Of a stretch of 21,709 nucleotides of DNA, positions 1 to 21,709 are shown piece after piece. The notes beneath the pieces were generated by a model. That model made no database searches. It was given only the letters and a program-made list of their open reading frames with translations, and had not been told where the DNA came from. The position numbers were made by a program, and so were the translations under genes. Positions within the stretch are counted from its first letter, which is position 1; each line of letters starts with the position of its first letter. The stretch comes from a virus (lineage: Duplodnaviria; Heunggongvirae; Uroviricota; Caudoviricetes), in the IMG/VR virus record IMGVR_UViG_2563366822_000014, one strand, 5' to 3'.

Positions 1-300
1 ATGACAAAAACAGTATCAACCAGTAAAAAACCCCGTAAACAGCATTCGCCTGAATTTCGCAGTGAAGCCCTGAAGCTTGCTGAACGCATCGGTGTTACTG
101 CCGCAGCCCGTGAACTCAGCCTGTATGAATCACAGCTCTACAACTGGCGCAGTAAACAGCAAAATCAGCAGACGTCTTCTGAACGTGAACTGGAGATGTC
201 TACCGAGATTGCACGTCTCAAACGCCAGCTGGCAGAACGGGATGAAGAGCTGGCTATCCTCCAAAAGGCCGCGACATACTTCGCGAAGCGCCTGAAATGA
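1..300 (+). CDS. insE: IS3 transposase OrfA (helix-turn-helix DNA-binding subunit)
   Basis: 99-aa [56 protein letters not shown]... recognised as IS3 OrfA; leucine-zipper-like C-terminus. Confidence 0.9.
264..267 (+). other. candidate -1 programmed ribosomal frameshift site (A AAG in CCA AAA GGC) joining orfA to orfB
   Basis: A_AAG at 264-267 lies in the orfA/orfB overlap; in the orfA frame it reads CAA AAG, in the orfB frame AAA GGC. The motif is as I recall it for IS3; the downstream structure was not evaluated. Confidence 0.5.
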
Positions 301-1163
301 AGTATGTCTTTATTGAAAAACATCAGGCTGAGTTCAGCATCAAAGCAATGTGCCGCGTGCTCCGGGTGGCCCGCAGCGGCTGGTATACGTGGTGTCAGCG
401 GCGGACAAGGATAAGCACGCGTCAGCAGTTCCGCCAACACTGCGACAGCGTTGTCCTCGCGGCTTTTACCCGGTCAAAACAGCGTTACGGTGCCCCACGC
501 CTGACGGATGAACTGCGTGCTCAGGGTTACCCCTTTAACGTAAAAACCGTGGCGGCAAGCCTGCGCCGTCAGGGACTGAGGGCAAAGGCCTCCCGGAAGT
601 TCAGCCCGGTCAGCTACCGCGCACACGGCCTGCCAGTGTCAGAAAATCTGTTGGAGCAGGATTTTTACGCCAGTGGCCCGAACCAGAAGTGGGCAGGAGA
701 CATCACGTACTTACGTACAGATGAAGGCTGGCTGTATCTGGCAGTGGTCATTGACCTGTGGTCACGTGCCGTTATTGGCTGGTCAATGTCACCACGCATG
801 ACGGCGCAACTGGCCTGCGATGCCCTGCAGATGGCGCTGTGGCGGCGTAAGAGGCCCCGGAACGTTATCGTTCACACGGACCGTGGAGGCCAGTACTGTT
901 CAGCAGATTATCAGGCGCAACTGAAGCGGCATAATCTGCGTGGAAGTATGAGCGCAAAAGGTTGCTGCTACGATAATGCCTGCGTGGAAAGCTTCTTTCA
1001 TTCGCTGAAAGTGGAATGTATCCATGGAGAACACTTTATCAGCCGGGAAATAATGCGGGCAACGGTGTTTAATTATATCGAATGTGATTACAATCGGTGG
1101 CGGCGGCACAGTTGGTGTGGCGGCCTCAGTCCGGAACAATTTGAAAACCAGAACCTCGCTTAG
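297..1163 (+). CDS. insF: IS3 transposase OrfB (DDE catalytic domain), normally expressed as OrfAB fusion by -1 frameshift
   Basis: 288-aa ORF in -1 frame relative to orfA; contains DDE-type integrase motifs (..[26 protein letters not shown].., ..HTDRGGQY.., ..[10 protein letters not shown]..). Confidence 0.9.
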
Positions 1164-1193
1164 GCCTGTGTCCATATTACGTGGGTAGGATCA

Positions 1194-1354
1194 TCTTAGT
1201 TATTGATGGTAAGGTCTGGCGAACGGTGTATTACCGGTTCGCTACCAAGGAAGAACGGGAAGGAAAGGTGAGCACGAATCTGATTTTCAAGGAGTGTCGC
1301 CAGAGTGCCGCGATGAAGCGGGTGTTGGCATTTTATCGCGGCAATTTTCAATAG
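1194..1354 (+). pseudogene. ren: 3' remnant of a lambda ren-like gene truncated by the IS3 insertion
   Basis: Frame beginning at the IS3 junction translates to LVIDGKVWRTVYYRFATKEEREGKVSTNLIFKECRQSAAMKRVLAFYRGNFQ*, which matches my recollection of the C-terminus of lambda Ren (..GKVWRTVYYRFATREEREGK..SAAMKRVLA..). No start codon; the 5' part is displaced by IS3. Confidence 0.6.
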
Positions 1355-1391
1355 ACTATGTACATAAAAATATCATTTTTTTAATACATGT

Positions 1392-1583
1392 CTAATTATT
1401 GGACGAAATTGGTTTTTGCTTTGGTTTAGTTAGCCTAGCAATCAAGCCAGAGGCAATAATGATGATCCAAGCAATTTGATGCAATGCTACTCCAATATAA
1501 GAACCTTTATAGATAATAAAGGCATAGATCGCTAGAAACGAAATAAATATCCATAACGAAAGTTGATAAATTTTGGCGCGCAT
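1392..1583 (-). CDS. hypothetical small membrane protein (two predicted TM helices)
   Basis: ORF on minus strand; ATG at 1583 gives 63 aa MRAKIYQLSLWIFISFLAIYAFIIYKGSYIGVALHQIAWIIIIASGLIARLTKPKQKPISSNN with two hydrophobic stretches and a basic tail. AT-rich, weak RBS; the ORF track start (1598) is a TTG. Confidence 0.35.
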   Translation of the reverse strand: MRAKIYQLSLWIFISFLAIYAFIIYKGSYIGVALHQIAWIIIIASGLIARLTKPKQKPISSNN

Positions 1584-1839
1584 ATTTAATCCAATCAATC
1601 AGAAAGACGAGTAATCATAGAGGTACTATCACCCGGGTAACTATTGCTATTATGAACGGATAGGATAGAGGCTTCAATAACATATGCATCAAGTATGATG
1701 GAATATGTAGGTGAAAATGACTTGTGTCAAATTTGTGGAAATGAGTACCATGTTTCTCTGAAATTGATGTCGTTAATGGCTAGTGATAGTGAACTTTTTT
1801 ACTTTATAATTCCTTTGGTTATAACAATAAGGTAAATTT

Positions 1840-2400
1840 ATGAAGAAGATAATATTATTAGCCATGATTATTGGTTCTTTAACAGGTTGCGCTAGTGTGC
1901 CACCATTGAATTTTTCAACACCTAACGTGGGAGTTAGCCAGAAAAAAATAGATGCTGAAATTAAGTCATTAACGGTATCACTTGCTCGTCCAGATGAGCA
2001 GAAAGGGGATATCACTGCTGGTATGGAGGCTATAACTCCAATTTGGCGTGAATCTTTGCAGGAAGCACTCGACCGAATGACTATTTTTCGTGATAGTTCA
2101 CCAAATACGGTTAGCTTAAATGTTAAAGTGTTGGCTCTTGACGTTCCTGCTTTTGGTGTTTCAATGACAACTAAAGCAATTGCAAGGTATGAAATAATCA
2201 ACCGTGCGAATGGTGATATTATATATACGCAGGATATTGAGTCTACCGGTACTGTTCCAGCCAGTTACGCATTCTACGGTATTGTTCGAGCACGCGAATC
2301 TGTTAATCGCGCGGTGCAAAACAACATAACGCAGTTCTTGCAAGCATTAGAAAGTGTTGATCTTTCTCGTCCAATGTTTCCTGTTAGGGTAGCTAAATGA
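1840..2400 (+). CDS. putative lipoprotein (186 aa), unknown function
   Basis: N-terminal signal peptide with lipobox MKKIILLAMIIGSLTGC|AS; good spacing after an AT-rich leader; stop overlaps the next gene start (ATGA at 2397-2400). AT-rich codon usage differs from neighbouring phage genes. Confidence 0.8.
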   Translation: MKKIILLAMIIGSLTGCASVPPLNFSTPNVGVSQKKIDAEIKSLTVSLARPDEQKGDITAGMEAITPIWRESLQEALDRMTIFRDSSPNTVSLNVKVLALDVPAFGVSMTTKAIARYEIINRANGDIIYTQDIESTGTVPASYAFYGIVRARESVNRAVQNNITQFLQALESVDLSRPMFPVRVAK

Positions 2401-2849
2401 AGCGATTATTCGTAATTGCTCCACTCTTAGTGTTGGTTGGATGCGCACAAAATATATCGCCAAATAGTTATTCTGTTGGCTCTGTGGGCATGGTTAATCG
2501 AACTATCGCTGGTACAGTTATTAGTGCTAGGGGGGTTGATATCAGTGGGACTTCCGCGTTAGGCGGGACTGCTGGGGCTGCCGTGGGGGCAACCGCTGGT
2601 TCTGCGCTTGGTGGGGGAGTTCGTTCTAATATCGTTGGTGCCGTTGGTGGTGCAGTCATTGGTGGTATTGCCGGGGCAGCAATCGAATCTTCAGCAACAA
2701 AACAAACAGGCATGGAATATGTTGTCGAAACTGAGAATGGGAATTTAATGACCATTGTTCAAGGCAAAGATCCGTTATTTACTCAAGGAAGTAAGGTCCT
2801 TGTTTTATACGGAAACCCTTCTCGCATAATAACAGACCCGCGTCACTAA
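2397..2849 (+). CDS. SlyB/Pcp-like outer-membrane lipoprotein with glycine-zipper segment (150 aa)
   Basis: Lipobox LLVLVGC|AQN, followed by Gly/Ala-rich zipper (GGTAGAAVGATAGSALGGGVRSNIVGAVGGAVIGGIAGAAI) and a C-terminal beta-rich tail, the same architecture as E. coli SlyB as I recall it. Confidence 0.8.
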   Translation: MKRLFVIAPLLVLVGCAQNISPNSYSVGSVGMVNRTIAGTVISARGVDISGTSALGGTAGAAVGATAGSALGGGVRSNIVGAVGGAVIGGIAGAAIESSATKQTGMEYVVETENGNLMTIVQGKDPLFTQGSKVLVLYGNPSRIITDPRH

Positions 2850-2941
2850 CATACCTTTTGATTTTGTAAAATCAATTCGTAATAATAAAGTCATCGGAGC
2901 TTGAACAACTCCGGTGACTTCTGCGCTAAACGGGGACGTTT

Positions 2942-3043
2942 ATGCGCACATACAATCCAAACTCTCTTCTCCCTTCACAGATGCAGAAATGCACCTGCGA
3001 TTTTTTGCATCCAGCGTCTGACCTCTGCGGAGGTGAAGCGTGA
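2942..3043 (+). CDS. ylcH: small protein YlcH-like (33 aa)
   Basis: ATG at 2942 encodes [33 protein letters not shown], and the stop overlaps the ybcN GTG start; matches my recollection of the DLP12 ylcH position and size. Small ORF, so moderate confidence. Confidence 0.45.
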
Positions 3044-3495
3044 ACCTACCACAAGATGGCATCAAACTGCATCGCGGTAACTTCACCGCTATCGGCCAGC
3101 AGATCCAGCCTTATCTGGAGGACGGAAAATGCTTTCGCATGGTGCTTAAACCGTGGCGTGAGAAACGCAGTCTTTCCCAGAATGCACTCAGCCACATGTG
3201 GTACAGCGAAATCAGTGAATACCTCATCAGCAGGGGGAAATCGTTCGCTACCGCAGCATGGGTAAAAGATGCTCTCAAACACACATACCTCGGTTATGAA
3301 ACCAAGGACCTGGTTGATGTCGTAACCGGCGAAATCACTACTATCCAGTCGTTACGCCATACTTCCGATCTTGATACCGGAGAGATGTATGTCTTCCTGT
3401 GTAAGGTTGAAGCCTGGGCGATGAATATTGGCTGCCACCTGACTATTCCGCAGAGCTGCGAGTTCCAGCTGCTGCGCGACAAGCAGGAGGCGTAA
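3040..3495 (+). CDS. ybcN: NinB/Orf-family recombination mediator homolog (DLP12 YbcN-like)
   Basis: 151-aa ORF (GTG start) [61 protein letters not shown]... recognised as YbcN; position immediately upstream of ninE. Confidence 0.9.
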
Positions 3496-3665
3496 TGGCT
3501 ACACCGCTTATTCGTGTCATGAACGGACACATCTACAGAGTACCAAATCGTCGTAAGCGTAAGCCTGAGCTGAAGCCATCCGAAATACCAACACTGCTCG
3601 GATATACCGCTAGCCTGGTTGATAAAAAATGGTTGCGACTGGCAGCAAGGAGGAATCATGGCTGA
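3495..3665 (+). CDS. ninE: NinE-like protein (56 aa)
   Basis: ATG at 3495 overlaps the ybcN stop; translation [56 protein letters not shown]; basic small protein in the canonical nin-region position. Confidence 0.75.
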   Translation: MATPLIRVMNGHIYRVPNRRKRKPELKPSEIPTLLGYTASLVDKKWLRLAARRNHG

Positions 3666-3948
3666 TTTGAGAAAAGCAGCGCGTGGTCGGGAATGCCAGG
3701 TAAGAATCACTGGCGTATGTAATGGCAACCCTGAAACGTCTGTACTGGCACATATCCGGCTGGCTGGATTGTGCGGTACCGGTATCAAACCGCCAGACCT
3801 GATTGCCACCATTGCATGTTCTGCCTGCCACGACGAAATCGACCGCCGCACACATTTTGTCGATGCTGCATATGCAAAAGAATGCGCGCTGGAAGGTATG
3901 GCGAGAACACAGGTTATCTGGCTGAAAGAGGGGGTTATTAAGGCGTGA
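3658..3948 (+). CDS. ybcO: YbcO-like (DUF1364) putative nuclease of the nin region
   Basis: ATG at 3658 gives 96 aa [64 protein letters not shown]...; Cys-rich metal-binding pattern; overlaps the ninE stop. The ORF-track start at 3619 is rejected as an upstream extension. Confidence 0.85.
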
Positions 3949-4307
3949 ATACCTACAGTATCACATTACCCTGGCCTCCGAGCAATAATCGCTATTACCG
4001 CCATAATCGCGGGCGCACGCACGTCAGTGCAGAGGGGCAGGCATACCGCGATAACGTCGCCCGAATCATTAAAAGCGCAATGCTGGATATCGGCCTGGCT
4101 ATGCCTGTGAAAATCCGCATTGAGTGCCACATGCCGGATCGCCGTCGCCGTGACCTGGATAATCTGCAAAAAGCCGCTTTTGACGCACTCACTAAAGCAG
4201 GTTTCTGGCTGGATGATGCTCAGGTCGTTGATTACCGCGTTGTGAAGATGCCTGTTACCAAAGGTGGGAGGCTGGAACTGACCATCACCGAAATGGGGAA
4301 TGAATGA
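3945..4307 (+). CDS. rusA: RusA Holliday-junction resolvase
   Basis: 120-aa [46 protein letters not shown]... recognised as RusA; start overlaps the ybcO stop (ATGA). Confidence 0.95.
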
Positions 4308-4444
4308 TATTTGAGTTTAATATAGCAGAACTTCTTCGCCACCGCTGGGGGCGTCTGCGCTTATATCGTTTCCCCGGTTCTGTTTTGACCGATTACCGAA
4401 TACTGAAGAATTACGCCAAAACCCTGACAGGAGCAGGAGTATGA
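4304..4444 (+). CDS. ylcG: YlcG-like small protein (46 aa)
   Basis: ATG at 4304 overlaps the rusA stop; [46 protein letters not shown]; matches recalled DLP12 gene order rusA-ylcG-quuD. Confidence 0.55.
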
Positions 4445-4529
4445 AGTCAGAGATAACAATCAACTAATACTGTTTTATTGATTTTTGCTTGTAATTGGCG
4501 TTCTGGTCTGATTTTTGTGGAGTAAGTTG

Positions 4530-4913
4530 ATGCGTGATATTCAGATGGTTCTTGAGCGTTGGGGAGCGTGGGCGGCTAATAATCATGAAGATGTGACCTG
4601 GTCGTCCATTGCCGCCGGTTTTAAGGGATTAATTCCTTCAAAAGTAAAATCTCGCCCGCAATGTTGTGACGATGACGCGATGATCATTTGCGGGTGCATG
4701 GCCCGTCTGAAAAAGAACAACAGCGATTTGCACGATTTATTAGTAGATTATTATGTAGTCGGTATGACATTCATGTCACTGGCAGGTAAGCATTGCTGCT
4801 CTGATGGTTATATCGGGAAAAGGTTACAAAAGGCTGAGGGCATAATTGAAGGGATGTTAATGGCATTAGATATCCGGTTAGAGATGGATATCGTTGTTAA
4901 TAACTCTAATTAA
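4530..4913 (+). CDS. quuD: late-gene antiterminator Q (DLP12 QuuD-type, 127 aa)
   Basis: ATG at 4530 gives [62 protein letters not shown]...; Cys-rich zinc-binding pattern; sits between the nin region and the lysis genes. The ORF-track TTG start at 4515 is rejected. Confidence 0.85.
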
Positions 4914-4940
4914 TACGCCAATTATTTACTAAAAGTTATT

Positions 4941-4964
4941 AAAAATGGGGCGTTGAAACGCCCC
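4941..4964 (-). terminator. intrinsic terminator-like hairpin for minus-strand transcripts (downstream of nmpC)
   Basis: Perfect 6-bp GC stem GGGGCG/CGCCCC with 6-nt loop at 4947-4964; on the minus strand it is followed by ATTTTT (4941-4946). On the plus strand it is followed by A-rich sequence, so it is not a plus-strand terminator. Confidence 0.5.
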
Positions 4965-5052
4965 CAAAAATAAAGGGTAATATATAACAGAAGGTTTGTA
5001 TAGTTAGAAGCAAGGTTGTGCTTCTAAAGGAAGTGGCTTGAGGGAGCCACTT

Positions 5053-5086
5053 ATATGTTGGGGAGGCAAAGCCTCCCACAACATAT
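5053..5086. terminator. long stem-loop immediately 3' of the nmpC stop (3' stabiliser or terminator candidate)
   Basis: About 15 bp stem (5053-5067 with 5071-5086), one bulged A, 3-nt loop; followed on the + strand by CTTTT. The strand of action is not resolvable from sequence alone. Confidence 0.4.
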
Positions 5087-5101
5087 CTTTTAGTAATCAA
5101 A

Positions 5102-6184
5102 TTAGAACTGGTAAACCATACCTACAGCAACGATATCATCGGTAGCAACGCCAGATGCTTTCGTGAAATCGCTCTTATCAATCAGGTTGATTTTGTAGTC
5201 AACAAAAGTGGACATATTTTTGTTGAAGTAATAGGTTGCACCTACATCAACATATTCAACCAGGTCCTGATCACCCCAAACACCCAAGTCTTTTCCTTTA
5301 GAATGCAGGTAAGCAACGGATGGACGCAGGCCGAAGTCGAACTGATATTGTGCAACAGCTTCGAAGTTTTGTGCTTTGTTGGCAATATGGTTATTACCAA
5401 AAACAGTCATGTTCTGGGTTTCAGAATAGGTGGTGGCCAGATAGATGTTGTTCGCATCATATTTCAGACCAGCTGCCCATACTTCAGCATTTTGACCAGA
5501 AGCATTCAGACCGTTGTTACCGTAGATAACCTGATTATTAGTGCGATCAGATTTAGCATAGGTTGCACCTACACCGAATCCTTCATACTCATAAGTAGTG
5601 GAGAAACCGAAACCATCACCATTAGCTTCAGTTACGTCAGTGCGGTCATTTTTACCCTGATACTGAGCAGCAAAGTTCAGACCATCAACCAGACCAAAGA
5701 AGTCGTTGTTACGATAAGTTGCAACACCAGTGGTGCGACCAGTCATGAACACATCTGTTTGAGTCCAAGTGTCACCACCGAATTCTGGCAGGACGTCAGT
5801 CCACGCACCGATGTCGTATGCTACACCGTAGTTACGGCCGTAATCGATGGAGCCGTAGTCACCGAATTTCAGGCCAGCGAAGGCAAGACGGGTTTTATCT
5901 TTGGAGGAACCTTGAGATTCAGCGCGGTTGCCTTTGAATTCATATTCCCACTGACCGAAACCAGTCAGTTGATCGTTGATTTGGGTTTCACCTTTGAAGC
6001 CAAGACGGGCATAAGTAGTATCACCATCATCTGCATCATTAGAGGAGAAGTAGTGCTTAGCATTAACTTTCCCGTACAGATCCAGCTTGTTACTGTCTTT
6101 ATTATAAATTTCAGCTGCCTGAGCAGACATCGCCATCAGTACTGATGCAGCTACAGCAGAAATTGCCACTGTTAATTTTTTCAT
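5102..6184 (-). CDS. nmpC: outer-membrane general porin, NmpC/OmpD type (intact, 360 aa incl. signal peptide)
   Basis: [26 protein letters not shown]|[24 protein letters not shown]... ending ...VAVGMVYQF with the classic porin C-terminal Phe; signal peptidase site AQA|AE; recognised as NmpC-like. Confidence 0.95.
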
Positions 6185-6771
6185 CGTGAGCCCTTTTTTT
6201 TGAACTATTATTAAAAAATGATGTCACTGCGCGATAAATATTCATCTAATCAATGTGATTATTTCAAGATGTAAGTTTTAGTTTCTCATTTAATTTGTGA
6301 AGTAGATCTCTATTTTTATCTGAACTTTTTCTATCGAAACCTATTTATGGCTCTTATTTGAACAAAAATAAACCTATTAGCTAATTTATATTAATGGCTG
6401 TTATTTATGGGGGGCTATAATTCGATGGTTTAATTTAAATTAACTAAAAATAACGCCGGAAATTATTTATTGGTTATTTGTTGAGGTTTTCTTATGTATT
6501 TGTGGTGGTGTTTTGAACACTCGGTAGCATTCTCATAAATATCATTCAGTGGTTTACGTACGTAAAAAATTGGTTATGCTGTTAAGAGTGGTTACTTCGT
6601 CACACAGCTTAAACCCGCCGTCGAGCTGGTTTTTCCATTTTTTGAGTCTCGATATTAGCTGATAACTCAATACCTGAGTTATTCACTGACTCCGAGTCTG
6701 TTACGTTTCTGCTTTTTTGCGATACGTTGTATTCCCTCAATTTACACCCGCTTTGTCTGCGAGGTGGGGTT
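6185..6771. promoter_or_regulatory. 587-bp AT-rich non-coding region: nmpC promoter/5'UTR (minus strand) and leader of the lysis operon (plus strand)
   Basis: No ORF over about 17 codons; strongly AT-rich with A/T tracts and short palindromes (6431-6444 ttaatttaaattaa; 6559-6568 tacgtacgta; 8-bp inverted repeat ataactca/tgagttat around 6664-6684). Promoter elements are not confidently placed. Confidence 0.5.
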
Positions 6772-6987
6772 ATGAAATCCATGGATAAGTTAACAACGGG
6801 TGTCGCCTATGGCACCTCAGCAGGTAGTGCCGGTTACTGGTTTTTACAGCTGCTCGATAAAGTCACGCCCTCACAGTGGGCAGCAATAGGTGTGCTGGGT
6901 AGCCTGGTATTTGGCCTGCTGACGTACCTGACAAACCTTTATTTCAAGATTAAAGAAGATAAGCGCAAGGCTGCGAGAGGTGAATAA
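6772..6987 (+). CDS. essD: class II holin / pinholin (S21-like) with dual-start motif
   Basis: ATG at 6772 gives 71 aa [71 protein letters not shown]; Met1-Lys2-Ser3-Met4 dual start, two TM segments, charged C-terminus. The ORF-track TTG start at 6727 is rejected. Confidence 0.9.
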
Positions 6988-7484
6988 TGCCTCCATCATT
7001 ACGAAAAGCCGTTGCTGCTGCTATTGGTGGCGGAGCAATTGCTATAGCATCAGTGTTAATCACTGGCCCAAGTGGTAACGATGGTCTGGAAGGTGTCAGC
7101 TACATACCATACAAAGATATTGTTGGTGTATGGACCGTATGTCACGGGCATACAGGAAAAGACATCATGCTCGGTAAAACGTATACCAAAGCAGAATGCA
7201 AAGCACTCTTGAATAAAGACCTTGCCACTGTCGCCAGACAAATTAACCCATACATCGAAGTCGATATACCGGAAACAACGCGCGGCGCTCTTTACTCATT
7301 CGTTTACAACGTGGGTGCTGGCAATTTCAGAACATCGACGCTTCTTCGCAAAATAAACCAGGGCGATATCAAAGGCGCATGTGATCAGTTACGTCGCTGG
7401 ACATATGCTGGCGGTAAGCAATGGAAAGGTCTCATGACTCGTCGTGAGATTGAGCGTGAAATCTGTTTGTGGGGTCAGCAATGA
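6987..7484 (+). CDS. rrrD: SAR endolysin (T4-lysozyme-type muramidase, R21-like)
   Basis: 165-aa ORF; N-terminal Gly/Ala-rich weakly hydrophobic signal-anchor-release segment ([20 protein letters not shown]), then E35 ... D44 ... T50 spacing typical of the lysozyme catalytic triad; start overlaps the holin stop. Confidence 0.95.
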
Positions 7485-7942
7485 ACAGAGTAACCGCGAT
7501 TATCTCCGCTCTGGTTATCTGCATCATCGTCTGCCTGTCATGGGCTGTTAATCATTACCGTGATAACGCCATTACCTATAAAGCCCAGCGCGACAAAAAT
7601 GCCAAAGAACTGAAGCTGGCGAACGCGGCAATTACTGACATGCAGATGCGTCAGCGTGATGTTGCTGCGCTCGATGCAAAATACACGAAGGAGTTAGCTG
7701 ATGCGAAAGCTGAAAATGATGCTCTGCGTGATGATGTTGCCGCTGGTCGTCGTCGGTTGCACATCAAAGCAGTCTGTCAGTCAGTGCGTGAAGCCACCAC
7801 CGCCTCCGGCGTGGATAATGCAGCCTCCCCCCGACTGGCAGACACCGCTGAACAGGATTATTTCACCCTCAGAGAGAGGCTGATCACTATGCAAAAACAA
7901 CTGGAAGGAACCCAGAAGTATATTAATGAGCAGCGCAGATAG
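7481..7942 (+). CDS. rzpD: i-spanin (Rz-like inner-membrane spanin)
   Basis: ATG at 7481 overlapping the rrrD stop; [55 protein letters not shown]... with N-terminal TM and coiled-coil periplasmic domain. Confidence 0.9.
7701..7883 (+). CDS. rzoD: o-spanin (Rz1-like outer-membrane lipoprotein) embedded in +1 frame within rzpD
   Basis: 60-aa [23 protein letters not shown]|[40 protein letters not shown] with lipobox and proline-rich body, entirely inside the Rz gene in another frame. Confidence 0.85.
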
Positions 7943-7943
7943 A

Positions 7944-7965
7944 GCTGCCCATATCGATGGGCAAC
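7944..7965. terminator. hairpin between convergent rzpD and borD
   Basis: Inverted repeat around tgcccat-atcg-atgggca (about 8-9 bp stem) in the 31-bp gap between the two convergent stops; no strong T-run, so it may be a bidirectional or stabilising structure. Confidence 0.4.
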
Positions 7966-7973
7966 TCATGCAA

Positions 7974-8267
7974 TTATTGTGAGCAATACACACGCGCTTC
8001 CAGCGGAGTATAAATGCCTAAAGTAATAAAACCGAGCAATCCATTTACGAATGTTTGCTGGGTTTCTGTTTTAACAACATTTTCTGCGCCGCCACAAATT
8101 TTGGCTGCATCAACAGTTTTCTCCTGTCCAATTCCCGAAACGAAGAAGTGATGGGTGATGGTTTCCTTTGGTGTTACTGCTGTCGGTTTGTTTCCAACAG
8201 TAAACGTCTGTTGAGCACATCCTGTAATAAGCATTGCCAGAGCGGCAGAAAACAACATTTTTTTCAT
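7974..8267 (-). CDS. borD: Bor lipoprotein (serum-resistance, Iss-family)
   Basis: ATG at 8267 gives 97 aa MKKMLFSAALAMLITGC|AQQTFTVGNKPTAVTPKETITHHFFVSGIGQEKTVDAAKICGGAENVVKTETQQTFVNGLLGFITLGIYTPLEARVYCSQ; lipobox; lambda-like position after the spanins on the opposite strand. The ORF-track start at 8315 is rejected. Confidence 0.9.
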   Translation of the reverse strand: MKKMLFSAALAMLITGCAQQTFTVGNKPTAVTPKETITHHFFVSGIGQEKTVDAAKICGGAENVVKTETQQTFVNGLLGFITLGIYTPLEARVYCSQ

Positions 8268-8627
8268 CTTATTATCCTGCATTGTTAAAAACGGCAGAAT
8301 CCTATGTGACAACAATTAAACGATAGTTAAATGGATTGATGAAAATTAAAACTATATAGGTGGATGCTCAGCCTATTGGAGGAGGGGGGGCACTCAGAAT
8401 CCTGTGGAATGAAATAAACCGCTCTATCTGTCCATTACCCTTTTAGCTGCGCTGTATCGTCGCCGTATTCCCGCATTAACCATGACCGTAGCCCGACGGG
8501 GAATTCCTTCTGCGTGAGTGTGCGGGAATAATCAAAAACGATGCACACCGGGTTTTACTGTGCTGACAGACGCAGGGTTACCCTCATAGTCGCTTTTCCG
8601 GTGCGATGGTGGAAGAAACCGGGATGT

Positions 8628-8822
8628 TCATCCATCATCACTTTGGATTGATGTATATGCTCTCTTTTCTGACGTTAGTCTCCGACGGCAGGCTTCAATG
8701 ACCCAGGCTGAGAAATTCCCAGACCCTTTTTGCTCAAGAGCGATGTTAATTTGTTCAATCATTTGGTTAGGAAAGCGGATGTTGCGGGTTGTTGTTCTGC
8801 GGGTTCTGTTCTTCGTTGACAT
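8628..8822 (-). CDS. small ribbon-helix-helix-like (Arc/MetJ/TraY-type) protein, 64 aa
   Basis: MSTKNRTRRTTTRNIRFPNQMIEQINIALEQKGSGNFSAWVIEACRRRLTSEKRAYTSIQSDDG: basic N-terminus, the pattern R..IRFP...IE.I compatible with a beta-strand-helix-helix DNA-binding fold; DNA matches my recollection of the extreme right end of lambda. Confidence 0.55.
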   Translation of the reverse strand: MSTKNRTRRTTTRNIRFPNQMIEQINIALEQKGSGNFSAWVIEACRRRLTSEKRAYTSIQSDDG

Positions 8823-9020
8823 GAGGTTGCCCCGTATTCAGTGTCGCTGATTTGTATTGTCTGAAGTTGTTTTTACGTTAAGTTGATGCAGATCAATTAA
8901 TACGATACCTGCGTCATAATTGATTATTTGACGTGGTTTGATGGCGTAGATGCACGTTGTGACATGTAGATGATAATTATTATCATTTTGCGGGTCCTTT
9001 CCGGCGATCCGACAGGTTAC

Positions 9021-9033
9021 GGGGCGGCGACCT
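9021..9033 (+). other. cosN (cohesive-end nicking site) of lambda-type cos
   Basis: Sequence ...cgacaggttacg|gggcggcgacct|cgcgggttttcgc; the lambda left cohesive end GGGCGGCGACCT preceded by the right-end ...GTTACG. Exact nick positions are +/- 1 bp because of an extra G. Confidence 0.85.
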
Positions 9034-9073
9034 CGCGGGTTTTCGCTATTTATGAAAATTTTCCGGTTTAAGG

Positions 9074-9187
9074 CGTTTCCGTTCTTCTTCGTCGTAACTT
9101 AATGTTTTTATTTAAAATACCCCCTGAAAAGAAAGGAAACGACAGGTGCTGAAAACGAACTTTTGGGCCTTTGTCGTTTCCTTTCTC
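9074..9187 (+). promoter_or_regulatory. cosB: three gpNu1 binding repeats (R3, R2 inverted, R1)
   Basis: CGTTTCCGTTCT at 9074-9085 (R3), CGTTTCCTTTC on the opposite strand at 9131-9141 (R2), CGTTTCCTTTCTC at 9175-9187 (R1); spacing and orientation as I recall for lambda cosB. Confidence 0.8.
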
Positions 9188-9210
9188 TGTTTTTGGCCGT
9201 GGAATGAACA

Positions 9211-9730
9211 ATGGAAGTCAACAAAAAGCAGCTGGCTGACATTTTCGGTGCGAGTATCCGTACCATTCAGAACTGGCAGGAACAGGGAATGCCCGTTCTG
9301 CGAGGCGGTGGCAAGGGTAATGAGGTGCTTTATGACTCTGCCGCCGTTATAAGATGGTATGCCGAAAGGGATGCTGAAATTGAGAACGAAAAGCTGCGCC
9401 GGGAAGTTGAAGAACTGCGGCAGGCCAGCGAGACAGATCTCCAGCCAGGGACTATTGAGTACGAACGCCATCGACTTACGCGTGCGCAGGCCGACGCACA
9501 GGAGCTGAAAAATGCCAGAGACTCCGCTGAAGTGGTGGAAACCGCATTCTGTACTTTCGTGCTGTCGCGGATCGCAGGTGAAATTGCCAGTATTCTCGAC
9601 GGGATCCCCCTGTCGGTGCAGCGGCGTTTTCCGGAACTGGAAAACCGACATGTTGATTTCCTGAAACGGGATATCATCAAAGCCATGAACAAAGCAGCCG
9701 CGCTGGATGAACTGATACCGGGGTTGCTGA

Positions 9731-9756
<26 letters not shown>
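9211..9756 (+). CDS. nu1: terminase small subunit gpNu1
   Basis: 181-aa ORF MEVNKKQLADIFGASIRTIQNWQEQGMPVLRGGGKGNEVLYDSAAVIRWYAERD...; winged-HTH N-terminus; recognised as lambda Nu1, starting about 190 bp after cosN. Confidence 0.95.
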
Positions 9757-13437
<3,681 letters not shown>

Positions 13438-13457
<20 letters not shown>

Positions 13458-14757
13458 TCTCCCTCATATTGCCAGCATGGCCTTTAATGAGCCGCTGATG
13501 CTTGAACCCGCCTATGCGCGGGTTTTCTTTTGTGCGCTTGCAGGCCAGCTTGGGATCAGCCGCCTTACGGATGCGGTGTCCGGTGACAGCCTGGCTGCCG
13601 GAGAGGCACCCGCGACGCTGGCGTTATCCGGTGATGATGACGGACCACGACAGGCCCGCAGTTATCAGGTCATGAACGGCATCGCCGTGCTGCCGGTGTC
13701 CGGCACGCTGGTCAGCCGGACGCGGGCGCTGCAGCCGTATTCGGGGATGACCGGTTACAACGGCATTATCGCCCGTCTGCAACAGGCTGCCAGCGATCCG
13801 ATGGTGGACGGCATTCTGCTCGATATGGACACGCCAGGCGGGATGGTGGCGGGGGCATTTGACTGCGCTGACATCATCGCCCGTGTGCGTGACATAAAAC
13901 CGGTATGGGCGCTGGCCAACGACATGAACTGCAGTGCAGGTCAGTTGCTTGCCAGTGCCGCCTCCCGGCGTCTGGTCACGCAGACCGCCCGGACAGGCTC
14001 CATCGGCGTCATGATGGCTCACAGTAATTACGGTGCTGCGCTGGAGAAACAGGGTGTGGAAATCACGCTGATTTACAGCGGCAGCCATAAGGTGGATGGC
14101 AACCCCTACAGCCATCTTCCGGATGACGTCCGGGAGACACTGCAGTCCCGGATGGACGCAACCCGCCAGATGTTTGCGCAGAAGGTGTCGGCATATACCG
14201 GCCTGTCTGTGCAGGCTGTGCTGGATACAGAGGCTGCAGTGTACAGCGGTCAGGAGGCCATTGATGCCGGACTGGCTGATGAACTTATTAACAGCACCGA
14301 TGCGATCACCGTCATGCGTGATGCACTGGATGCACGTAAATCCCGTCTCTCAGGAGGGCGAATGACCAAAGAGACTCAATCAACAACTGTTTCAGCCACT
14401 GCTTCGCAGGCTGACGTTACTGACGTGGTGCCAGCGACGGAGGGCGAAAACGCCAGCGCGGCGCAGCCGGACGTGAACGCGCAGATCACCGCTGCGGTTG
14501 CGGCAGAAAACAGCCGCATTATGGGGATCCTCAACTGTGAGGAGGCTCACGGACGTGAAGAACAGGCACGCGTGCTGGCCGAAACCCCCGGTATGACCGT
14601 GGAAACGGCCCGCCGCATTCTGGCAGCTGCACCACAGAGTGCACAGGCGCGCAGTGACACTGCGCTGGATCGTCTGATGCAGGGGGCACCGGCACCGCTG
14701 GCTGCAGGTAACCCGGCATCTGATGCCGTTAACGATTTGCTGAACACACCAGTGTAA
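13438..14757 (+). CDS. C: head maturation protease / minor capsid protein gpC (ClpP/SppA-like fold)
   Basis: GTG at 13438 gives MTAELRNLPHIASMAFNEPLMLEPAYARVFFCALAGQ... (439 aa); overlaps the B 3' end by 20 nt. The ORF-track start at 13303 is an in-frame upstream extension and is rejected. Confidence 0.9.
14152..14757 (+). CDS. nu3: scaffolding protein gpNu3, in-frame internal start within C
   Basis: ATG at 14152 is in the C frame (MDATRQMFAQKVSAYTGLSVQ...), giving 201 aa sharing the C-terminus of gpC, as in lambda's nested C/Nu3 arrangement. The internal initiation is inferred from lambda, not shown by the sequence. Confidence 0.7.
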   Translation: MDATRQMFAQKVSAYTGLSVQAVLDTEAAVYSGQEAIDAGLADELINSTDAITVMRDALDARKSRLSGGRMTKETQSTTVSATASQADVTDVVPATEGENASAAQPDVNAQITAAVAAENSRIMGILNCEEAHGREEQARVLAETPGMTVETARRILAAAPQSAQARSDTALDRLMQGAPAPLAAGNPASDAVNDLLNTPV

Positions 14758-14766
14758 GGGATGTTT

Positions 14767-15099
14767 ATGACGAGCAAAGAAACCTTTACCCATTACCAGC
14801 CGCTGGGCAACAGTGACCCGGCACATACGGCAACCGCGCCCGGCGGATTGAGTGCGAAAGCGCCTGCAATGACCCCGCTGATGCTGGATACCTCCACCCG
14901 TAAGCTGGTTGCGTGGGATGGCACCACCGACGGTGCTGCCGTTGGCATTCTGGCGGTTGATGCTGACCAGACCAGCACCACGCTGACGTTCTACAAGTCC
15001 GGCACGTTCCGTTATGAGGATGTGCTCTGGCCGGAGGCTGCCAGCGACGAGACGAAAAAACGGACCGCGTTTGCCGGAACGGCAATCAGCATCGTTTAA
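14767..15099 (+). CDS. D: head decoration protein gpD
   Basis: ATG at 14767: [64 protein letters not shown]... (110 aa). The ORF-track start at 14761 adds two codons. Confidence 0.95.
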
Positions 15100-15119
15100 C
15101 TTTACCCTTCATCACTAAA

Positions 15120-15141
15120 GGCCGCCTGTGCGGCTTTTTTT
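15120..15141 (+). terminator. terminator-like GC hairpin plus T7 run between D and E
   Basis: GCCGC-ctgt-GCGGC stem-loop (15121-15134) followed immediately by TTTTTTT (15135-15141), flanked by AAAG, about 20 nt before the E start. Confidence 0.5.
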
Positions 15142-15154
15142 ACGGGATTTTTTT

Positions 15155-16180
15155 ATGTCGATGTACACAACCGCCCAGCTGCTGGCGGCAAATGAGAAGA
15201 AATTTAAGTTTGATCCGCTGTTTCTGCGTCTCTTTTTCCGTGAGAGCTATCCCTTCACCACGGAGAAAGTCTATCTCTCACAAATTCCGGGACTGGTAAA
15301 CATGGCGCTGTACGTTTCGCCGATTGTTTCCGGTGAGGTTATCCGCTCCCGTGGCGGCTCCACCTCTGAATTTACACCGGGATATGTCAAACCCAAGCAT
15401 GAGGTGAATCCGCAGATGACCCTGCGTCGCCTGCCGGATGAAGATCCACAGAATCTGGCGGACCCGGCTTACCGCCGCCGTCGCATCATCCTGCAGAACA
15501 TGCGAGACGAAGAGCTGGCCATTGCTCAGGTCGAAGAGATGCAGGCAGTTTCTGCCGTGCTTAAGGGCAAATACACCATGACCGGTGAAGCCTTCGATCC
15601 GGTTGAAGTGGATATGGGCCGCAGTGTGGCGAACAACATCACGCAGTCCGGCGGTACGGAGTGGAGCAAGCGTGACAAGTCCACGTATGACCCGACCGAC
15701 GATATCGAAGCCTACGCGCTGAACGCCAGCGGTGTGGTGAATATCATCGTGTTTGATCCGAAAGGCTGGGCGCTGTTCCGTTCCTTCAAAGCCGTCAGGG
15801 AGAAGCTGGATACCCGTCGCGGCTCTAATTCCGAGCTGGAGACAGCGGTAAAAGACCTGGGCGAAGCGGTGTCCTATAAGGGGATGTATGGCGATACGGC
15901 GATCGTCGTGTATTCCGGACAGTATGTGGAAAACGACGTCAAAAAGAACTTCCTGCCGGACAACACGATGGTGCTGGGAAACACTCAGGCACGCGGTCTG
16001 CGCACCTATGGCTGCATTCAGGATGCGGACGCACAGCGCGAAGGTATTAACGCCTCTGCCCGCTACCCGAAAAACTGGGTGACCACCGGCGATCCGGCGC
16101 GTGAGTTCACCATGATTCAGTCAGCACCGCTGATGCTGCTGGCTGACCCTGATGCGTTCGTGTCCGTACAACTGGCGTAA
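15155..16180 (+). CDS. E: major capsid protein gpE
   Basis: ATG at 15155: MSMYTTAQLLAANEKKFKFDPLFLRLFFRESYPFTTEKVYLSQIPGLVNMALYVSPIVSGE... (341 aa); recognised as lambda gpE. The ORF-track start at 15128 is rejected. Confidence 0.97.
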   Translation: MSMYTTAQLLAANEKKFKFDPLFLRLFFRESYPFTTEKVYLSQIPGLVNMALYVSPIVSGEVIRSRGGSTSEFTPGYVKPKHEVNPQMTLRRLPDEDPQNLADPAYRRRRIILQNMRDEELAIAQVEEMQAVSAVLKGKYTMTGEAFDPVEVDMGRSVANNITQSGGTEWSKRDKSTYDPTDDIEAYALNASGVVNIIVFDPKGWALFRSFKAVREKLDTRRGSNSELETAVKDLGEAVSYKGMYGDTAIVVYSGQYVENDVKKNFLPDNTMVLGNTQARGLRTYGCIQDADAQREGINASARYPKNWVTTGDPAREFTMIQSAPLMLLADPDAFVSVQLA

Positions 16181-16221
16181 TCATGGCCCTTCGGGGCCAT
16201 TTTCTCTCTGTGGAGGAGTCC

Positions 16222-16617
16222 ATGACGAAAGATGAACTGATTGCCCGTCTTCAGGTGCTGGGTGAGCAACTGAACCGTGATGTCAGCCTGACGGGGACGA
16301 AAGAAGAACTGGTGCTCCGTGTGGCAGAGCTGGAAGAGGAGCTTGATGACACGGATGACGCTGCCGGTCAGGACACATCTGTCAGCCCGGAAAATGCGCT
16401 GACCGGACATGAAAATGAGGTGGTATCAGCGCAGCCGGATACCGTGATTGATACGGCTGCTCTGGTCACGGTCGTGGCACTGGTGACGCTGCATACTGAT
16501 GCACTTCACGCCACGCGGGATGAGCCTGTGGCATTTGTGCTGCCGGGAACGGCGTTTCGTGTCTCTGCCGGTGTGGCAGCCGAAATGACAGAACATGGCC
16601 TGGCCAGAATGCAATAA
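16222..16617 (+). CDS. FI: DNA-packaging accessory protein gpFI
   Basis: ATG at 16222: MTKDELIARLQVLGEQLNRDVSLTGTKEELVLRVAELEEELDDTDDAAGQDTSVSPENALTGHENEV... (131 aa). Confidence 0.9.
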   Translation: MTKDELIARLQVLGEQLNRDVSLTGTKEELVLRVAELEEELDDTDDAAGQDTSVSPENALTGHENEVVSAQPDTVIDTAALVTVVALVTLHTDALHATRDEPVAFVLPGTAFRVSAGVAAEMTEHGLARMQ

Positions 16618-16628
16618 CGGGAGGCGCT

Positions 16629-16982
16629 GTGGCTGATTCCGATAACCTGTTCGATGCTGCCATTGCCCGCGCCGATGAAACGATACGCGGGTACATGGGA
16701 ACGTCAGCCACCATGACATCCGGTGAGCTGTCCGGTGCTGTGATACGTGGTGTTTTTGATGACCCTGAAAATATCAGCTATGCCGGACAGGGGGTGCGCG
16801 TTGAAGGCTCCAGCCCGTCCCTGTTTGTCCGGACTGATGATGTGCGGCAGCTGCGGCGCGGCGACACGCTGACCATCGGTGAGGAAAACTTCTGGGTGGA
16901 CCGGATTTCGCCGGATGATGGCGGAAGCTGTCATCTCTGGCTTGGGCGGGGCGTACCGCCTGCCGTTAACCGTCGCCGCTGA
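16629..16982 (+). CDS. FII: head completion / head-tail connector protein gpFII
   Basis: 117-aa ORF MADSDNLFDAAIARADETIRGYMGTSATMTSGELSGAVIRGVFDDPENISYAGQGVRVEGSSPSLFVRTDD... Confidence 0.92.
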   Translation: MADSDNLFDAAIARADETIRGYMGTSATMTSGELSGAVIRGVFDDPENISYAGQGVRVEGSSPSLFVRTDDVRQLRRGDTLTIGEENFWVDRISPDDGGSCHLWLGRGVPPAVNRRR

Positions 16983-16993
16983 AAGGGGGATGT

Positions 16994-17572
16994 ATGGCCA
17001 TAAAAGGTCTTGAGCAGGCCGTTGAAAACCTCAGCCGTATCAGCAGAACGGCGGTGCCCGGTGCCGCCGCAATGGCCATTAACCGCGTTGCTTCATCCGC
17101 GATATCGCAGTCGGCGTCACAGGTTGCCCGTGAGACAAAGGTACGCCGGAAACTGGTAAAGGAAAGGGCCAGGCTGAAAAGGGCCACGGTCAAAAATCCG
17201 CAGGCCAGAATCAAGGTTAACCGGGGGGATTTGCCCGTAATAAAGCTGGGTAACGTGCGGATTGTCCTGTCCCGACGCAGGCGTCGTAAAAAGGGGCAGC
17301 GTTCAGCCCTGAAAGGTGGCGGCAGCGTGCTTGTGGTGGGAAACCGTCGTATTCCCGGCGCGTTTATTCAGCAACTGAAAAATGGCCGCTGGCATGTCAT
17401 GCAGCGTGTGGCCGGGAAAAACCGTTACCCCATTGATGTGGTGAAAATCCCGATGGCGGTGCCGCTGACCACGGCGTTTAAACAGAATATTGAGCGGATA
17501 CGGCGTGAGCGTCTTCCGAAAGAGCTGGGCTATGCGCTGCAGCATCAACTGAGGATGGTAATAAAGCGATGA
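16994..17572 (+). CDS. Z: tail completion protein gpZ
   Basis: 192-aa ORF MAIKGLEQAVENLSRISRTAVPGAAAMAINRVASSAISQSASQVARETKVRRKLV... Confidence 0.9.
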   Translation: MAIKGLEQAVENLSRISRTAVPGAAAMAINRVASSAISQSASQVARETKVRRKLVKERARLKRATVKNPQARIKVNRGDLPVIKLGNVRIVLSRRRRRKKGQRSALKGGGSVLVVGNRRIPGAFIQQLKNGRWHVMQRVAGKNRYPIDVVKIPMAVPLTTAFKQNIERIRRERLPKELGYALQHQLRMVIKR

Positions 17573-17964
17573 AACATACTGAACTCCGTGCAGCCGTACT
17601 GGATGCACTGGAGAAGCATGACACCGGGGCGACGTTTTTTGATGGTCGCCCCGCTGTTTTTGATGAGGCGGATTTTCCGGCAATTGCCGTTTATCTCACC
17701 GGCGCTGAATACACGGGCGAAGAGCTGGACAGCGATACCTGGCAGGCGGAGCTGCATATTGAAGTTTTCCTGCCTGCTCAGGTGCCGGATTCAGAGCTGG
17801 ATTCGTGGATGGAGTCCCGGATTTATCCGGTGATGAGCGATATCCCGGCACTGTCAGATTTGATCACCAGTATGGTGGCCAGTGGCTATGACTACCGGCG
17901 CGACGATGATGCGGGCCTGTGGAGTTCTGCCGATCTGACGTATGTCATTACCTATGAAATGTGA
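17569..17964 (+). CDS. U: tail terminator protein gpU
   Basis: 131-aa [74 protein letters not shown]...; start overlaps the Z stop. Confidence 0.92.
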
Positions 17965-17971
17965 GGACGCT

Positions 17972-18712
17972 ATGCCTGTACCAAATCCTGTAATGCCGGT
18001 GAAAGGTGCCGGGACCACCCTGTGGGTTTATAAGGGGAGCGGTGACCCTTATGCGAACCCGCTTTCAGACGTTGACTGGTCGCGTCTGGCAAAAGTTAAA
18101 GACCTGACGCCCGGCGAACTGACCGCTGAGTCCTATGACGACAGCTATCTCGATGATGAAGATGCAGACTGGACTGCGACCGGGCAGGGGCAGAAATCTG
18201 CCGGAGATACCAGCTTCACGCTGGCGTGGATGCCCGGAGAGCAGGGGCAGCAGGCGCTGCTGGCGTGGTTTAATGAAGGTGATACCCGTGCCTATAAAAT
18301 CCGCTTCCCGAACGGCACGGTCGATGTGTTCCGCGGCTGGGTCAGCAGTATCGGTAAGGCGGTGACGGCGAAGGAAGTGATTACCCGCACGGTGAAAGTC
18401 ACCAACGTAGGACGTCCGTCGATGGCAGAAGATCGCAGCACGGTAACAGCGGCAACCGGCATGACCGTGACGCCTGCCAGCACCTCGGTGGTGAAAGGGC
18501 AGAGCACGACGCTGACCGTGGCATTCCAGCCGGAAGGCGCAACCGACAAGAGCTTCCGTGCGGTGTCTGCGGATAAAACAAAAGCCACCGTGTCGGTCAG
18601 TGGTATGACCATCACCGTGAAAGGTGTTGCTGCAGGCAAGGTCAACATTCCGGTCGTATCCGGTAATGGTGAGTTTGCTGCGGTTGCAGAAATCAACGTC
18701 ACCGCCAGTTAA
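17972..18712 (+). CDS. V: major tail tube protein gpV (with C-terminal Ig-like domain)
   Basis: ATG at 17972: [57 protein letters not shown]... (246 aa). The ORF-track start at 17942 is rejected. Confidence 0.95.
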
Positions 18713-18727
18713 TCCGGAGAGTCAGCG

Positions 18728-19150
18728 ATGTTCCTGAAAACCGAATCATTTGAACATAACGGTGTGACCGTCACGCTTTCTGAACTGTCAGCCCTGCAGC
18801 GTATTGAGCATCTCGCCCTGATGAAACGACAGGCAGAACAGGCGGAGTCAGACAGCAACCGGAAGTTTACTGTGGAAGACGCCATCAGAACCGGCGCTTT
18901 TGTGGTGGCGATGTCCCTGTGGCATAACCATCCGCAGAAGACAAAGCTGCCTTCTATGAATGAAGCCGTTAAACAGATTGAGCAGGAAGTGCTTACCACC
19001 TGGCCCACGGAGGCAATTTCTCATGCTGAAAACGTGGTGTACCGGCTGTCCGGTATGTATGAGTTTGTGGTGAATGATGCTCCTGAACAGACAGAGGACG
19101 CCGGGCCTGCAGAGCCTGTTTCTGCGGGAAAGTGTTCGACGGTGAGCTGA
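18728..19150 (+). CDS. G: tail assembly chaperone gpG
   Basis: 140-aa ORF MFLKTESFEHNGVTVTLSELSALQRIEHLALMKRQAEQAESDSNRKFTVEDAIRTGAFVVAMSLWHNHPQK... Confidence 0.92.
   Translation: MFLKTESFEHNGVTVTLSELSALQRIEHLALMKRQAEQAESDSNRKFTVEDAIRTGAFVVAMSLWHNHPQKTKLPSMNEAVKQIEQEVLTTWPTEAISHAENVVYRLSGMYEFVVNDAPEQTEDAGPAEPVSAGKCSTVS
19126..19132 (+). other. programmed -1 frameshift slippery heptamer G GGA AAG producing the gpG-T fusion
   Basis: GGGAAAG at 19126-19132, in the G frame as G.GGA.AAG; a -1 slip puts ribosomes in the T frame (ORF 19132-19566), 20 nt before the G stop. Confidence 0.85.
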
Positions 19151-19566
19151 GTTTTGCCCTGAAACTGGCGCGAGAGATGGGGCGACCCGACTGGCGTGCC
19201 ATGCTTGCCGGGATGTCATCCACGGAGTATGCCGACTGGCACCGCTTTTACAGTACCCATTATTTTCATGATGTTCTGCTGGATATGCACTTTTCCGGGC
19301 TGACGTACACCGTGCTCAGCCTGTTTTTCAGCGATCCGGATATGCATCCGCTGGATTTCAGTCTGCTGAACCGGCGCGAGGCTGACGAAGAGCCTGAAGA
19401 TGATGTGCTGATGCAGAAAGCGGCAGGGCTTGCCGGAGGCGTTCGTTTTGGCCCGGACGGGAATGAAGTTATCCCCGCTTCCCCGGATGTGGCGGACATG
19501 ACGGAGGATGACGTAATGCTGATGACAGTATCAGAAGGGATCGCAGGAGGAGTCCGGTATGGCTGA
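19132..19566 (+). CDS. T: gpT portion of tail assembly chaperone (expressed only as G-T fusion via -1 frameshift)
   Basis: 144-aa -1 frame ORF overlapping the G 3' end, ...ELSFALKLAREMGRPDWRAMLAGMSSTEYADWHRFYSTHYFHDVLLDMHF...; no independent RBS is expected. Confidence 0.85.
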   Translation: MFDGELSFALKLAREMGRPDWRAMLAGMSSTEYADWHRFYSTHYFHDVLLDMHFSGLTYTVLSLFFSDPDMHPLDFSLLNRREADEEPEDDVLMQKAAGLAGGVRFGPDGNEVIPASPDVADMTEDDVMLMTVSEGIAGGVRYG

Positions 19567-21709
19567 ACCGGTAGGCGATCTGGTCGTTGATTTAAGTCTG
19601 GATGCGGCCAGATTTGACGAGCAGATGGCCAGAGTCAGGCGTCATTTTTCCGGTACGGAAAGTGATGCGAAAAAAACAGCGGCAGTCGTTGAACAGTCGC
19701 TGAGCCGACAGGCGCTGGCTGCACAGAAAGCGGGGATTTCCGTCGGGCAGTATAAAGCCGCCATGCGTATGCTGCCTGCACAGTTCACCGACGTGGCCAC
19801 GCAGCTTGCAGGCGGGCAAAGTCCGTGGCTGATCCTGCTGCAACAGGGGGGGCAGGTGAAGGACTCCTTCGGCGGGATGATCCCCATGTTCAGGGGGCTT
19901 GCCGGTGCGATCACCCTGCCGATGGTGGGGGCCACCTCGCTGGCGGTGGCGACCGGTGCGCTGGCGTATGCCTGGTATCAGGGCAACTCAACCCTGTCCG
20001 ATTTCAACAAAACGCTGGTCCTTTCCGGCAATCAGGCGGGACTGACGGCAGATCGTATGCTGGTCCTGTCCAGAGCCGGGCAGGCGGCAGGGCTGACGTT
20101 TAACCAGACCAGCGAGTCACTCAGCGCACTGGTTAAGGCGGGGGTAAGCGGTGAGGCTCAGATTGCGTCCATCAGCCAGAGTGTGGCGCGTTTCTCTTCT
20201 GCATCCGGTGTGGAGGTGGACAAGGTCGCTGAAGCCTTCGGGAAGCTGACCACAGACCTGACGTCGGGGCTGACGGCGATGGCACGCCAGTTCCATAACG
20301 TGACGGCGGAGCAGATTGCGTATGTTGCTCAGTTGCAGCGTTCCGGCGATGAAGCCGGGGCATTGCAGGCGGCGAACGAGGCCGCAACGAAAGGGTTTGA
20401 TGACCAGACCCGCCGCCTGAAAGAGAACATGGGCACGCTGGAGACCTGGGCAGACAGGACAGCGCGGGCCTTCAAATCCATGTGGGATGCGGTGCTGGAT
20501 ATTGGTCGTCCTGATACCGCGCAGGAGATGCTGATTAAGGCAGAGGCTGCGTTTAAGAAAGCAGACGACATCTGGAATCTGCGCAAGGATGATTATTTTG
20601 TTAACGATGAAGCGCGGGCGCGTTACTGGGATGATCGTGAAAAGGCCCGTCTTGCGCTTGAAGCCGCCCGAAAGAAGGCTGAGCAGCAGACTCAACAGGA
20701 CAAAAATGCGCAGCAGCAGAGCGATACCGAAGCGTCACGGCTGAAATATACCGAAGAGGCGCAGAAGGCTTACGAACGGCTGCAGACGCCGCTGGAGAAA
20801 TATACCGCCCGTCAGGAAGAACTGAACAAGGCACTGAAAGACGGGAAAATCCTGCAGGCGGATTACAACACGCTGATGGCGGCGGCGAAAAAGGATTATG
20901 AAGCGACGCTGAAAAAGCCGAAACAGTCCGGCGTGAAGGTGTCTGCGGGCGATCGTCAGGAAGACAGTGCTCATGCTGCCCTGCTGACGCTTCAGGCAGA
21001 ACTCCGGACGCTGGAGAAGCATGCCGGAGCGAATGAGAAAATCAGCCAGCAGCGCCGGGATTTGTGGAAGGCGGAGAGTCAGTTCGCGGTACTGGAGGAG
21101 GCGGCGCAACGTCGCCAGCTGTCTGCACAGGAGAAATCCCTGCTGGCGCATAAAGATGAGACGCTGGAGTACAAACGCCAGCTGGCTGCACTTGGCGACA
21201 AGGTTACGTATCAGGAGCGCCTGAACGCGCTGGCGCAGCAGGCGGATAAATTCGCACAGCAGCAACGGGCAAAACGGGCCGCCATTGATGCGAAAAGCCG
21301 GGGGCTGACTGACCGGCAGGCAGAACGGGAAGCCACGGAACAGCGCCTGAAGGAACAGTATGGCGATAATCCGCTGGCGCTGAATAACGTCATGTCAGAG
21401 CAGAAAAAGACCTGGGCGGCTGAAGACCAGCTTCGCGGGAGCTGGATGGCAGGCCTGAAGTCCGGCTGGAGTGAGTGGGAAGAGAGCGCCACGGACAGTA
21501 TGTCGCAGGTTAAAAGTGCAGCCACGCAGACCTTTGATGGTATTGCACAGAATATGGCGGCGATGCTGACCGGCAGTGAGCAGAACTGGCGCAGCTTCAC
21601 CCGTTCCGTGCTGTCCATGATGACAGAAATTCTGCTTAAGCAGGCAATGGTGGGGATTGTCGGGAGTATCGGCAGCGCCATTGGCGGGGCTGTTGGTGGC
21701 GGCGCATCC
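19559..21709 (+). CDS. H: tail tape-measure protein gpH (5' portion; continues beyond window end)
   Basis: ATG at 19559 overlapping the T stop; open in frame to the last base of the window (717 codons): MAEPVGDLVVDLSLDAARFDEQMARVRRHFSGTESDAKKTAAVVEQSLSRQALAAQKAGISVGQYKAAMRMLPAQFTD...; coiled-coil rich. Not in the ORF track because no stop falls inside the window. Confidence 0.95.
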   Translation, partial: MAEPVGDLVVDLSLDAARFDEQMARVRRHFSGTESDAKKTAAVVEQSLSRQALAAQKAGISVGQYKAAMRMLPAQFTDVATQLAGGQSPWLILLQQGGQVKDSFGGMIPMFRGLAGAITLPMVGATSLAVATGALAYAWYQGNSTLSDFNKTLVLSGNQAGLTADRMLVLSRAGQAAGLTFNQTSESLSALVKAGVSGEAQIASISQSVARFSSASGVEVDKVAEAFGKLTTDLTSGLTAMARQFHNVTAEQIAYVAQLQRSGDEAGALQAANEAATKGFDDQTRRLKENMGTLETWADRTARAFKSMWDAVLDIGRPDTAQEMLIKAEAAFKKADDIWNLRKDDYFVNDEARARYWDDREKARLALEAARKKAEQQTQQDKNAQQQSDTEASRLKYTEEAQKAYERLQTPLEKYTARQEELNKALKDGKILQADYNTLMAAAKKDYEATLKKPKQSGVKVSAGDRQEDSAHAALLTLQAELRTLEKHAGANEKISQQRRDLWKAESQFAVLEEAAQRRQLSAQEKSLLAHKDETLEYKRQLAALGDKVTYQERLNALAQQADKFAQQQRAKRAAIDAKSRGLTDRQAEREATEQRLKEQYGDNPLALNNVMSEQKKTWAAEDQLRGSWMAGLKSGWSEWEESATDSMSQVKSAATQTFDGIAQNMAAMLTGSEQNWRSFTRSVLSMMTEILLKQAMVGIVGSIGSAIGGAVGGGAS

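Follow-up and report, generated by a model that had tools for sequence, protein, structure and literature searches.

An operon of two predicted lipoproteins, one a SlyB paralogue, carried as cargo in a DLP12-like prophage

The AT-rich segment between ren and ylcH-ybcN in the virus record IMGVR_UViG_2563366822_000014 (the window hereafter, that is, the whole stretch of 21,709 nucleotides that was analysed) is cargo, a phage moron lodged in a slot of variable content in a DLP12-like lambdoid prophage. The segment combines two insertions that are independent of each other, namely a small antisense gene and an operon of two lipoprotein genes, and this operon is uncharacterised but widely conserved, mostly outside phages. 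One of its products is by sequence comparison a paralogue of SlyB, and the other was modelled with a fold of the LptE type. The explanation as a whole, in which this operon would in addition stabilise or remodel the outer membrane of the lysogen, was given a probability of about 0.55.

SlyB-type glycine-zipper lipoproteins have reportedly been proposed, in recent work, to preserve the outer membrane by means of nanodomains and, to our knowledge, every member studied so far works as a single gene. This nanodomain biology would be widened by a SlyB paralogue whose partner lipoprotein is obligate and co-evolves with it.

The cargo segment and the small antisense gene

The features of the segment and of its surroundings are collected in Table 1; the three open reading frames lie where the initial annotation had placed them.

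Table 1. Features of the cargo segment and its flanks (positions in the window)
Feature	Position	Strand	Remarks
IS3 element inserted in ren	1-1192	+	left end cut by the window start; context, outside the module
ren 3' fragment	1193-1354	+	homology to the backbone breaks off at about 1329, within the final ren codons
Variable AT-rich cargo segment	1330-2855		1526 bp; fills the ren / ylcH-ybcN slot of DLP12-like prophages
Small membrane protein, two hydrophobic helices	1392-1598	-	open reading frame; 68 aa from TTG 1598
AT-rich divergent spacer	1599-1839		GC 0.33; promoter-like sites on both strands
Predicted outer-membrane lipoprotein of 186 aa	1840-2400	+	lipobox LTGC, Ala at +2; predicted LptE/PqiC/PelC-type alpha/beta fold; disordered C-terminal RPMFP tail
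SlyB paralogue of 150 aa, predicted outer-membrane lipoprotein	2397-2849	+	lipobox LVGC; glycine-zipper hairpin of two helices within a small beta domain
Prophage backbone resuming	2856-3495	+	ylcH leader, ylcH 2942-3043, ybcN 3040-3495; conserved; context

The left flank contains IS3 orfA (1-300) and orfB (297-1163), and the match to prophages with an intact ren begins at 1193, which bears out the view of ren as cut by IS3. In comparisons with thousands of other E. coli prophages, flank homology is lost inside the last ren codons and resumes only at about 2856, 6-9 nt past the stop codon of the 150-aa gene. Because the flank homology breaks at these two points (about 1329 and about 2856), the cargo was delimited to about 1330-2855. 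The extent first proposed, 1355-2940, contained real cargo, but its end overshoots by about 85 nt into the conserved backbone.

The GC content of the segment is 0.397 versus a window mean of 0.519 (sd 0.065, for stretches of the same size), which places it in the lowest 0.7%. By part, the small gene and the spacer both stand at 0.33, the 186-aa gene at 0.405 and the 150-aa gene at 0.47, a value raised by Gly and Ala codons, since the GC3 of that gene is only 0.34. The cargo genes have GC3 values of 0.30-0.34 versus 0.57-0.67 in four backbone genes (ybcN, rusA, terminase and portal), Q being lower at 0.47, and the low GC content first noted relative to the phage flanks was therefore confirmed. 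The same slot of K-12 DLP12 contains renD::IS3, followed by emrE, ylcJ, ybcK, ybcL and ybcM and then by ylcH-ybcN; the earlier statement that K-12 carries different cargo here (emrE, ybcK, ybcL, ybcM) holds for that slot. The homology breakpoints, the deviant composition and the alternative contents of the slot in K-12 together uphold the proposal of a horizontally acquired moron.

The segment is missing from most DLP12-like prophages. It was found whole, at a minimum identity of 99%, in 280/5426 complete E. coli genomes (about 5%), enteroaggregative strain 042 among them, as one haplotype and with both lipoprotein reading frames intact in almost all carriers. A single deposited complete phage genome, that of PhiR30_1 (host recorded as E. 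coli C), contains it; no other deposited phage genome was found with the segment, and no match was obtained among 72,556 plasmids. In some E. coli strains IS insertions are present within the segment. The prophage of the window also encodes Bor (7974-8315, minus strand) and an intact porin gene.

The product of the small gene probably starts at ATG 1583 and has 63 aa, to judge from its homologues, which start there, at MRAK. The family is tiny, as a search of 1.84 billion proteins gave no more than 4 related cluster representatives, and the gene showed a pN of 0.32 vs a pS of 0.72. In the one homologue whose genomic context was examined, 50% identical, the gene stands alone, also antisense, between the O/P and nin genes of another lambdoid prophage, and the small gene is absent from every copy of the lipoprotein operon outside E. 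coli. The initial annotation had treated the three envelope genes as one module; this grouping was given up, as the comparison of neighbourhoods shows that only the two lipoprotein genes travel together. The small gene is an independent small moron, outside the lipoprotein operon.

The lipoprotein operon, its inheritance and its expression signals

The stop codon of the 186-aa gene and the start codon of the 150-aa gene overlap as ATGA, as seen in the sequence. The two genes are adjacent in 70/76 species-level genome loci and in 14 of the 19 viral contigs from outside E. coli, and the pair is spread over Alpha-, Beta- and Gammaproteobacteria, with a few records titled Chthoniobacteraceae and Desulfobulbaceae (the classes are those of the record titles). 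Clustering of the neighbouring ORFs found only these two families in common and no third conserved gene near the pair; in the species-level genome scan, most of the genes nearest to the pair were ordinary metabolic ones, and these neighbours fell into 130 Pfam families, none of them encountered more than 2 times. No fusion of the two lipoprotein families was present among the matches listed.

The pairwise identity matrices of the two proteins are correlated (r = 0.82, Mantel p = 0.001, 88 pairs). Both proteins are about 60% identical across bacterial classes, the lipobox Cys is invariant in both families, and between lineages the genes have pN values of 0.10-0.19 vs a saturated pS of 0.72-0.87. 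The two genes form a self-contained unit that is inherited together and kept under purifying selection, and no other gene is conserved beside them. Ten lineages retain the 186-aa gene with no SlyB-like gene, and the former can therefore function, or at least persist, alone.

The operon was also found in phages at other positions: between the tape-measure gene and a gpM-like gene, directly 3' of a gpA-type terminase gene, and in the early region of a Salmonella lambdoid prophage. Temperate phages have acquired it several times, at three or more different genome positions in unrelated prophages. The initial annotation had considered ordinary, well-characterised lipoproteins in a conserved non-phage context as evidence against a moron. 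This applies in so far as most homologues are found in ordinary, non-phage surroundings on chromosomes, but these contexts are not conserved and the pair is uncharacterised.

In the spacer, the plus-strand promoter-like site GTGATA-16-TATAAT at 1783-1810 gives 10/12 matches and ends 30 nt before the ATG at 1840, and the minus-strand one, TTGAAG-17-CATAAT, occupies 1677-1649. Both are bare consensus matches, whose number is no higher than in shuffled sequence. A PhoP box (TGTTTA-N5-TGTTTA, at most 3 mismatches) does not occur in 1599-1839, and therefore the operon cannot be taken to share the regulation of E. coli slyB; in the whole window, matches to this box were not above chance. There is no convincing intrinsic terminator just past 2849. 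The DNA upstream of the operon is not conserved, as the Klebsiella, Edaphovirga, Serratia and viral copies do not align there.

The lack of a convincing promoter or terminator, the single near-identical haplotype in E. coli and the IS insertions noted above would all be expected of passenger DNA, caught in a permissive recombination slot, perhaps silenced as AT-rich and of no benefit to phage or lysogen in E. coli. We consider this very unlikely, given that almost all of the 280 genomes keep both frames intact, that purifying selection between lineages is strong, and that independent capture by unrelated phages, at three or more positions, would be difficult to account for if the operon brought no benefit.

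Searches of the literature by RefSeq protein accessions, by phage name and by SlyB or glycine-zipper topics gave no publication on the operon. A paper on orf6/orf10 of phiv142-3 deals with other genes. The families of the pair in PHROG (12521 and 13877) are labelled 'unknown function', and among known defence systems PADLOC gave no match, while Pfam returned no Bor family and only sub-threshold lipobox and glycine-zipper matches. The earlier remark that no characterised system is recognisable here agrees with these results.

The two lipoproteins

The N-terminus of the 150-aa protein is MKRLFVIAPLLVLVGC; across 27 homologues its Cys16 never varies and its Gly15 is conserved to at least 90%. Its comparison with the SlyB of PDB 7OJF by phmmer gave E=1.3e-14, with residues 2-149 of the query matching residues 3-155 of SlyB; the identity to E. 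coli SlyB is 33% by BLASTP, and hhalign gave a probability of 98.9% over 149 columns. The short, low-complexity domain PF05433 (Rick_17kDa_Anti) scored 21.1 bits (E=3e-4), below its gathering score of 24.2, and in precomputed annotations PF13488 or PF05433 is present in many members of the family. The AF2 model, of moderate confidence (pLDDT 66), consists of a strand at 35-50, helices at 55-71 and 75-101, and strands at 102-146, and its sole significant Foldseek match in the PDB was 7OJF_A (E=1e-8, TM about 0.5), from an entry titled SlyB13-BamA. Judged by these alignments the 150-aa protein is a full-length SlyB paralogue, and the SlyB-like lipoprotein of the initial annotation is thus substantiated.

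The 186-aa protein was modelled as a lipid-anchored protein with two helices packed on an antiparallel beta sheet, the arrangement that defines the LptE/PqiC(DUF330)/PelC fold, and is predicted to possess this type of alpha/beta fold. In Pfam it matched no lipoprotein family, those of the LptE and DUF330/PqiC types included. The C-terminal PMFP motif was found in 82/82 distinct sequences of the family with an adjacent partner and in 0/10 without one (raw counts, kinship ignored).

PqiC/DUF330 lipoproteins are outer-membrane docking partners of lipid transporters. The predicted fold could accordingly be thought to indicate a role in lipid handling, the 186-aa protein being a docking partner of the PqiC/DUF330 kind or an LPS-binding protein like LptE, and the SlyB-like protein corralling mislocalised phospholipid so that the asymmetry of the outer membrane is kept. 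This appears quite unlikely, as no MCE, PqiAB or Mla genes are linked in any locus and the Pfam searches point to none of these families; lptD, pqiAB, pel and csg are likewise not found beside the operon in the 76 loci.

TraT is a surface-exclusion and complement-resistance lipoprotein of IncF plasmids, with an LptE-fold core and two helices that span the outer membrane in a decameric ring. The two lipoproteins might together rebuild this architecture and confer serum resistance or exclusion of conjugation or phages. There is, however, no sequence similarity to TraT and no match to any TraT family in Pfam. DUF330, PelC and LptE all give better fold matches than TraT does, the hairpin is plainly SlyB-like, and the likeness may only reflect an LptE-like fold common among outer-membrane lipoproteins. 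TraT is moreover one polypeptide, whereas the operon has two genes; a split TraT is in our opinion improbable.

The NCBI pipeline at present names the 186-aa protein YajG. E. coli YajG (PF03923) is similar to it in length, in its lipoprotein nature and probably in a related alpha/beta fold, and YajG and SlyB of E. coli were both reported to co-purify with LptDE (PMC12065857). Membership of the YajG family is nevertheless not supported. PF03923 (Lipoprotein_16) did not match the 186-aa protein at E<=1, while E. coli YajG scores 3.4e-52; PRK11627, an NCBIfam model named 'hypothetical protein', gave 11.4 bits vs a cut-off of 242; and the hhalign alignment with YajG covered 53 columns only, comprising the signal peptide and the first strand, at a probability of 75%. 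The name 'UDP-N-acetylglucosamine acyltransferase', given in many database records, was rejected as well, since the protein has no hexapeptide/LpxA domain and its model is that of an alpha/beta lipoprotein; the name is a propagated misannotation, now flagged.

Proposed function and comparison with known systems

By analogy with SlyB, the 150-aa protein may insert its glycine-zipper hairpin into the membrane and oligomerise into rings that enclose a membrane patch. A recent preprint, which sums up the cryo-EM work on SlyB, describes it as forming oligomeric rings which, under envelope stress, encircle lipid nanodomains together with outer-membrane proteins (bioRxiv 10.64898/2025.12.22.696046). 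The 186-aa protein would be a dedicated partner or client of this ring, docking on it probably through the conserved, disordered C-terminal PMFP tail; a physical interaction between the two lipoproteins is inferred from their synteny and from the correlation of the tail motif with the presence of the partner. Expressed from the prophage, the complex would stabilise or remodel the outer membrane of the lysogen and so provide tolerance of detergents, chelators, cationic peptides or serum. Such a role, encoded by a prophage, would amount to lysogenic conversion and be comparable with Bor and with the porin gene that this prophage also carries.

It is tempting to go further and to regard the pair as a self-mobile outer-membrane machine, in which a ring of SlyB-type hairpins is surrounded or capped by a ring of LptE-fold lipoproteins recruited via PMFP. 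Such a two-gene counterpart of TraT would set up a dedicated nanodomain in any proteobacterial host, and temperate phages would use it to harden or mask the lysogen surface. This wider picture is speculative, and we hold it to be doubtful.

Cor and Llp block FhuA, and exclusion of phages by outer-membrane lipoproteins encoded by phages is established biology, as for Llp of T5 (bioRxiv 10.64898/2026.03.26.714494). In a similar manner the SlyB-like ring, guided by the 186-aa protein, could enclose or block an outer-membrane receptor of competing phages such as BamA, LptD or a porin. The title of PDB 7OJF implies that the solved SlyB encloses BamA, LptE, whose fold the 186-aa protein is predicted to share, is the plug of LptD, phage receptor-binding proteins that bind LptDE exist (PDB 9RPW), and the repeated capture of the operon by temperate phages at different positions would also suit superinfection exclusion. 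On the other hand, an identity of about 60% across classes together with low pN is unlike fast-evolving exclusion factors matched to receptors, and the high conservation and mainly chromosomal distribution argue somewhat against an arms-race factor. The largely metabolic neighbours in the species-level scan, with no recurrent family, the lack of a PADLOC match and the lack of similarity to the Cor, Llp and Bor families point in the same direction, and superinfection exclusion is judged unlikely.

With stabilisation or remodelling of the outer membrane as the preferred reading, phage biology gains a likely lysogenic-conversion function, which about 5% of complete E. coli genomes carry. The conserved, phage-captured pair is also a compact, transferable two-gene system for the study of ring assembly, targeting or loading.

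Among known systems one of the closest is SlyB, the PhoPQ-regulated outer-membrane lipoprotein of E. coli and Salmonella (PDB 7OJF/7OJG), with which the 150-aa protein aligns end to end. Both have a lipobox, a beta strand, a glycine zipper of two helices with a conserved Arg in its turn, and a beta domain at the C-terminus. Unlike SlyB, the 150-aa protein belongs to a distinct, much more conserved subfamily, in which the best 120 matches listed are at least 63% identical and which has its own conserved N-terminal ISPNxYSVGSVG... and C-terminal LYGSPSRIIADPR motifs. Its gene is mobile, carried by phages and free of a PhoP box, and is preceded by the partner gene in 70/76 loci, whereas E. coli slyB has no such gene upstream, its upstream neighbour being anmK on the opposite strand, with slyA adjoining.

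The 186-aa protein is comparable with LptE, PqiC (DUF330, XCC0632), PelC and CsgG, although the identity in structural alignments is only 7-15%, and unlike these its family has a conserved N-terminal tether, PPLNFSVPNVG, and the PMFP tail. Bor, Cor and Llp are, like the pair, small lipoproteins from phage genomes, and they change the surface of the host cell. They have no sequence or family relationship to either lipoprotein, and they are single genes largely confined to phages, whereas the pair is a two-gene bacterial operon which occurs mostly outside phages.

Composition and borders of the cargo segment

The window is a DLP12-like lambdoid prophage, whose features are collected in the table. 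The three ORFs placed by the initial annotation between the ren remnant and the nin region were all recovered, and the claim that this segment is AT-rich compared with the flanking phage genes holds, its GC falling in the bottom 0.7% of equal-size windows. The GC content is 0.33 in both the small gene and the spacer, 0.405 in the 186-aa gene and 0.47 in the 150-aa gene, the last value being raised by Gly and Ala codons (GC3 0.34); the GC3 of the backbone genes ybcN, rusA, terminase and portal is 0.57-0.67, with Q lower at 0.47. The most AT-rich stretch in the first 8 kb profiled (6150-6600, GC 0.27-0.30) adjoins the porin gene.

Features of the prophage
Feature	Position	Strand	Remarks
IS3	1-1192		inserted in ren
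ren, 3' part	1193-1354		
Small gene	1392-1598	-	ORF scan; two-helix membrane protein
186-aa gene	1840-2400	+	ORF scan; lipoprotein
150-aa gene	2397-2849	+	ORF scan; SlyB-like lipoprotein
ylcH, ybcN, ninE, ybcO, rusA, Q	Q, 4515-4913		3' of segment, in that order
Porin gene, intact	5102-6184	-	360 aa; Porin_1, E=3e-152; downstream of Q
Lysis genes and Bor	Bor, 7974-8315	Bor, -	
Nu1, gpA-type terminase, then large ORFs			portal/head/tail by analogy with annotated prophage

The borders were deduced by megablast against 5426 complete E. coli genomes, the flanks being common to thousands of E. coli prophages. Flank homology stops at about 1329, inside the final ren codons, and restarts at about 2856, a few bases 3' of the 150-aa stop codon; the end proposed earlier, 2940, lies about 85 nt too far, in conserved backbone. 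The entire segment occurs in 280 of these genomes (5.2%), always on the chromosome and at least 99% identical, with no match in 72,556 plasmids. Of the complete phage genomes on deposit, one carries it, Escherichia phage PhiR30_1 (recorded host E. coli C), with lipoproteins 100% identical to those of the window. The different cargo described earlier for DLP12 of K-12 is indeed present, renD::IS3 being followed there by emrE, ylcJ (missing from the earlier list), ybcK, ybcL and ybcM, and the slot therefore exchanges cargo.

The IS3-ren junction of the window (1050-1450) resembles renD::IS3C of K-12. None of the 5426 complete genomes joins this junction to the lipoprotein cargo, no match covering at least 80% of 1050-1450; the combination is unsampled or recombinant. 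In some strains (NZ_CP098858.1, NZ_CP025913.1 and relatives, genome matches H14-H19, H22 and H106) the segment itself contains IS insertions: IS5 apparently interrupts the 186-aa gene near window position 2110, and IS3 is found elsewhere in 1193-3100. Such strains would be natural knock-outs for phenotypic comparison.

The lipoprotein operon and its neighbours

The search for relatives of the 186-aa protein drew on one genome of each species, which gave 76 loci, and on IMG/VR viral contigs, which gave 40. Directly downstream of these relatives lay the 150-aa gene at 70 of the 76 genome loci; among the viral contigs this held for all 21 of the E. coli type and for 14 of the remaining 19. Clustering of the ORFs found up to about 5-6 kb from the match gave two real families that were widely shared (73 and 70 genome loci); every other real neighbour family was restricted to about eight loci or fewer, and the remaining larger clusters were antisense shadows of the two lipoprotein genes. 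When the genes closest to the pair on either side were compared with Pfam at about 55 loci, 130 families came up, mostly ordinary metabolic ones and none seen more than twice. By record title, the hosts include Enterobacterales, Xanthomonadaceae, Alcaligenaceae, Comamonadaceae, Acetobacteraceae, Rhodospirillales and Sphingomonadaceae, with a few Chthoniobacteraceae or Desulfobulbaceae. The two-gene operon is a conserved, self-contained unit.

Conservation of both proteins is unusually high: with the E. coli copy as reference, the best 120 matches listed had at least 59% identity for the 186-aa protein and at least 63% for the 150-aa protein. The pairwise identity matrices of the two proteins are correlated over 88 distinct pairs (r=0.82, Mantel p=0.001), and the ATGA overlap of their genes in E. 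coli and Klebsiella oxytoca suggests that translation of the pair is coupled. Against the K. oxytoca and Pantoea-type copies, non-synonymous divergence was 0.10-0.19 per site, synonymous divergence being saturated (0.72-0.87). Receptor masking, which would amount to superinfection exclusion, would be plausible in a phage-borne gene, but it fits poorly with this strong conservation and with the mostly ordinary chromosomal neighbourhoods of the genome scan.

In phages the pair occupies several positions: the ren/nin junction in the window, the interval between tape-measure and gpM-like minor tail genes in a lambda-like siphovirus of Pantoea-type hosts, a site directly 3' of the gpA-type terminase gene in a high-GC phage, and the early region of a Salmonella lambdoid prophage, amid toxin-antitoxin modules. 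Upstream DNA is not conserved between the operon copies compared, so that the mobile unit amounts essentially to the two coding sequences. That the pair is neutral passenger DNA is unlikely, since both purifying selection and repeated capture count against it. The Salmonella enterica copies (L132/L133, about 4700-8800) lie among ParE/PaaA2, PemK/MazE-like and YoeB/Phd pairs, with a HigB-like toxin some 2.5 kb beyond them; the upstream gene of the lipoprotein pair in L132 was called at only 107 aa and may be truncated.

The small gene does not belong to this unit, contrary to the single three-gene envelope module first proposed. Among the 76 genome and 40 IMG/VR loci it was confined to the E. 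coli copies, and an exhaustive HMMER search through 1.84 billion cluster representatives yielded just four relatives of its product. Since these start where the gene has an internal ATG (1583), its actual product is probably 63 aa long. The closest relative (50% identity) comes from a different lambdoid prophage (L127, 5001-5183), where its gene sits between O/P replication and nin genes, likewise runs antisense to the early operon, adjoins a DNA polymerase III theta-like gene (PF06440) and has no lipoprotein genes nearby. This hints that a small antisense moron recurs at the replication/nin junction. We conclude that the segment consists of two independent insertions, a lambdoid small membrane-protein moron and the two-gene lipoprotein operon.

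Structure of the two lipoproteins

The 150-aa protein is homologous to SlyB over its full length, as its earlier description as a SlyB-like glycine-zipper lipoprotein had anticipated. A phmmer search of PDB sequences matched residues 2-149 to SlyB of 7OJF (E=1.3e-14), BLASTP gave 33% identity to E. coli SlyB, and hhalign a probability of 98.9% over 149 columns; the score lies slightly under the threshold of Pfam PF05433. In the AF2 model (pLDDT 66, moderate confidence) a strand is followed by a two-helix glycine zipper and then by a beta domain at the C-terminus; the sole significant PDB match of the model is 7OJF.

The 186-aa protein has no Pfam family in a Pfam scan, and its confident AF2 model (pLDDT 86) has the two-helix-on-sheet fold of outer-membrane lipoproteins. 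Databases name it 'UDP-N-acetylglucosamine acyltransferase' (many NCBI and UniRef records across genera), 'YajG family lipoprotein' (newer records) or 'hypothetical'. The first name is wrong, the protein having no hexapeptide-repeat domain and an alpha/beta lipoprotein model; membership of the YajG family has no sequence-level support. A lipid-trafficking role is suggested by a DUF330/PqiC match, but neither the clustering of loci nor the Pfam neighbour scan linked transporter genes to the operon. The lipobox Cys is invariant in both families and neither protein has Asp at +2, so that delivery to the outer membrane is expected for both under the E. coli sorting rule.

At the C-terminus of the 186-aa family lies a tail that is modelled with low confidence, is presumably disordered and contains a conserved K/R-P-M-F-P motif. 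This motif is kept in all 82 distinct sequences with an adjacent SlyB-like gene and is lost or mutated in all 10 without one (Fisher's exact p=1.4e-13, n=92, not corrected for phylogeny), the latter comprising Photorhabdus, Budvicia, Brachymonas and Lampropedia titles, one betaproteobacterial assembly and four distinct viral-contig sequences. Such a pattern would be expected of a docking site for the SlyB-like partner, for which it is a clue, correlation not being proof. In the viral contigs L118 (8001-8851) and L119 (7971-9042) the SlyB-like gene is missing and a different small protein gene follows the 186-aa homologue, which hints at partner swapping; the substitutes, of 95 and 143 aa, have an N-terminal hydrophobic segment resembling a signal peptide. 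Photorhabdus caribbeanensis (L052, 7268-8049) has, about 0.7 kb downstream of its partner-less 186-aa gene, a regular DNA repeat array that looks like a CRISPR array, its translations repeating 'VHCRTGSLE' and 'FLSCLYGSE'.

A possible role at the outer membrane

SlyB has been reported to form ring oligomers around lipid nanodomains and outer-membrane proteins under membrane stress (bioRxiv 10.64898/2025.12.22.696046), and the title of PDB entry 7OJF, SlyB13-BamA, denotes a SlyB ring enclosing BamA. By homology, the glycine-zipper hairpin of the 150-aa protein would insert in the outer membrane and the protein would oligomerise. Strict synteny, together with co-divergence and the behaviour of the tail motif, suggests that its dedicated partner or client is the 186-aa lipoprotein. 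Since the pair persists in very different hosts with no other linked genes, its target would be generic components of the outer membrane, for example lipids, LPS, or widely conserved proteins like BamA or LptD. We therefore favour a complex that would stabilise or remodel the membrane to the benefit of the lysogen, alongside porin and Bor. With the porin and Bor genes, the element encodes four outer-membrane-directed accessory proteins. The operon promoter candidate is a consensus match only, and no PhoP box was found upstream.

We put the identity and architecture of the pair at a probability of about 0.9; the membrane-stabilising or remodelling function is a tentative proposal that we rate somewhat below an even chance. 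The finding lends itself to direct tests by simple genetics and biochemistry. The first reading recognised no characterised system here and, in agreement, the pair is described in no paper found and by none of the PHROG annotations, PADLOC models or Pfam families. The SlyB-like protein forms a new subfamily within a known kind, and what is new is its obligate pairing with an LptE-fold lipoprotein, together with the mobility of the two genes.

Follow-up and report, generated by a model that had tools for sequence, protein, structure and literature searches.

What two overlapping genes for small lipoproteins are doing in the cargo region of a lambdoid prophage, and whether their products form one functional unit in the outer membrane (OM), is the question raised by the locus studied here. 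The genes, which we call lipoA and lipoB, lie in a stretch of viral DNA of 21,709 nucleotides, the whole of which is referred to below as the window. The findings suggest that they very likely compose a co-functioning, mobile two-lipoprotein OM module, one component of which is a paralogue of SlyB. No paper describing the pair was found, and a literature search for the pair, its accessions and the PhiR phages returned nothing relevant.

Architecture of the lipoA-lipoB gene pair

A preliminary description of the locus, made from the sequence alone, had placed a stop/start overlap, ATGA, at 2397-2400 and lipoboxes, LTGC and LVGC, in the two products, and all of these features were recovered. Both ORFs were found with the limits given in Table 1, the lipoA stop TGA (2398-2400) shares bases with the lipoB start ATG (2397-2399), and the lipobox cysteines are Cys17 of lipoA and Cys16 of lipoB. 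As read from the sequence, the N terminus of lipoA is MKKIILLAMIIGSLTG followed by C, with cleavage before Cys17, and that of lipoB is MKRLFVIAPLLVLVG followed by C, where LLVLVG immediately precedes C16. The lipoprotein calls were made by the lipobox rule and by homology to SlyB, and the cysteine is invariant in the 33- and 76-sequence alignments of lipoA and in 35 homologues of lipoB. Sorting to the OM is predicted by the classical rule because the residue at position +2, which is Ala in both proteins, is Asp in 0 of 53 homologous pairs.

Table 1. Features of the lipoA-lipoB locus, with positions counted from the first nucleotide of the window.
Feature	Position	Strand	Remarks and basis
Cargo (moron) segment, AT-rich	1355-2855	+	from ren end to conserved ninB-upstream region
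68-aa hydrophobic ORF in the same AT-rich cargo	1392-1598	-	ORF list; hypothetical in PhiR30_1
Candidate sigma-70 promoter, GTGATA-16-TATAAT	1783-1810	+	30 nt 5' of lipoA; consensus scan, 10/12
Shine-Dalgarno-like AAGG of lipoA	1829-1832	+	7 nt before ATG; read from sequence
lipoA	1840-2400	+	186 aa, lipobox L-T-G-C; ORF list and sequence
Predicted lipoA signal peptide and lipobox	1840-1890	+	Cys17 codon 1888-1890; read from sequence
Conserved N-terminal tether of mature lipoA, xxPPLNFSxPNVG	1891-1941	+	alignment conservation
Shine-Dalgarno-like AGGG of lipoB	2385-2388	+	within lipoA 3' end; read from sequence
ATGA stop/start overlap (translational coupling signature)	2397-2400	+	read from sequence
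lipoB	2397-2849	+	150 aa, lipobox L-V-G-C; ORF list and sequence
Predicted lipoB signal peptide and lipobox	2397-2444	+	Cys16 codon 2442-2444; read from sequence
Predicted Gly/Ala-zipper helical hairpin of lipoB	2559-2699	+	residues ~55-101; Pfam, model, SlyB alignment
Predicted C-terminal beta domain of lipoB	2700-2834	+	residues ~102-146, with N-terminal strand 36-50; model strands

Shine-Dalgarno-like motifs are found 7-8 nt 5' of both starts. The candidate promoter upstream of lipoA lies in a region where promoter-like sites are no more numerous than in shuffled sequence, as judged by the consensus scan; GTGATAG is seen again 5' of enterobacterial homologues, and the rest of the upstream DNA is unconserved between taxa. 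A sequence scan found no canonical terminator 3' of the pair.

A single ATGA overlap is frequent in operons and is weak proof of coupling when taken alone, but the one seen here goes beyond chance because it is conserved among homologous pairs. Of 61 pairs from different species, 45-46 have a 4-nt overlap of the form NTGA, 3 overlap by 1 nt, 11 are separated by gaps of 0-7 nt, and one has a gap of 26 nt; that is, 60 of the junctions are no wider than 7 nt and 48-49 overlap. The lipoB start inside the overlap is often GTG or TTG, which fits dependence of its translation on upstream ribosomes. Coupling, which the preliminary description had read from one junction, is thereby strengthened by a tight or overlapping arrangement kept across phyla. 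As a general point, a stop/start overlap is no guarantee of 1:1 stoichiometry.

Relationship of lipoB to SlyB

SlyB is a PhoPQ-regulated OM lipoprotein of E. coli and Salmonella, and its rings of 11-13 subunits enclose lipid or OMP nanodomains. The earlier suggestion that the second product of the locus is SlyB-like was borne out by an end-to-end alignment of lipoB with E. coli SlyB (PDB 7OJF; phmmer E 1.3e-14, residues 2-149 against 3-155) and by a Foldseek search, in which SlyB was the sole significant structural match (7ojf_A, E 1.9e-9, probability 1.00, TM 0.57-0.61) of the moderately confident monomer model (pLDDT 70). The two proteins agree in length, lipobox, N-terminal strand, glycine-zipper helical hairpin, and C-terminal beta domain: the hairpin, which consists of helices 55-71 and 75-101 in the lipoB model, aligns with that of SlyB in the phmmer alignment, and the C-terminal domain aligns with SlyB residues 108-155. 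Taking sequence and predicted structure together, lipoB is a full-length paralogue of SlyB, and their identity of ~28% means that it is not the host slyB itself.

The zipper hairpin is predicted to be the membrane-inserted part of lipoB. It is covered by two sub-threshold Pfam matches that span residues 55-103, PF05433 (Rick_17kDa_Anti; E 3e-4, 21.1 bits, cut-off 24.2) and PF13488 (Gly-zipper_Omp; E 6e-3, 16.9 bits, cut-off 25), and several close homologues carry precomputed PF13488/PF05433 matches; at the level of phage protein families, lipoB matches PHROG 13877 (E 1.4e-98). The motifs EYV...TxVQG...LYG..R are invariant among the aligned homologues, and the segment SVGSVGxVNR is the most conserved part of the protein. 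What sets lipoB apart from SlyB, besides the low identity, is its genetic context, because it is always preceded by a coupled partner gene, whereas slyB has not been described with one.

In a recent preprint, which summarizes SlyB cryo-EM (PDB 7OJF/7OJG), SlyB and YfgH are presented as ring-forming, OM-stabilizing zipper lipoproteins (bioRxiv 10.64898/2025.12.22.696046), and YfgH falls in the same emerging class as lipoB. The gene yfgH is followed by yfgI, encoding a small envelope protein, so that the order is reversed relative to lipoA-lipoB, and the two genes are 15 nt apart with no overlap. A view of lipoA/lipoB as a mirror of yfgH-yfgI was rejected, since lipoA does not resemble YfgI (E 16) and lipoB resembles YfgH only marginally (E 0.009, N terminus only).

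Prophage setting and mobility

The pair occupies the cargo slot between ren and ninB of a DLP12-like lambdoid E. coli prophage, and an identical pair is present in PhiR30_1, a deposited complete phage genome (host E. coli C), which settles the prophage origin assumed in the preliminary description. In the window, ren ends at 1354, as determined from the offset to PhiR30_1, likeness to other lambdoid phages restarts at ~2853-2857, and the GC content is 35-38% over 1200-2200 as against ~50% in the flanking phage genes, while the same slot in PhiR34_1 is filled by ybcK-ybcL-ybcM. A variable slot, a deviating composition, and other cargo in relatives, three features expected of a moron, are thus seen. 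The 68-aa ORF encoded in the same cargo matched no Pfam family and is absent beside the pair in other taxa. The prophage also carries bor and, downstream, its own holin, lysozyme, and Rz; identification of lipoA/lipoB as a spanin pair (Rz/Rz1) was rejected because both products are lipoproteins and the lysis cassette does not include their genes.

Among complete E. coli genomes, 273 of 5426 (~5%) contain the pair. PhiR30_1 is the only isolated phage genome in which it was found, and the search of plasmids gave three weak partial matches only. In other phages it lies between the tape-measure gene and that for a minor tail protein, or else next to or 3' of a CI-like repressor gene, so that unrelated temperate phages carry it in no fewer than three different slots. 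Amino-acid identities of 45-85% are seen between homologous pairs from alpha-, beta-, and gamma-proteobacteria, Verrucomicrobia, and Desulfobulbaceae, which lie in unrelated contexts.

Such repeated carriage by temperate phages could mean that the pair is a dedicated superinfection-exclusion or receptor-masking device, which would occlude an OM receptor (porin, FhuA, LamB) against related phages in the manner of the phage lipoproteins Cor and Llp, which act on FhuA, or of TraT in conjugative surface exclusion. One phage copy (L100) is situated directly 3' of a CI-like repressor gene and in the same orientation, a classical position for exclusion genes expressed in the lysogen, and SlyB rings reportedly enclose OMPs, 7OJF being SlyB13-BamA. 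The wider distribution speaks against this explanation: only 2 of 65 species-representative loci share three or more flanking genes with phage loci, which is a lower bound, and the copies in Klebsiella, Bordetella, and Luteimonas have non-prophage surroundings, so that most copies, by this lower-bound test, appear to be chromosomal. Identities of 60-85% over hosts with very different receptors argue against receptor-specific binding, neither protein matched a PADLOC defense-system model, and Cor and Llp are single small lipoproteins unrelated to lipoA or lipoB. We consider exclusion as the dedicated purpose improbable; because most copies do not look phage-borne, a general envelope module that was co-opted as a moron is favored over such a device.

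Co-occurrence and co-divergence of lipoA and lipoB

The 65 lipoA loci were found among ~185,000 species representatives, a patchy distribution that, like the mobility of the pair, differs from that of slyB, a core enterobacterial gene. The preliminary description had staked its pairing of the two genes on conserved co-occurrence in other genomes, and this is clear: a lipoB homologue lies directly downstream of lipoA in 61 of the 65 genomes, in all the taxa named above, and the pair is kept in 33 of 37 viral contigs. Comparison of homologous loci revealed no third gene or regulator conserved beside it. The families are alike in size (512 clusters for lipoA and 581 for lipoB), and the pairwise identities of the two proteins correlate well (Pearson 0.905, Spearman 0.78; 1378 comparisons among 53 homologous pairs), although co-divergence of this kind is also expected from plain co-inheritance.

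The last point, that linkage alone would produce the correlation, is among those that fit two independent lipoproteins, merely co-transcribed and kept together by a cassette moving as a unit, of which lipoB would be SlyB-like on its own and lipoA would have a separate role as a PqiC-like lipid-transport accessory or an LptE-like LPS binder. lipoA occurs without lipoB in 4 of the 65 genomes and 4 of the 37 viral contigs, and more distant members of its family have other C-terminal domains attached, suggesting that the lipoA fold can work without lipoB. In the same vein, E. coli SlyB and YfgH are described as working without a dedicated partner in the preprint cited above (bioRxiv 10.64898/2025.12.22.696046). 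What makes independence quite improbable in our estimation is that the two genes keep their order, orientation, and near-zero spacing at 45-60% protein identity while the surroundings are replaced; functional dependence is favored because linkage without it is lost over such divergence. The vicinity of the pair contains no partner gene of the MCE/PqiAB or LptD kind, and the tether of lipoA and the SVGSVGxVNR segment of lipoB are the most conserved parts of the two proteins, as would fit docking surfaces. That lipoA and lipoB work together is therefore almost certain. Two observations concern unusual family members: the partner in the lipoB position at one locus (L058) lacks the zipper hairpin, and the long lipoA-family proteins include no A-B gene fusions, their extensions being unrelated domains or upstream read-through.

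Family, fold, and database names of lipoA

The only family matched by lipoA is PHROG 12521, whose function is unknown, and searches of Pfam, NCBIfam, and PADLOC gave no family match. Judged from these searches, lipoA is a lipoprotein of an undescribed family. Its predicted model is confident (pLDDT 83.5) and shows an alpha/beta fold in the order beta-alpha-beta-beta-beta-alpha, like that of the OM lipoproteins XCC0632/PqiC, PelC, LptE, and CsgG, a group whose members build rings or plugs or bind lipid carriers. The statement in the preliminary description that the first product has no recognizable domain is accordingly right at the level of sequence, although the structural model displays this fold.

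None of these proteins provides a family for lipoA. Identity to XCC0632/PqiC-YmbA (DUF330, ABC-transport auxiliary lipoproteins; PDB 2IQI, 8Q2C) is 7-10%, no match to PF03886 was obtained, and MCE/PqiAB genes are absent nearby. PelC, LptE, CsgG, and LpoB, which are alpha/beta OM lipoproteins forming rings or barrel plugs, have no sequence relation to lipoA, and their partners PelB, LptD, CsgF/E, and PBP1B are absent here; the partner of lipoA is instead a SlyB-type helical-hairpin lipoprotein. A further feature of the mature protein is its N-terminal tether, which matches the folded core in conservation (block conservation 0.80-0.82), with P21, P22, N24, F25, P28, and G31 invariant or almost so, and which has no secondary structure in the model (pLDDT 62-69).

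The databases name lipoA differently, in that the PhiR30_1 CDS and lipoA homologues carry the source name "UDP-N-acetylglucosamine acyltransferase" and the newest PGAP records "YajG family lipoprotein," but it is virtually untenable that lipoA is an LpxA-like enzyme or a YajG orthologue of the usual kind and that the pair is routine housekeeping cargo. The former name, a legacy annotation, is ruled out by the lipoprotein signal peptide, by the alpha/beta fold of the model, which is not a left-handed beta-helix, and by the failure of lipoA to match any hexapeptide, acetyltransferase, or LpxA family; a propagated misannotation is thereby corrected. As for the latter, lipoA and YajG are lipoproteins of similar size with weak colinear similarity (26% identity over 166 aa, E 2e-4, in a single BLASTP comparison with the E. 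coli protein). The YajG model PF03923 nevertheless gave no match to lipoA at E up to 1 or to ten divergent relatives at E up to 0.1, whereas YajG itself, as a control, scored 3.4e-52 (176.8 bits); NCBIfam PRK11627 reached 11.4 bits against a cut-off of 242; and hhalign of the lipoA profiles (33 and 76 sequences) with the YajG sequence aligned only residues 1-55, comprising the signal peptide and first strand, and not the mature domain. In addition, yajG adjoins ampG and not a slyB-like gene.

Proposed function and significance

Together with the mechanism that follows, it is reasonably probable that the pair is a self-contained, horizontally mobile OM module of two lipoproteins acting together, which in this prophage serves as a moron. 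Translation of lipoB would be coupled to termination of lipoA, which would provide co-expression at a fixed ratio. The glycine-zipper hairpin of lipoB would insert in the OM, and lipoB might oligomerize into SlyB-type rings fencing a lipid or OMP nanodomain; ring formation is extrapolated here from a protein of 28% identity. lipoA would then be the stoichiometric partner, docked on the ring from the periplasm, perhaps via its unusually conserved tether, where it would cap or plug the ring or bind lipid. As to whether the two proteins form a physical complex, we lean slightly toward the view that they do.

As a moron, the module would alter the envelope of the lysogen. The likeliest effect may be OM stabilization or tolerance of stress, for which SlyB provides a demonstrated and YfgH a proposed precedent, and resistance to phages, colicins, or serum might come as a by-product; envelope stabilization as the physiological role is nonetheless a tentative assignment that we hold with some doubt. 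The most elaborate version of the proposal is a two-component OM nanodomain system in which a lipoB ring is combined with an obligate lipoA of LptE/PqiC fold, serving as cap, plug, or lipid loader in a kind of "split TraT-like cork," and which has spread between phyla and been captured repeatedly by temperate phages as a lysogenic-conversion module changing envelope robustness and susceptibility to phages, colicins, and serum. In this full form the scheme seems unlikely. The comparison with TraT, the surface-exclusion and serum-resistance lipoprotein of IncF plasmids, is an analogy only, as TraT and lipoB are not significantly similar (E 0.25), and the ring domain of TraT is extracellular (PMC11733297).

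SlyB-type glycine-zipper lipoproteins have only recently been recognized as ring-forming OM stabilizers. A SlyB paralogue tied to a second lipoprotein across phyla and phages would represent a natural two-component version, and the predicted fold of lipoA, which LptE, PqiC, and PelC use with lipids or OM channels, might offer an accessible entry to the loading, sizing, and regulation of such lipoproteins. The OM morons of phages are few (Bor, Lom, Cor), and the pair would join them as an envelope module of two genes. The pair resembles Bor, Cor, and Llp in being lipoprotein cargo that temperate phages carry in variable slots, but those are single, small, and unrelated in sequence, whereas the present cargo comprises two genes whose main reservoir is apparently bacterial chromosomes.

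The lipoA/lipoB gene pair and its products

The two genes called here lipoA and lipoB encode two precursors of outer-membrane-type lipoproteins; the observation made in the preliminary description is real, and the interpretation offered there holds in its essentials, on a far firmer footing than before. SlyB-family lipoproteins and phage morons (lysogenic-conversion cargo genes in variable slots) are known kinds, and the pair is not categorically new in that sense; what is new is the obligate, widely conserved pairing of a SlyB-family lipoprotein with an undescribed lipoprotein family, which is worth experiment. No description of the pair was found in the literature searched, and one might still exist elsewhere.

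As had been read from the bare DNA, the genes overlap by ATGA at 2397-2400, both products carry a lipobox, seen here as a signal peptide followed by Cys, and lipoB has a Gly/Ala zipper, placed here at residues ~55-101. A purine-rich Shine-Dalgarno-like motif precedes each start, and a promoter candidate for the pair scored at chance level. Residue +2 is Ala in both proteins and is Asp in 0 of 53 homologous pairs, and because it is never Asp, the classical sorting rule predicts outer-membrane sorting for both.

The suggested likeness of the second product to SlyB was borne out by a whole-length alignment with the E. coli protein (PDB 7OJF/7OJG; residues 2-149 versus 3-155, E 1.3e-14). The moderately confident AlphaFold model of lipoB (pLDDT 70), which comprises an N-terminal strand, a helical hairpin, and a C-terminal beta domain, matched SlyB as its sole significant PDB structure (E 1.9e-9, TM 0.57-0.61). 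Judged by alignment and predicted structure, lipoB is a genuine SlyB-family protein, beyond the mere possession of a glycine zipper, and it is a paralogue rather than the host slyB because the identity is only ~28%.

For lipoA, Pfam, NCBIfam, and PADLOC gave no model match; its sole hit was PHROG 12521, a group of unassigned function. The lipoA family is a large one, with 969 clusters in a global library when grouped at 50% identity. Its confident model (pLDDT 83.5, pTM 0.76; domain order beta-alpha-beta-beta-beta-alpha) has an LptE/PqiC/PelC-like fold. The tether that follows the lipidated Cys (xxPPLNFSxPNVG) equals the folded core in conservation; lipoprotein tethers are not usually so conserved, and a docking role is suggested. 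The name given in older databases, UDP-N-acetylglucosamine acyltransferase, is rejected because lipoA is a secreted lipoprotein without hexapeptide repeats. The newest PGAP records call it a YajG family lipoprotein, and pairwise BLASTP gives a weak, colinear alignment with YajG (26%), but the family models are not passed: PF03923 missed lipoA and ten divergent relatives, PRK11627 scored 11 bits (cut-off 242), and the profile alignments cover the signal peptide and first strand only. The distant family members P0302 (644 aa), P0323 (539 aa), and P0248 (440 aa) bear long C-terminal extensions, and some of them have an ordinary, non-lipoprotein signal peptide, so that use of this domain extends beyond the two-gene cassette.

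Features of the window and placement of the pair in other viral contigs
Record	Feature	Position	Strand	Remarks
Window	IS3-family element	1-1198		end ~1198; interrupts ren
Window	ren remnant	1181-1354		ORF; 3' part of ren only
Window	hydrophobic ORF	1392-1598	-	68 aa
Window	cargo segment	1355-2855		AT-rich
Window	lipoA	1840-2400	+	186 aa; MKKIILLAMIIGSLTG then Cys
Window	lipoB	2397-2849	+	150 aa; MKRLFVIAPLLVLVG then Cys
Window	hairpin	2890-2918		10 bp; GTCATCGGAG...CTCCGGTGAC
Window	ybcN/ninB	3040-3495		then ninE, ybcO, rusA
Window	Q	4515-4913		after rusA
Window	porin gene, intact	5102-6184	-	Porin_1, E 3e-152; NmpC/OmpD type
Window	unalignable to PhiR30_1	8321-8613		~290 nt
L096	pair	8001-9013		siphophage-like; between tape-measure and minor tail protein genes
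L100	region with the pair	7259-9025		directly downstream of CI-like repressor, same strand
L099	region with the pair	7965-10682		close to convergent CI-like repressor

Conservation and carriage of the pair

A scan of GTDB representatives (one genome per species) with the lipoA alignment recovered 65 loci, from gamma-, beta-, and alpha-proteobacteria, MAGs labelled Chthoniobacteraceae (Verrucomicrobia) and Desulfobulbaceae, and one record titled Nocardiopsis. The co-occurrence on which the earlier reading depended is conserved: 61 of the 65 loci have a same-strand lipoB homologue directly downstream, with a 4-nt NTGA overlap at 45-46 junctions, a 1-nt overlap at 3, a gap of 0-7 nt at 11, and a gap of 26 nt at 1. 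In many pairs, lipoB starts with GTG or TTG within the overlap, and in Luteimonas the partner is present but was missed by the gene caller. The four loci without an adjacent lipoB comprise two from Photorhabdus, one with a truncated lipoA, and one with a divergent solo copy. Pairwise identities of lipoA and lipoB are strongly correlated (Pearson 0.905), which shows that the two are inherited as a unit and is alone no proof of contact. There was no third conserved neighbor, the next commonest recurring in at most 8 closely related loci; in Klebsiella oxytoca, Bordetella genomosp. 12, and Luteimonas, the surroundings differ from one genus to the next, are not prophage-like, and abound in toxin-antitoxin, transposase, or stress genes. 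The cassette is autonomous.

Several loci deserve mention individually. In the two Photorhabdus species (L047 and L050, ~6950-8050), a CRISPR-like repeat array, in place of lipoB, comes after a C-terminally altered lipoA. The lipoB homologue of a MAG labelled candidatus Porisulfidus (L058, 6555-6884; 109 aa) lacks the glycine-zipper hairpin and retains the two beta segments and the overlap of 4 nt. The Stenotrophomonas-like locus in the record titled Nocardiopsis yanglingensis (L030) shares coordinates, junction, and lipoB N-terminus with loci L023 and L027, and most likely represents contamination of the actinomycete assembly.

In IMG/VR, 37 viral contigs carry lipoA, with lipoB adjacent in 33. 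The window represents a portion of a DLP12-like lambdoid E. coli prophage. Many E. coli chromosomes carry the 1.35 kb surrounding the pair at 100% identity, as does PhiR30_1, which was deposited as a complete phage genome (host E. coli C); among 5426 complete E. coli genomes, 273 have a copy of the pair region (query coverage at least 80%). The slot between ren and ninB is a site of cargo exchange, holding ybcK-ybcL-ybcM instead of the pair in PhiR34_1 (L112, 1-2470), related phages, and K-12 DLP12. Because of this replacement, the alternative slots, and the AT-rich cargo, the pair behaves as a moron. Of the 65 genomic loci, only 2 have at least three flanking genes in common with phage loci, a lower bound because only phages related to the compared set are detected, and plasmid carriage was not found; the pair therefore seems to reside mainly on chromosomes and to be captured repeatedly by phages.

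Possible function

Termination-reinitiation coupling would set a fixed lipoA:lipoB ratio, lipoB might form SlyB-like rings via its zipper hairpin, and lipoA might associate stoichiometrically with the ring. A preprint describes SlyB rings (7OJF/7OJG) that enclose lipid or OMPs and proposes similar behavior for YfgH (bioRxiv 10.64898/2025.12.22.696046). TraT, which joins a lipidated outer-membrane helical barrel to an alpha/beta ring domain in a single chain and mediates surface exclusion (PMC11733297), is an instructive analogy for the pair. The most likely role is stabilization or compartmentalization of the outer membrane, conferred on the lysogen. The two proteins may act independently, but this fits poorly with an overlap maintained while all surrounding genes turn over. 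Dedicated superinfection exclusion is less likely, since most copies of the cassette are non-phage and its conservation is high among hosts that differ in their receptors.

Other features of the prophage

The pair is intact downstream of the interrupted ren, and the porin gene is followed by lysis genes and then by head and tail genes. The very hydrophobic 68-aa ORF, which shares the AT-rich cargo with the pair, is annotated as hypothetical in PhiR30_1; it matched no Pfam family and was not seen adjoining the pair in other taxa. The porin gene lies 2.2 kb from lipoB, and bor, according to matching records, lies further downstream, so that the prophage holds three separate outer-membrane cargo loci; no porin companion of the pair was found elsewhere. 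The hairpin upstream of ninB is without a clear T-run. It lies in a region conserved among lambdoid phages, and this region has a match in the record of phage 82, whose annotation there marks promoter signals and a possible site for regulator binding. Between bor/lysis and the packaging region, the segment unalignable to PhiR30_1 corresponds there to ~1.4 kb (ybcV-ybcW region) and is an indel difference between prophages otherwise 96-98% identical.

Follow-up and report, generated by a model that had tools for sequence, protein, structure and literature searches.

The hairpin-dense quuD–nmpC spacer of a lambdoid prophage very probably encodes the small RNA IpeX, with predicted pairing to ompC and ompF

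The question raised by this locus is what is encoded by the hairpin-dense spacer of 188 nt at positions 4914-5101 of a 21,709-nt stretch of viral DNA (the whole stretch analysed, hereinafter the window), and on which strand. The original prediction for the spacer named a minus-strand equivalent of the small RNA IpeX, located at the 3' end of the porin gene nmpC, and, as a fallback, a late promoter unit. The analysis presented here indicates that the spacer is very probably IpeX, encoded on the minus strand as the ~166-nt 3' end of the transcript of the phage porin (nmpC/lc). The element is, accordingly, the already known prophage sRNA IpeX, and the only possibly new point is the computed complementarity to ompC and ompF.

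The expectation that the spacer is flanked by convergent quuD and nmpC is borne out by the list of open reading frames and by Pfam matches. The RNA and the genes on its two sides are as follows:

4530-4913, plus strand: quuD, Q antiterminator gene, convergent with nmpC (Pfam PF06530, E 8.5e-54)
5102-6184, minus strand: nmpC/lc-type phage porin gene, intact, 360 aa (Pfam PF00267, Porin_1, E 3e-152)
4939..5104, minus strand: probable IpeX RNA, 166 nt, the untranslated 3' stretch of nmpC that starts with the stop codon and finishes with the terminator U-run (homology to MG1655 and K-12 coordinates)

QuuD is distantly related to the Q21 structures 6jnx and 6p18; the annotation quuD is carried by identical records, and the porin gene is named OmpC/OmpD in identical records. 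In E. coli K-12, an IS5 insertion 58 bp ahead of the stop codon divides nmpC, which is intact in the window. Foreign DNA abuts the element in two variants from viral contigs (one of them L096, 6634-6808): one junction is located at the Q stop codon, with an IS5-like end (GGAAGGTGCGAATAAG), and the other near window position 4932, with IpeX and the terminator intact beside both.

Membership in the IpeX family is assigned from sequence, position, strand, length and terminator. IpeX of prophage DLP12 is a 167-nt RNA, which is part of the porin transcript, is processed and controls OmpC (PMC12197685); IpeX is also present in phage PA-2 (PMC10690425), and K-12 ipeX was detected in RNA-seq re-analyses (PMC8313858). 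Alignment of the window spacer with the DLP12 quuD-nmpC spacer of E. coli K-12 MG1655 showed ~97% identity with one 1-nt indel inside, and this identity, together with the ipeX coordinates, upholds the predicted minus-strand IpeX equivalent at the 3' end of nmpC. In K-12, ipeX occupies NC_000913.3 574365-574531 on the reverse strand (167 nt), an entry 'manually added to GFF' (PMC8313858, supplement 1). The K-12 nmpC coding sequence ends at 574529, and ipeX runs from the first base of the stop codon to just past the U-run of the terminator. Transferred by alignment, these coordinates place IpeX of the window at 5104..4939 (minus strand, 166 nt), the difference in length arising because the window has one T fewer; the 5' end follows the annotation, in which ipeX begins precisely with the stop codon, possibly by convention and not because an end was mapped there. 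The start at the nmpC/lc stop codon, the strand and the end at the shared terminator facing quuD are the same as in IpeX of DLP12 and PA-2.

The spacer with its flanks is 100% identical in many E. coli prophages and in phage ev243, and matches to lambdoid phages cover 87-93% of the window. Of 5426 complete E. coli genomes, 2533 (~47%) have the Q-spacer-porin arrangement, as do 36 phage records. In 43% of complete E. coli genomes the junction is matched over at least 80% of its length, and the number of its copies per complete genome has a median of one place and a maximum of 3. A search of genome contigs with the 15-mer AWATAACAGAAGGTT gave, among the matches listed, only chance ones in unrelated phyla.

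Rfam 15 gave no match to the spacer at the gathering score and nothing meaningful at E<=10; the weak matches, namely traJ_5, AniS and sau-19, are chance hairpin matches far below threshold. Since the spacer is nearly identical to K-12 ipeX, Rfam 15 apparently holds no IpeX family. The gene ipeX is absent from the RefSeq feature table of MG1655 (NC_000913.3 574340-574531), although micF and micC are present; automated annotation therefore leaves the RNA unmarked in thousands of E. coli genomes. No ipeX entry was found in the supplements of PMC12306157.

The secondary structure of the spacer is represented by the following elements:

5053..5086, minus strand: stem-loop 1, 15 bp with one bulge, -22.2 kcal/mol (fold)
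5031..5052, minus strand: stem-loop 2, 8 bp (6 bp at 5033-5050) (fold)
5044..5039, minus strand: loop of stem-loop 2, CCCUCA (TGAGGG on the plus strand), invariant
5004..5027, minus strand: stem-loop 3, 9 bp (7 bp at 5006-5025), -9.6 kcal/mol (fold)
4968..4996, minus strand: single-stranded linker with predicted antisense seed (duplex prediction, cofolding)
4941..4965, minus strand: Rho-independent terminator of nmpC/IpeX, stem GGGGCG/CGCCCC at 4964..4947, then A-UUUUU at 4946..4941 (terminator scan), -12.5 kcal/mol
5053..5091, plus strand: hairpin of stem-loop 1, then C-UUUU, terminator-like for a rightward transcript leaving Q (judged from the sequence), -22.2 kcal/mol

The four stem-loops predicted in the spacer were all recovered where they had been placed, and the spacer folds far better than its shuffles. 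The predicted minus-strand GGGGCG/CGCCCC stem with its T-run is among the results of the terminator scan, as the 4947-4964 hairpin with A-UUUUU, and the stem of 15 bp predicted at 5053-5086 does contain 15 bp, with one bulge. The folding energy of the 188-nt spacer is -67.5 kcal/mol for the minus strand and -71.6 kcal/mol for the plus strand, against -34.7 +/- 3.8 and -39.7 +/- 3.5 for dinucleotide shuffles of the respective strands (z -8.7 and -9.1); none of 200 shuffles folds as well, and the individual hairpins have energies from -9.6 to -22.2 kcal/mol. IpeX would thus be composed of three stem-loops, a single-stranded linker of ~40 nt and a Rho-independent terminator. All four hairpins and the linker are shared with IpeX of DLP12, from which the RNA of the window differs by a few loop substitutions and one G·U/A-U change in stem-loop 1.

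The terminator scan did not flag the plus-strand site 5053-5091. The T-run after stem-loop 1 on this strand has 4 residues in the window, 5 in MG1655 and 6 in a divergent (UMNF18-type) lineage, and the hairpin, judged from its sequence, may terminate a transcript that leaves Q. If the Q transcript ends here, its 3' end would be fully antisense to IpeX, and early lytic and porin/IpeX RNAs might interact.

Comparison of natural variants supports the hairpins by compensatory and G·U changes in 38 distinct sequences, specifically as structures of the minus-strand RNA. Viral contigs were scanned with the porin 3' end TTAGAACTGGTAAACCA as the query, which is unbiased as to the spacer, and 113 spacers of this kind were found, 38 of them distinct. 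Four variants (L009, L026, L035 and L117) form a divergent lineage, which shares ~77-81% identity with the window type across Q, the spacer and the end of the porin gene, and which also resides in E. coli (e.g., UMNF18 and SE11). In the variant alignment, 99.7% of cells are paired, and five pairs are changed on both sides. The observed covariation score was reached by none of 500 shuffles, and slid controls gave no covariation, the covariation of the alignment resting essentially on one deep split between two lineages, that is, on few independent events.

The consensus fold of the alignment retains stem-loop 1, stem-loop 2 and the terminator. Stem-loop 3, which MAFFT misaligns by one column in the divergent lineage, was dropped by RNAalifold and was checked by folding each variant separately; the hairpin is kept in every variant folded, with a different stem in the divergent lineage (AAAGAC/GUCUUU). 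Both-side changes were found in 2 of the 13 aligned pairs of stem-loop 1, where every one-sided change gives a G·U pair on the minus-sense RNA. In stem-loop 2, three of seven pairs are changed on both sides in the divergent lineage, and the loop is invariant. The 7 pairs of the terminator stem are 99.6% kept across the variants. A common A->G variant in stem-loop 3 gives a G·U pair on the minus-sense RNA and a weaker hairpin on the plus sense (-9.7 vs. -5.9). Every one-sided stem substitution (17 cells) is a G·U pair on the minus sense and would be an A·C mismatch on the plus sense, and broken cells number 3 on the minus sense versus 18 on the plus sense. The structure therefore appears to be selected in the RNA continuing from nmpC, not in RNA of the Q strand. 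The loop CCCUCA (5039-5044) remains invariant even over stems that are changed on both sides or shortened (Lambda_4C10).

Towards the end of nmpC, a consensus promoter scan listed nothing sigma-70-like on the minus strand. Since a separate promoter was not found, IpeX would be made with the nmpC mRNA from the nmpC promoter and would have its 3' end at the shared terminator. Mature IpeX would then be released by processing, as stated in the literature. As nmpC of the window is intact, IpeX can be made here from the porin promoter, as described for PA-2. The RNAs CpxQ and SroC are sRNAs derived from 3'UTRs. Such sRNAs resemble IpeX in the terminator shared with the upstream mRNA, in that no promoter of its own was detected, and in release by processing (PMC12197685).

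The fallback placed the late promoter PR', qut and tR' in the interval 4914-5101, a position directly downstream of Q that fits a PR' unit by position alone. This placement did not hold: the promoter scan found no plus-strand promoter in the spacer 4914-5101, and the promoter motif of the Q family (TTTAC-N3-CGTAAAAA, 8 more spacer bases, TATNNT) occurs instead once on the plus strand of the window, at 6553-6580, with TTTAC-N3-CGTAAAAA itself at 6553-6568. The late promoter region is represented by the following elements:

6553..6634, plus strand: Q-dependent late promoter region, between nmpC and the holin gene (alignment with VT2-Sakai)
6553-6558, plus strand: -35 element TTTACG
between -35 and -10, plus strand: promoter spacer of 16 nt, which contains CGTAAAAA
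6575-6580, plus strand: -10 element TATGCT
after the -10 element, plus strand: conserved TAAGAGTGGTTAC
6613-6634, plus strand: hairpin with T-run

In VT2-Sakai, the late promoter, qut and the terminator are annotated directly after a related Q gene, and the late promoter sequence aligns with window positions 6552-6634, not with the spacer. The PR' start of Stx phages was located 258 nt upstream of the tR' 3' end by dRNA-seq and Term-seq (PMC7547250), and arithmetic on the Sakai locus shows that this distance fits the annotated Sakai promoter. Phage Lambda_2E9 has a 90%-identical Q gene, with the promoter motif located beyond different inserts, namely a reversed gene of blc lipocalin and a ybgA-like gene (L003 3879-4035, 5756-5783). 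The location of the motif beyond nmpC in the window, and beyond the inserts in Lambda_2E9, therefore suggests that nmpC and ipeX form an accessory cassette ('moron') between Q and PR'. Judged from these gene orders, accessory genes have been inserted repeatedly between Q and PR'.

A candidate PR' directly after Q in Lambda_2E9 (TTGCTG-17-TAATGT) was dropped, the family motif having been found further downstream. In Lambda_2E9, Q is followed by a hairpin (GCCAGCCTCCCCAAAGGCTGG with a T-run) similar to the second of the terminators that lie beyond PR' in VT2-Sakai (L005 2186-2214). The hairpin 6613-6634 of the window differs from that of MG1655 by G->T in the stem (GCGGG->GCTGG), and its folding energy is only -5.8 kcal/mol, so that in the prophage of the window some PR' transcripts may escape termination.

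Like IpeX, the RNAs DicF and StxS are prophage-encoded and act on core-genome mRNAs (PMC5069750; PMC7547250). StxS originates from the PR'-tR' transcript on the late strand, whereas the accessory gene that gives rise to IpeX lies upstream of PR' and is read from the other strand.

Repression of both ompC and ompF by IpeX is described in the literature (PMC5069750; PMC7177473). By analogy with the K-12 and PA-2 orthologues, IpeX of the window would lower OmpC and OmpF, so that the lysogen would swap host porins for the phage porin. According to reviews, complementarity to ompC was not found, and the regulation is perhaps indirect (PMC12197685, PMC10690425).

The linker of IpeX, ~40 nt from stem-loop 3 to the terminator, is predicted to be mostly unpaired (probability 0.72-0.84). 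It contains AACCUUCUGUUAU, which is the longest invariant block of the RNA (39 variants; two lineages ~20% different). The sequences of ompC, ompF and micC were read from MG1655. In the leader of ompC (AAAUAAAGGCAUAUAACAGAGGGUUAAUAACAUG), positions -21..-7 are complementary to AACCUUCUGUUAUAU of the linker (4996..4982) over 15 bp that include one G·U and span the Shine-Dalgarno sequence, and positions -31..-23 are complementary to CCUUUAUUU (4976..4968) over 9 bp. The two helices (15 + 9 = 24 bp) are separated by a 1 x 5 interior loop. The duplex of the linker with ompC has a predicted energy of -26.4 kcal/mol versus shuffle means of -13.6 and -14.8, and an equally good duplex arose in none of 2000 sRNA shuffles and in 4 of the 2000 shuffles of the target. 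Conservation of the second helix (CCUUUAUUU) does not extend to the divergent lineage; this helix overlaps nt 128-142 of K-12 IpeX, a 'likely functional region' derived experimentally in an accessibility study (PMC8313858). Among 627 unrelated initiation regions there are 2 that match the score of ompC; the duplex is thus unusual, not unique. These two equal scorers are start regions of phage genes with AUAACAGAGG (-27.4 and -27.3 kcal/mol; loci L001-L125), which may be due to chance or represent further targets.

In the leader of ompF (CCAUGAGGGUAAUAAAUAAUG), pairing with GUUAUAUAUUACCCU (4988..4974) is found at 14 of 15 positions, from the Shine-Dalgarno sequence up to the start codon; in the divergent lineage, all 15 positions pair in a hand alignment. 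The ompF duplex (-19.1 kcal/mol) surpasses shuffled sequences by a narrow margin only: 121/2000 and 46/2000 of these do as well. The loop CCCUCA of stem-loop 2 is complementary to UGAGGG in the Shine-Dalgarno region of ompF and in the ompC leader near -66, and may be a second contact site.

Duplex folding of the full-length RNA gave artefactual interactions with huge loops; duplexes of the linker only were used, together with cofolding of full-length IpeX with 121-nt leaders. Cofolding keeps all four hairpins of IpeX and forms the duplexes with ompC and ompF. The following values of ddG were obtained:

ompC: -21.6 kcal/mol
ompF: -14.0 kcal/mol
ompA: -7.8 kcal/mol
phoE: -5.9 kcal/mol
nmpC itself: -5.8 kcal/mol
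ompN: -5.1 kcal/mol

The K-12 variant of IpeX gives the same ranking of leaders. With the divergent variant, ompF is slightly ahead of ompC, and both are ahead of the other four leaders. In the mechanism suggested by these predictions, the invariant unpaired linker would base-pair directly with the ompC and ompF mRNAs at their translation-initiation regions and block ribosome binding, and the nmpC leader, which is without the site, would escape.

The predicted IpeX site in ompC is the same as the site matched by the 5' end of MicC, GUUAUAUGCCUUUAUU. MicC is a chromosomal Hfq-dependent sRNA that represses ompC. Its 5' sequence GUUAUAUGCCUUUAUU and the IpeX sequence GUUAUAU-AUUAC-CCUUUAUU are both complementary to AAUAAAGG(C)AUAUAAC of ompC. 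The seed is 5'-terminal in MicC and internal in IpeX; the IpeX duplex is broken by a 5-nt loop and reaches 8 nt further over the Shine-Dalgarno sequence, and IpeX, unlike MicC, is the 3'UTR of a phage gene. The likeness would be one of working, not of family; beyond the two motifs no resemblance was seen when the RNAs were compared without alignment.

On these predictions, the chances appear evenly balanced that IpeX is a phage-borne mimic of MicC/MicF, i.e., a conventional antisense regulator, the complementarity of which was overlooked. The one-base G·U interruption leaves a perfect match of only 10 nt and could, as a conjecture, have kept the complementarity from being recognized. An earlier description of the pairing may exist. 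The abstract of the work of Castillo-Keller, Vuong and Misra of 2006 (J Bacteriol 188:576) reportedly states that there is no complementarity to ompC. In the same work, the effect on ompC is said to be Hfq-independent and the effect on ompF Hfq-dependent; this difference would agree with the duplex being strong for ompC and weaker for ompF. No RIL-seq chimeras of IpeX with ompC were found in the literature; in one study the sRNA was 'not captured' (PMC8313858).

Other explanations of the locus differ in their probability. A real IpeX that acts indirectly, for example by titrating Hfq or another factor, or through its structure, without pairing with ompC or ompF, is possible, if rather doubtful. 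The reviews mentioned (PMC12197685, PMC10690425) state that there are no complementary sequences, or that complementarity is not the only basis; moreover, the conserved stem-loops and the invariant CCCUCA loop could serve another partner, and the two unrelated initiation regions pair as well as ompC. Indirect action leaves aside, however, the 24-bp two-helix duplex at the ompC ribosome-binding site, matched in 0-4 of 2000 shuffles, its location at the seed site of MicC, the position of the seed in the longest invariant stretch, and the order ompC > ompF >> ompA, phoE, ompN and nmpC, which fits the reported targets. It is improbable that the spacer contains only terminators and mRNA-stabilizing hairpins of the two convergent transcripts, Q and nmpC, and has no function in trans. 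The minus-strand terminator is genuine, the plus strand has a terminator-like hairpin with a T-run, and hairpins at 3' ends commonly protect mRNAs, but three of the hairpins are beyond the needs of termination, the most conserved part is the unpaired linker, which is of no use in termination, and the nearly identical K-12/PA-2 sequence was reported to repress OmpC and OmpF when expressed.

Location of PR', qut and tR' in the interval, with the hairpin-rich RNA as a plus-strand '6S-like' transcript, is very unlikely. PR' directly follows Q in lambda, 82, 21 and Stx phages, and a weak plus-strand candidate (TTGAAA, 19-nt spacer, TAATAT; 4953-4983) is present in the spacer, as is the terminator-like hairpin 5053-5091; yet the scan revealed no plus-strand promoter, the family motif is present only at 6553-6580, upstream of the holin gene, where it is followed by TAAGAGTGGTTAC and a hairpin with a T-run, and the G·U changes favour a minus-strand RNA. 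Hardly any probability is assigned to the hairpins being dispersed palindromes of the REP/BIME type, or to the interval encoding the 53-aa open reading frame 4939..5100 (minus strand). A REP-prediction tool labelled ipeX 'REP' (PMC12306157), although the junction is not dispersed (median one place per genome, maximum 3) and the stems are unlike each other; the open reading frame is present in the program-made list, but its frame is broken by 1-nt and other indels not divisible by three between the window, MG1655 and other variants. IpeX, as the 3' end of the porin transcript, is thus the reading retained here.

IpeX is known as a prophage sRNA by which the outer membrane of the host is remodelled, and the finding confirms the presence of an intact nmpC-ipeX conversion cassette in the prophage. 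The late promoter of this Q family can be located more than 1.6 kb from Q, beyond inserts, which is useful for prophage annotation. If the predicted pairing is true, one 3'UTR would carry out the porin swap of lysogenic conversion, with the leader of the phage porin spared, and IpeX would represent a phage-evolved functional copy of a host sRNA seed, located in the 3'UTR of the very gene that replaces the targets.

Follow-up and report, generated by a model that had tools for sequence, protein, structure and literature searches.

Organization of the porin locus

The window, that is, the whole stretch of 21,709 nucleotides of viral DNA analysed here (IMG/VR record IMGVR_UViG_2563366822_000014), is judged from its sequence to be a DLP12-type lambda-like prophage. 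Between the gene for the late antiterminator Q and the lysis genes, which are on the plus strand, it contains a porin gene on the minus strand, as a preliminary description of this DNA had stated. The features of the region are collected in Table 1. The Q gene is annotated as quuD in near-identical genomes, where the names essD, rrrD and rzpD are likewise found for the lysis genes; rzoD, which is embedded in rzpD, is annotated solely in K-12. The lysis products are an S21-type (P21) holin (essD), an endolysin or lysozyme (rrrD) and an Rz spanin (rzpD).

Table 1. Features of the porin locus and its surroundings, in window coordinates
Feature	Position	Strand	Description
quuD, late antiterminator Q	4530–4913	+	127 aa; Q21/933W family; PF06530, E=8.5e-54
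Porin 3' UTR, ipeX region	4935–5101	-	About 167 nt; three stem-loops, then a predicted intrinsic terminator (stem 4964–4947 and U-run)
Candidate terminator of the Q transcript	5053–5093	+	GC-rich bulged hairpin, then AUAUCUUUU
Intact porin gene, nmpC/lc allele	5102–6184	-	360 aa; ORF, Pfam and solved-structure matches
Putative porin promoter PnmpC	6230–6267	-	By sequence inspection: -35 TTGAAA 6267–6262, -10 GAATAT 6243–6238, start near G 6232–6230
CRP (cAMP receptor protein) site upstream of the porin promoter	6293–6313		ATTTGTGAAGTAGATCTCTAT, identical to the annotation in PA-2 record J02580
Late promoter pR' (by homology)	6553–6587	+	-35 TTTACG 6553–6558, 16-nt spacer, -10 TATGCT 6575–6580, predicted start A6587
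Promoter-proximal hairpin and U5, candidate tR'	6605–6634	+	About +19 to +48 of the pR' transcript; weakened by T6627
Lysis cassette	6772–7942	+	essD 6772–6987 (PF04971), rrrD 6987–7484 (PF00959), rzpD 7481–7942 (PF03245)
bor/iss lipoprotein gene (serum-survival family)	7974–8267	-	Pfam Lambda_Bor; just after the spanin genes

The porin reading frame runs from ATG to TAA over 360 codons, with its stop codon at 5104–5102, and the frameshift or premature stop that might have been overlooked in the preliminary description is not present. The protein was also correctly described there as a full-length porin of the NmpC/OmpD type with a signal peptide and a terminal phenylalanine. Residues 29–360 match the Porin_1 profile (PF00267) end to end (positions 1–337 of 337) with E=3e-152 and 507 bits, against a cutoff of 23.7. 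Residues 24–360 align with the solved chains of OmpC, OmpK36 and OmpF, with E values down to 8e-136, and the solved chains of OmpK37 and PhoE likewise align over this span. A putative signal peptide of 23 residues (codons at 6184–6116) ends in A-x-A, with cleavage predicted before AEIYNK, and the same 23-residue stretch is annotated as the signal peptide in the PA-2 lc record J02580. This length fits, as it is at residue 24 that the mature solved porins start to align. The C terminus reads VGMVYQF, so that the terminal phenylalanine, which outer-membrane assembly requires, is present. The eyelet motif PEFGG of loop 3 is found within LPEFGGDTW and is invariant across the eight alleles compared. 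By its sequence, the protein is unambiguously a general bacterial porin of the NmpC/Lc type, and its homology to solved trimers, at E values of about 1e-135, suggests that it would form a trimer of 16-stranded β-barrels with a pore.

Comparison with other alleles and with K-12 nmpC

Strain 442/2 has an annotated porin, WP_000737272.1 (PGAP label 'ompC'), with which the porin of the window shares 100% identity; the porin of phage ev099 follows with 99.4%. The identity of the window protein to K-12 NmpC, with IS5 removed, is 91.9%, and the same value is obtained with the Lc porin of PA-2. The N-terminal 168 residues are nearly identical among the window porin, NmpC of DLP12 and Lc of PA-2. Annotation pipelines name the gene 'ompC' or 'OmpD', which masks its nature as prophage cargo.

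In K-12 MG1655, nmpC is an annotated pseudogene that is split by IS5B after codon 346, with a TTAG/CTAA target duplication. When IS5 and one copy of TTAG/CTAA are deleted, an ORF of 365 amino acids is regained. IS5 was not found in the window, and the alignment thus agrees with the earlier statement that the K-12 copy is disrupted by IS5 and the present copy intact. The IS5 target CTAA of K-12 reads CGAA in the window allele (within 5140–5160), a synonymous change of ACT to ACG. This change removes that particular IS5 target from the window copy.

The porin promoter and expression

The region upstream of the porin is AT-rich, and the GC content drops to 0.26–0.33 across 6050–6650 compared with about 0.50 in the flanking phage genes. 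The putative PnmpC stretch upstream of the porin is nearly invariant in seven relatives. In K-12, PnmpC is an active sigma70 promoter with a mapped G start, located within the 199 bp upstream of the ATG; it is strong enough for driving the IS5 transposase and is active even in K-12 with IS5 (PMC11677980). It is activated by Crp and repressed by OmpR, IHF and MprA, and RyhB targets the transcript (PMC11677980).

The K-12 strain NCM3722 has an intact nmpC, and there NmpC accounts for about 2% of the proteome and rises under carbon limitation, when it is the main porin of that strain; in an MG1655-derived strain with the interrupted nmpC, OmpC is more than 10-fold higher (PMC8144880). The nmpC genes of CFT073 are upregulated at 37 °C (PMC12890032). 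Going by these published data on other strains, the porin is very probably expressed from the prophage of the window, in line with the potential for expression from the lysogen that had been noted beforehand.

The late promoter probably lies beyond the porin gene

The position of the late promoter decides whether late transcripts would cross the porin gene. QuuD shares 79% identity with the 933W-type Q of Stx2 phage 06-3462. It also matches the solved structure of Q21, at E=7.6e-8, a relation that is only distant. In phage 21, the -35 element of pR' begins 7 bp after the Q stop codon, and next come the Q-binding repeats, the start site and tR'. When these repeats (ATTGAGCA/AATGAGCA) were sought after quuD, nothing similar was found there. 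Phage 21 was rejected as the model for the QuuD site; QuuD is distant from Q21, and the 933W subfamily, at 79% identity, is the right comparison.

With the porin–holin intergenic region as the query, more than 300 records of Stx phages were found to carry, at the 3' end of their Q gene, a block homologous to positions 6552–6634 of the window. The record of Stx2 phage 06-3462 annotates the aligned block as pR' with a terminator-like hairpin. In Stx phages, a constitutive pR' start has been mapped, and dRNA-seq with Term-seq gave a distance of 258 nt from pR' to tR' (PMC7547250). When the block is located in Sakai Sp5, the start that it predicts falls 22 nt past the Q stop codon, and the U-run of the terminator ends exactly 258 nt after that start, in agreement with the measured distance. 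The Sakai coordinates of the published study are offset by a constant 142 bp from the current RefSeq, and the start was checked through the 258-nt spacing.

The pR' block occurs once in the window. Positions 6551–6626 are invariant in seven relatives, and the flanks are variable. From the predicted start, essD is about 185 nt ahead and the porin ATG about 400 nt behind. By homology to the 933W-type pR', Q would load at 6553–6587. The two hexamers of the promoter are weak, and a consensus promoter scan of 4300–7000 listed neither PnmpC nor pR'; its only two hits, a number below that in shuffled sequences, both fall within quuD.

The porin gene therefore does not have the position of a Q-dependent late-operon gene, since it lies upstream of, and behind, the pR' start as placed by homology rather than by transcript mapping. 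The preliminary description had put the porin "inside the late operon" and had expected antisense interplay with late transcription either way, whether late transcripts read through the porin or the late promoter lies downstream of it. The sole pR' homologue, at 6553–6634 on the plus strand and thus beyond the porin 5' end at 6184, argues against the first statement. It also argues against the second, as late transcripts from a promoter at 6553–6587 would run away from the porin. The alternative in which the late promoter lies downstream of the porin is the one that the single homologue favours. The layout of SfII, where the block likewise stands between reverse cargo and a holin, and the published reporter fragment for the DLP12 lysis operon, which is built around a promoter ahead of essD (PMC7918800), point the same way. 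With pR' beyond the porin 5' end, PnmpC and pR' would stand back-to-back, about 300 bp apart and diverging, so that Q-modified late transcripts would never cross nmpC.

A perfect 14-bp palindrome, TTTACGTACGTAAA, at 6553–6566 overlaps the -35 element of the pR' homologue. At this position the Stx2 and Sakai phages have TTTACGATCGTAAA, in which the symmetry survives a two-base change of GTAC to GATC, and SfII retains just the inner 8 bp, GCGTACGC. That the symmetry is kept through this change hints at a binding site for a dimeric protein, and the palindrome is possibly a Q-binding element of the 933W/QuuD subfamily. The second 'CRP site' of the 1986 PA-2 record (AGTGGTTACTTCGTCACACAG) corresponds exactly to 6587–6607, the initial 21 nt of the transcript predicted from pR'. 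This site may belong to the pause and Q-loading region of the late promoter and not to porin regulation.

The pR'-proximal hairpin and the start of the lysis cassette

The hairpin that follows pR' is conserved in Stx phages, SfII and K-12, and is a candidate for tR'. The 3' end that has been mapped in Stx phages (tR') is at +258 and not at the conserved first hairpin (PMC7547250). Position 6627 is a T in the window, PA-2, Turner and ev099, and a G in K-12, 2G7b and mEp332. The predicted folding energy of 6605–6634 is -12.0 kcal/mol with the G of K-12 and -6.5 kcal/mol with the T of the window. The T, which is situated mid-stem, thus halves the predicted stability, and it creates an alternative CAGCU...AGCUG stem. 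According to these folds, T6627 could alter the basal read-through into the lysis genes.

A second predicted hairpin, at 6747–6775, covers the ribosome-binding site of essD and the first of its two starts (ATG 6772 and ATG 6781). This arrangement resembles the dual-start holin/antiholin control of S21 and lambda S.

The porin 3' UTR and the convergence with Q

The porin 3' UTR folds as RNA into four hairpins with -49.3 kcal/mol (z=-7.0), and a scan detected a terminator-like site on the minus strand within it. The region is 91–100% conserved in 36 phage records, including PA-2. It corresponds to ipeX, an RNA of 167 nt that is made within the porin transcript and is a repressor of OmpC (PMC12197685); according to published work, this part of the porin transcript lowers OmpC, and also OmpF, of the host. 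Scanned against Rfam at gathering thresholds, the whole window gave no match, and none for the ipeX region, so the assignment of the 3' UTR as ipeX rests on position, length, fold and the literature.

On the plus strand, positions 4960–5101 also form a stable predicted fold (-52.3 kcal/mol, z=-5.2). The hairpin at 5053–5093, which would terminate the Q transcript, was missed by the simple terminator scan because of its bulge. The Q and porin units converge, and their predicted terminators are staggered (4964–4947 on the minus strand and 5053–5093 on the plus strand), so that the 3' ends of the two transcripts would overlap by about 100–150 nt. From this arrangement, only the Q transcript would converge on the porin 3' UTR, and antisense porin RNA could arise only by read-through of early or Q transcripts.

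A probable self-contained porin cassette between Q and pR'

Taken together, we consider it likely, with a probability of roughly 80%, that the intact NmpC/Lc allele is a self-contained 'moron' in an E. coli prophage of the DLP12/PA-2 type, present as a cassette between Q and pR'. In this model, a cassette of about 1.64 kb (4914–6552) would have been inserted between the Q gene and the promoter that Q acts on, two elements that are adjacent in related phages: the -35 element of pR' overlaps the end of Q in 933W/Sakai-type phages, and the two are 1.64 kb apart here. A Crp-dependent sigma70 promoter belonging to the porin itself, in the AT-rich upstream region, would drive its transcription, and the unit would end at its own structured 3' UTR and terminator in the ipeX region. 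Of these moron features, the terminator is predicted and the promoter follows from homology to the mapped PnmpC of K-12. The low GC content across 6050–6650, which sets this region apart from the flanking phage genes, is a further feature of a moron. The prophage would make a general-diffusion porin of the outer membrane, and the ipeX part of the porin transcript would lower OmpC of the host. Late transcription would start near 6587 and leave the porin behind, proceeding rightward through essD-rrrD-rzpD to the head and tail genes. The sequence itself shows the intact reading frame, the porin family, the lack of IS5, the synteny, and the place and conservation of the pR' homologue; for the strain of the window, we infer promoter activity, the exact transcription starts and which of the hairpins would act as tR'.

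A tentative addition to this model, which we regard as doubtful, concerns the converging Q and porin units. In the lytic cycle, the antiterminated early transcript would pass the hairpins at 4947–5093, cross nmpC in the antisense direction and dampen the porin by collision or duplex RNA, and in the lysogen leaky termination of nmpC would give RNA antisense to Q. The staggered terminators, with 3' ends that overlap by about 100–150 nt, are in keeping with such read-through, and phage 21 provides a precedent in its annotated antisense promoter paQ inside Q. The strong hairpins on both strands, however, should stop unmodified polymerase, and the early region with N and the nut sites, on which antitermination of the early transcript would depend, is situated outside the window. 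Since the strongly transcribed porin unit converges on quuD and the predicted 3' ends overlap across the ipeX hairpins, it is conceivable, though very unlikely, that porin transcription in the lysogen restrains Q by interference or antisense RNA and that early read-through shuts the porin off at induction. If this were the case, the restraint of Q by the porin would act like the antisense promoter paQ of lambda and phage 21, but constitutively, and carbon status, through Crp, would be coupled to the threshold of lytic commitment. The convergence of the Q and porin transcripts as a regulatory device has a low probability.

The nature of the promoter upstream of essD is also viewed differently. 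Rueggeberg in 2015 reportedly assigned the essD promoter to RpoE and not to sigma70. The lysis cassette might accordingly be a domesticated host module, with an RpoE-dependent promoter upstream of essD that is helped by QuuD in place of a sigma70 pR'. We consider this unlikely, since the block is common to Stx phages with a mapped constitutive pR' start (PMC7547250) and is present in the plaque-forming phages Turner, mEp332 and ev099. On the other side, Q, RpoE and Hha are cited as regulators of the DLP12 lysis operon, and the promoter fragment used to report on it, -121 to +650, goes back to Rueggeberg 2015 (PMC7918800). IS3 is present in ren, so the prophage of the window may be partly defective. 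An RpoE-dependent essD promoter would still be positioned downstream of the porin.

The porin gene might be intact yet silent in the strain of the window and confer no phenotype, like the 'quiescent' nmpC that Prilipov is said to have described in E. coli B in 1998. Repression of PnmpC by OmpR, IHF and MprA, as reported for K-12, would be compatible with silence, as would the listing of the nmpC/essD intergenic region of K-12 as a 'promoter island' in the H-NS complex-formation table of one study, as far as that table goes (PMC3661553). This explanation is nevertheless quite improbable: expression is high in NCM3722 and CFT073 (PMC8144880, PMC12890032), PnmpC is active even in the K-12 strain that contains IS5 (PMC11677980), and both the promoter and the CRP site are kept in the window.

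It has also to be considered that the late promoter directly follows quuD, the position that it has in lambda, 21 and 933W, and that Q-modified polymerase runs antisense through the whole porin to essD. The end of Q adjoins or overlaps pR' in phage 21 and the Stx phages, the stretch 4914–5101 has AT-rich hexamers resembling a -10 element and a terminator-like hairpin on the plus strand that could mimic a pR'-tR' unit, and the viable phage 434B tolerates 2.3 kb of nmpC::IS5 between Q and S. These 188 bp, however, are without homology to any known pR', the scan of their plus strand was blank, the single pR' homologue is at 6553–6634, and in phage records the stretch always accompanies the porin gene (36 of 36 matches), as expected if it is the 3' UTR of the porin itself, which makes a promoter at this position highly improbable.

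Distribution of the Q, porin and holin arrangement

The stretch from Q through the reverse porin to the holin (window positions 4300–7200, 2.9 kb) is widespread. At least 80% of it is covered by one match in 2349 of 5426 complete E. coli genomes, a count that takes in some IS-interrupted copies, with pieces up to about 1.9 kb apart joined. The same coverage is reached in 35 phage records, among them that of PA-2 (J02580, 1986). Turner, mEp332 and ev099, which are isolated or induced phages, carry the stretch, and a viable recombinant of phage 434 (434B) that gained the nmpC::IS5 region of K-12 has the same layout.

The porin feature has been known since the mid-1980s from the literature on PA-2 lc and DLP12 nmpC, and from many annotated genomes. 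The intact porin gene, its site in the prophage, its orientation, the IS5 lesion of K-12, the Crp-dependent expression and the effect of ipeX are all published. Thousands of E. coli genomes share the arrangement, and it offers little that is biologically new.

Other features of the prophage

Positions 1–1193 of the window are the right-hand part of an IS3 element, 99.7% identical to IS3C of K-12, situated inside ren (1194–1360). The insertion is after about nt 133 of ren in the window and after about nt 91–93 in DLP12 of K-12. The two look like independent insertions about 40 bp apart, judging from these junctions.

A slot in the nin region (1840–2849, plus strand) contains a gene for a YajG-family lipoprotein of 186 amino acids, a name taken over from a related annotated genome, and a second gene for a protein of 150 amino acids with a weak glycine-zipper match. 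In DLP12 of K-12, this slot holds emrE-ylcJ-ybcK-ybcL-ybcM. The difference in content makes the slot a second cargo position. The bor/iss gene is a second reverse-oriented cargo gene and, unlike the porin, is situated within the path of the predicted late transcript. In the tail region, the assembly chaperone genes G and T overlap (18728–19566), with a lambda-type slippery sequence GGGAAAG near 19124–19130. These sequences are consistent with the known -1 frameshift that yields a G-T fusion.

Comparison with known systems

The closest system is nmpC of DLP12 (qsr') in K-12. The locus is the same, with ybcN-ninE-ybcO-rusA-ylcG-quuD, the reverse porin, essD-rrrD-rzpD and bor in this order, the flanks are 92–97% identical to the window at the DNA level, and the promoter region, the CRP site and the ipeX 3' UTR are the same. 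The K-12 gene is interrupted by IS5B, and the window allele is 5 residues shorter. The substitutions between the two proteins are clustered in a few short segments, which are probably surface loops. Unlike DLP12, the prophage of the window retains terminase, head and tail genes.

The Lc porin of PA-2 ('protein 2', J02580; Blasband, Marcotte, and Schnaitman 1986) is also encoded opposite to the lysis genes, and the PA-2 sequence agrees with the window in its CRP sites and 3' UTR, and even in having T in the hairpin next to pR'. PA-2 differs in having another allele in the variable segments and in being a free, inducible phage. In ev099, ev243, PhiR70_1, Turner, mEp332 and 2G7b, the whole 2.7-kb stretch from Q through the porin to the holin is 93–98% identical to the window, with no substantial difference. 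Their possession of the same stretch indicates that the arrangement works in viable phages.

The porins OmpC, OmpF and PhoE of E. coli and OmpK36 and OmpK37 of Klebsiella are homologous over the full length (E=1e-115 to 1e-136) and share PEFGG and the terminal phenylalanine. They differ in being encoded by chromosomal core genes with other regulation and diverged sequences.

The place of the cargo can be compared with two further phage groups. SfII has Q (same Pfam family, 43% identity), reverse cargo, the conserved pR' block and a holin in succession. There, the cargo consists of SfII_49 and SfII_50, two unrelated proteins, and the holin is of another class. The two reverse genes of SfII (194 and 340 amino acids; 3082–4696, minus strand) gave no significant match to a Pfam family. 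From these sequences, the slot between a QuuD-family Q and pR' appears to be a recurrent site for reverse cargo. The Stx phages of the 933W/Sakai type have the Q subfamily, the pR' block and the first hairpin in common with the window, and they also carry cargo between Q and the holin. Their stx and tRNA genes, however, are downstream of pR', on the same strand, and are co-transcribed under the control of Q, whereas the porin of the window is upstream of pR', on the opposite strand, with a putative promoter of its own. For the QuuD/933W subfamily of Q, the cargo slot would thus be the one between Q and pR', where reverse genes, unlike stx, would be insulated from late transcription.

Follow-up and report, generated by a model that had tools for sequence, protein, structure and literature searches.

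Where does late transcription begin in a lambdoid prophage whose lysis genes are separated from the Q antiterminator gene by an oppositely oriented porin gene? The window (i.e. the whole stretch of DNA analysed, 21,709 nucleotides) holds such a region, of the DLP12 / PA-2 type of E. coli, and three genes frame the question:

4530–4913, plus strand: quuD, Q antiterminator gene, 127 aa (Pfam PF06530, E = 8.5e-54)
5102–6184, minus strand: nmpC/lc-type porin gene, intact, 360 aa (Porin_1 PF00267, E = 3e-152; a porin in RefSeq and in phage records)
6772–6987, plus strand: essD, phage-21-type holin with a dual start M1-K-S-M4 (PF04971, E = 2e-35)

Between the nmpC start codon (6182–6184, minus strand) and the essD ATG (6772) lies a stretch of 587 bp (6185–6771), which according to an earlier note on this DNA has no meaningful ORF. 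This was borne out, since the ORFs of at least 20 aa in the interval are all short and unconserved, with no credible one among them, and for the hypothetical proteins annotated there in some phage records no support was found. Downstream, essD is followed by rrrD and rzpD and, from ~9.2 kb onwards through the rest of the window, by long ORFs on the same strand, which we take to be packaging and head/tail genes. At a coverage of at least 80%, the 2.7 kb surrounding the interval occur in 36 phage records and in 2,373 of the 5,426 complete genomes of E. coli.

The base composition of the interval is not even: a GC content of 26.6% at 6185–6500 stands against 41.7% at 6501–6771 and 52.2% for the whole window, which means that its description as AT-rich holds for the first part but not for the second. 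The interval is in fact composed of two joined modules, a porin control region (6185 to ~6550) and a late-promoter module (6553–6771), and the AT-rich two-thirds are the upstream region of the porin cassette.

Segment 6553–6771 is very likely the PR' late-gene cassette cognate to QuuD, i.e. belonging to the Q family of DLP12, PA-2 and the Shiga-toxin (Stx) phages. The assignment of PR' follows from homology to the mapped Stx PR' and from a Q-anchored survey (27/28 loci), and its elements are:

6553–6580, plus strand: late promoter PR', with −35 TTTACG (6553–6558), a 16-bp spacer and −10 TATGCT (6575–6580), by alignment to the annotated Stx-phage pR'
6553–6566, no strand: perfect 14-bp palindrome TTTACGTACGTAAA, candidate Q-binding element overlapping the −35 and the spacer, from a repeat search
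6583–6612, plus strand: near-invariant start-site and early-transcribed block TAAGAGTGGTTACTTCGTCACACAGCTTAA, with a predicted +1 near A6587, by analogy with Sakai Sp5 and from conservation

A sensitive search of 6185–6771 against phage genomes gave ~290 Shiga-toxin phage matches, which were restricted to 6552–6634. The annotated Stx records label this stretch 'putative late promoter pR'' and 'possible rho-independent terminator', directly after Q, and their pR' (TTTACG-16-TATCAT) aligns unambiguously with the promoter given above (Stx TTTACGATCGTAAAAATCTGCATATCATGATAAGAGTGGTTAC... to window TTTACGTACGTAAAAAATTGGTTATGCTGTTAAGAGTGGTTAC...). QuuD and the Stx-phage Q share 79% identity, both being PF06530 proteins and distant relatives of Q21. 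The late promoter had been expected within the interval and not beside Q, and the homologue of the mapped Stx PR' is indeed located there, at 6553–6580. The interval had also been called a long AT-rich leader, a description that does not fit PR' transcripts, whose leader up to essD comprises just 185 nt without being rich in AT.

The survey used the Q protein as its only query against contigs of one genome per species, and yielded 30 loci, 28 of which have a close Q (68–100% identical). Downstream of Q, TTTACG-(TA/AT)-CGTAAAA, then a TA...T hexamer and then TAAGAGTG were found at 27 of these 28 loci, the one exception being a contig that ends too early. The loci belong to eight genera (Escherichia, Shigella, Trabulsiella, Citrobacter, Pantoea, Xenorhabdus, Providencia and Morganella), and the element lies within ~140 nt of the Q stop codon in 23/28. 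For IMG/VR contigs, where spacing was counted only for loci reaching far enough upstream for Q to be detected, the element is found ~44 nt or 0.5–2.9 kb downstream of a QuuD-type Q. These spacings fall into a class of ~44 nt past the end of the Q alignment (Stx type) and one of ~1.64 kb with the porin in between (DLP12 type), with a few intermediates. Conservation starts abruptly at the palindrome in all porin-cassette variants.

Judged against the sigma-70 consensus, PR' matches at 8/12 positions, which is below the threshold of the scan. A consensus promoter scan of both strands of the interval returned no sigma-70-like site (over the 2.7 kb, 2 were found versus 7.1 expected from shuffles), and an Rfam scan of 4300–7200 with E up to 1 gave no match. 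Across 125 unique elements, the first T of the −10 is present in 125, the A in 124 and the last T in 124, while the inner positions vary freely, a pattern that, as far as conservation can indicate, is the signature of a working sigma-70 −10. The start itself was predicted by way of Sakai Sp5, for which dRNA-seq and Term-seq give 258 nt between the PR' start and the tR' 3' end (PMC7547250). Mapped onto the Sp5 sequence (locus L008), this distance puts the start at the A 7 nt past TATCAT, and by analogy +1 in the window would be near A6587. The early-transcribed block TAAGAGTGGTTACTTCGTCACACAGCTTAA includes a small stem of GUGG (6588–6591) with UCAC (6600–6603). Across the predicted +1 there is also a block G.TAAGAGT (6581–6589), present in 109–124 of the 125 unique elements and in both Q subfamilies, of which the A and T, five bases apart, are −10-like; it overlaps +1.

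Functional data exist for the module as a whole: in phage 434B a DLP12 segment can stand in for the phage's own Q, late promoter and lysis genes with viability retained (PMC9119081), and PMC7918800 refers to control of the DLP12 lysis operon by Q as a published finding. The Q gene quuD is situated upstream of the late promoter on the same strand, the lysis genes follow downstream, and between promoter and late genes there is a terminator, in a weakened allele in the window. PR' does not directly follow Q, as it starts 1,640 bp past the Q stop codon, with nmpC in between.

6611–6643, plus strand: promoter-proximal intrinsic terminator tR', with arms AAACCCGC and GCTGGTTT, loop CGTCGA and U-tracts at 6630–6634 and 6638–6643, from folds and conserved hairpins

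The T-tracts that had been noticed at 6615–6650 are the U-tracts of this terminator. The K-12 RNA forms an uninterrupted G+C-rich stem (AAACCCGC/GCGGGUUU) with a 6-nt loop, followed by U5CCAU6, and folds at −13.9 kcal/mol; the window folds at only −6.7 kcal/mol, T6627 giving a C-U mismatch in the stem, versus −21.9 kcal/mol for Stx. The T6627 allele also permits an alternative, weaker 6-bp stem of CAGCUU (6605–6610) with GAGCUG (6623–6628). A consensus terminator scan called none in the interval, 6611–6643 included. The 48 unique leaders show 31 distinct hairpins, and behind every one of them a U-run begins at +42 to +61; the stems include CCCGCC/GGCGGG, CCCUGCC/GGCGGGG, CCUCGCC/GGCGGGG, GCCUCAC/GUGGGGC and CCCCG/CGGGG. 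As 31 different stems occupy one position, it is the structure that is kept, and not the sequence.

Exact matches among E. coli records number 601 for the T6627 allele versus 1,790 for the K-12 allele (G), and T6627 is also carried by the isolated, viable phages PA-2, Turner, ev099, ev207 and PhiR29. For Stx phages, the 3' end was mapped to +258 and not to the proximal hairpin (PMC7547250). The tR' of the window, with its T6627 allele, is a candidate for weak termination.

Between the terminator and essD, three further structures can be drawn in the leader:

6662–6682, plus strand: inverted repeat ATAACTCA/TGAGTTAT (arms 6662–6669 and 6675–6682), a hairpin without U-tract, from folding
6703–6727, plus strand: small hairpin over a 16-nt segment (6706–6721) missing from K-12, from the K-12 alignment and a fold of −6.4 kcal/mol
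6747–6770, plus strand: hairpin able to pair the essD Shine-Dalgarno (GAGGTGGGG), from the fold centroid

The first had been reported near 6664–6684 and does exist at 6662–6682 as a perfect 8-bp inverted repeat (−10.7 kcal/mol, z = −3.0), but it was rejected as a second terminator: there is no U-tract, the K-12 stem has a mismatch and SfII has not retained the hairpin, which probably has no function. The Shine-Dalgarno hairpin, plausible by analogy with the S genes of lambda and phage 21, was also rejected, with a z of only −1.4 to −1.7 and partial retention in SfII. As for the 16-nt segment, two leader-length alleles occur, which place the palindrome 220 or 204 nt from essD. The segment is present in 29/29 assessable T6627 loci, and G6627 loci are divided into 14 with and 28 without it, an association that may be simple linkage. 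In the record of phage 434B, the essD gene (M-K-S-M) is given two starts, S71 for the antiholin and S68 for the holin.

The palindrome TTTACGTACGTAAA occurs once in the window, at 6553. Its right half is promoter spacer, which is normally unconstrained in sigma-70 promoters, yet it is invariant. The Q protein of SfII is 43% identical to QuuD, and SfII-type Q genes are paired with the palindrome ACGCGTACGC, the SfII promoter being AACGCGTACGCAAAA, with a symmetric A-to-G and T-to-C change around CGTACG. A scan for this variant gave 94 family elements; the Qs detected upstream of SfII-type elements are 52–83% identical to SfII Q and at most 55% to QuuD, and those accompanying TTTACG-type elements share at least 58.7% identity with QuuD. 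The −10 and transcribed block (TAAGAGTGG...CACACAGCTTAA) is common to both groups. Because the palindrome co-varies with the type of Q (G-CGTACG-C with SfII-type Q), it is a candidate Q-specific element. That TTTACG-WW-CGTAAA would be the specificity site of the Q family, possibly bound by two Q protomers in inverted orientation, is a tentative reading of the conservation pattern, to which we give slightly less than an even chance. A literature search with the palindrome string returned nothing relevant, which does not make the palindrome undescribed.

The SfII-type elements form a sister promoter family, in which ACGCGTACGCAAAA replaces TTTACGTACGTAAAA and the downstream blocks are shared (loci L162–L280 from IMG/VR, and L005/L161, which are SfII). 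Members always accompany an SfII-type Q and lie 0.6–3 kb from it wherever a Q was found.

The proposed sequence of events would then be as follows. Sigma-70 RNA polymerase would initiate at PR' (TTTACG-16-TATGCT), with +1 near 6587, and without Q most transcripts would end at the hairpin and U-tract ~44–57 nt downstream. Upon induction QuuD would be made, would bind the palindrome that overlaps the −35 (as its position and co-variation suggest) and, by analogy with Q21, would load onto polymerase paused just past the start, for which the early-transcribed block is a candidate sigma-dependent pause element. The QuuD-loaded polymerase would become resistant to the terminator and transcribe the 185-nt leader and, beyond it, essD, rrrD, rzpD and the genes for head and tail.

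The remainder of the interval, together with the spacer between Q and nmpC, belongs to the porin cassette, the features of which also provide the competing explanations for the late transcripts:

6202–6228, plus strand: sigma-E-type promoter candidate GAACTA-16-TCACT, start ~6233–6234, placed with primers given in PMC7918800
6238–6267, minus strand: predicted PnmpC, with −35 TTGAAA (6267–6262), 18 nt, −10 GAATAT (6243–6238) and a start at G6232 or G6230; conserved blocks, hexamers inferred
6296–6311, no strand: CRP-like site TGTGAagtagaTCTCT, conserved, with a CRP site annotated in the PA-2 lc record J02580 of 1986
6320–6550, no strand: variable AT-rich porin-cassette spacer holding TTGAAC and TAAATA, replaced or absent in loci L022, L071, L013 and L066
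4940–5101, minus strand: nmpC 3'UTR / IpeX-equivalent region, with two strong hairpins (5031–5086) and a minus-strand intrinsic terminator (4947–4964), from scan and folds

For K-12, PnmpC has been described as a sigma-70 promoter that starts at a 'G' no more than 199 bp from the ATG; Crp activates it, and OmpR, IHF and MprA act as repressors (PMC11677980). The interval does hold the divergent nmpC promoter that the earlier note expected there, at most ~200 bp from the start codon and in agreement with the K-12 work, and the CRP-like site TGTGAagtagaTCTCT (a perfect TGTGA-N6-TCACA in locus L071) lies upstream of this sigma-70 promoter, as in a CRP-activated PnmpC. Genomic SELEX has placed an RpoS-holoenzyme peak in the insH-essD spacer, at K-12 coordinate 576032 in the old numbering (PMC5493296). 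Conservation in divergent porin cassettes is limited to ~130 bp beside the porin ATG, which include the CRP-like site and the predicted PnmpC. By our own conversion between genome versions, the peak at 576032 presumably corresponds to ~6170 in the window, close to the nmpC start and promoter.

The explanation that best withstands the comparison with PR' is that in the lysogen the lysis genes are mainly expressed from the sigma-E promoter (start ~6233), with a true leader of ~540 nt and PR' being secondary, which we regard as a serious possibility, if a somewhat doubtful one. A sigma-E promoter has a GGAACTT-like −35, ~16 bp and a TCAAA-like −10, a pattern that GAACTA-16-TCACT fits, and the block is conserved in divergent porin cassettes, some of which have GGAACTA. 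For RpoE control PMC7918800 refers to Rueggeberg 2015, and its reporter fragment ('−121 to +650'), via the primers, would put the cited RpoE-dependent +1 at ~6233. The conservation of the block is, however, equally explained by the overlapping porin 5'UTR, and transcripts from this promoter would still reach the terminator at 6611–6643 without a loaded Q. Moreover, such transcription is compatible with PR' as the late promoter of the phage and is therefore not a true alternative to it. The sigma-E-type promoter and the predicted PnmpC stand back to back (6202–6267), each overlapping the DNA transcribed from the other, and a polymerase at either of them would probably occlude the other.

It is very unlikely that the palindrome and GTGG-N8-TCAC (6588–6603) are CRP sites of the porin and not elements of the late promoter: although the PA-2 record J02580 does mark a CRP site at the equivalent of 6589–6609, both blocks also occur in Stx phages and, without a nearby porin gene, in prophages of Xenorhabdus, Providencia and Morganella.

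Even less credible as the late promoter is the lambda-PR'-like arrangement TTGAAC (6513–6518)-17-TAAATA (6536–6541) that the earlier note had pointed out. Both hexamers are present with the correct 17-bp spacing, and the match is weak, as it had been said to be; the probable late promoter, TTTACG-16-TATGCT, is 40 bp downstream. The pair was unreported by the consensus scan and is no better than chance, TAAATA lacks the conserved final T of a −10, and nothing equivalent is seen in Stx phages or the other surveyed genera. K-12 DLP12 has both hexamers altered (TTCAAT and CTCAAATA), yet its late module works in phage 434B, and over 6549–6660 it is identical except for one base. Furthermore, the segment with the pair is missing in shorter porin cassettes, in which similarity resumes exactly at the palindrome. 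The spacer 6320–6550, to which the pair belongs, carries most of the substitutions relative to K-12.

That the late promoter is instead a lambda-like PR' right after Q, in the Q-nmpC spacer (4914–5101), has next to no chance of being correct: in 23/28 related loci the promoter does come straight after the Q stop codon, but here the spacer lacks the family palindrome (the sole copy in the window being at 6553), shows no promoter-like site in the scan, is filled by the porin 3'UTR/IpeX with its strong hairpins and minus-strand terminator, and resembles PR' with a score of 9 versus a shuffle mean of 8.7 (989/2000 shuffles being as good). A relic copy of PR' in this spacer (57% ungapped match, MAFFT) was likewise rejected, being no better than shuffled sequence. 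The Q-nmpC spacer is porin 3'UTR (IpeX) and not a promoter; its tandem hairpins (5031–5086) have a z of −6 to −7, and no Rfam model matched the region in the scan of 4300–7200. According to PMC12197685, IpeX is a 167-nt RNA that arises from the DLP12 porin transcript by processing.

A PR' displaced from its Q, as at 6553–6580, is not peculiar to the porin cassette: it is also found in SfII, phiP27, PhiR55_1, Citrobacter braakii and all SfII-type loci, the latter having 0.6–3 kb inserted between Q and promoter in all ~70. The inserted material differs, consisting of two minus-strand ORFs in SfII (L005/L161), a GIY-YIG nuclease gene in phiP27 (L006), one minus-strand ORF in PhiR55_1 (L007) and three minus-strand ORFs with no Pfam match in C. 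braakii (L138); locus L114 also has unrelated cargo at this place. The Q-PR' junction appears to be a recurrent point of cargo insertion.

Compared with known systems, the closest relative is the K-12 DLP12 (qsr') / PA-2 lc module, which is the same module. The interval is 96% identical to that of K-12, and PA-2 is 100% identical to the window over 6592–6656. K-12 differs by an IS5 in the porin gene (intact in the window), by G instead of T at 6627 and by the lack of 6706–6721. Control of the K-12 module by Q and RpoE (cited in PMC7918800) and by Crp (PMC11677980) has been published.

With the Stx phages (933W / H-19B / Sakai Sp5) the window shares, besides the 79% identical Q, the −35 and palindrome TTTACG-WW-CGTAAA, the 16-bp spacer, the TAAGAGTGGTTAC and CAC.CAGC blocks, and a proximal hairpin and U-tract at the same distance. 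The differences are that PR' adjoins Q in the Stx phages, whereas in the window it is 1.64 kb away with the porin in between, that the −10 is TATCAT in Stx and TATGCT in the window, and that the terminator stem of the window is mismatched. Homology ends at 6634, and the window is without the 258-nt StxS region, the second tR', the tRNA genes and stx, i.e. a PR'-StxS-tR' unit (258-nt transcript, StxS sRNA) is absent.

The logic is also that of the lambda PR'-qut-tR' unit (6S RNA), with a constitutive promoter, a nearby terminator, a Q that loads at the promoter, and read-through into lysis and structural genes, although the Q of lambda is of another family than that of the window (PF06530). In lambda the terminator is at +194 and PR' abuts Q, whereas in the window the U-tract begins at +44 and the promoter stands apart from Q. 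Q21 of phage 21, with PR'21 (PDB 6P18, 6JNX), belongs distantly to the same protein family as QuuD (E = 7.6e-8), and by analogy its 'nozzle' mechanism is the best available model for QuuD. Q21 binds a direct repeat made up of two 8-bp subsites, in contrast to the palindromic candidate in the window.

The interval is in itself an ordinary, largely documented and already known module. What has been added here are the positions of PR' and tR' in the sequence of the window and the rejection of two alternative promoter sites, together with the palindrome that co-varies with the type of Q, the cargo between Q and PR' and the weak-terminator allele. The probable start of late transcription is thereby located for a very common type of E. 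coli prophage, and in annotation PR' and tR' belong at 6553–6643 and not beside Q. The porin gene escapes late-operon control because it lies outside both the early and the late transcription unit. The weakened terminator stem occurs in about a quarter of the carriers, among them the plaque-forming phages PA-2, Turner and ev099, and may raise basal expression of the lysis genes, and the palindrome offers a ready candidate binding site for the Q protein that governs Shiga toxin expression.

Follow-up and report, generated by a model that had tools for sequence, protein, structure and literature searches.

The cos-ylcI region of a probable DLP12-lineage prophage in Escherichia coli KTE142 and its relation to phage lambda

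The stretch of DNA analysed here (the window, 21,709 bp) carries the late genes of a lambda-like prophage, with a cos packaging site between a bor-family lipoprotein gene and the terminase genes. From its coordinates, the window corresponds to the final 21,709 bp of a 4,668,452-bp scaffold of Escherichia coli KTE142 (KB732916.1, assembly GCA_000351925.1), and the two are 100% identical over 17,942 bp. One contig only, from E. coli KTE142, has exact copies of the window's portal, C and RzpD proteins. The genes and other large features of the window are, from left to right:

1-1192, plus strand, IS3 (insE/insF), 99-100% identical to K-12 IS3C; the window starts 65 bp inside the 1,258-bp element
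1193-1327, plus strand, 3' fragment of ren, recognized by alignment with K-12, lambda and PhiR30_1 and by blastn
4530-4913, plus strand, quuD, DLP12-type late antiterminator Q, intact, sharing 99.2% amino acid identity with K-12 QuuD and with the Q of viable phages
5102-6184, minus strand, prophage porin at the nmpC position, an intact 360-aa allele with no IS5, 91% amino acid identity to the 365-aa allele
6772-7942, plus strand, lysis cassette essD, rrrD, rzpD of DLP12 type, 94-100% amino acid identity to K-12
7701-7883, rzoD, embedded in the lysis cassette
7974-8267, minus strand, bor-family lipoprotein gene, iss allele, whose product shares 99% identity with the RefSeq-annotated Iss of strain 2c3 and 91.8% with lambda Bor
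8103-8610, no strand, block unlike lambda and K-12 DLP12 (5' half of iss, its upstream region and a short remnant)
8628-8822, minus strand, ylcI (DUF3950, 64 aa), a conserved neighbour of cos in lambda, DLP12 and relatives
9211-9756, plus strand, nu1/nohD, terminase small subunit, 181 aa, intact, 98.3% amino acid identity to lambda Nu1
9731-11656, plus strand, A, terminase large subunit, 641 aa, intact, 99.5% amino acid identity to lambda A
11653-19566, plus strand, W, B, C/Nu3, D, E, FI, FII, Z, U, V, G and T, all intact
19126, G-T slippery heptamer GGGAAAG
19559-21709, plus strand, H (tape measure), first 716 of about 853 codons, intact that far

The cos of lambda spans about 200 bp and is composed of cosQ, cosN, the spacer I2 and a 120-bp cosB (PMC4669245). 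Within cosB are R3, the IHF site I1, an inverted R2 and R1, and base pairs 56, 58 and 59 of R3 are critical; cosQ is a conserved 7-bp element that lies 5' of cosN and is needed for the termination of packaging (PMC4669245). The window holds the same elements:

8992-8998, plus strand, cosQ heptamer GGGTCCT, the same in five of five aligned sequences (lambda, K-12 DLP12, PhiR30_1, 2c3 and the window)
9022-9033, plus strand, cosN 12-nt cohesive-end sequence GGGCGGCGACCT, exact match
9074-9085, plus strand, cosB R3, the critical Nu1-binding site, identical to lambda including base pairs 56, 58 and 59
9088-9125, no strand, I1 region, predicted IHF site between R3 and R2, core identical to lambda
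9130-9141, minus strand, cosB R2, inverted, core match, identical to lambda
9175-9186, plus strand, cosB R1, core match, identical to lambda

The cohesive-end sequence has a single match in the whole window (chance expectation 0.05). The R-sequence core CGTTTCCKTTCT has these three matches in the window and no others (expected 0.15), and three or more were obtained in 0 of 100 shuffles. The orientations of the R sequences are + / - / +, R2 being inverted with respect to R3 and R1, and R2 and R1 together form the expected inverted repeat. The cos of lambda has the same cohesive end, cosQ, R cores, spacing, orientation and distance to the start of nu1 as the window, with cosQ equated with lambda bp 48473-48479 by our own count. 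Lambda has the same sequence in the flanks at 9008-9071, which take in the I2 spacer and what remains of cosN, and in the five-way alignment of the window, lambda, K-12 DLP12, PhiR30_1 and the 2c3 prophage, cosQ, cosN, I2, the R cores and the I1 core are invariant.

Over its 231 bp (8985-9215), the cos segment is 96.1% identical to lambda and 100% identical to phage PhiR26_1, which, like the other PhiR phages, is called viable on the strength of its GenBank host field. The nine substitutions relative to lambda spare the R cores, cosQ and cosN; they are found 5' of cosQ, at positions 9094 and 9123, and in the interval from R2 to R1. Those in the I1 interval (A to G at 9094 and T to C at 9123) are common to K-12 DLP12 and the viable PhiR26_1, and the differing positions between R2 and R1 (9155, 9159, 9165 and 9171) are all common to PhiR26_1 as well. 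The site thus has what characterizes a complex cos of lambda type: a cohesive end, cosQ, a cosB with three R sequences and the gene for the cognate small terminase subunit directly 3'. Its identity with lambda and with viable relatives suggests that it would serve as a working packaging site of lambda specificity.

The terminase genes nu1 and A are full length with zero internal stops, and residues 1-47 of Nu1 are identical to those of lambda. The exact Nu1 protein and the exact A protein are each found on at least 1000 contigs in public assemblies. The 15 late ORFs and the partial H are free of lesions, and the late proteins share 87.9-100% amino acid identity with lambda and 96-100% with PhiR30_1 and 2c3; the late genes may also be expressible. 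H is cut by the end of the scaffold (position 4,668,452), which is an assembly limit and not a lesion. The tail tip gene J and the fibres would lie beyond this scaffold end inside H, and the morphogenesis genes that can be seen are those from Nu1 to T and 716 codons of H. The original prediction had described cosN and three Nu1-binding repeats followed by complete nu1 and A genes, all of which are located here at exact coordinates, and had considered the packaging site and terminase to be functional in appearance, a view favored by the match of the full cos segment to PhiR26_1 and by late proteins that are 88-100% identical to those of lambda and other viable phages.

To the left of the bor-family gene, the Q and lysis genes share 94-100% amino acid identity with K-12 DLP12, and the porin is a different allele whose exact protein is present on at least 1000 contigs. 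Homology to lambda begins at the start codon of Rz, at 7481 (blastn). It does not continue evenly to cos; homology to both lambda and K-12 DLP12 ends at 8321 and restarts at 8611 (blastn). Within this interval, 8322-8444 and 8556-8610 have no homology to lambda or K-12 DLP12 by blastn, and 8445-8555 is 82-83% similar to a short stretch that lies just upstream of bor in lambda and K-12 (blastn). Substitutions unique to the window begin earlier, at 8103, within the bor-family gene. Relative to lambda and K-12, about 1.1 kb containing ybcV and ybcW is missing from the window, which has a short remnant instead.

The genes iss and bor encode serum-resistance lipoproteins of lambdoid prophages and ColV-type plasmids, and it is the Iss of 2c3 that the product of the window resembles at 99%. 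At the substitutions that distinguish the RefSeq-annotated Iss of 2c3 from Bor, the product agrees with Iss; lambda Bor differs from the product at 8 of 97 residues and is unlike it in the whole upstream region. The ORF also continues in frame upstream (to 8282), adding the residues MQDNK, an extension that we take to be a hallmark of Iss. The assignment to iss follows the RefSeq annotation of the 2c3 protein. The block at 8103-8610 is an iss allele in place of bor, with its own upstream sequence, together with a deletion of ybcV-ybcW relative to both references. This part of the window is frequent in the species: 8250-8700 is matched at 80% coverage or more in 1,099 of 5,426 complete E. coli genomes, many of them 100% identical, and the phages Turner, ev207 and PhiR11_1 share the junction at 100% identity. 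Matches from a search of plasmids were for the most part misfiled chromosomes and lambda, and they give no information on iss in plasmids. A scan of 4300-9400 against Rfam gave one chance match to a miRNA (E = 0.84) and no structured RNA that would account for 8322-8610, and a promoter/terminator scan of 7900-9300 gave counts not above those of shuffled sequence.

The relation of the window to its two references can be followed in the blastn matches:

2856-5143, to K-12 DLP12, 96.8%
5160-8321, to K-12 DLP12, 92.3%
8611-10038, to K-12 DLP12, 98.2% (the ylcI-cos-nohD-A' segment)
7481-8321, to lambda, 94.4%
8611-21709 (the window end), to lambda, 97.9%

In E. coli K-12 MG1655 the annotated gene order of DLP12 is rzpD-borD-ybcV-ybcW-ylcI-(cos)-nohD-aaaD'-tfaD, which is equal to that of lambda (Rz-bor-ybcV-ybcW-ylcI-cos-nu1). 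Lambda and DLP12 diverge at the boundary between the R and Rz genes (7481 in the window) and have the same module rightward of it. At the sites in 8611-10038 where lambda and K-12 differ, the window is K-12-like at 16 and lambda-like at 9, in interleaved order and with no switch point. A single point of recombination between lambda and K-12 within 8611-10038 is ruled out by this interleaving.

The deletions in K-12 DLP12 were defined by reference to the complete argU prophage of strain 2c3, which extends from intD to ompT. In comparison with it, K-12 DLP12 is without the 21.7 kb from about codon 103 of A to tfa (22848-44550 of the 2c3 locus, L004), and also without 6822-13561 (exo to P) and 5162-6517 of the same locus. 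The original prediction was therefore right that K-12 DLP12 has no head-tail module, but it named the wrong remnant: nohD of K-12 is annotated as full length (181 aa), and it is the A homologue, aaaD, that is truncated. K-12 DLP12 proves to be a derivative of the window's type of prophage by the A-to-tfa and exo-to-P deletions. Its derivation from an argU prophage of the 2c3 type would make the lambda-like cos and left arm native to the lineage, and the cos and head-tail arm of the window are best regarded as an original part of DLP12 and not as a graft.

K-12 DLP12 and the KTE142 element share the fimZ-argU locus, Q, lysis, Rz, ylcI, cos and nohD at 92-99% nucleotide identity, and both have an IS3 in ren, with junctions 43 bp apart. 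K-12 DLP12 has an IS5 in nmpC, possesses bor, ybcV, ybcW and emrE-ybcK-ybcL-ybcM, and has lost A to tfa and exo to P. In contrast, the KTE142 element keeps A to H and an intact porin, carries iss and neither ybcV nor ybcW, has other cargo between ren and ybcN, and has lost int to ren' entirely.

Relatives of the window are numerous. The whole-window arrangement is found at 80% coverage or more in 832 of the 5,426 complete E. coli genomes, and nine deposited phage genomes match the whole window as well, for example PhiR30_1, PhiR34_1, Turner, PhiR68_2 and PhiR26_1. The relatives compared most closely have the following accessions:

PhiR26_1, GenBank PV340555
PhiR30_1, GenBank PV340558
PhiR11_1, GenBank PV340547
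Turner, GenBank PP925837
ev207, GenBank LR597636

By megablast, PhiR30_1, Turner, PhiR26_1 and PhiR11_1 are 97.0-97.3% identical to the window over 83-93% of its length, and the match to ev207 does not begin until 9071, covering 58% of the window at 98.8%. Viable Lambdavirus phages with a late region of DLP12 type have the gene order Q-porin-lysis-bor/iss-(ybcV-ybcW)-ylcI-cos-nu1-A...H, as does the window. The record of PhiR26_1 gives K-12 MG1655 as the propagation host. PhiR30_1 has an integrase of DLP12 size at one end and ompT at the other and is in effect a live DLP12; it has the integrase, immunity and replication genes that the KTE142 element is without. Prophages at the DLP12 locus were found in 74% of 638 E. 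coli and Shigella genomes (PMC6379469), and Lambdavirus phages are the temperate phages most commonly released spontaneously by infant-gut E. coli (PMC6969025). In phage 434B the region from Q through lysis is replaced by a DLP12 late segment (PMC9119081).

The left flank of the KTE142 element shows what has become of its early genes. From left to right, the scaffold contains the sfm fimbrial genes, fimZ, argU, 119 bp of the 3' end of intD, the 1,258-bp IS3 and the 3' end of ren. The tRNA-Arg(UCU) gene argU is at 2246-2322 of the KTE142 locus (L017) and is followed by the 3' end of intD. The element therefore sits at the 3' end of argU, adjoining fimZ, and its right (ompT) side is beyond the scaffold. 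IS3 replaces 9,978 bp of the strain 2c3 prophage (4023-14000 of L004), and int, xis, exo, bet, gam, kil, the repressor/cro-like genes, O, P and the 5' part of ren are missing. An integrase/excisionase pair is absent, intD being reduced to the 119 bp of its 3' end, and the immunity region and O and P are likewise absent, as read from the draft scaffold. Since int to P are lost, the KTE142 element is incapable of excising itself, replicating itself or being induced.

The 3-bp flanks of IS3 (GCA and TCT) differ and form no target-site duplication, so that the two flanks come from different target sites; there are zero Ns at the junctions. Unequal flanks of this kind would be expected if the region was deleted, or if two IS3 copies recombined, but not from a simple insertion. 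When K-12, lambda and PhiR30_1 are aligned with the window, IS3 is seen to join ren 43 bp further downstream than IS3C does in K-12. As one piece this IS3-ren junction was present in 0 of the 5,426 complete E. coli genomes. Neither the junction nor the window-specific cosB spacer had an exact match among GTDB genome contigs, and the junction likewise had none among metagenome contigs. The KTE142 element is, to all appearances, a cryptic prophage that occupies the DLP12 locus, cannot act autonomously and has kept its late region in good condition. The suggestion that it might be a packaging-competent relative of DLP12 is supported as regards kinship, the element being a DLP12 relative at the same argU locus, and fails on autonomy, int to P being gone. 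When the remainder of the prophage was inspected, as the original prediction had proposed, an inactivating lesion, which that prediction had named as grounds for its refutation, was indeed found, in that a single IS3 stands in place of int to P and the 5' part of ren.

Several other explanations of the region can be weighed against this evidence. In the original prediction, the element was a recombinant in which nin/Q/nmpC/lysis genes of DLP12 type were joined, between bor and about 8600, to the right end and left arm of lambda, giving a packaging-competent and possibly inducible relative of DLP12. In its favor, there is a true break at 8322-8610 in homology to lambda and K-12 DLP12, the late genes are free of lesions, and K-12 DLP12 lacks the head-tail module. 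The break is nevertheless a deletion or allele replacement relative to both references, that is, a widespread iss allele with loss of ybcV-ybcW and not a joint between lambda and DLP12, and it is common. K-12 DLP12 is itself homologous to lambda through Rz, bor, ybcV, ybcW, ylcI, cos and nohD into A, and no joint is therefore needed; in the alignment with lambda and K-12, the references part at 7481 instead of near 8600. The cos segment of the window is moreover slightly nearer to K-12 than to lambda, its informative sites are interleaved, and the early region is missing in the source scaffold. A recombinant origin is for these reasons very unlikely. It is also unlikely, if less strikingly so, that the prophage is complete and inducible and that argU-intD'-IS3-ren' is an assembly collapse of two IS3 copies flanking an intact early region. 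The IS3 junctions are read from a draft scaffold whose sequencing method is not given, and a collapse of flanking IS3 copies would mean a complete prophage; this scaffold ends inside H, where repeats are a problem, IS3 is multicopy in E. coli, and argU also harbours intact relatives whose late region is the same. However, both junctions are continuous and free of Ns, an IS3 within intD would disrupt the integrase anyway, and K-12 shows IS3-associated decay of the same region.

The state of the late genes raises the question of whether they are kept for a purpose. They are strikingly intact despite the loss of 10 kb of early genes, and the cos is identical to that of a viable phage, as might be expected of a retained and possibly selected late-gene unit that depends on a helper or produces particles, for example through cleavage of cos in situ and rightward packaging of chromosomal DNA upon infection by a lambda-like helper. 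A recent deletion predicts the same intactness equally well, however, and with the IS3-ren junction in none of the complete genomes there is no sign that a lineage has maintained the unit. No cognate early or regulatory replacement is seen, and a second cos about 38-51 kb downstream is needed for lambda packaging to complete a particle. We give such a unit almost no credence. It is similarly highly improbable that the prophage, having no early genes, is kept as a helper-activated unit in which a superinfecting lambda-like phage or stress-driven Q would lead to cutting of the chromosomal cos and rightward packaging of the neighbouring chromosome on the ompT side. Were this reading true, E. coli would have a system for lateral transduction of cos type or for donating particles.

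In all likelihood, 8600-9210 comprises the cos and ylcI of a prophage of Lambdavirus type that belongs to the DLP12 lineage and is integrated at argU in E. coli KTE142, with a lambda-like arm that is native and early genes that have been lost. At such a cos, a Nu1 dimer would contact R3 and R2 on either side of I1, where IHF would bend the DNA, and R1 would play an accessory part. So placed, Nu1 would position gpA to nick cosN with a 12-nt stagger, and packaging would proceed rightward, from nu1 towards J. When terminase arrives from upstream, cosQ would be used and packaging would terminate (PMC4669245). The KTE142 copy would have decayed apart from that of K-12, by losing about 10 kb of early genes in a deletion associated with IS3. 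What it keeps, within the limits of the scaffold, are Q, the porin, cos and the genes for lysis, terminase, head and tail. With a single integrated cos and no excision, replication or early promoters, the element would form no concatemer and have no second cos, so that no infectious particles would be produced from the KTE142 element alone.

The cos and late genes of the KTE142 element would matter only in trans, by recombination into an incoming lambda-like phage or by complementation of it, and it is plausible that the element acts as a reservoir of late genes and cos for such phages. Recombination between prophage remnants and lambdoid phages is known to occur (PMC6379469). The lysis and late genes of the element may be expressed at a low level, an activity also reported for those of K-12 DLP12.

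The two prophages can be seen as two decay products of one ancestral state, K-12 DLP12 having lost structural genes and the KTE142 element early genes. The lambda-like cos and structural arm would be the ancestral state of the DLP12 lineage, which corrects the assumption that DLP12 represents an unrelated type of late region. Cryptic prophages can evidently keep intact packaging and morphogenesis modules, which are open to pickup by incoming lambdoid phages. The findings belong to the well-known biology of lambda and DLP12 in a common family of E. coli prophages and are, as such, already known. The combination of an iss allele with an intact prophage porin in the KTE142 element is of minor interest for strain typing.

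Across window positions 1-1327 and positions 2246-3847 of L017 (the E. coli KTE142 locus that covers the DNA to the left of the window), one IS3 bridges the 3' end of intD and the 3' end of ren. The intD remnant is 119 bp long and adjoins argU, and about 10 kb of early genes are replaced by the IS3 at this junction. No target duplication was found in the flanks of the element. E. coli K-12 also carries an IS3 copy (IS3C) in the ren of its cryptic prophage DLP12, but the two IS3-ren junctions are 43 bp apart; thus, ren has been struck by IS3 at least two times in this prophage lineage.

Between ren and ybcN lies a cargo hotspot (1328-2855 in the window), which in this element contains a lipoprotein gene and an open reading frame:

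1840-2400, YajG-family lipoprotein gene
2397-2849, open reading frame of 150 aa

In K-12 the interval is occupied by emrE-ybcK-ybcL-ybcM, while strain 1335KP has two genes annotated as anti-phage and the viable Lambdavirus phage PhiR26_1 has PD-lambda-1 and Rha.

The position of nmpC is filled by an intact porin gene that lacks IS5:

5102-6184, minus strand, porin of 360 aa

It is a distinct allele, with 81-91% nucleotide and 91% amino acid identity to the 365-aa form found in K-12, in the complete argU prophage of E. coli strain 2c3 and in the viable phage PhiR30_1. The exact window protein is encoded by at least 1,000 contigs, some of them from Shigella, and it is named OmpC, OmpD or LC depending on the source.

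Further right lies a gene of the bor family:

7974-8282, minus strand, iss allele, including the MQDNK extension

This allele shares 99% identity with the RefSeq-annotated Iss of strain 2c3, and the in-frame upstream extension MQDNK is presumably a hallmark of Iss. The allele has its own upstream sequence (within 8268-8610), and ybcV and ybcW are missing. Viable phages share this junction, as do approximately 1,100 complete E. coli genomes. Three PLSDB "plasmids" of about 48.5 kb, the length of lambda, from Paenibacillus, Stenotrophomonas and Salmonella (NZ_CP068597.1, NZ_CP104294.1 and NZ_CP082339.1) show about 95.5% identity to the bor-ybcV-ybcW-ylcI-cos-nu1 region of lambda type; these are probably lambda control DNA entered as plasmids.

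The window ends at 21709 with its source scaffold (KB732916.1 position 4,668,452), inside gene H and 411 nt short of the expected stop, and covers the element only to the left of the tail-tip, fibre and attR side.

Related prophages at four loci from other E. coli genomes (L006, L008, L012 and L014) display further states of decay, and the backbone they share with the window erodes in many independent ways. Examples include tail-fibre or methyltransferase genes directly after Nu1, as in K-12, a porin replaced by a lipocalin and a DUF1722 gene, and a lysis cassette with IS insertions.
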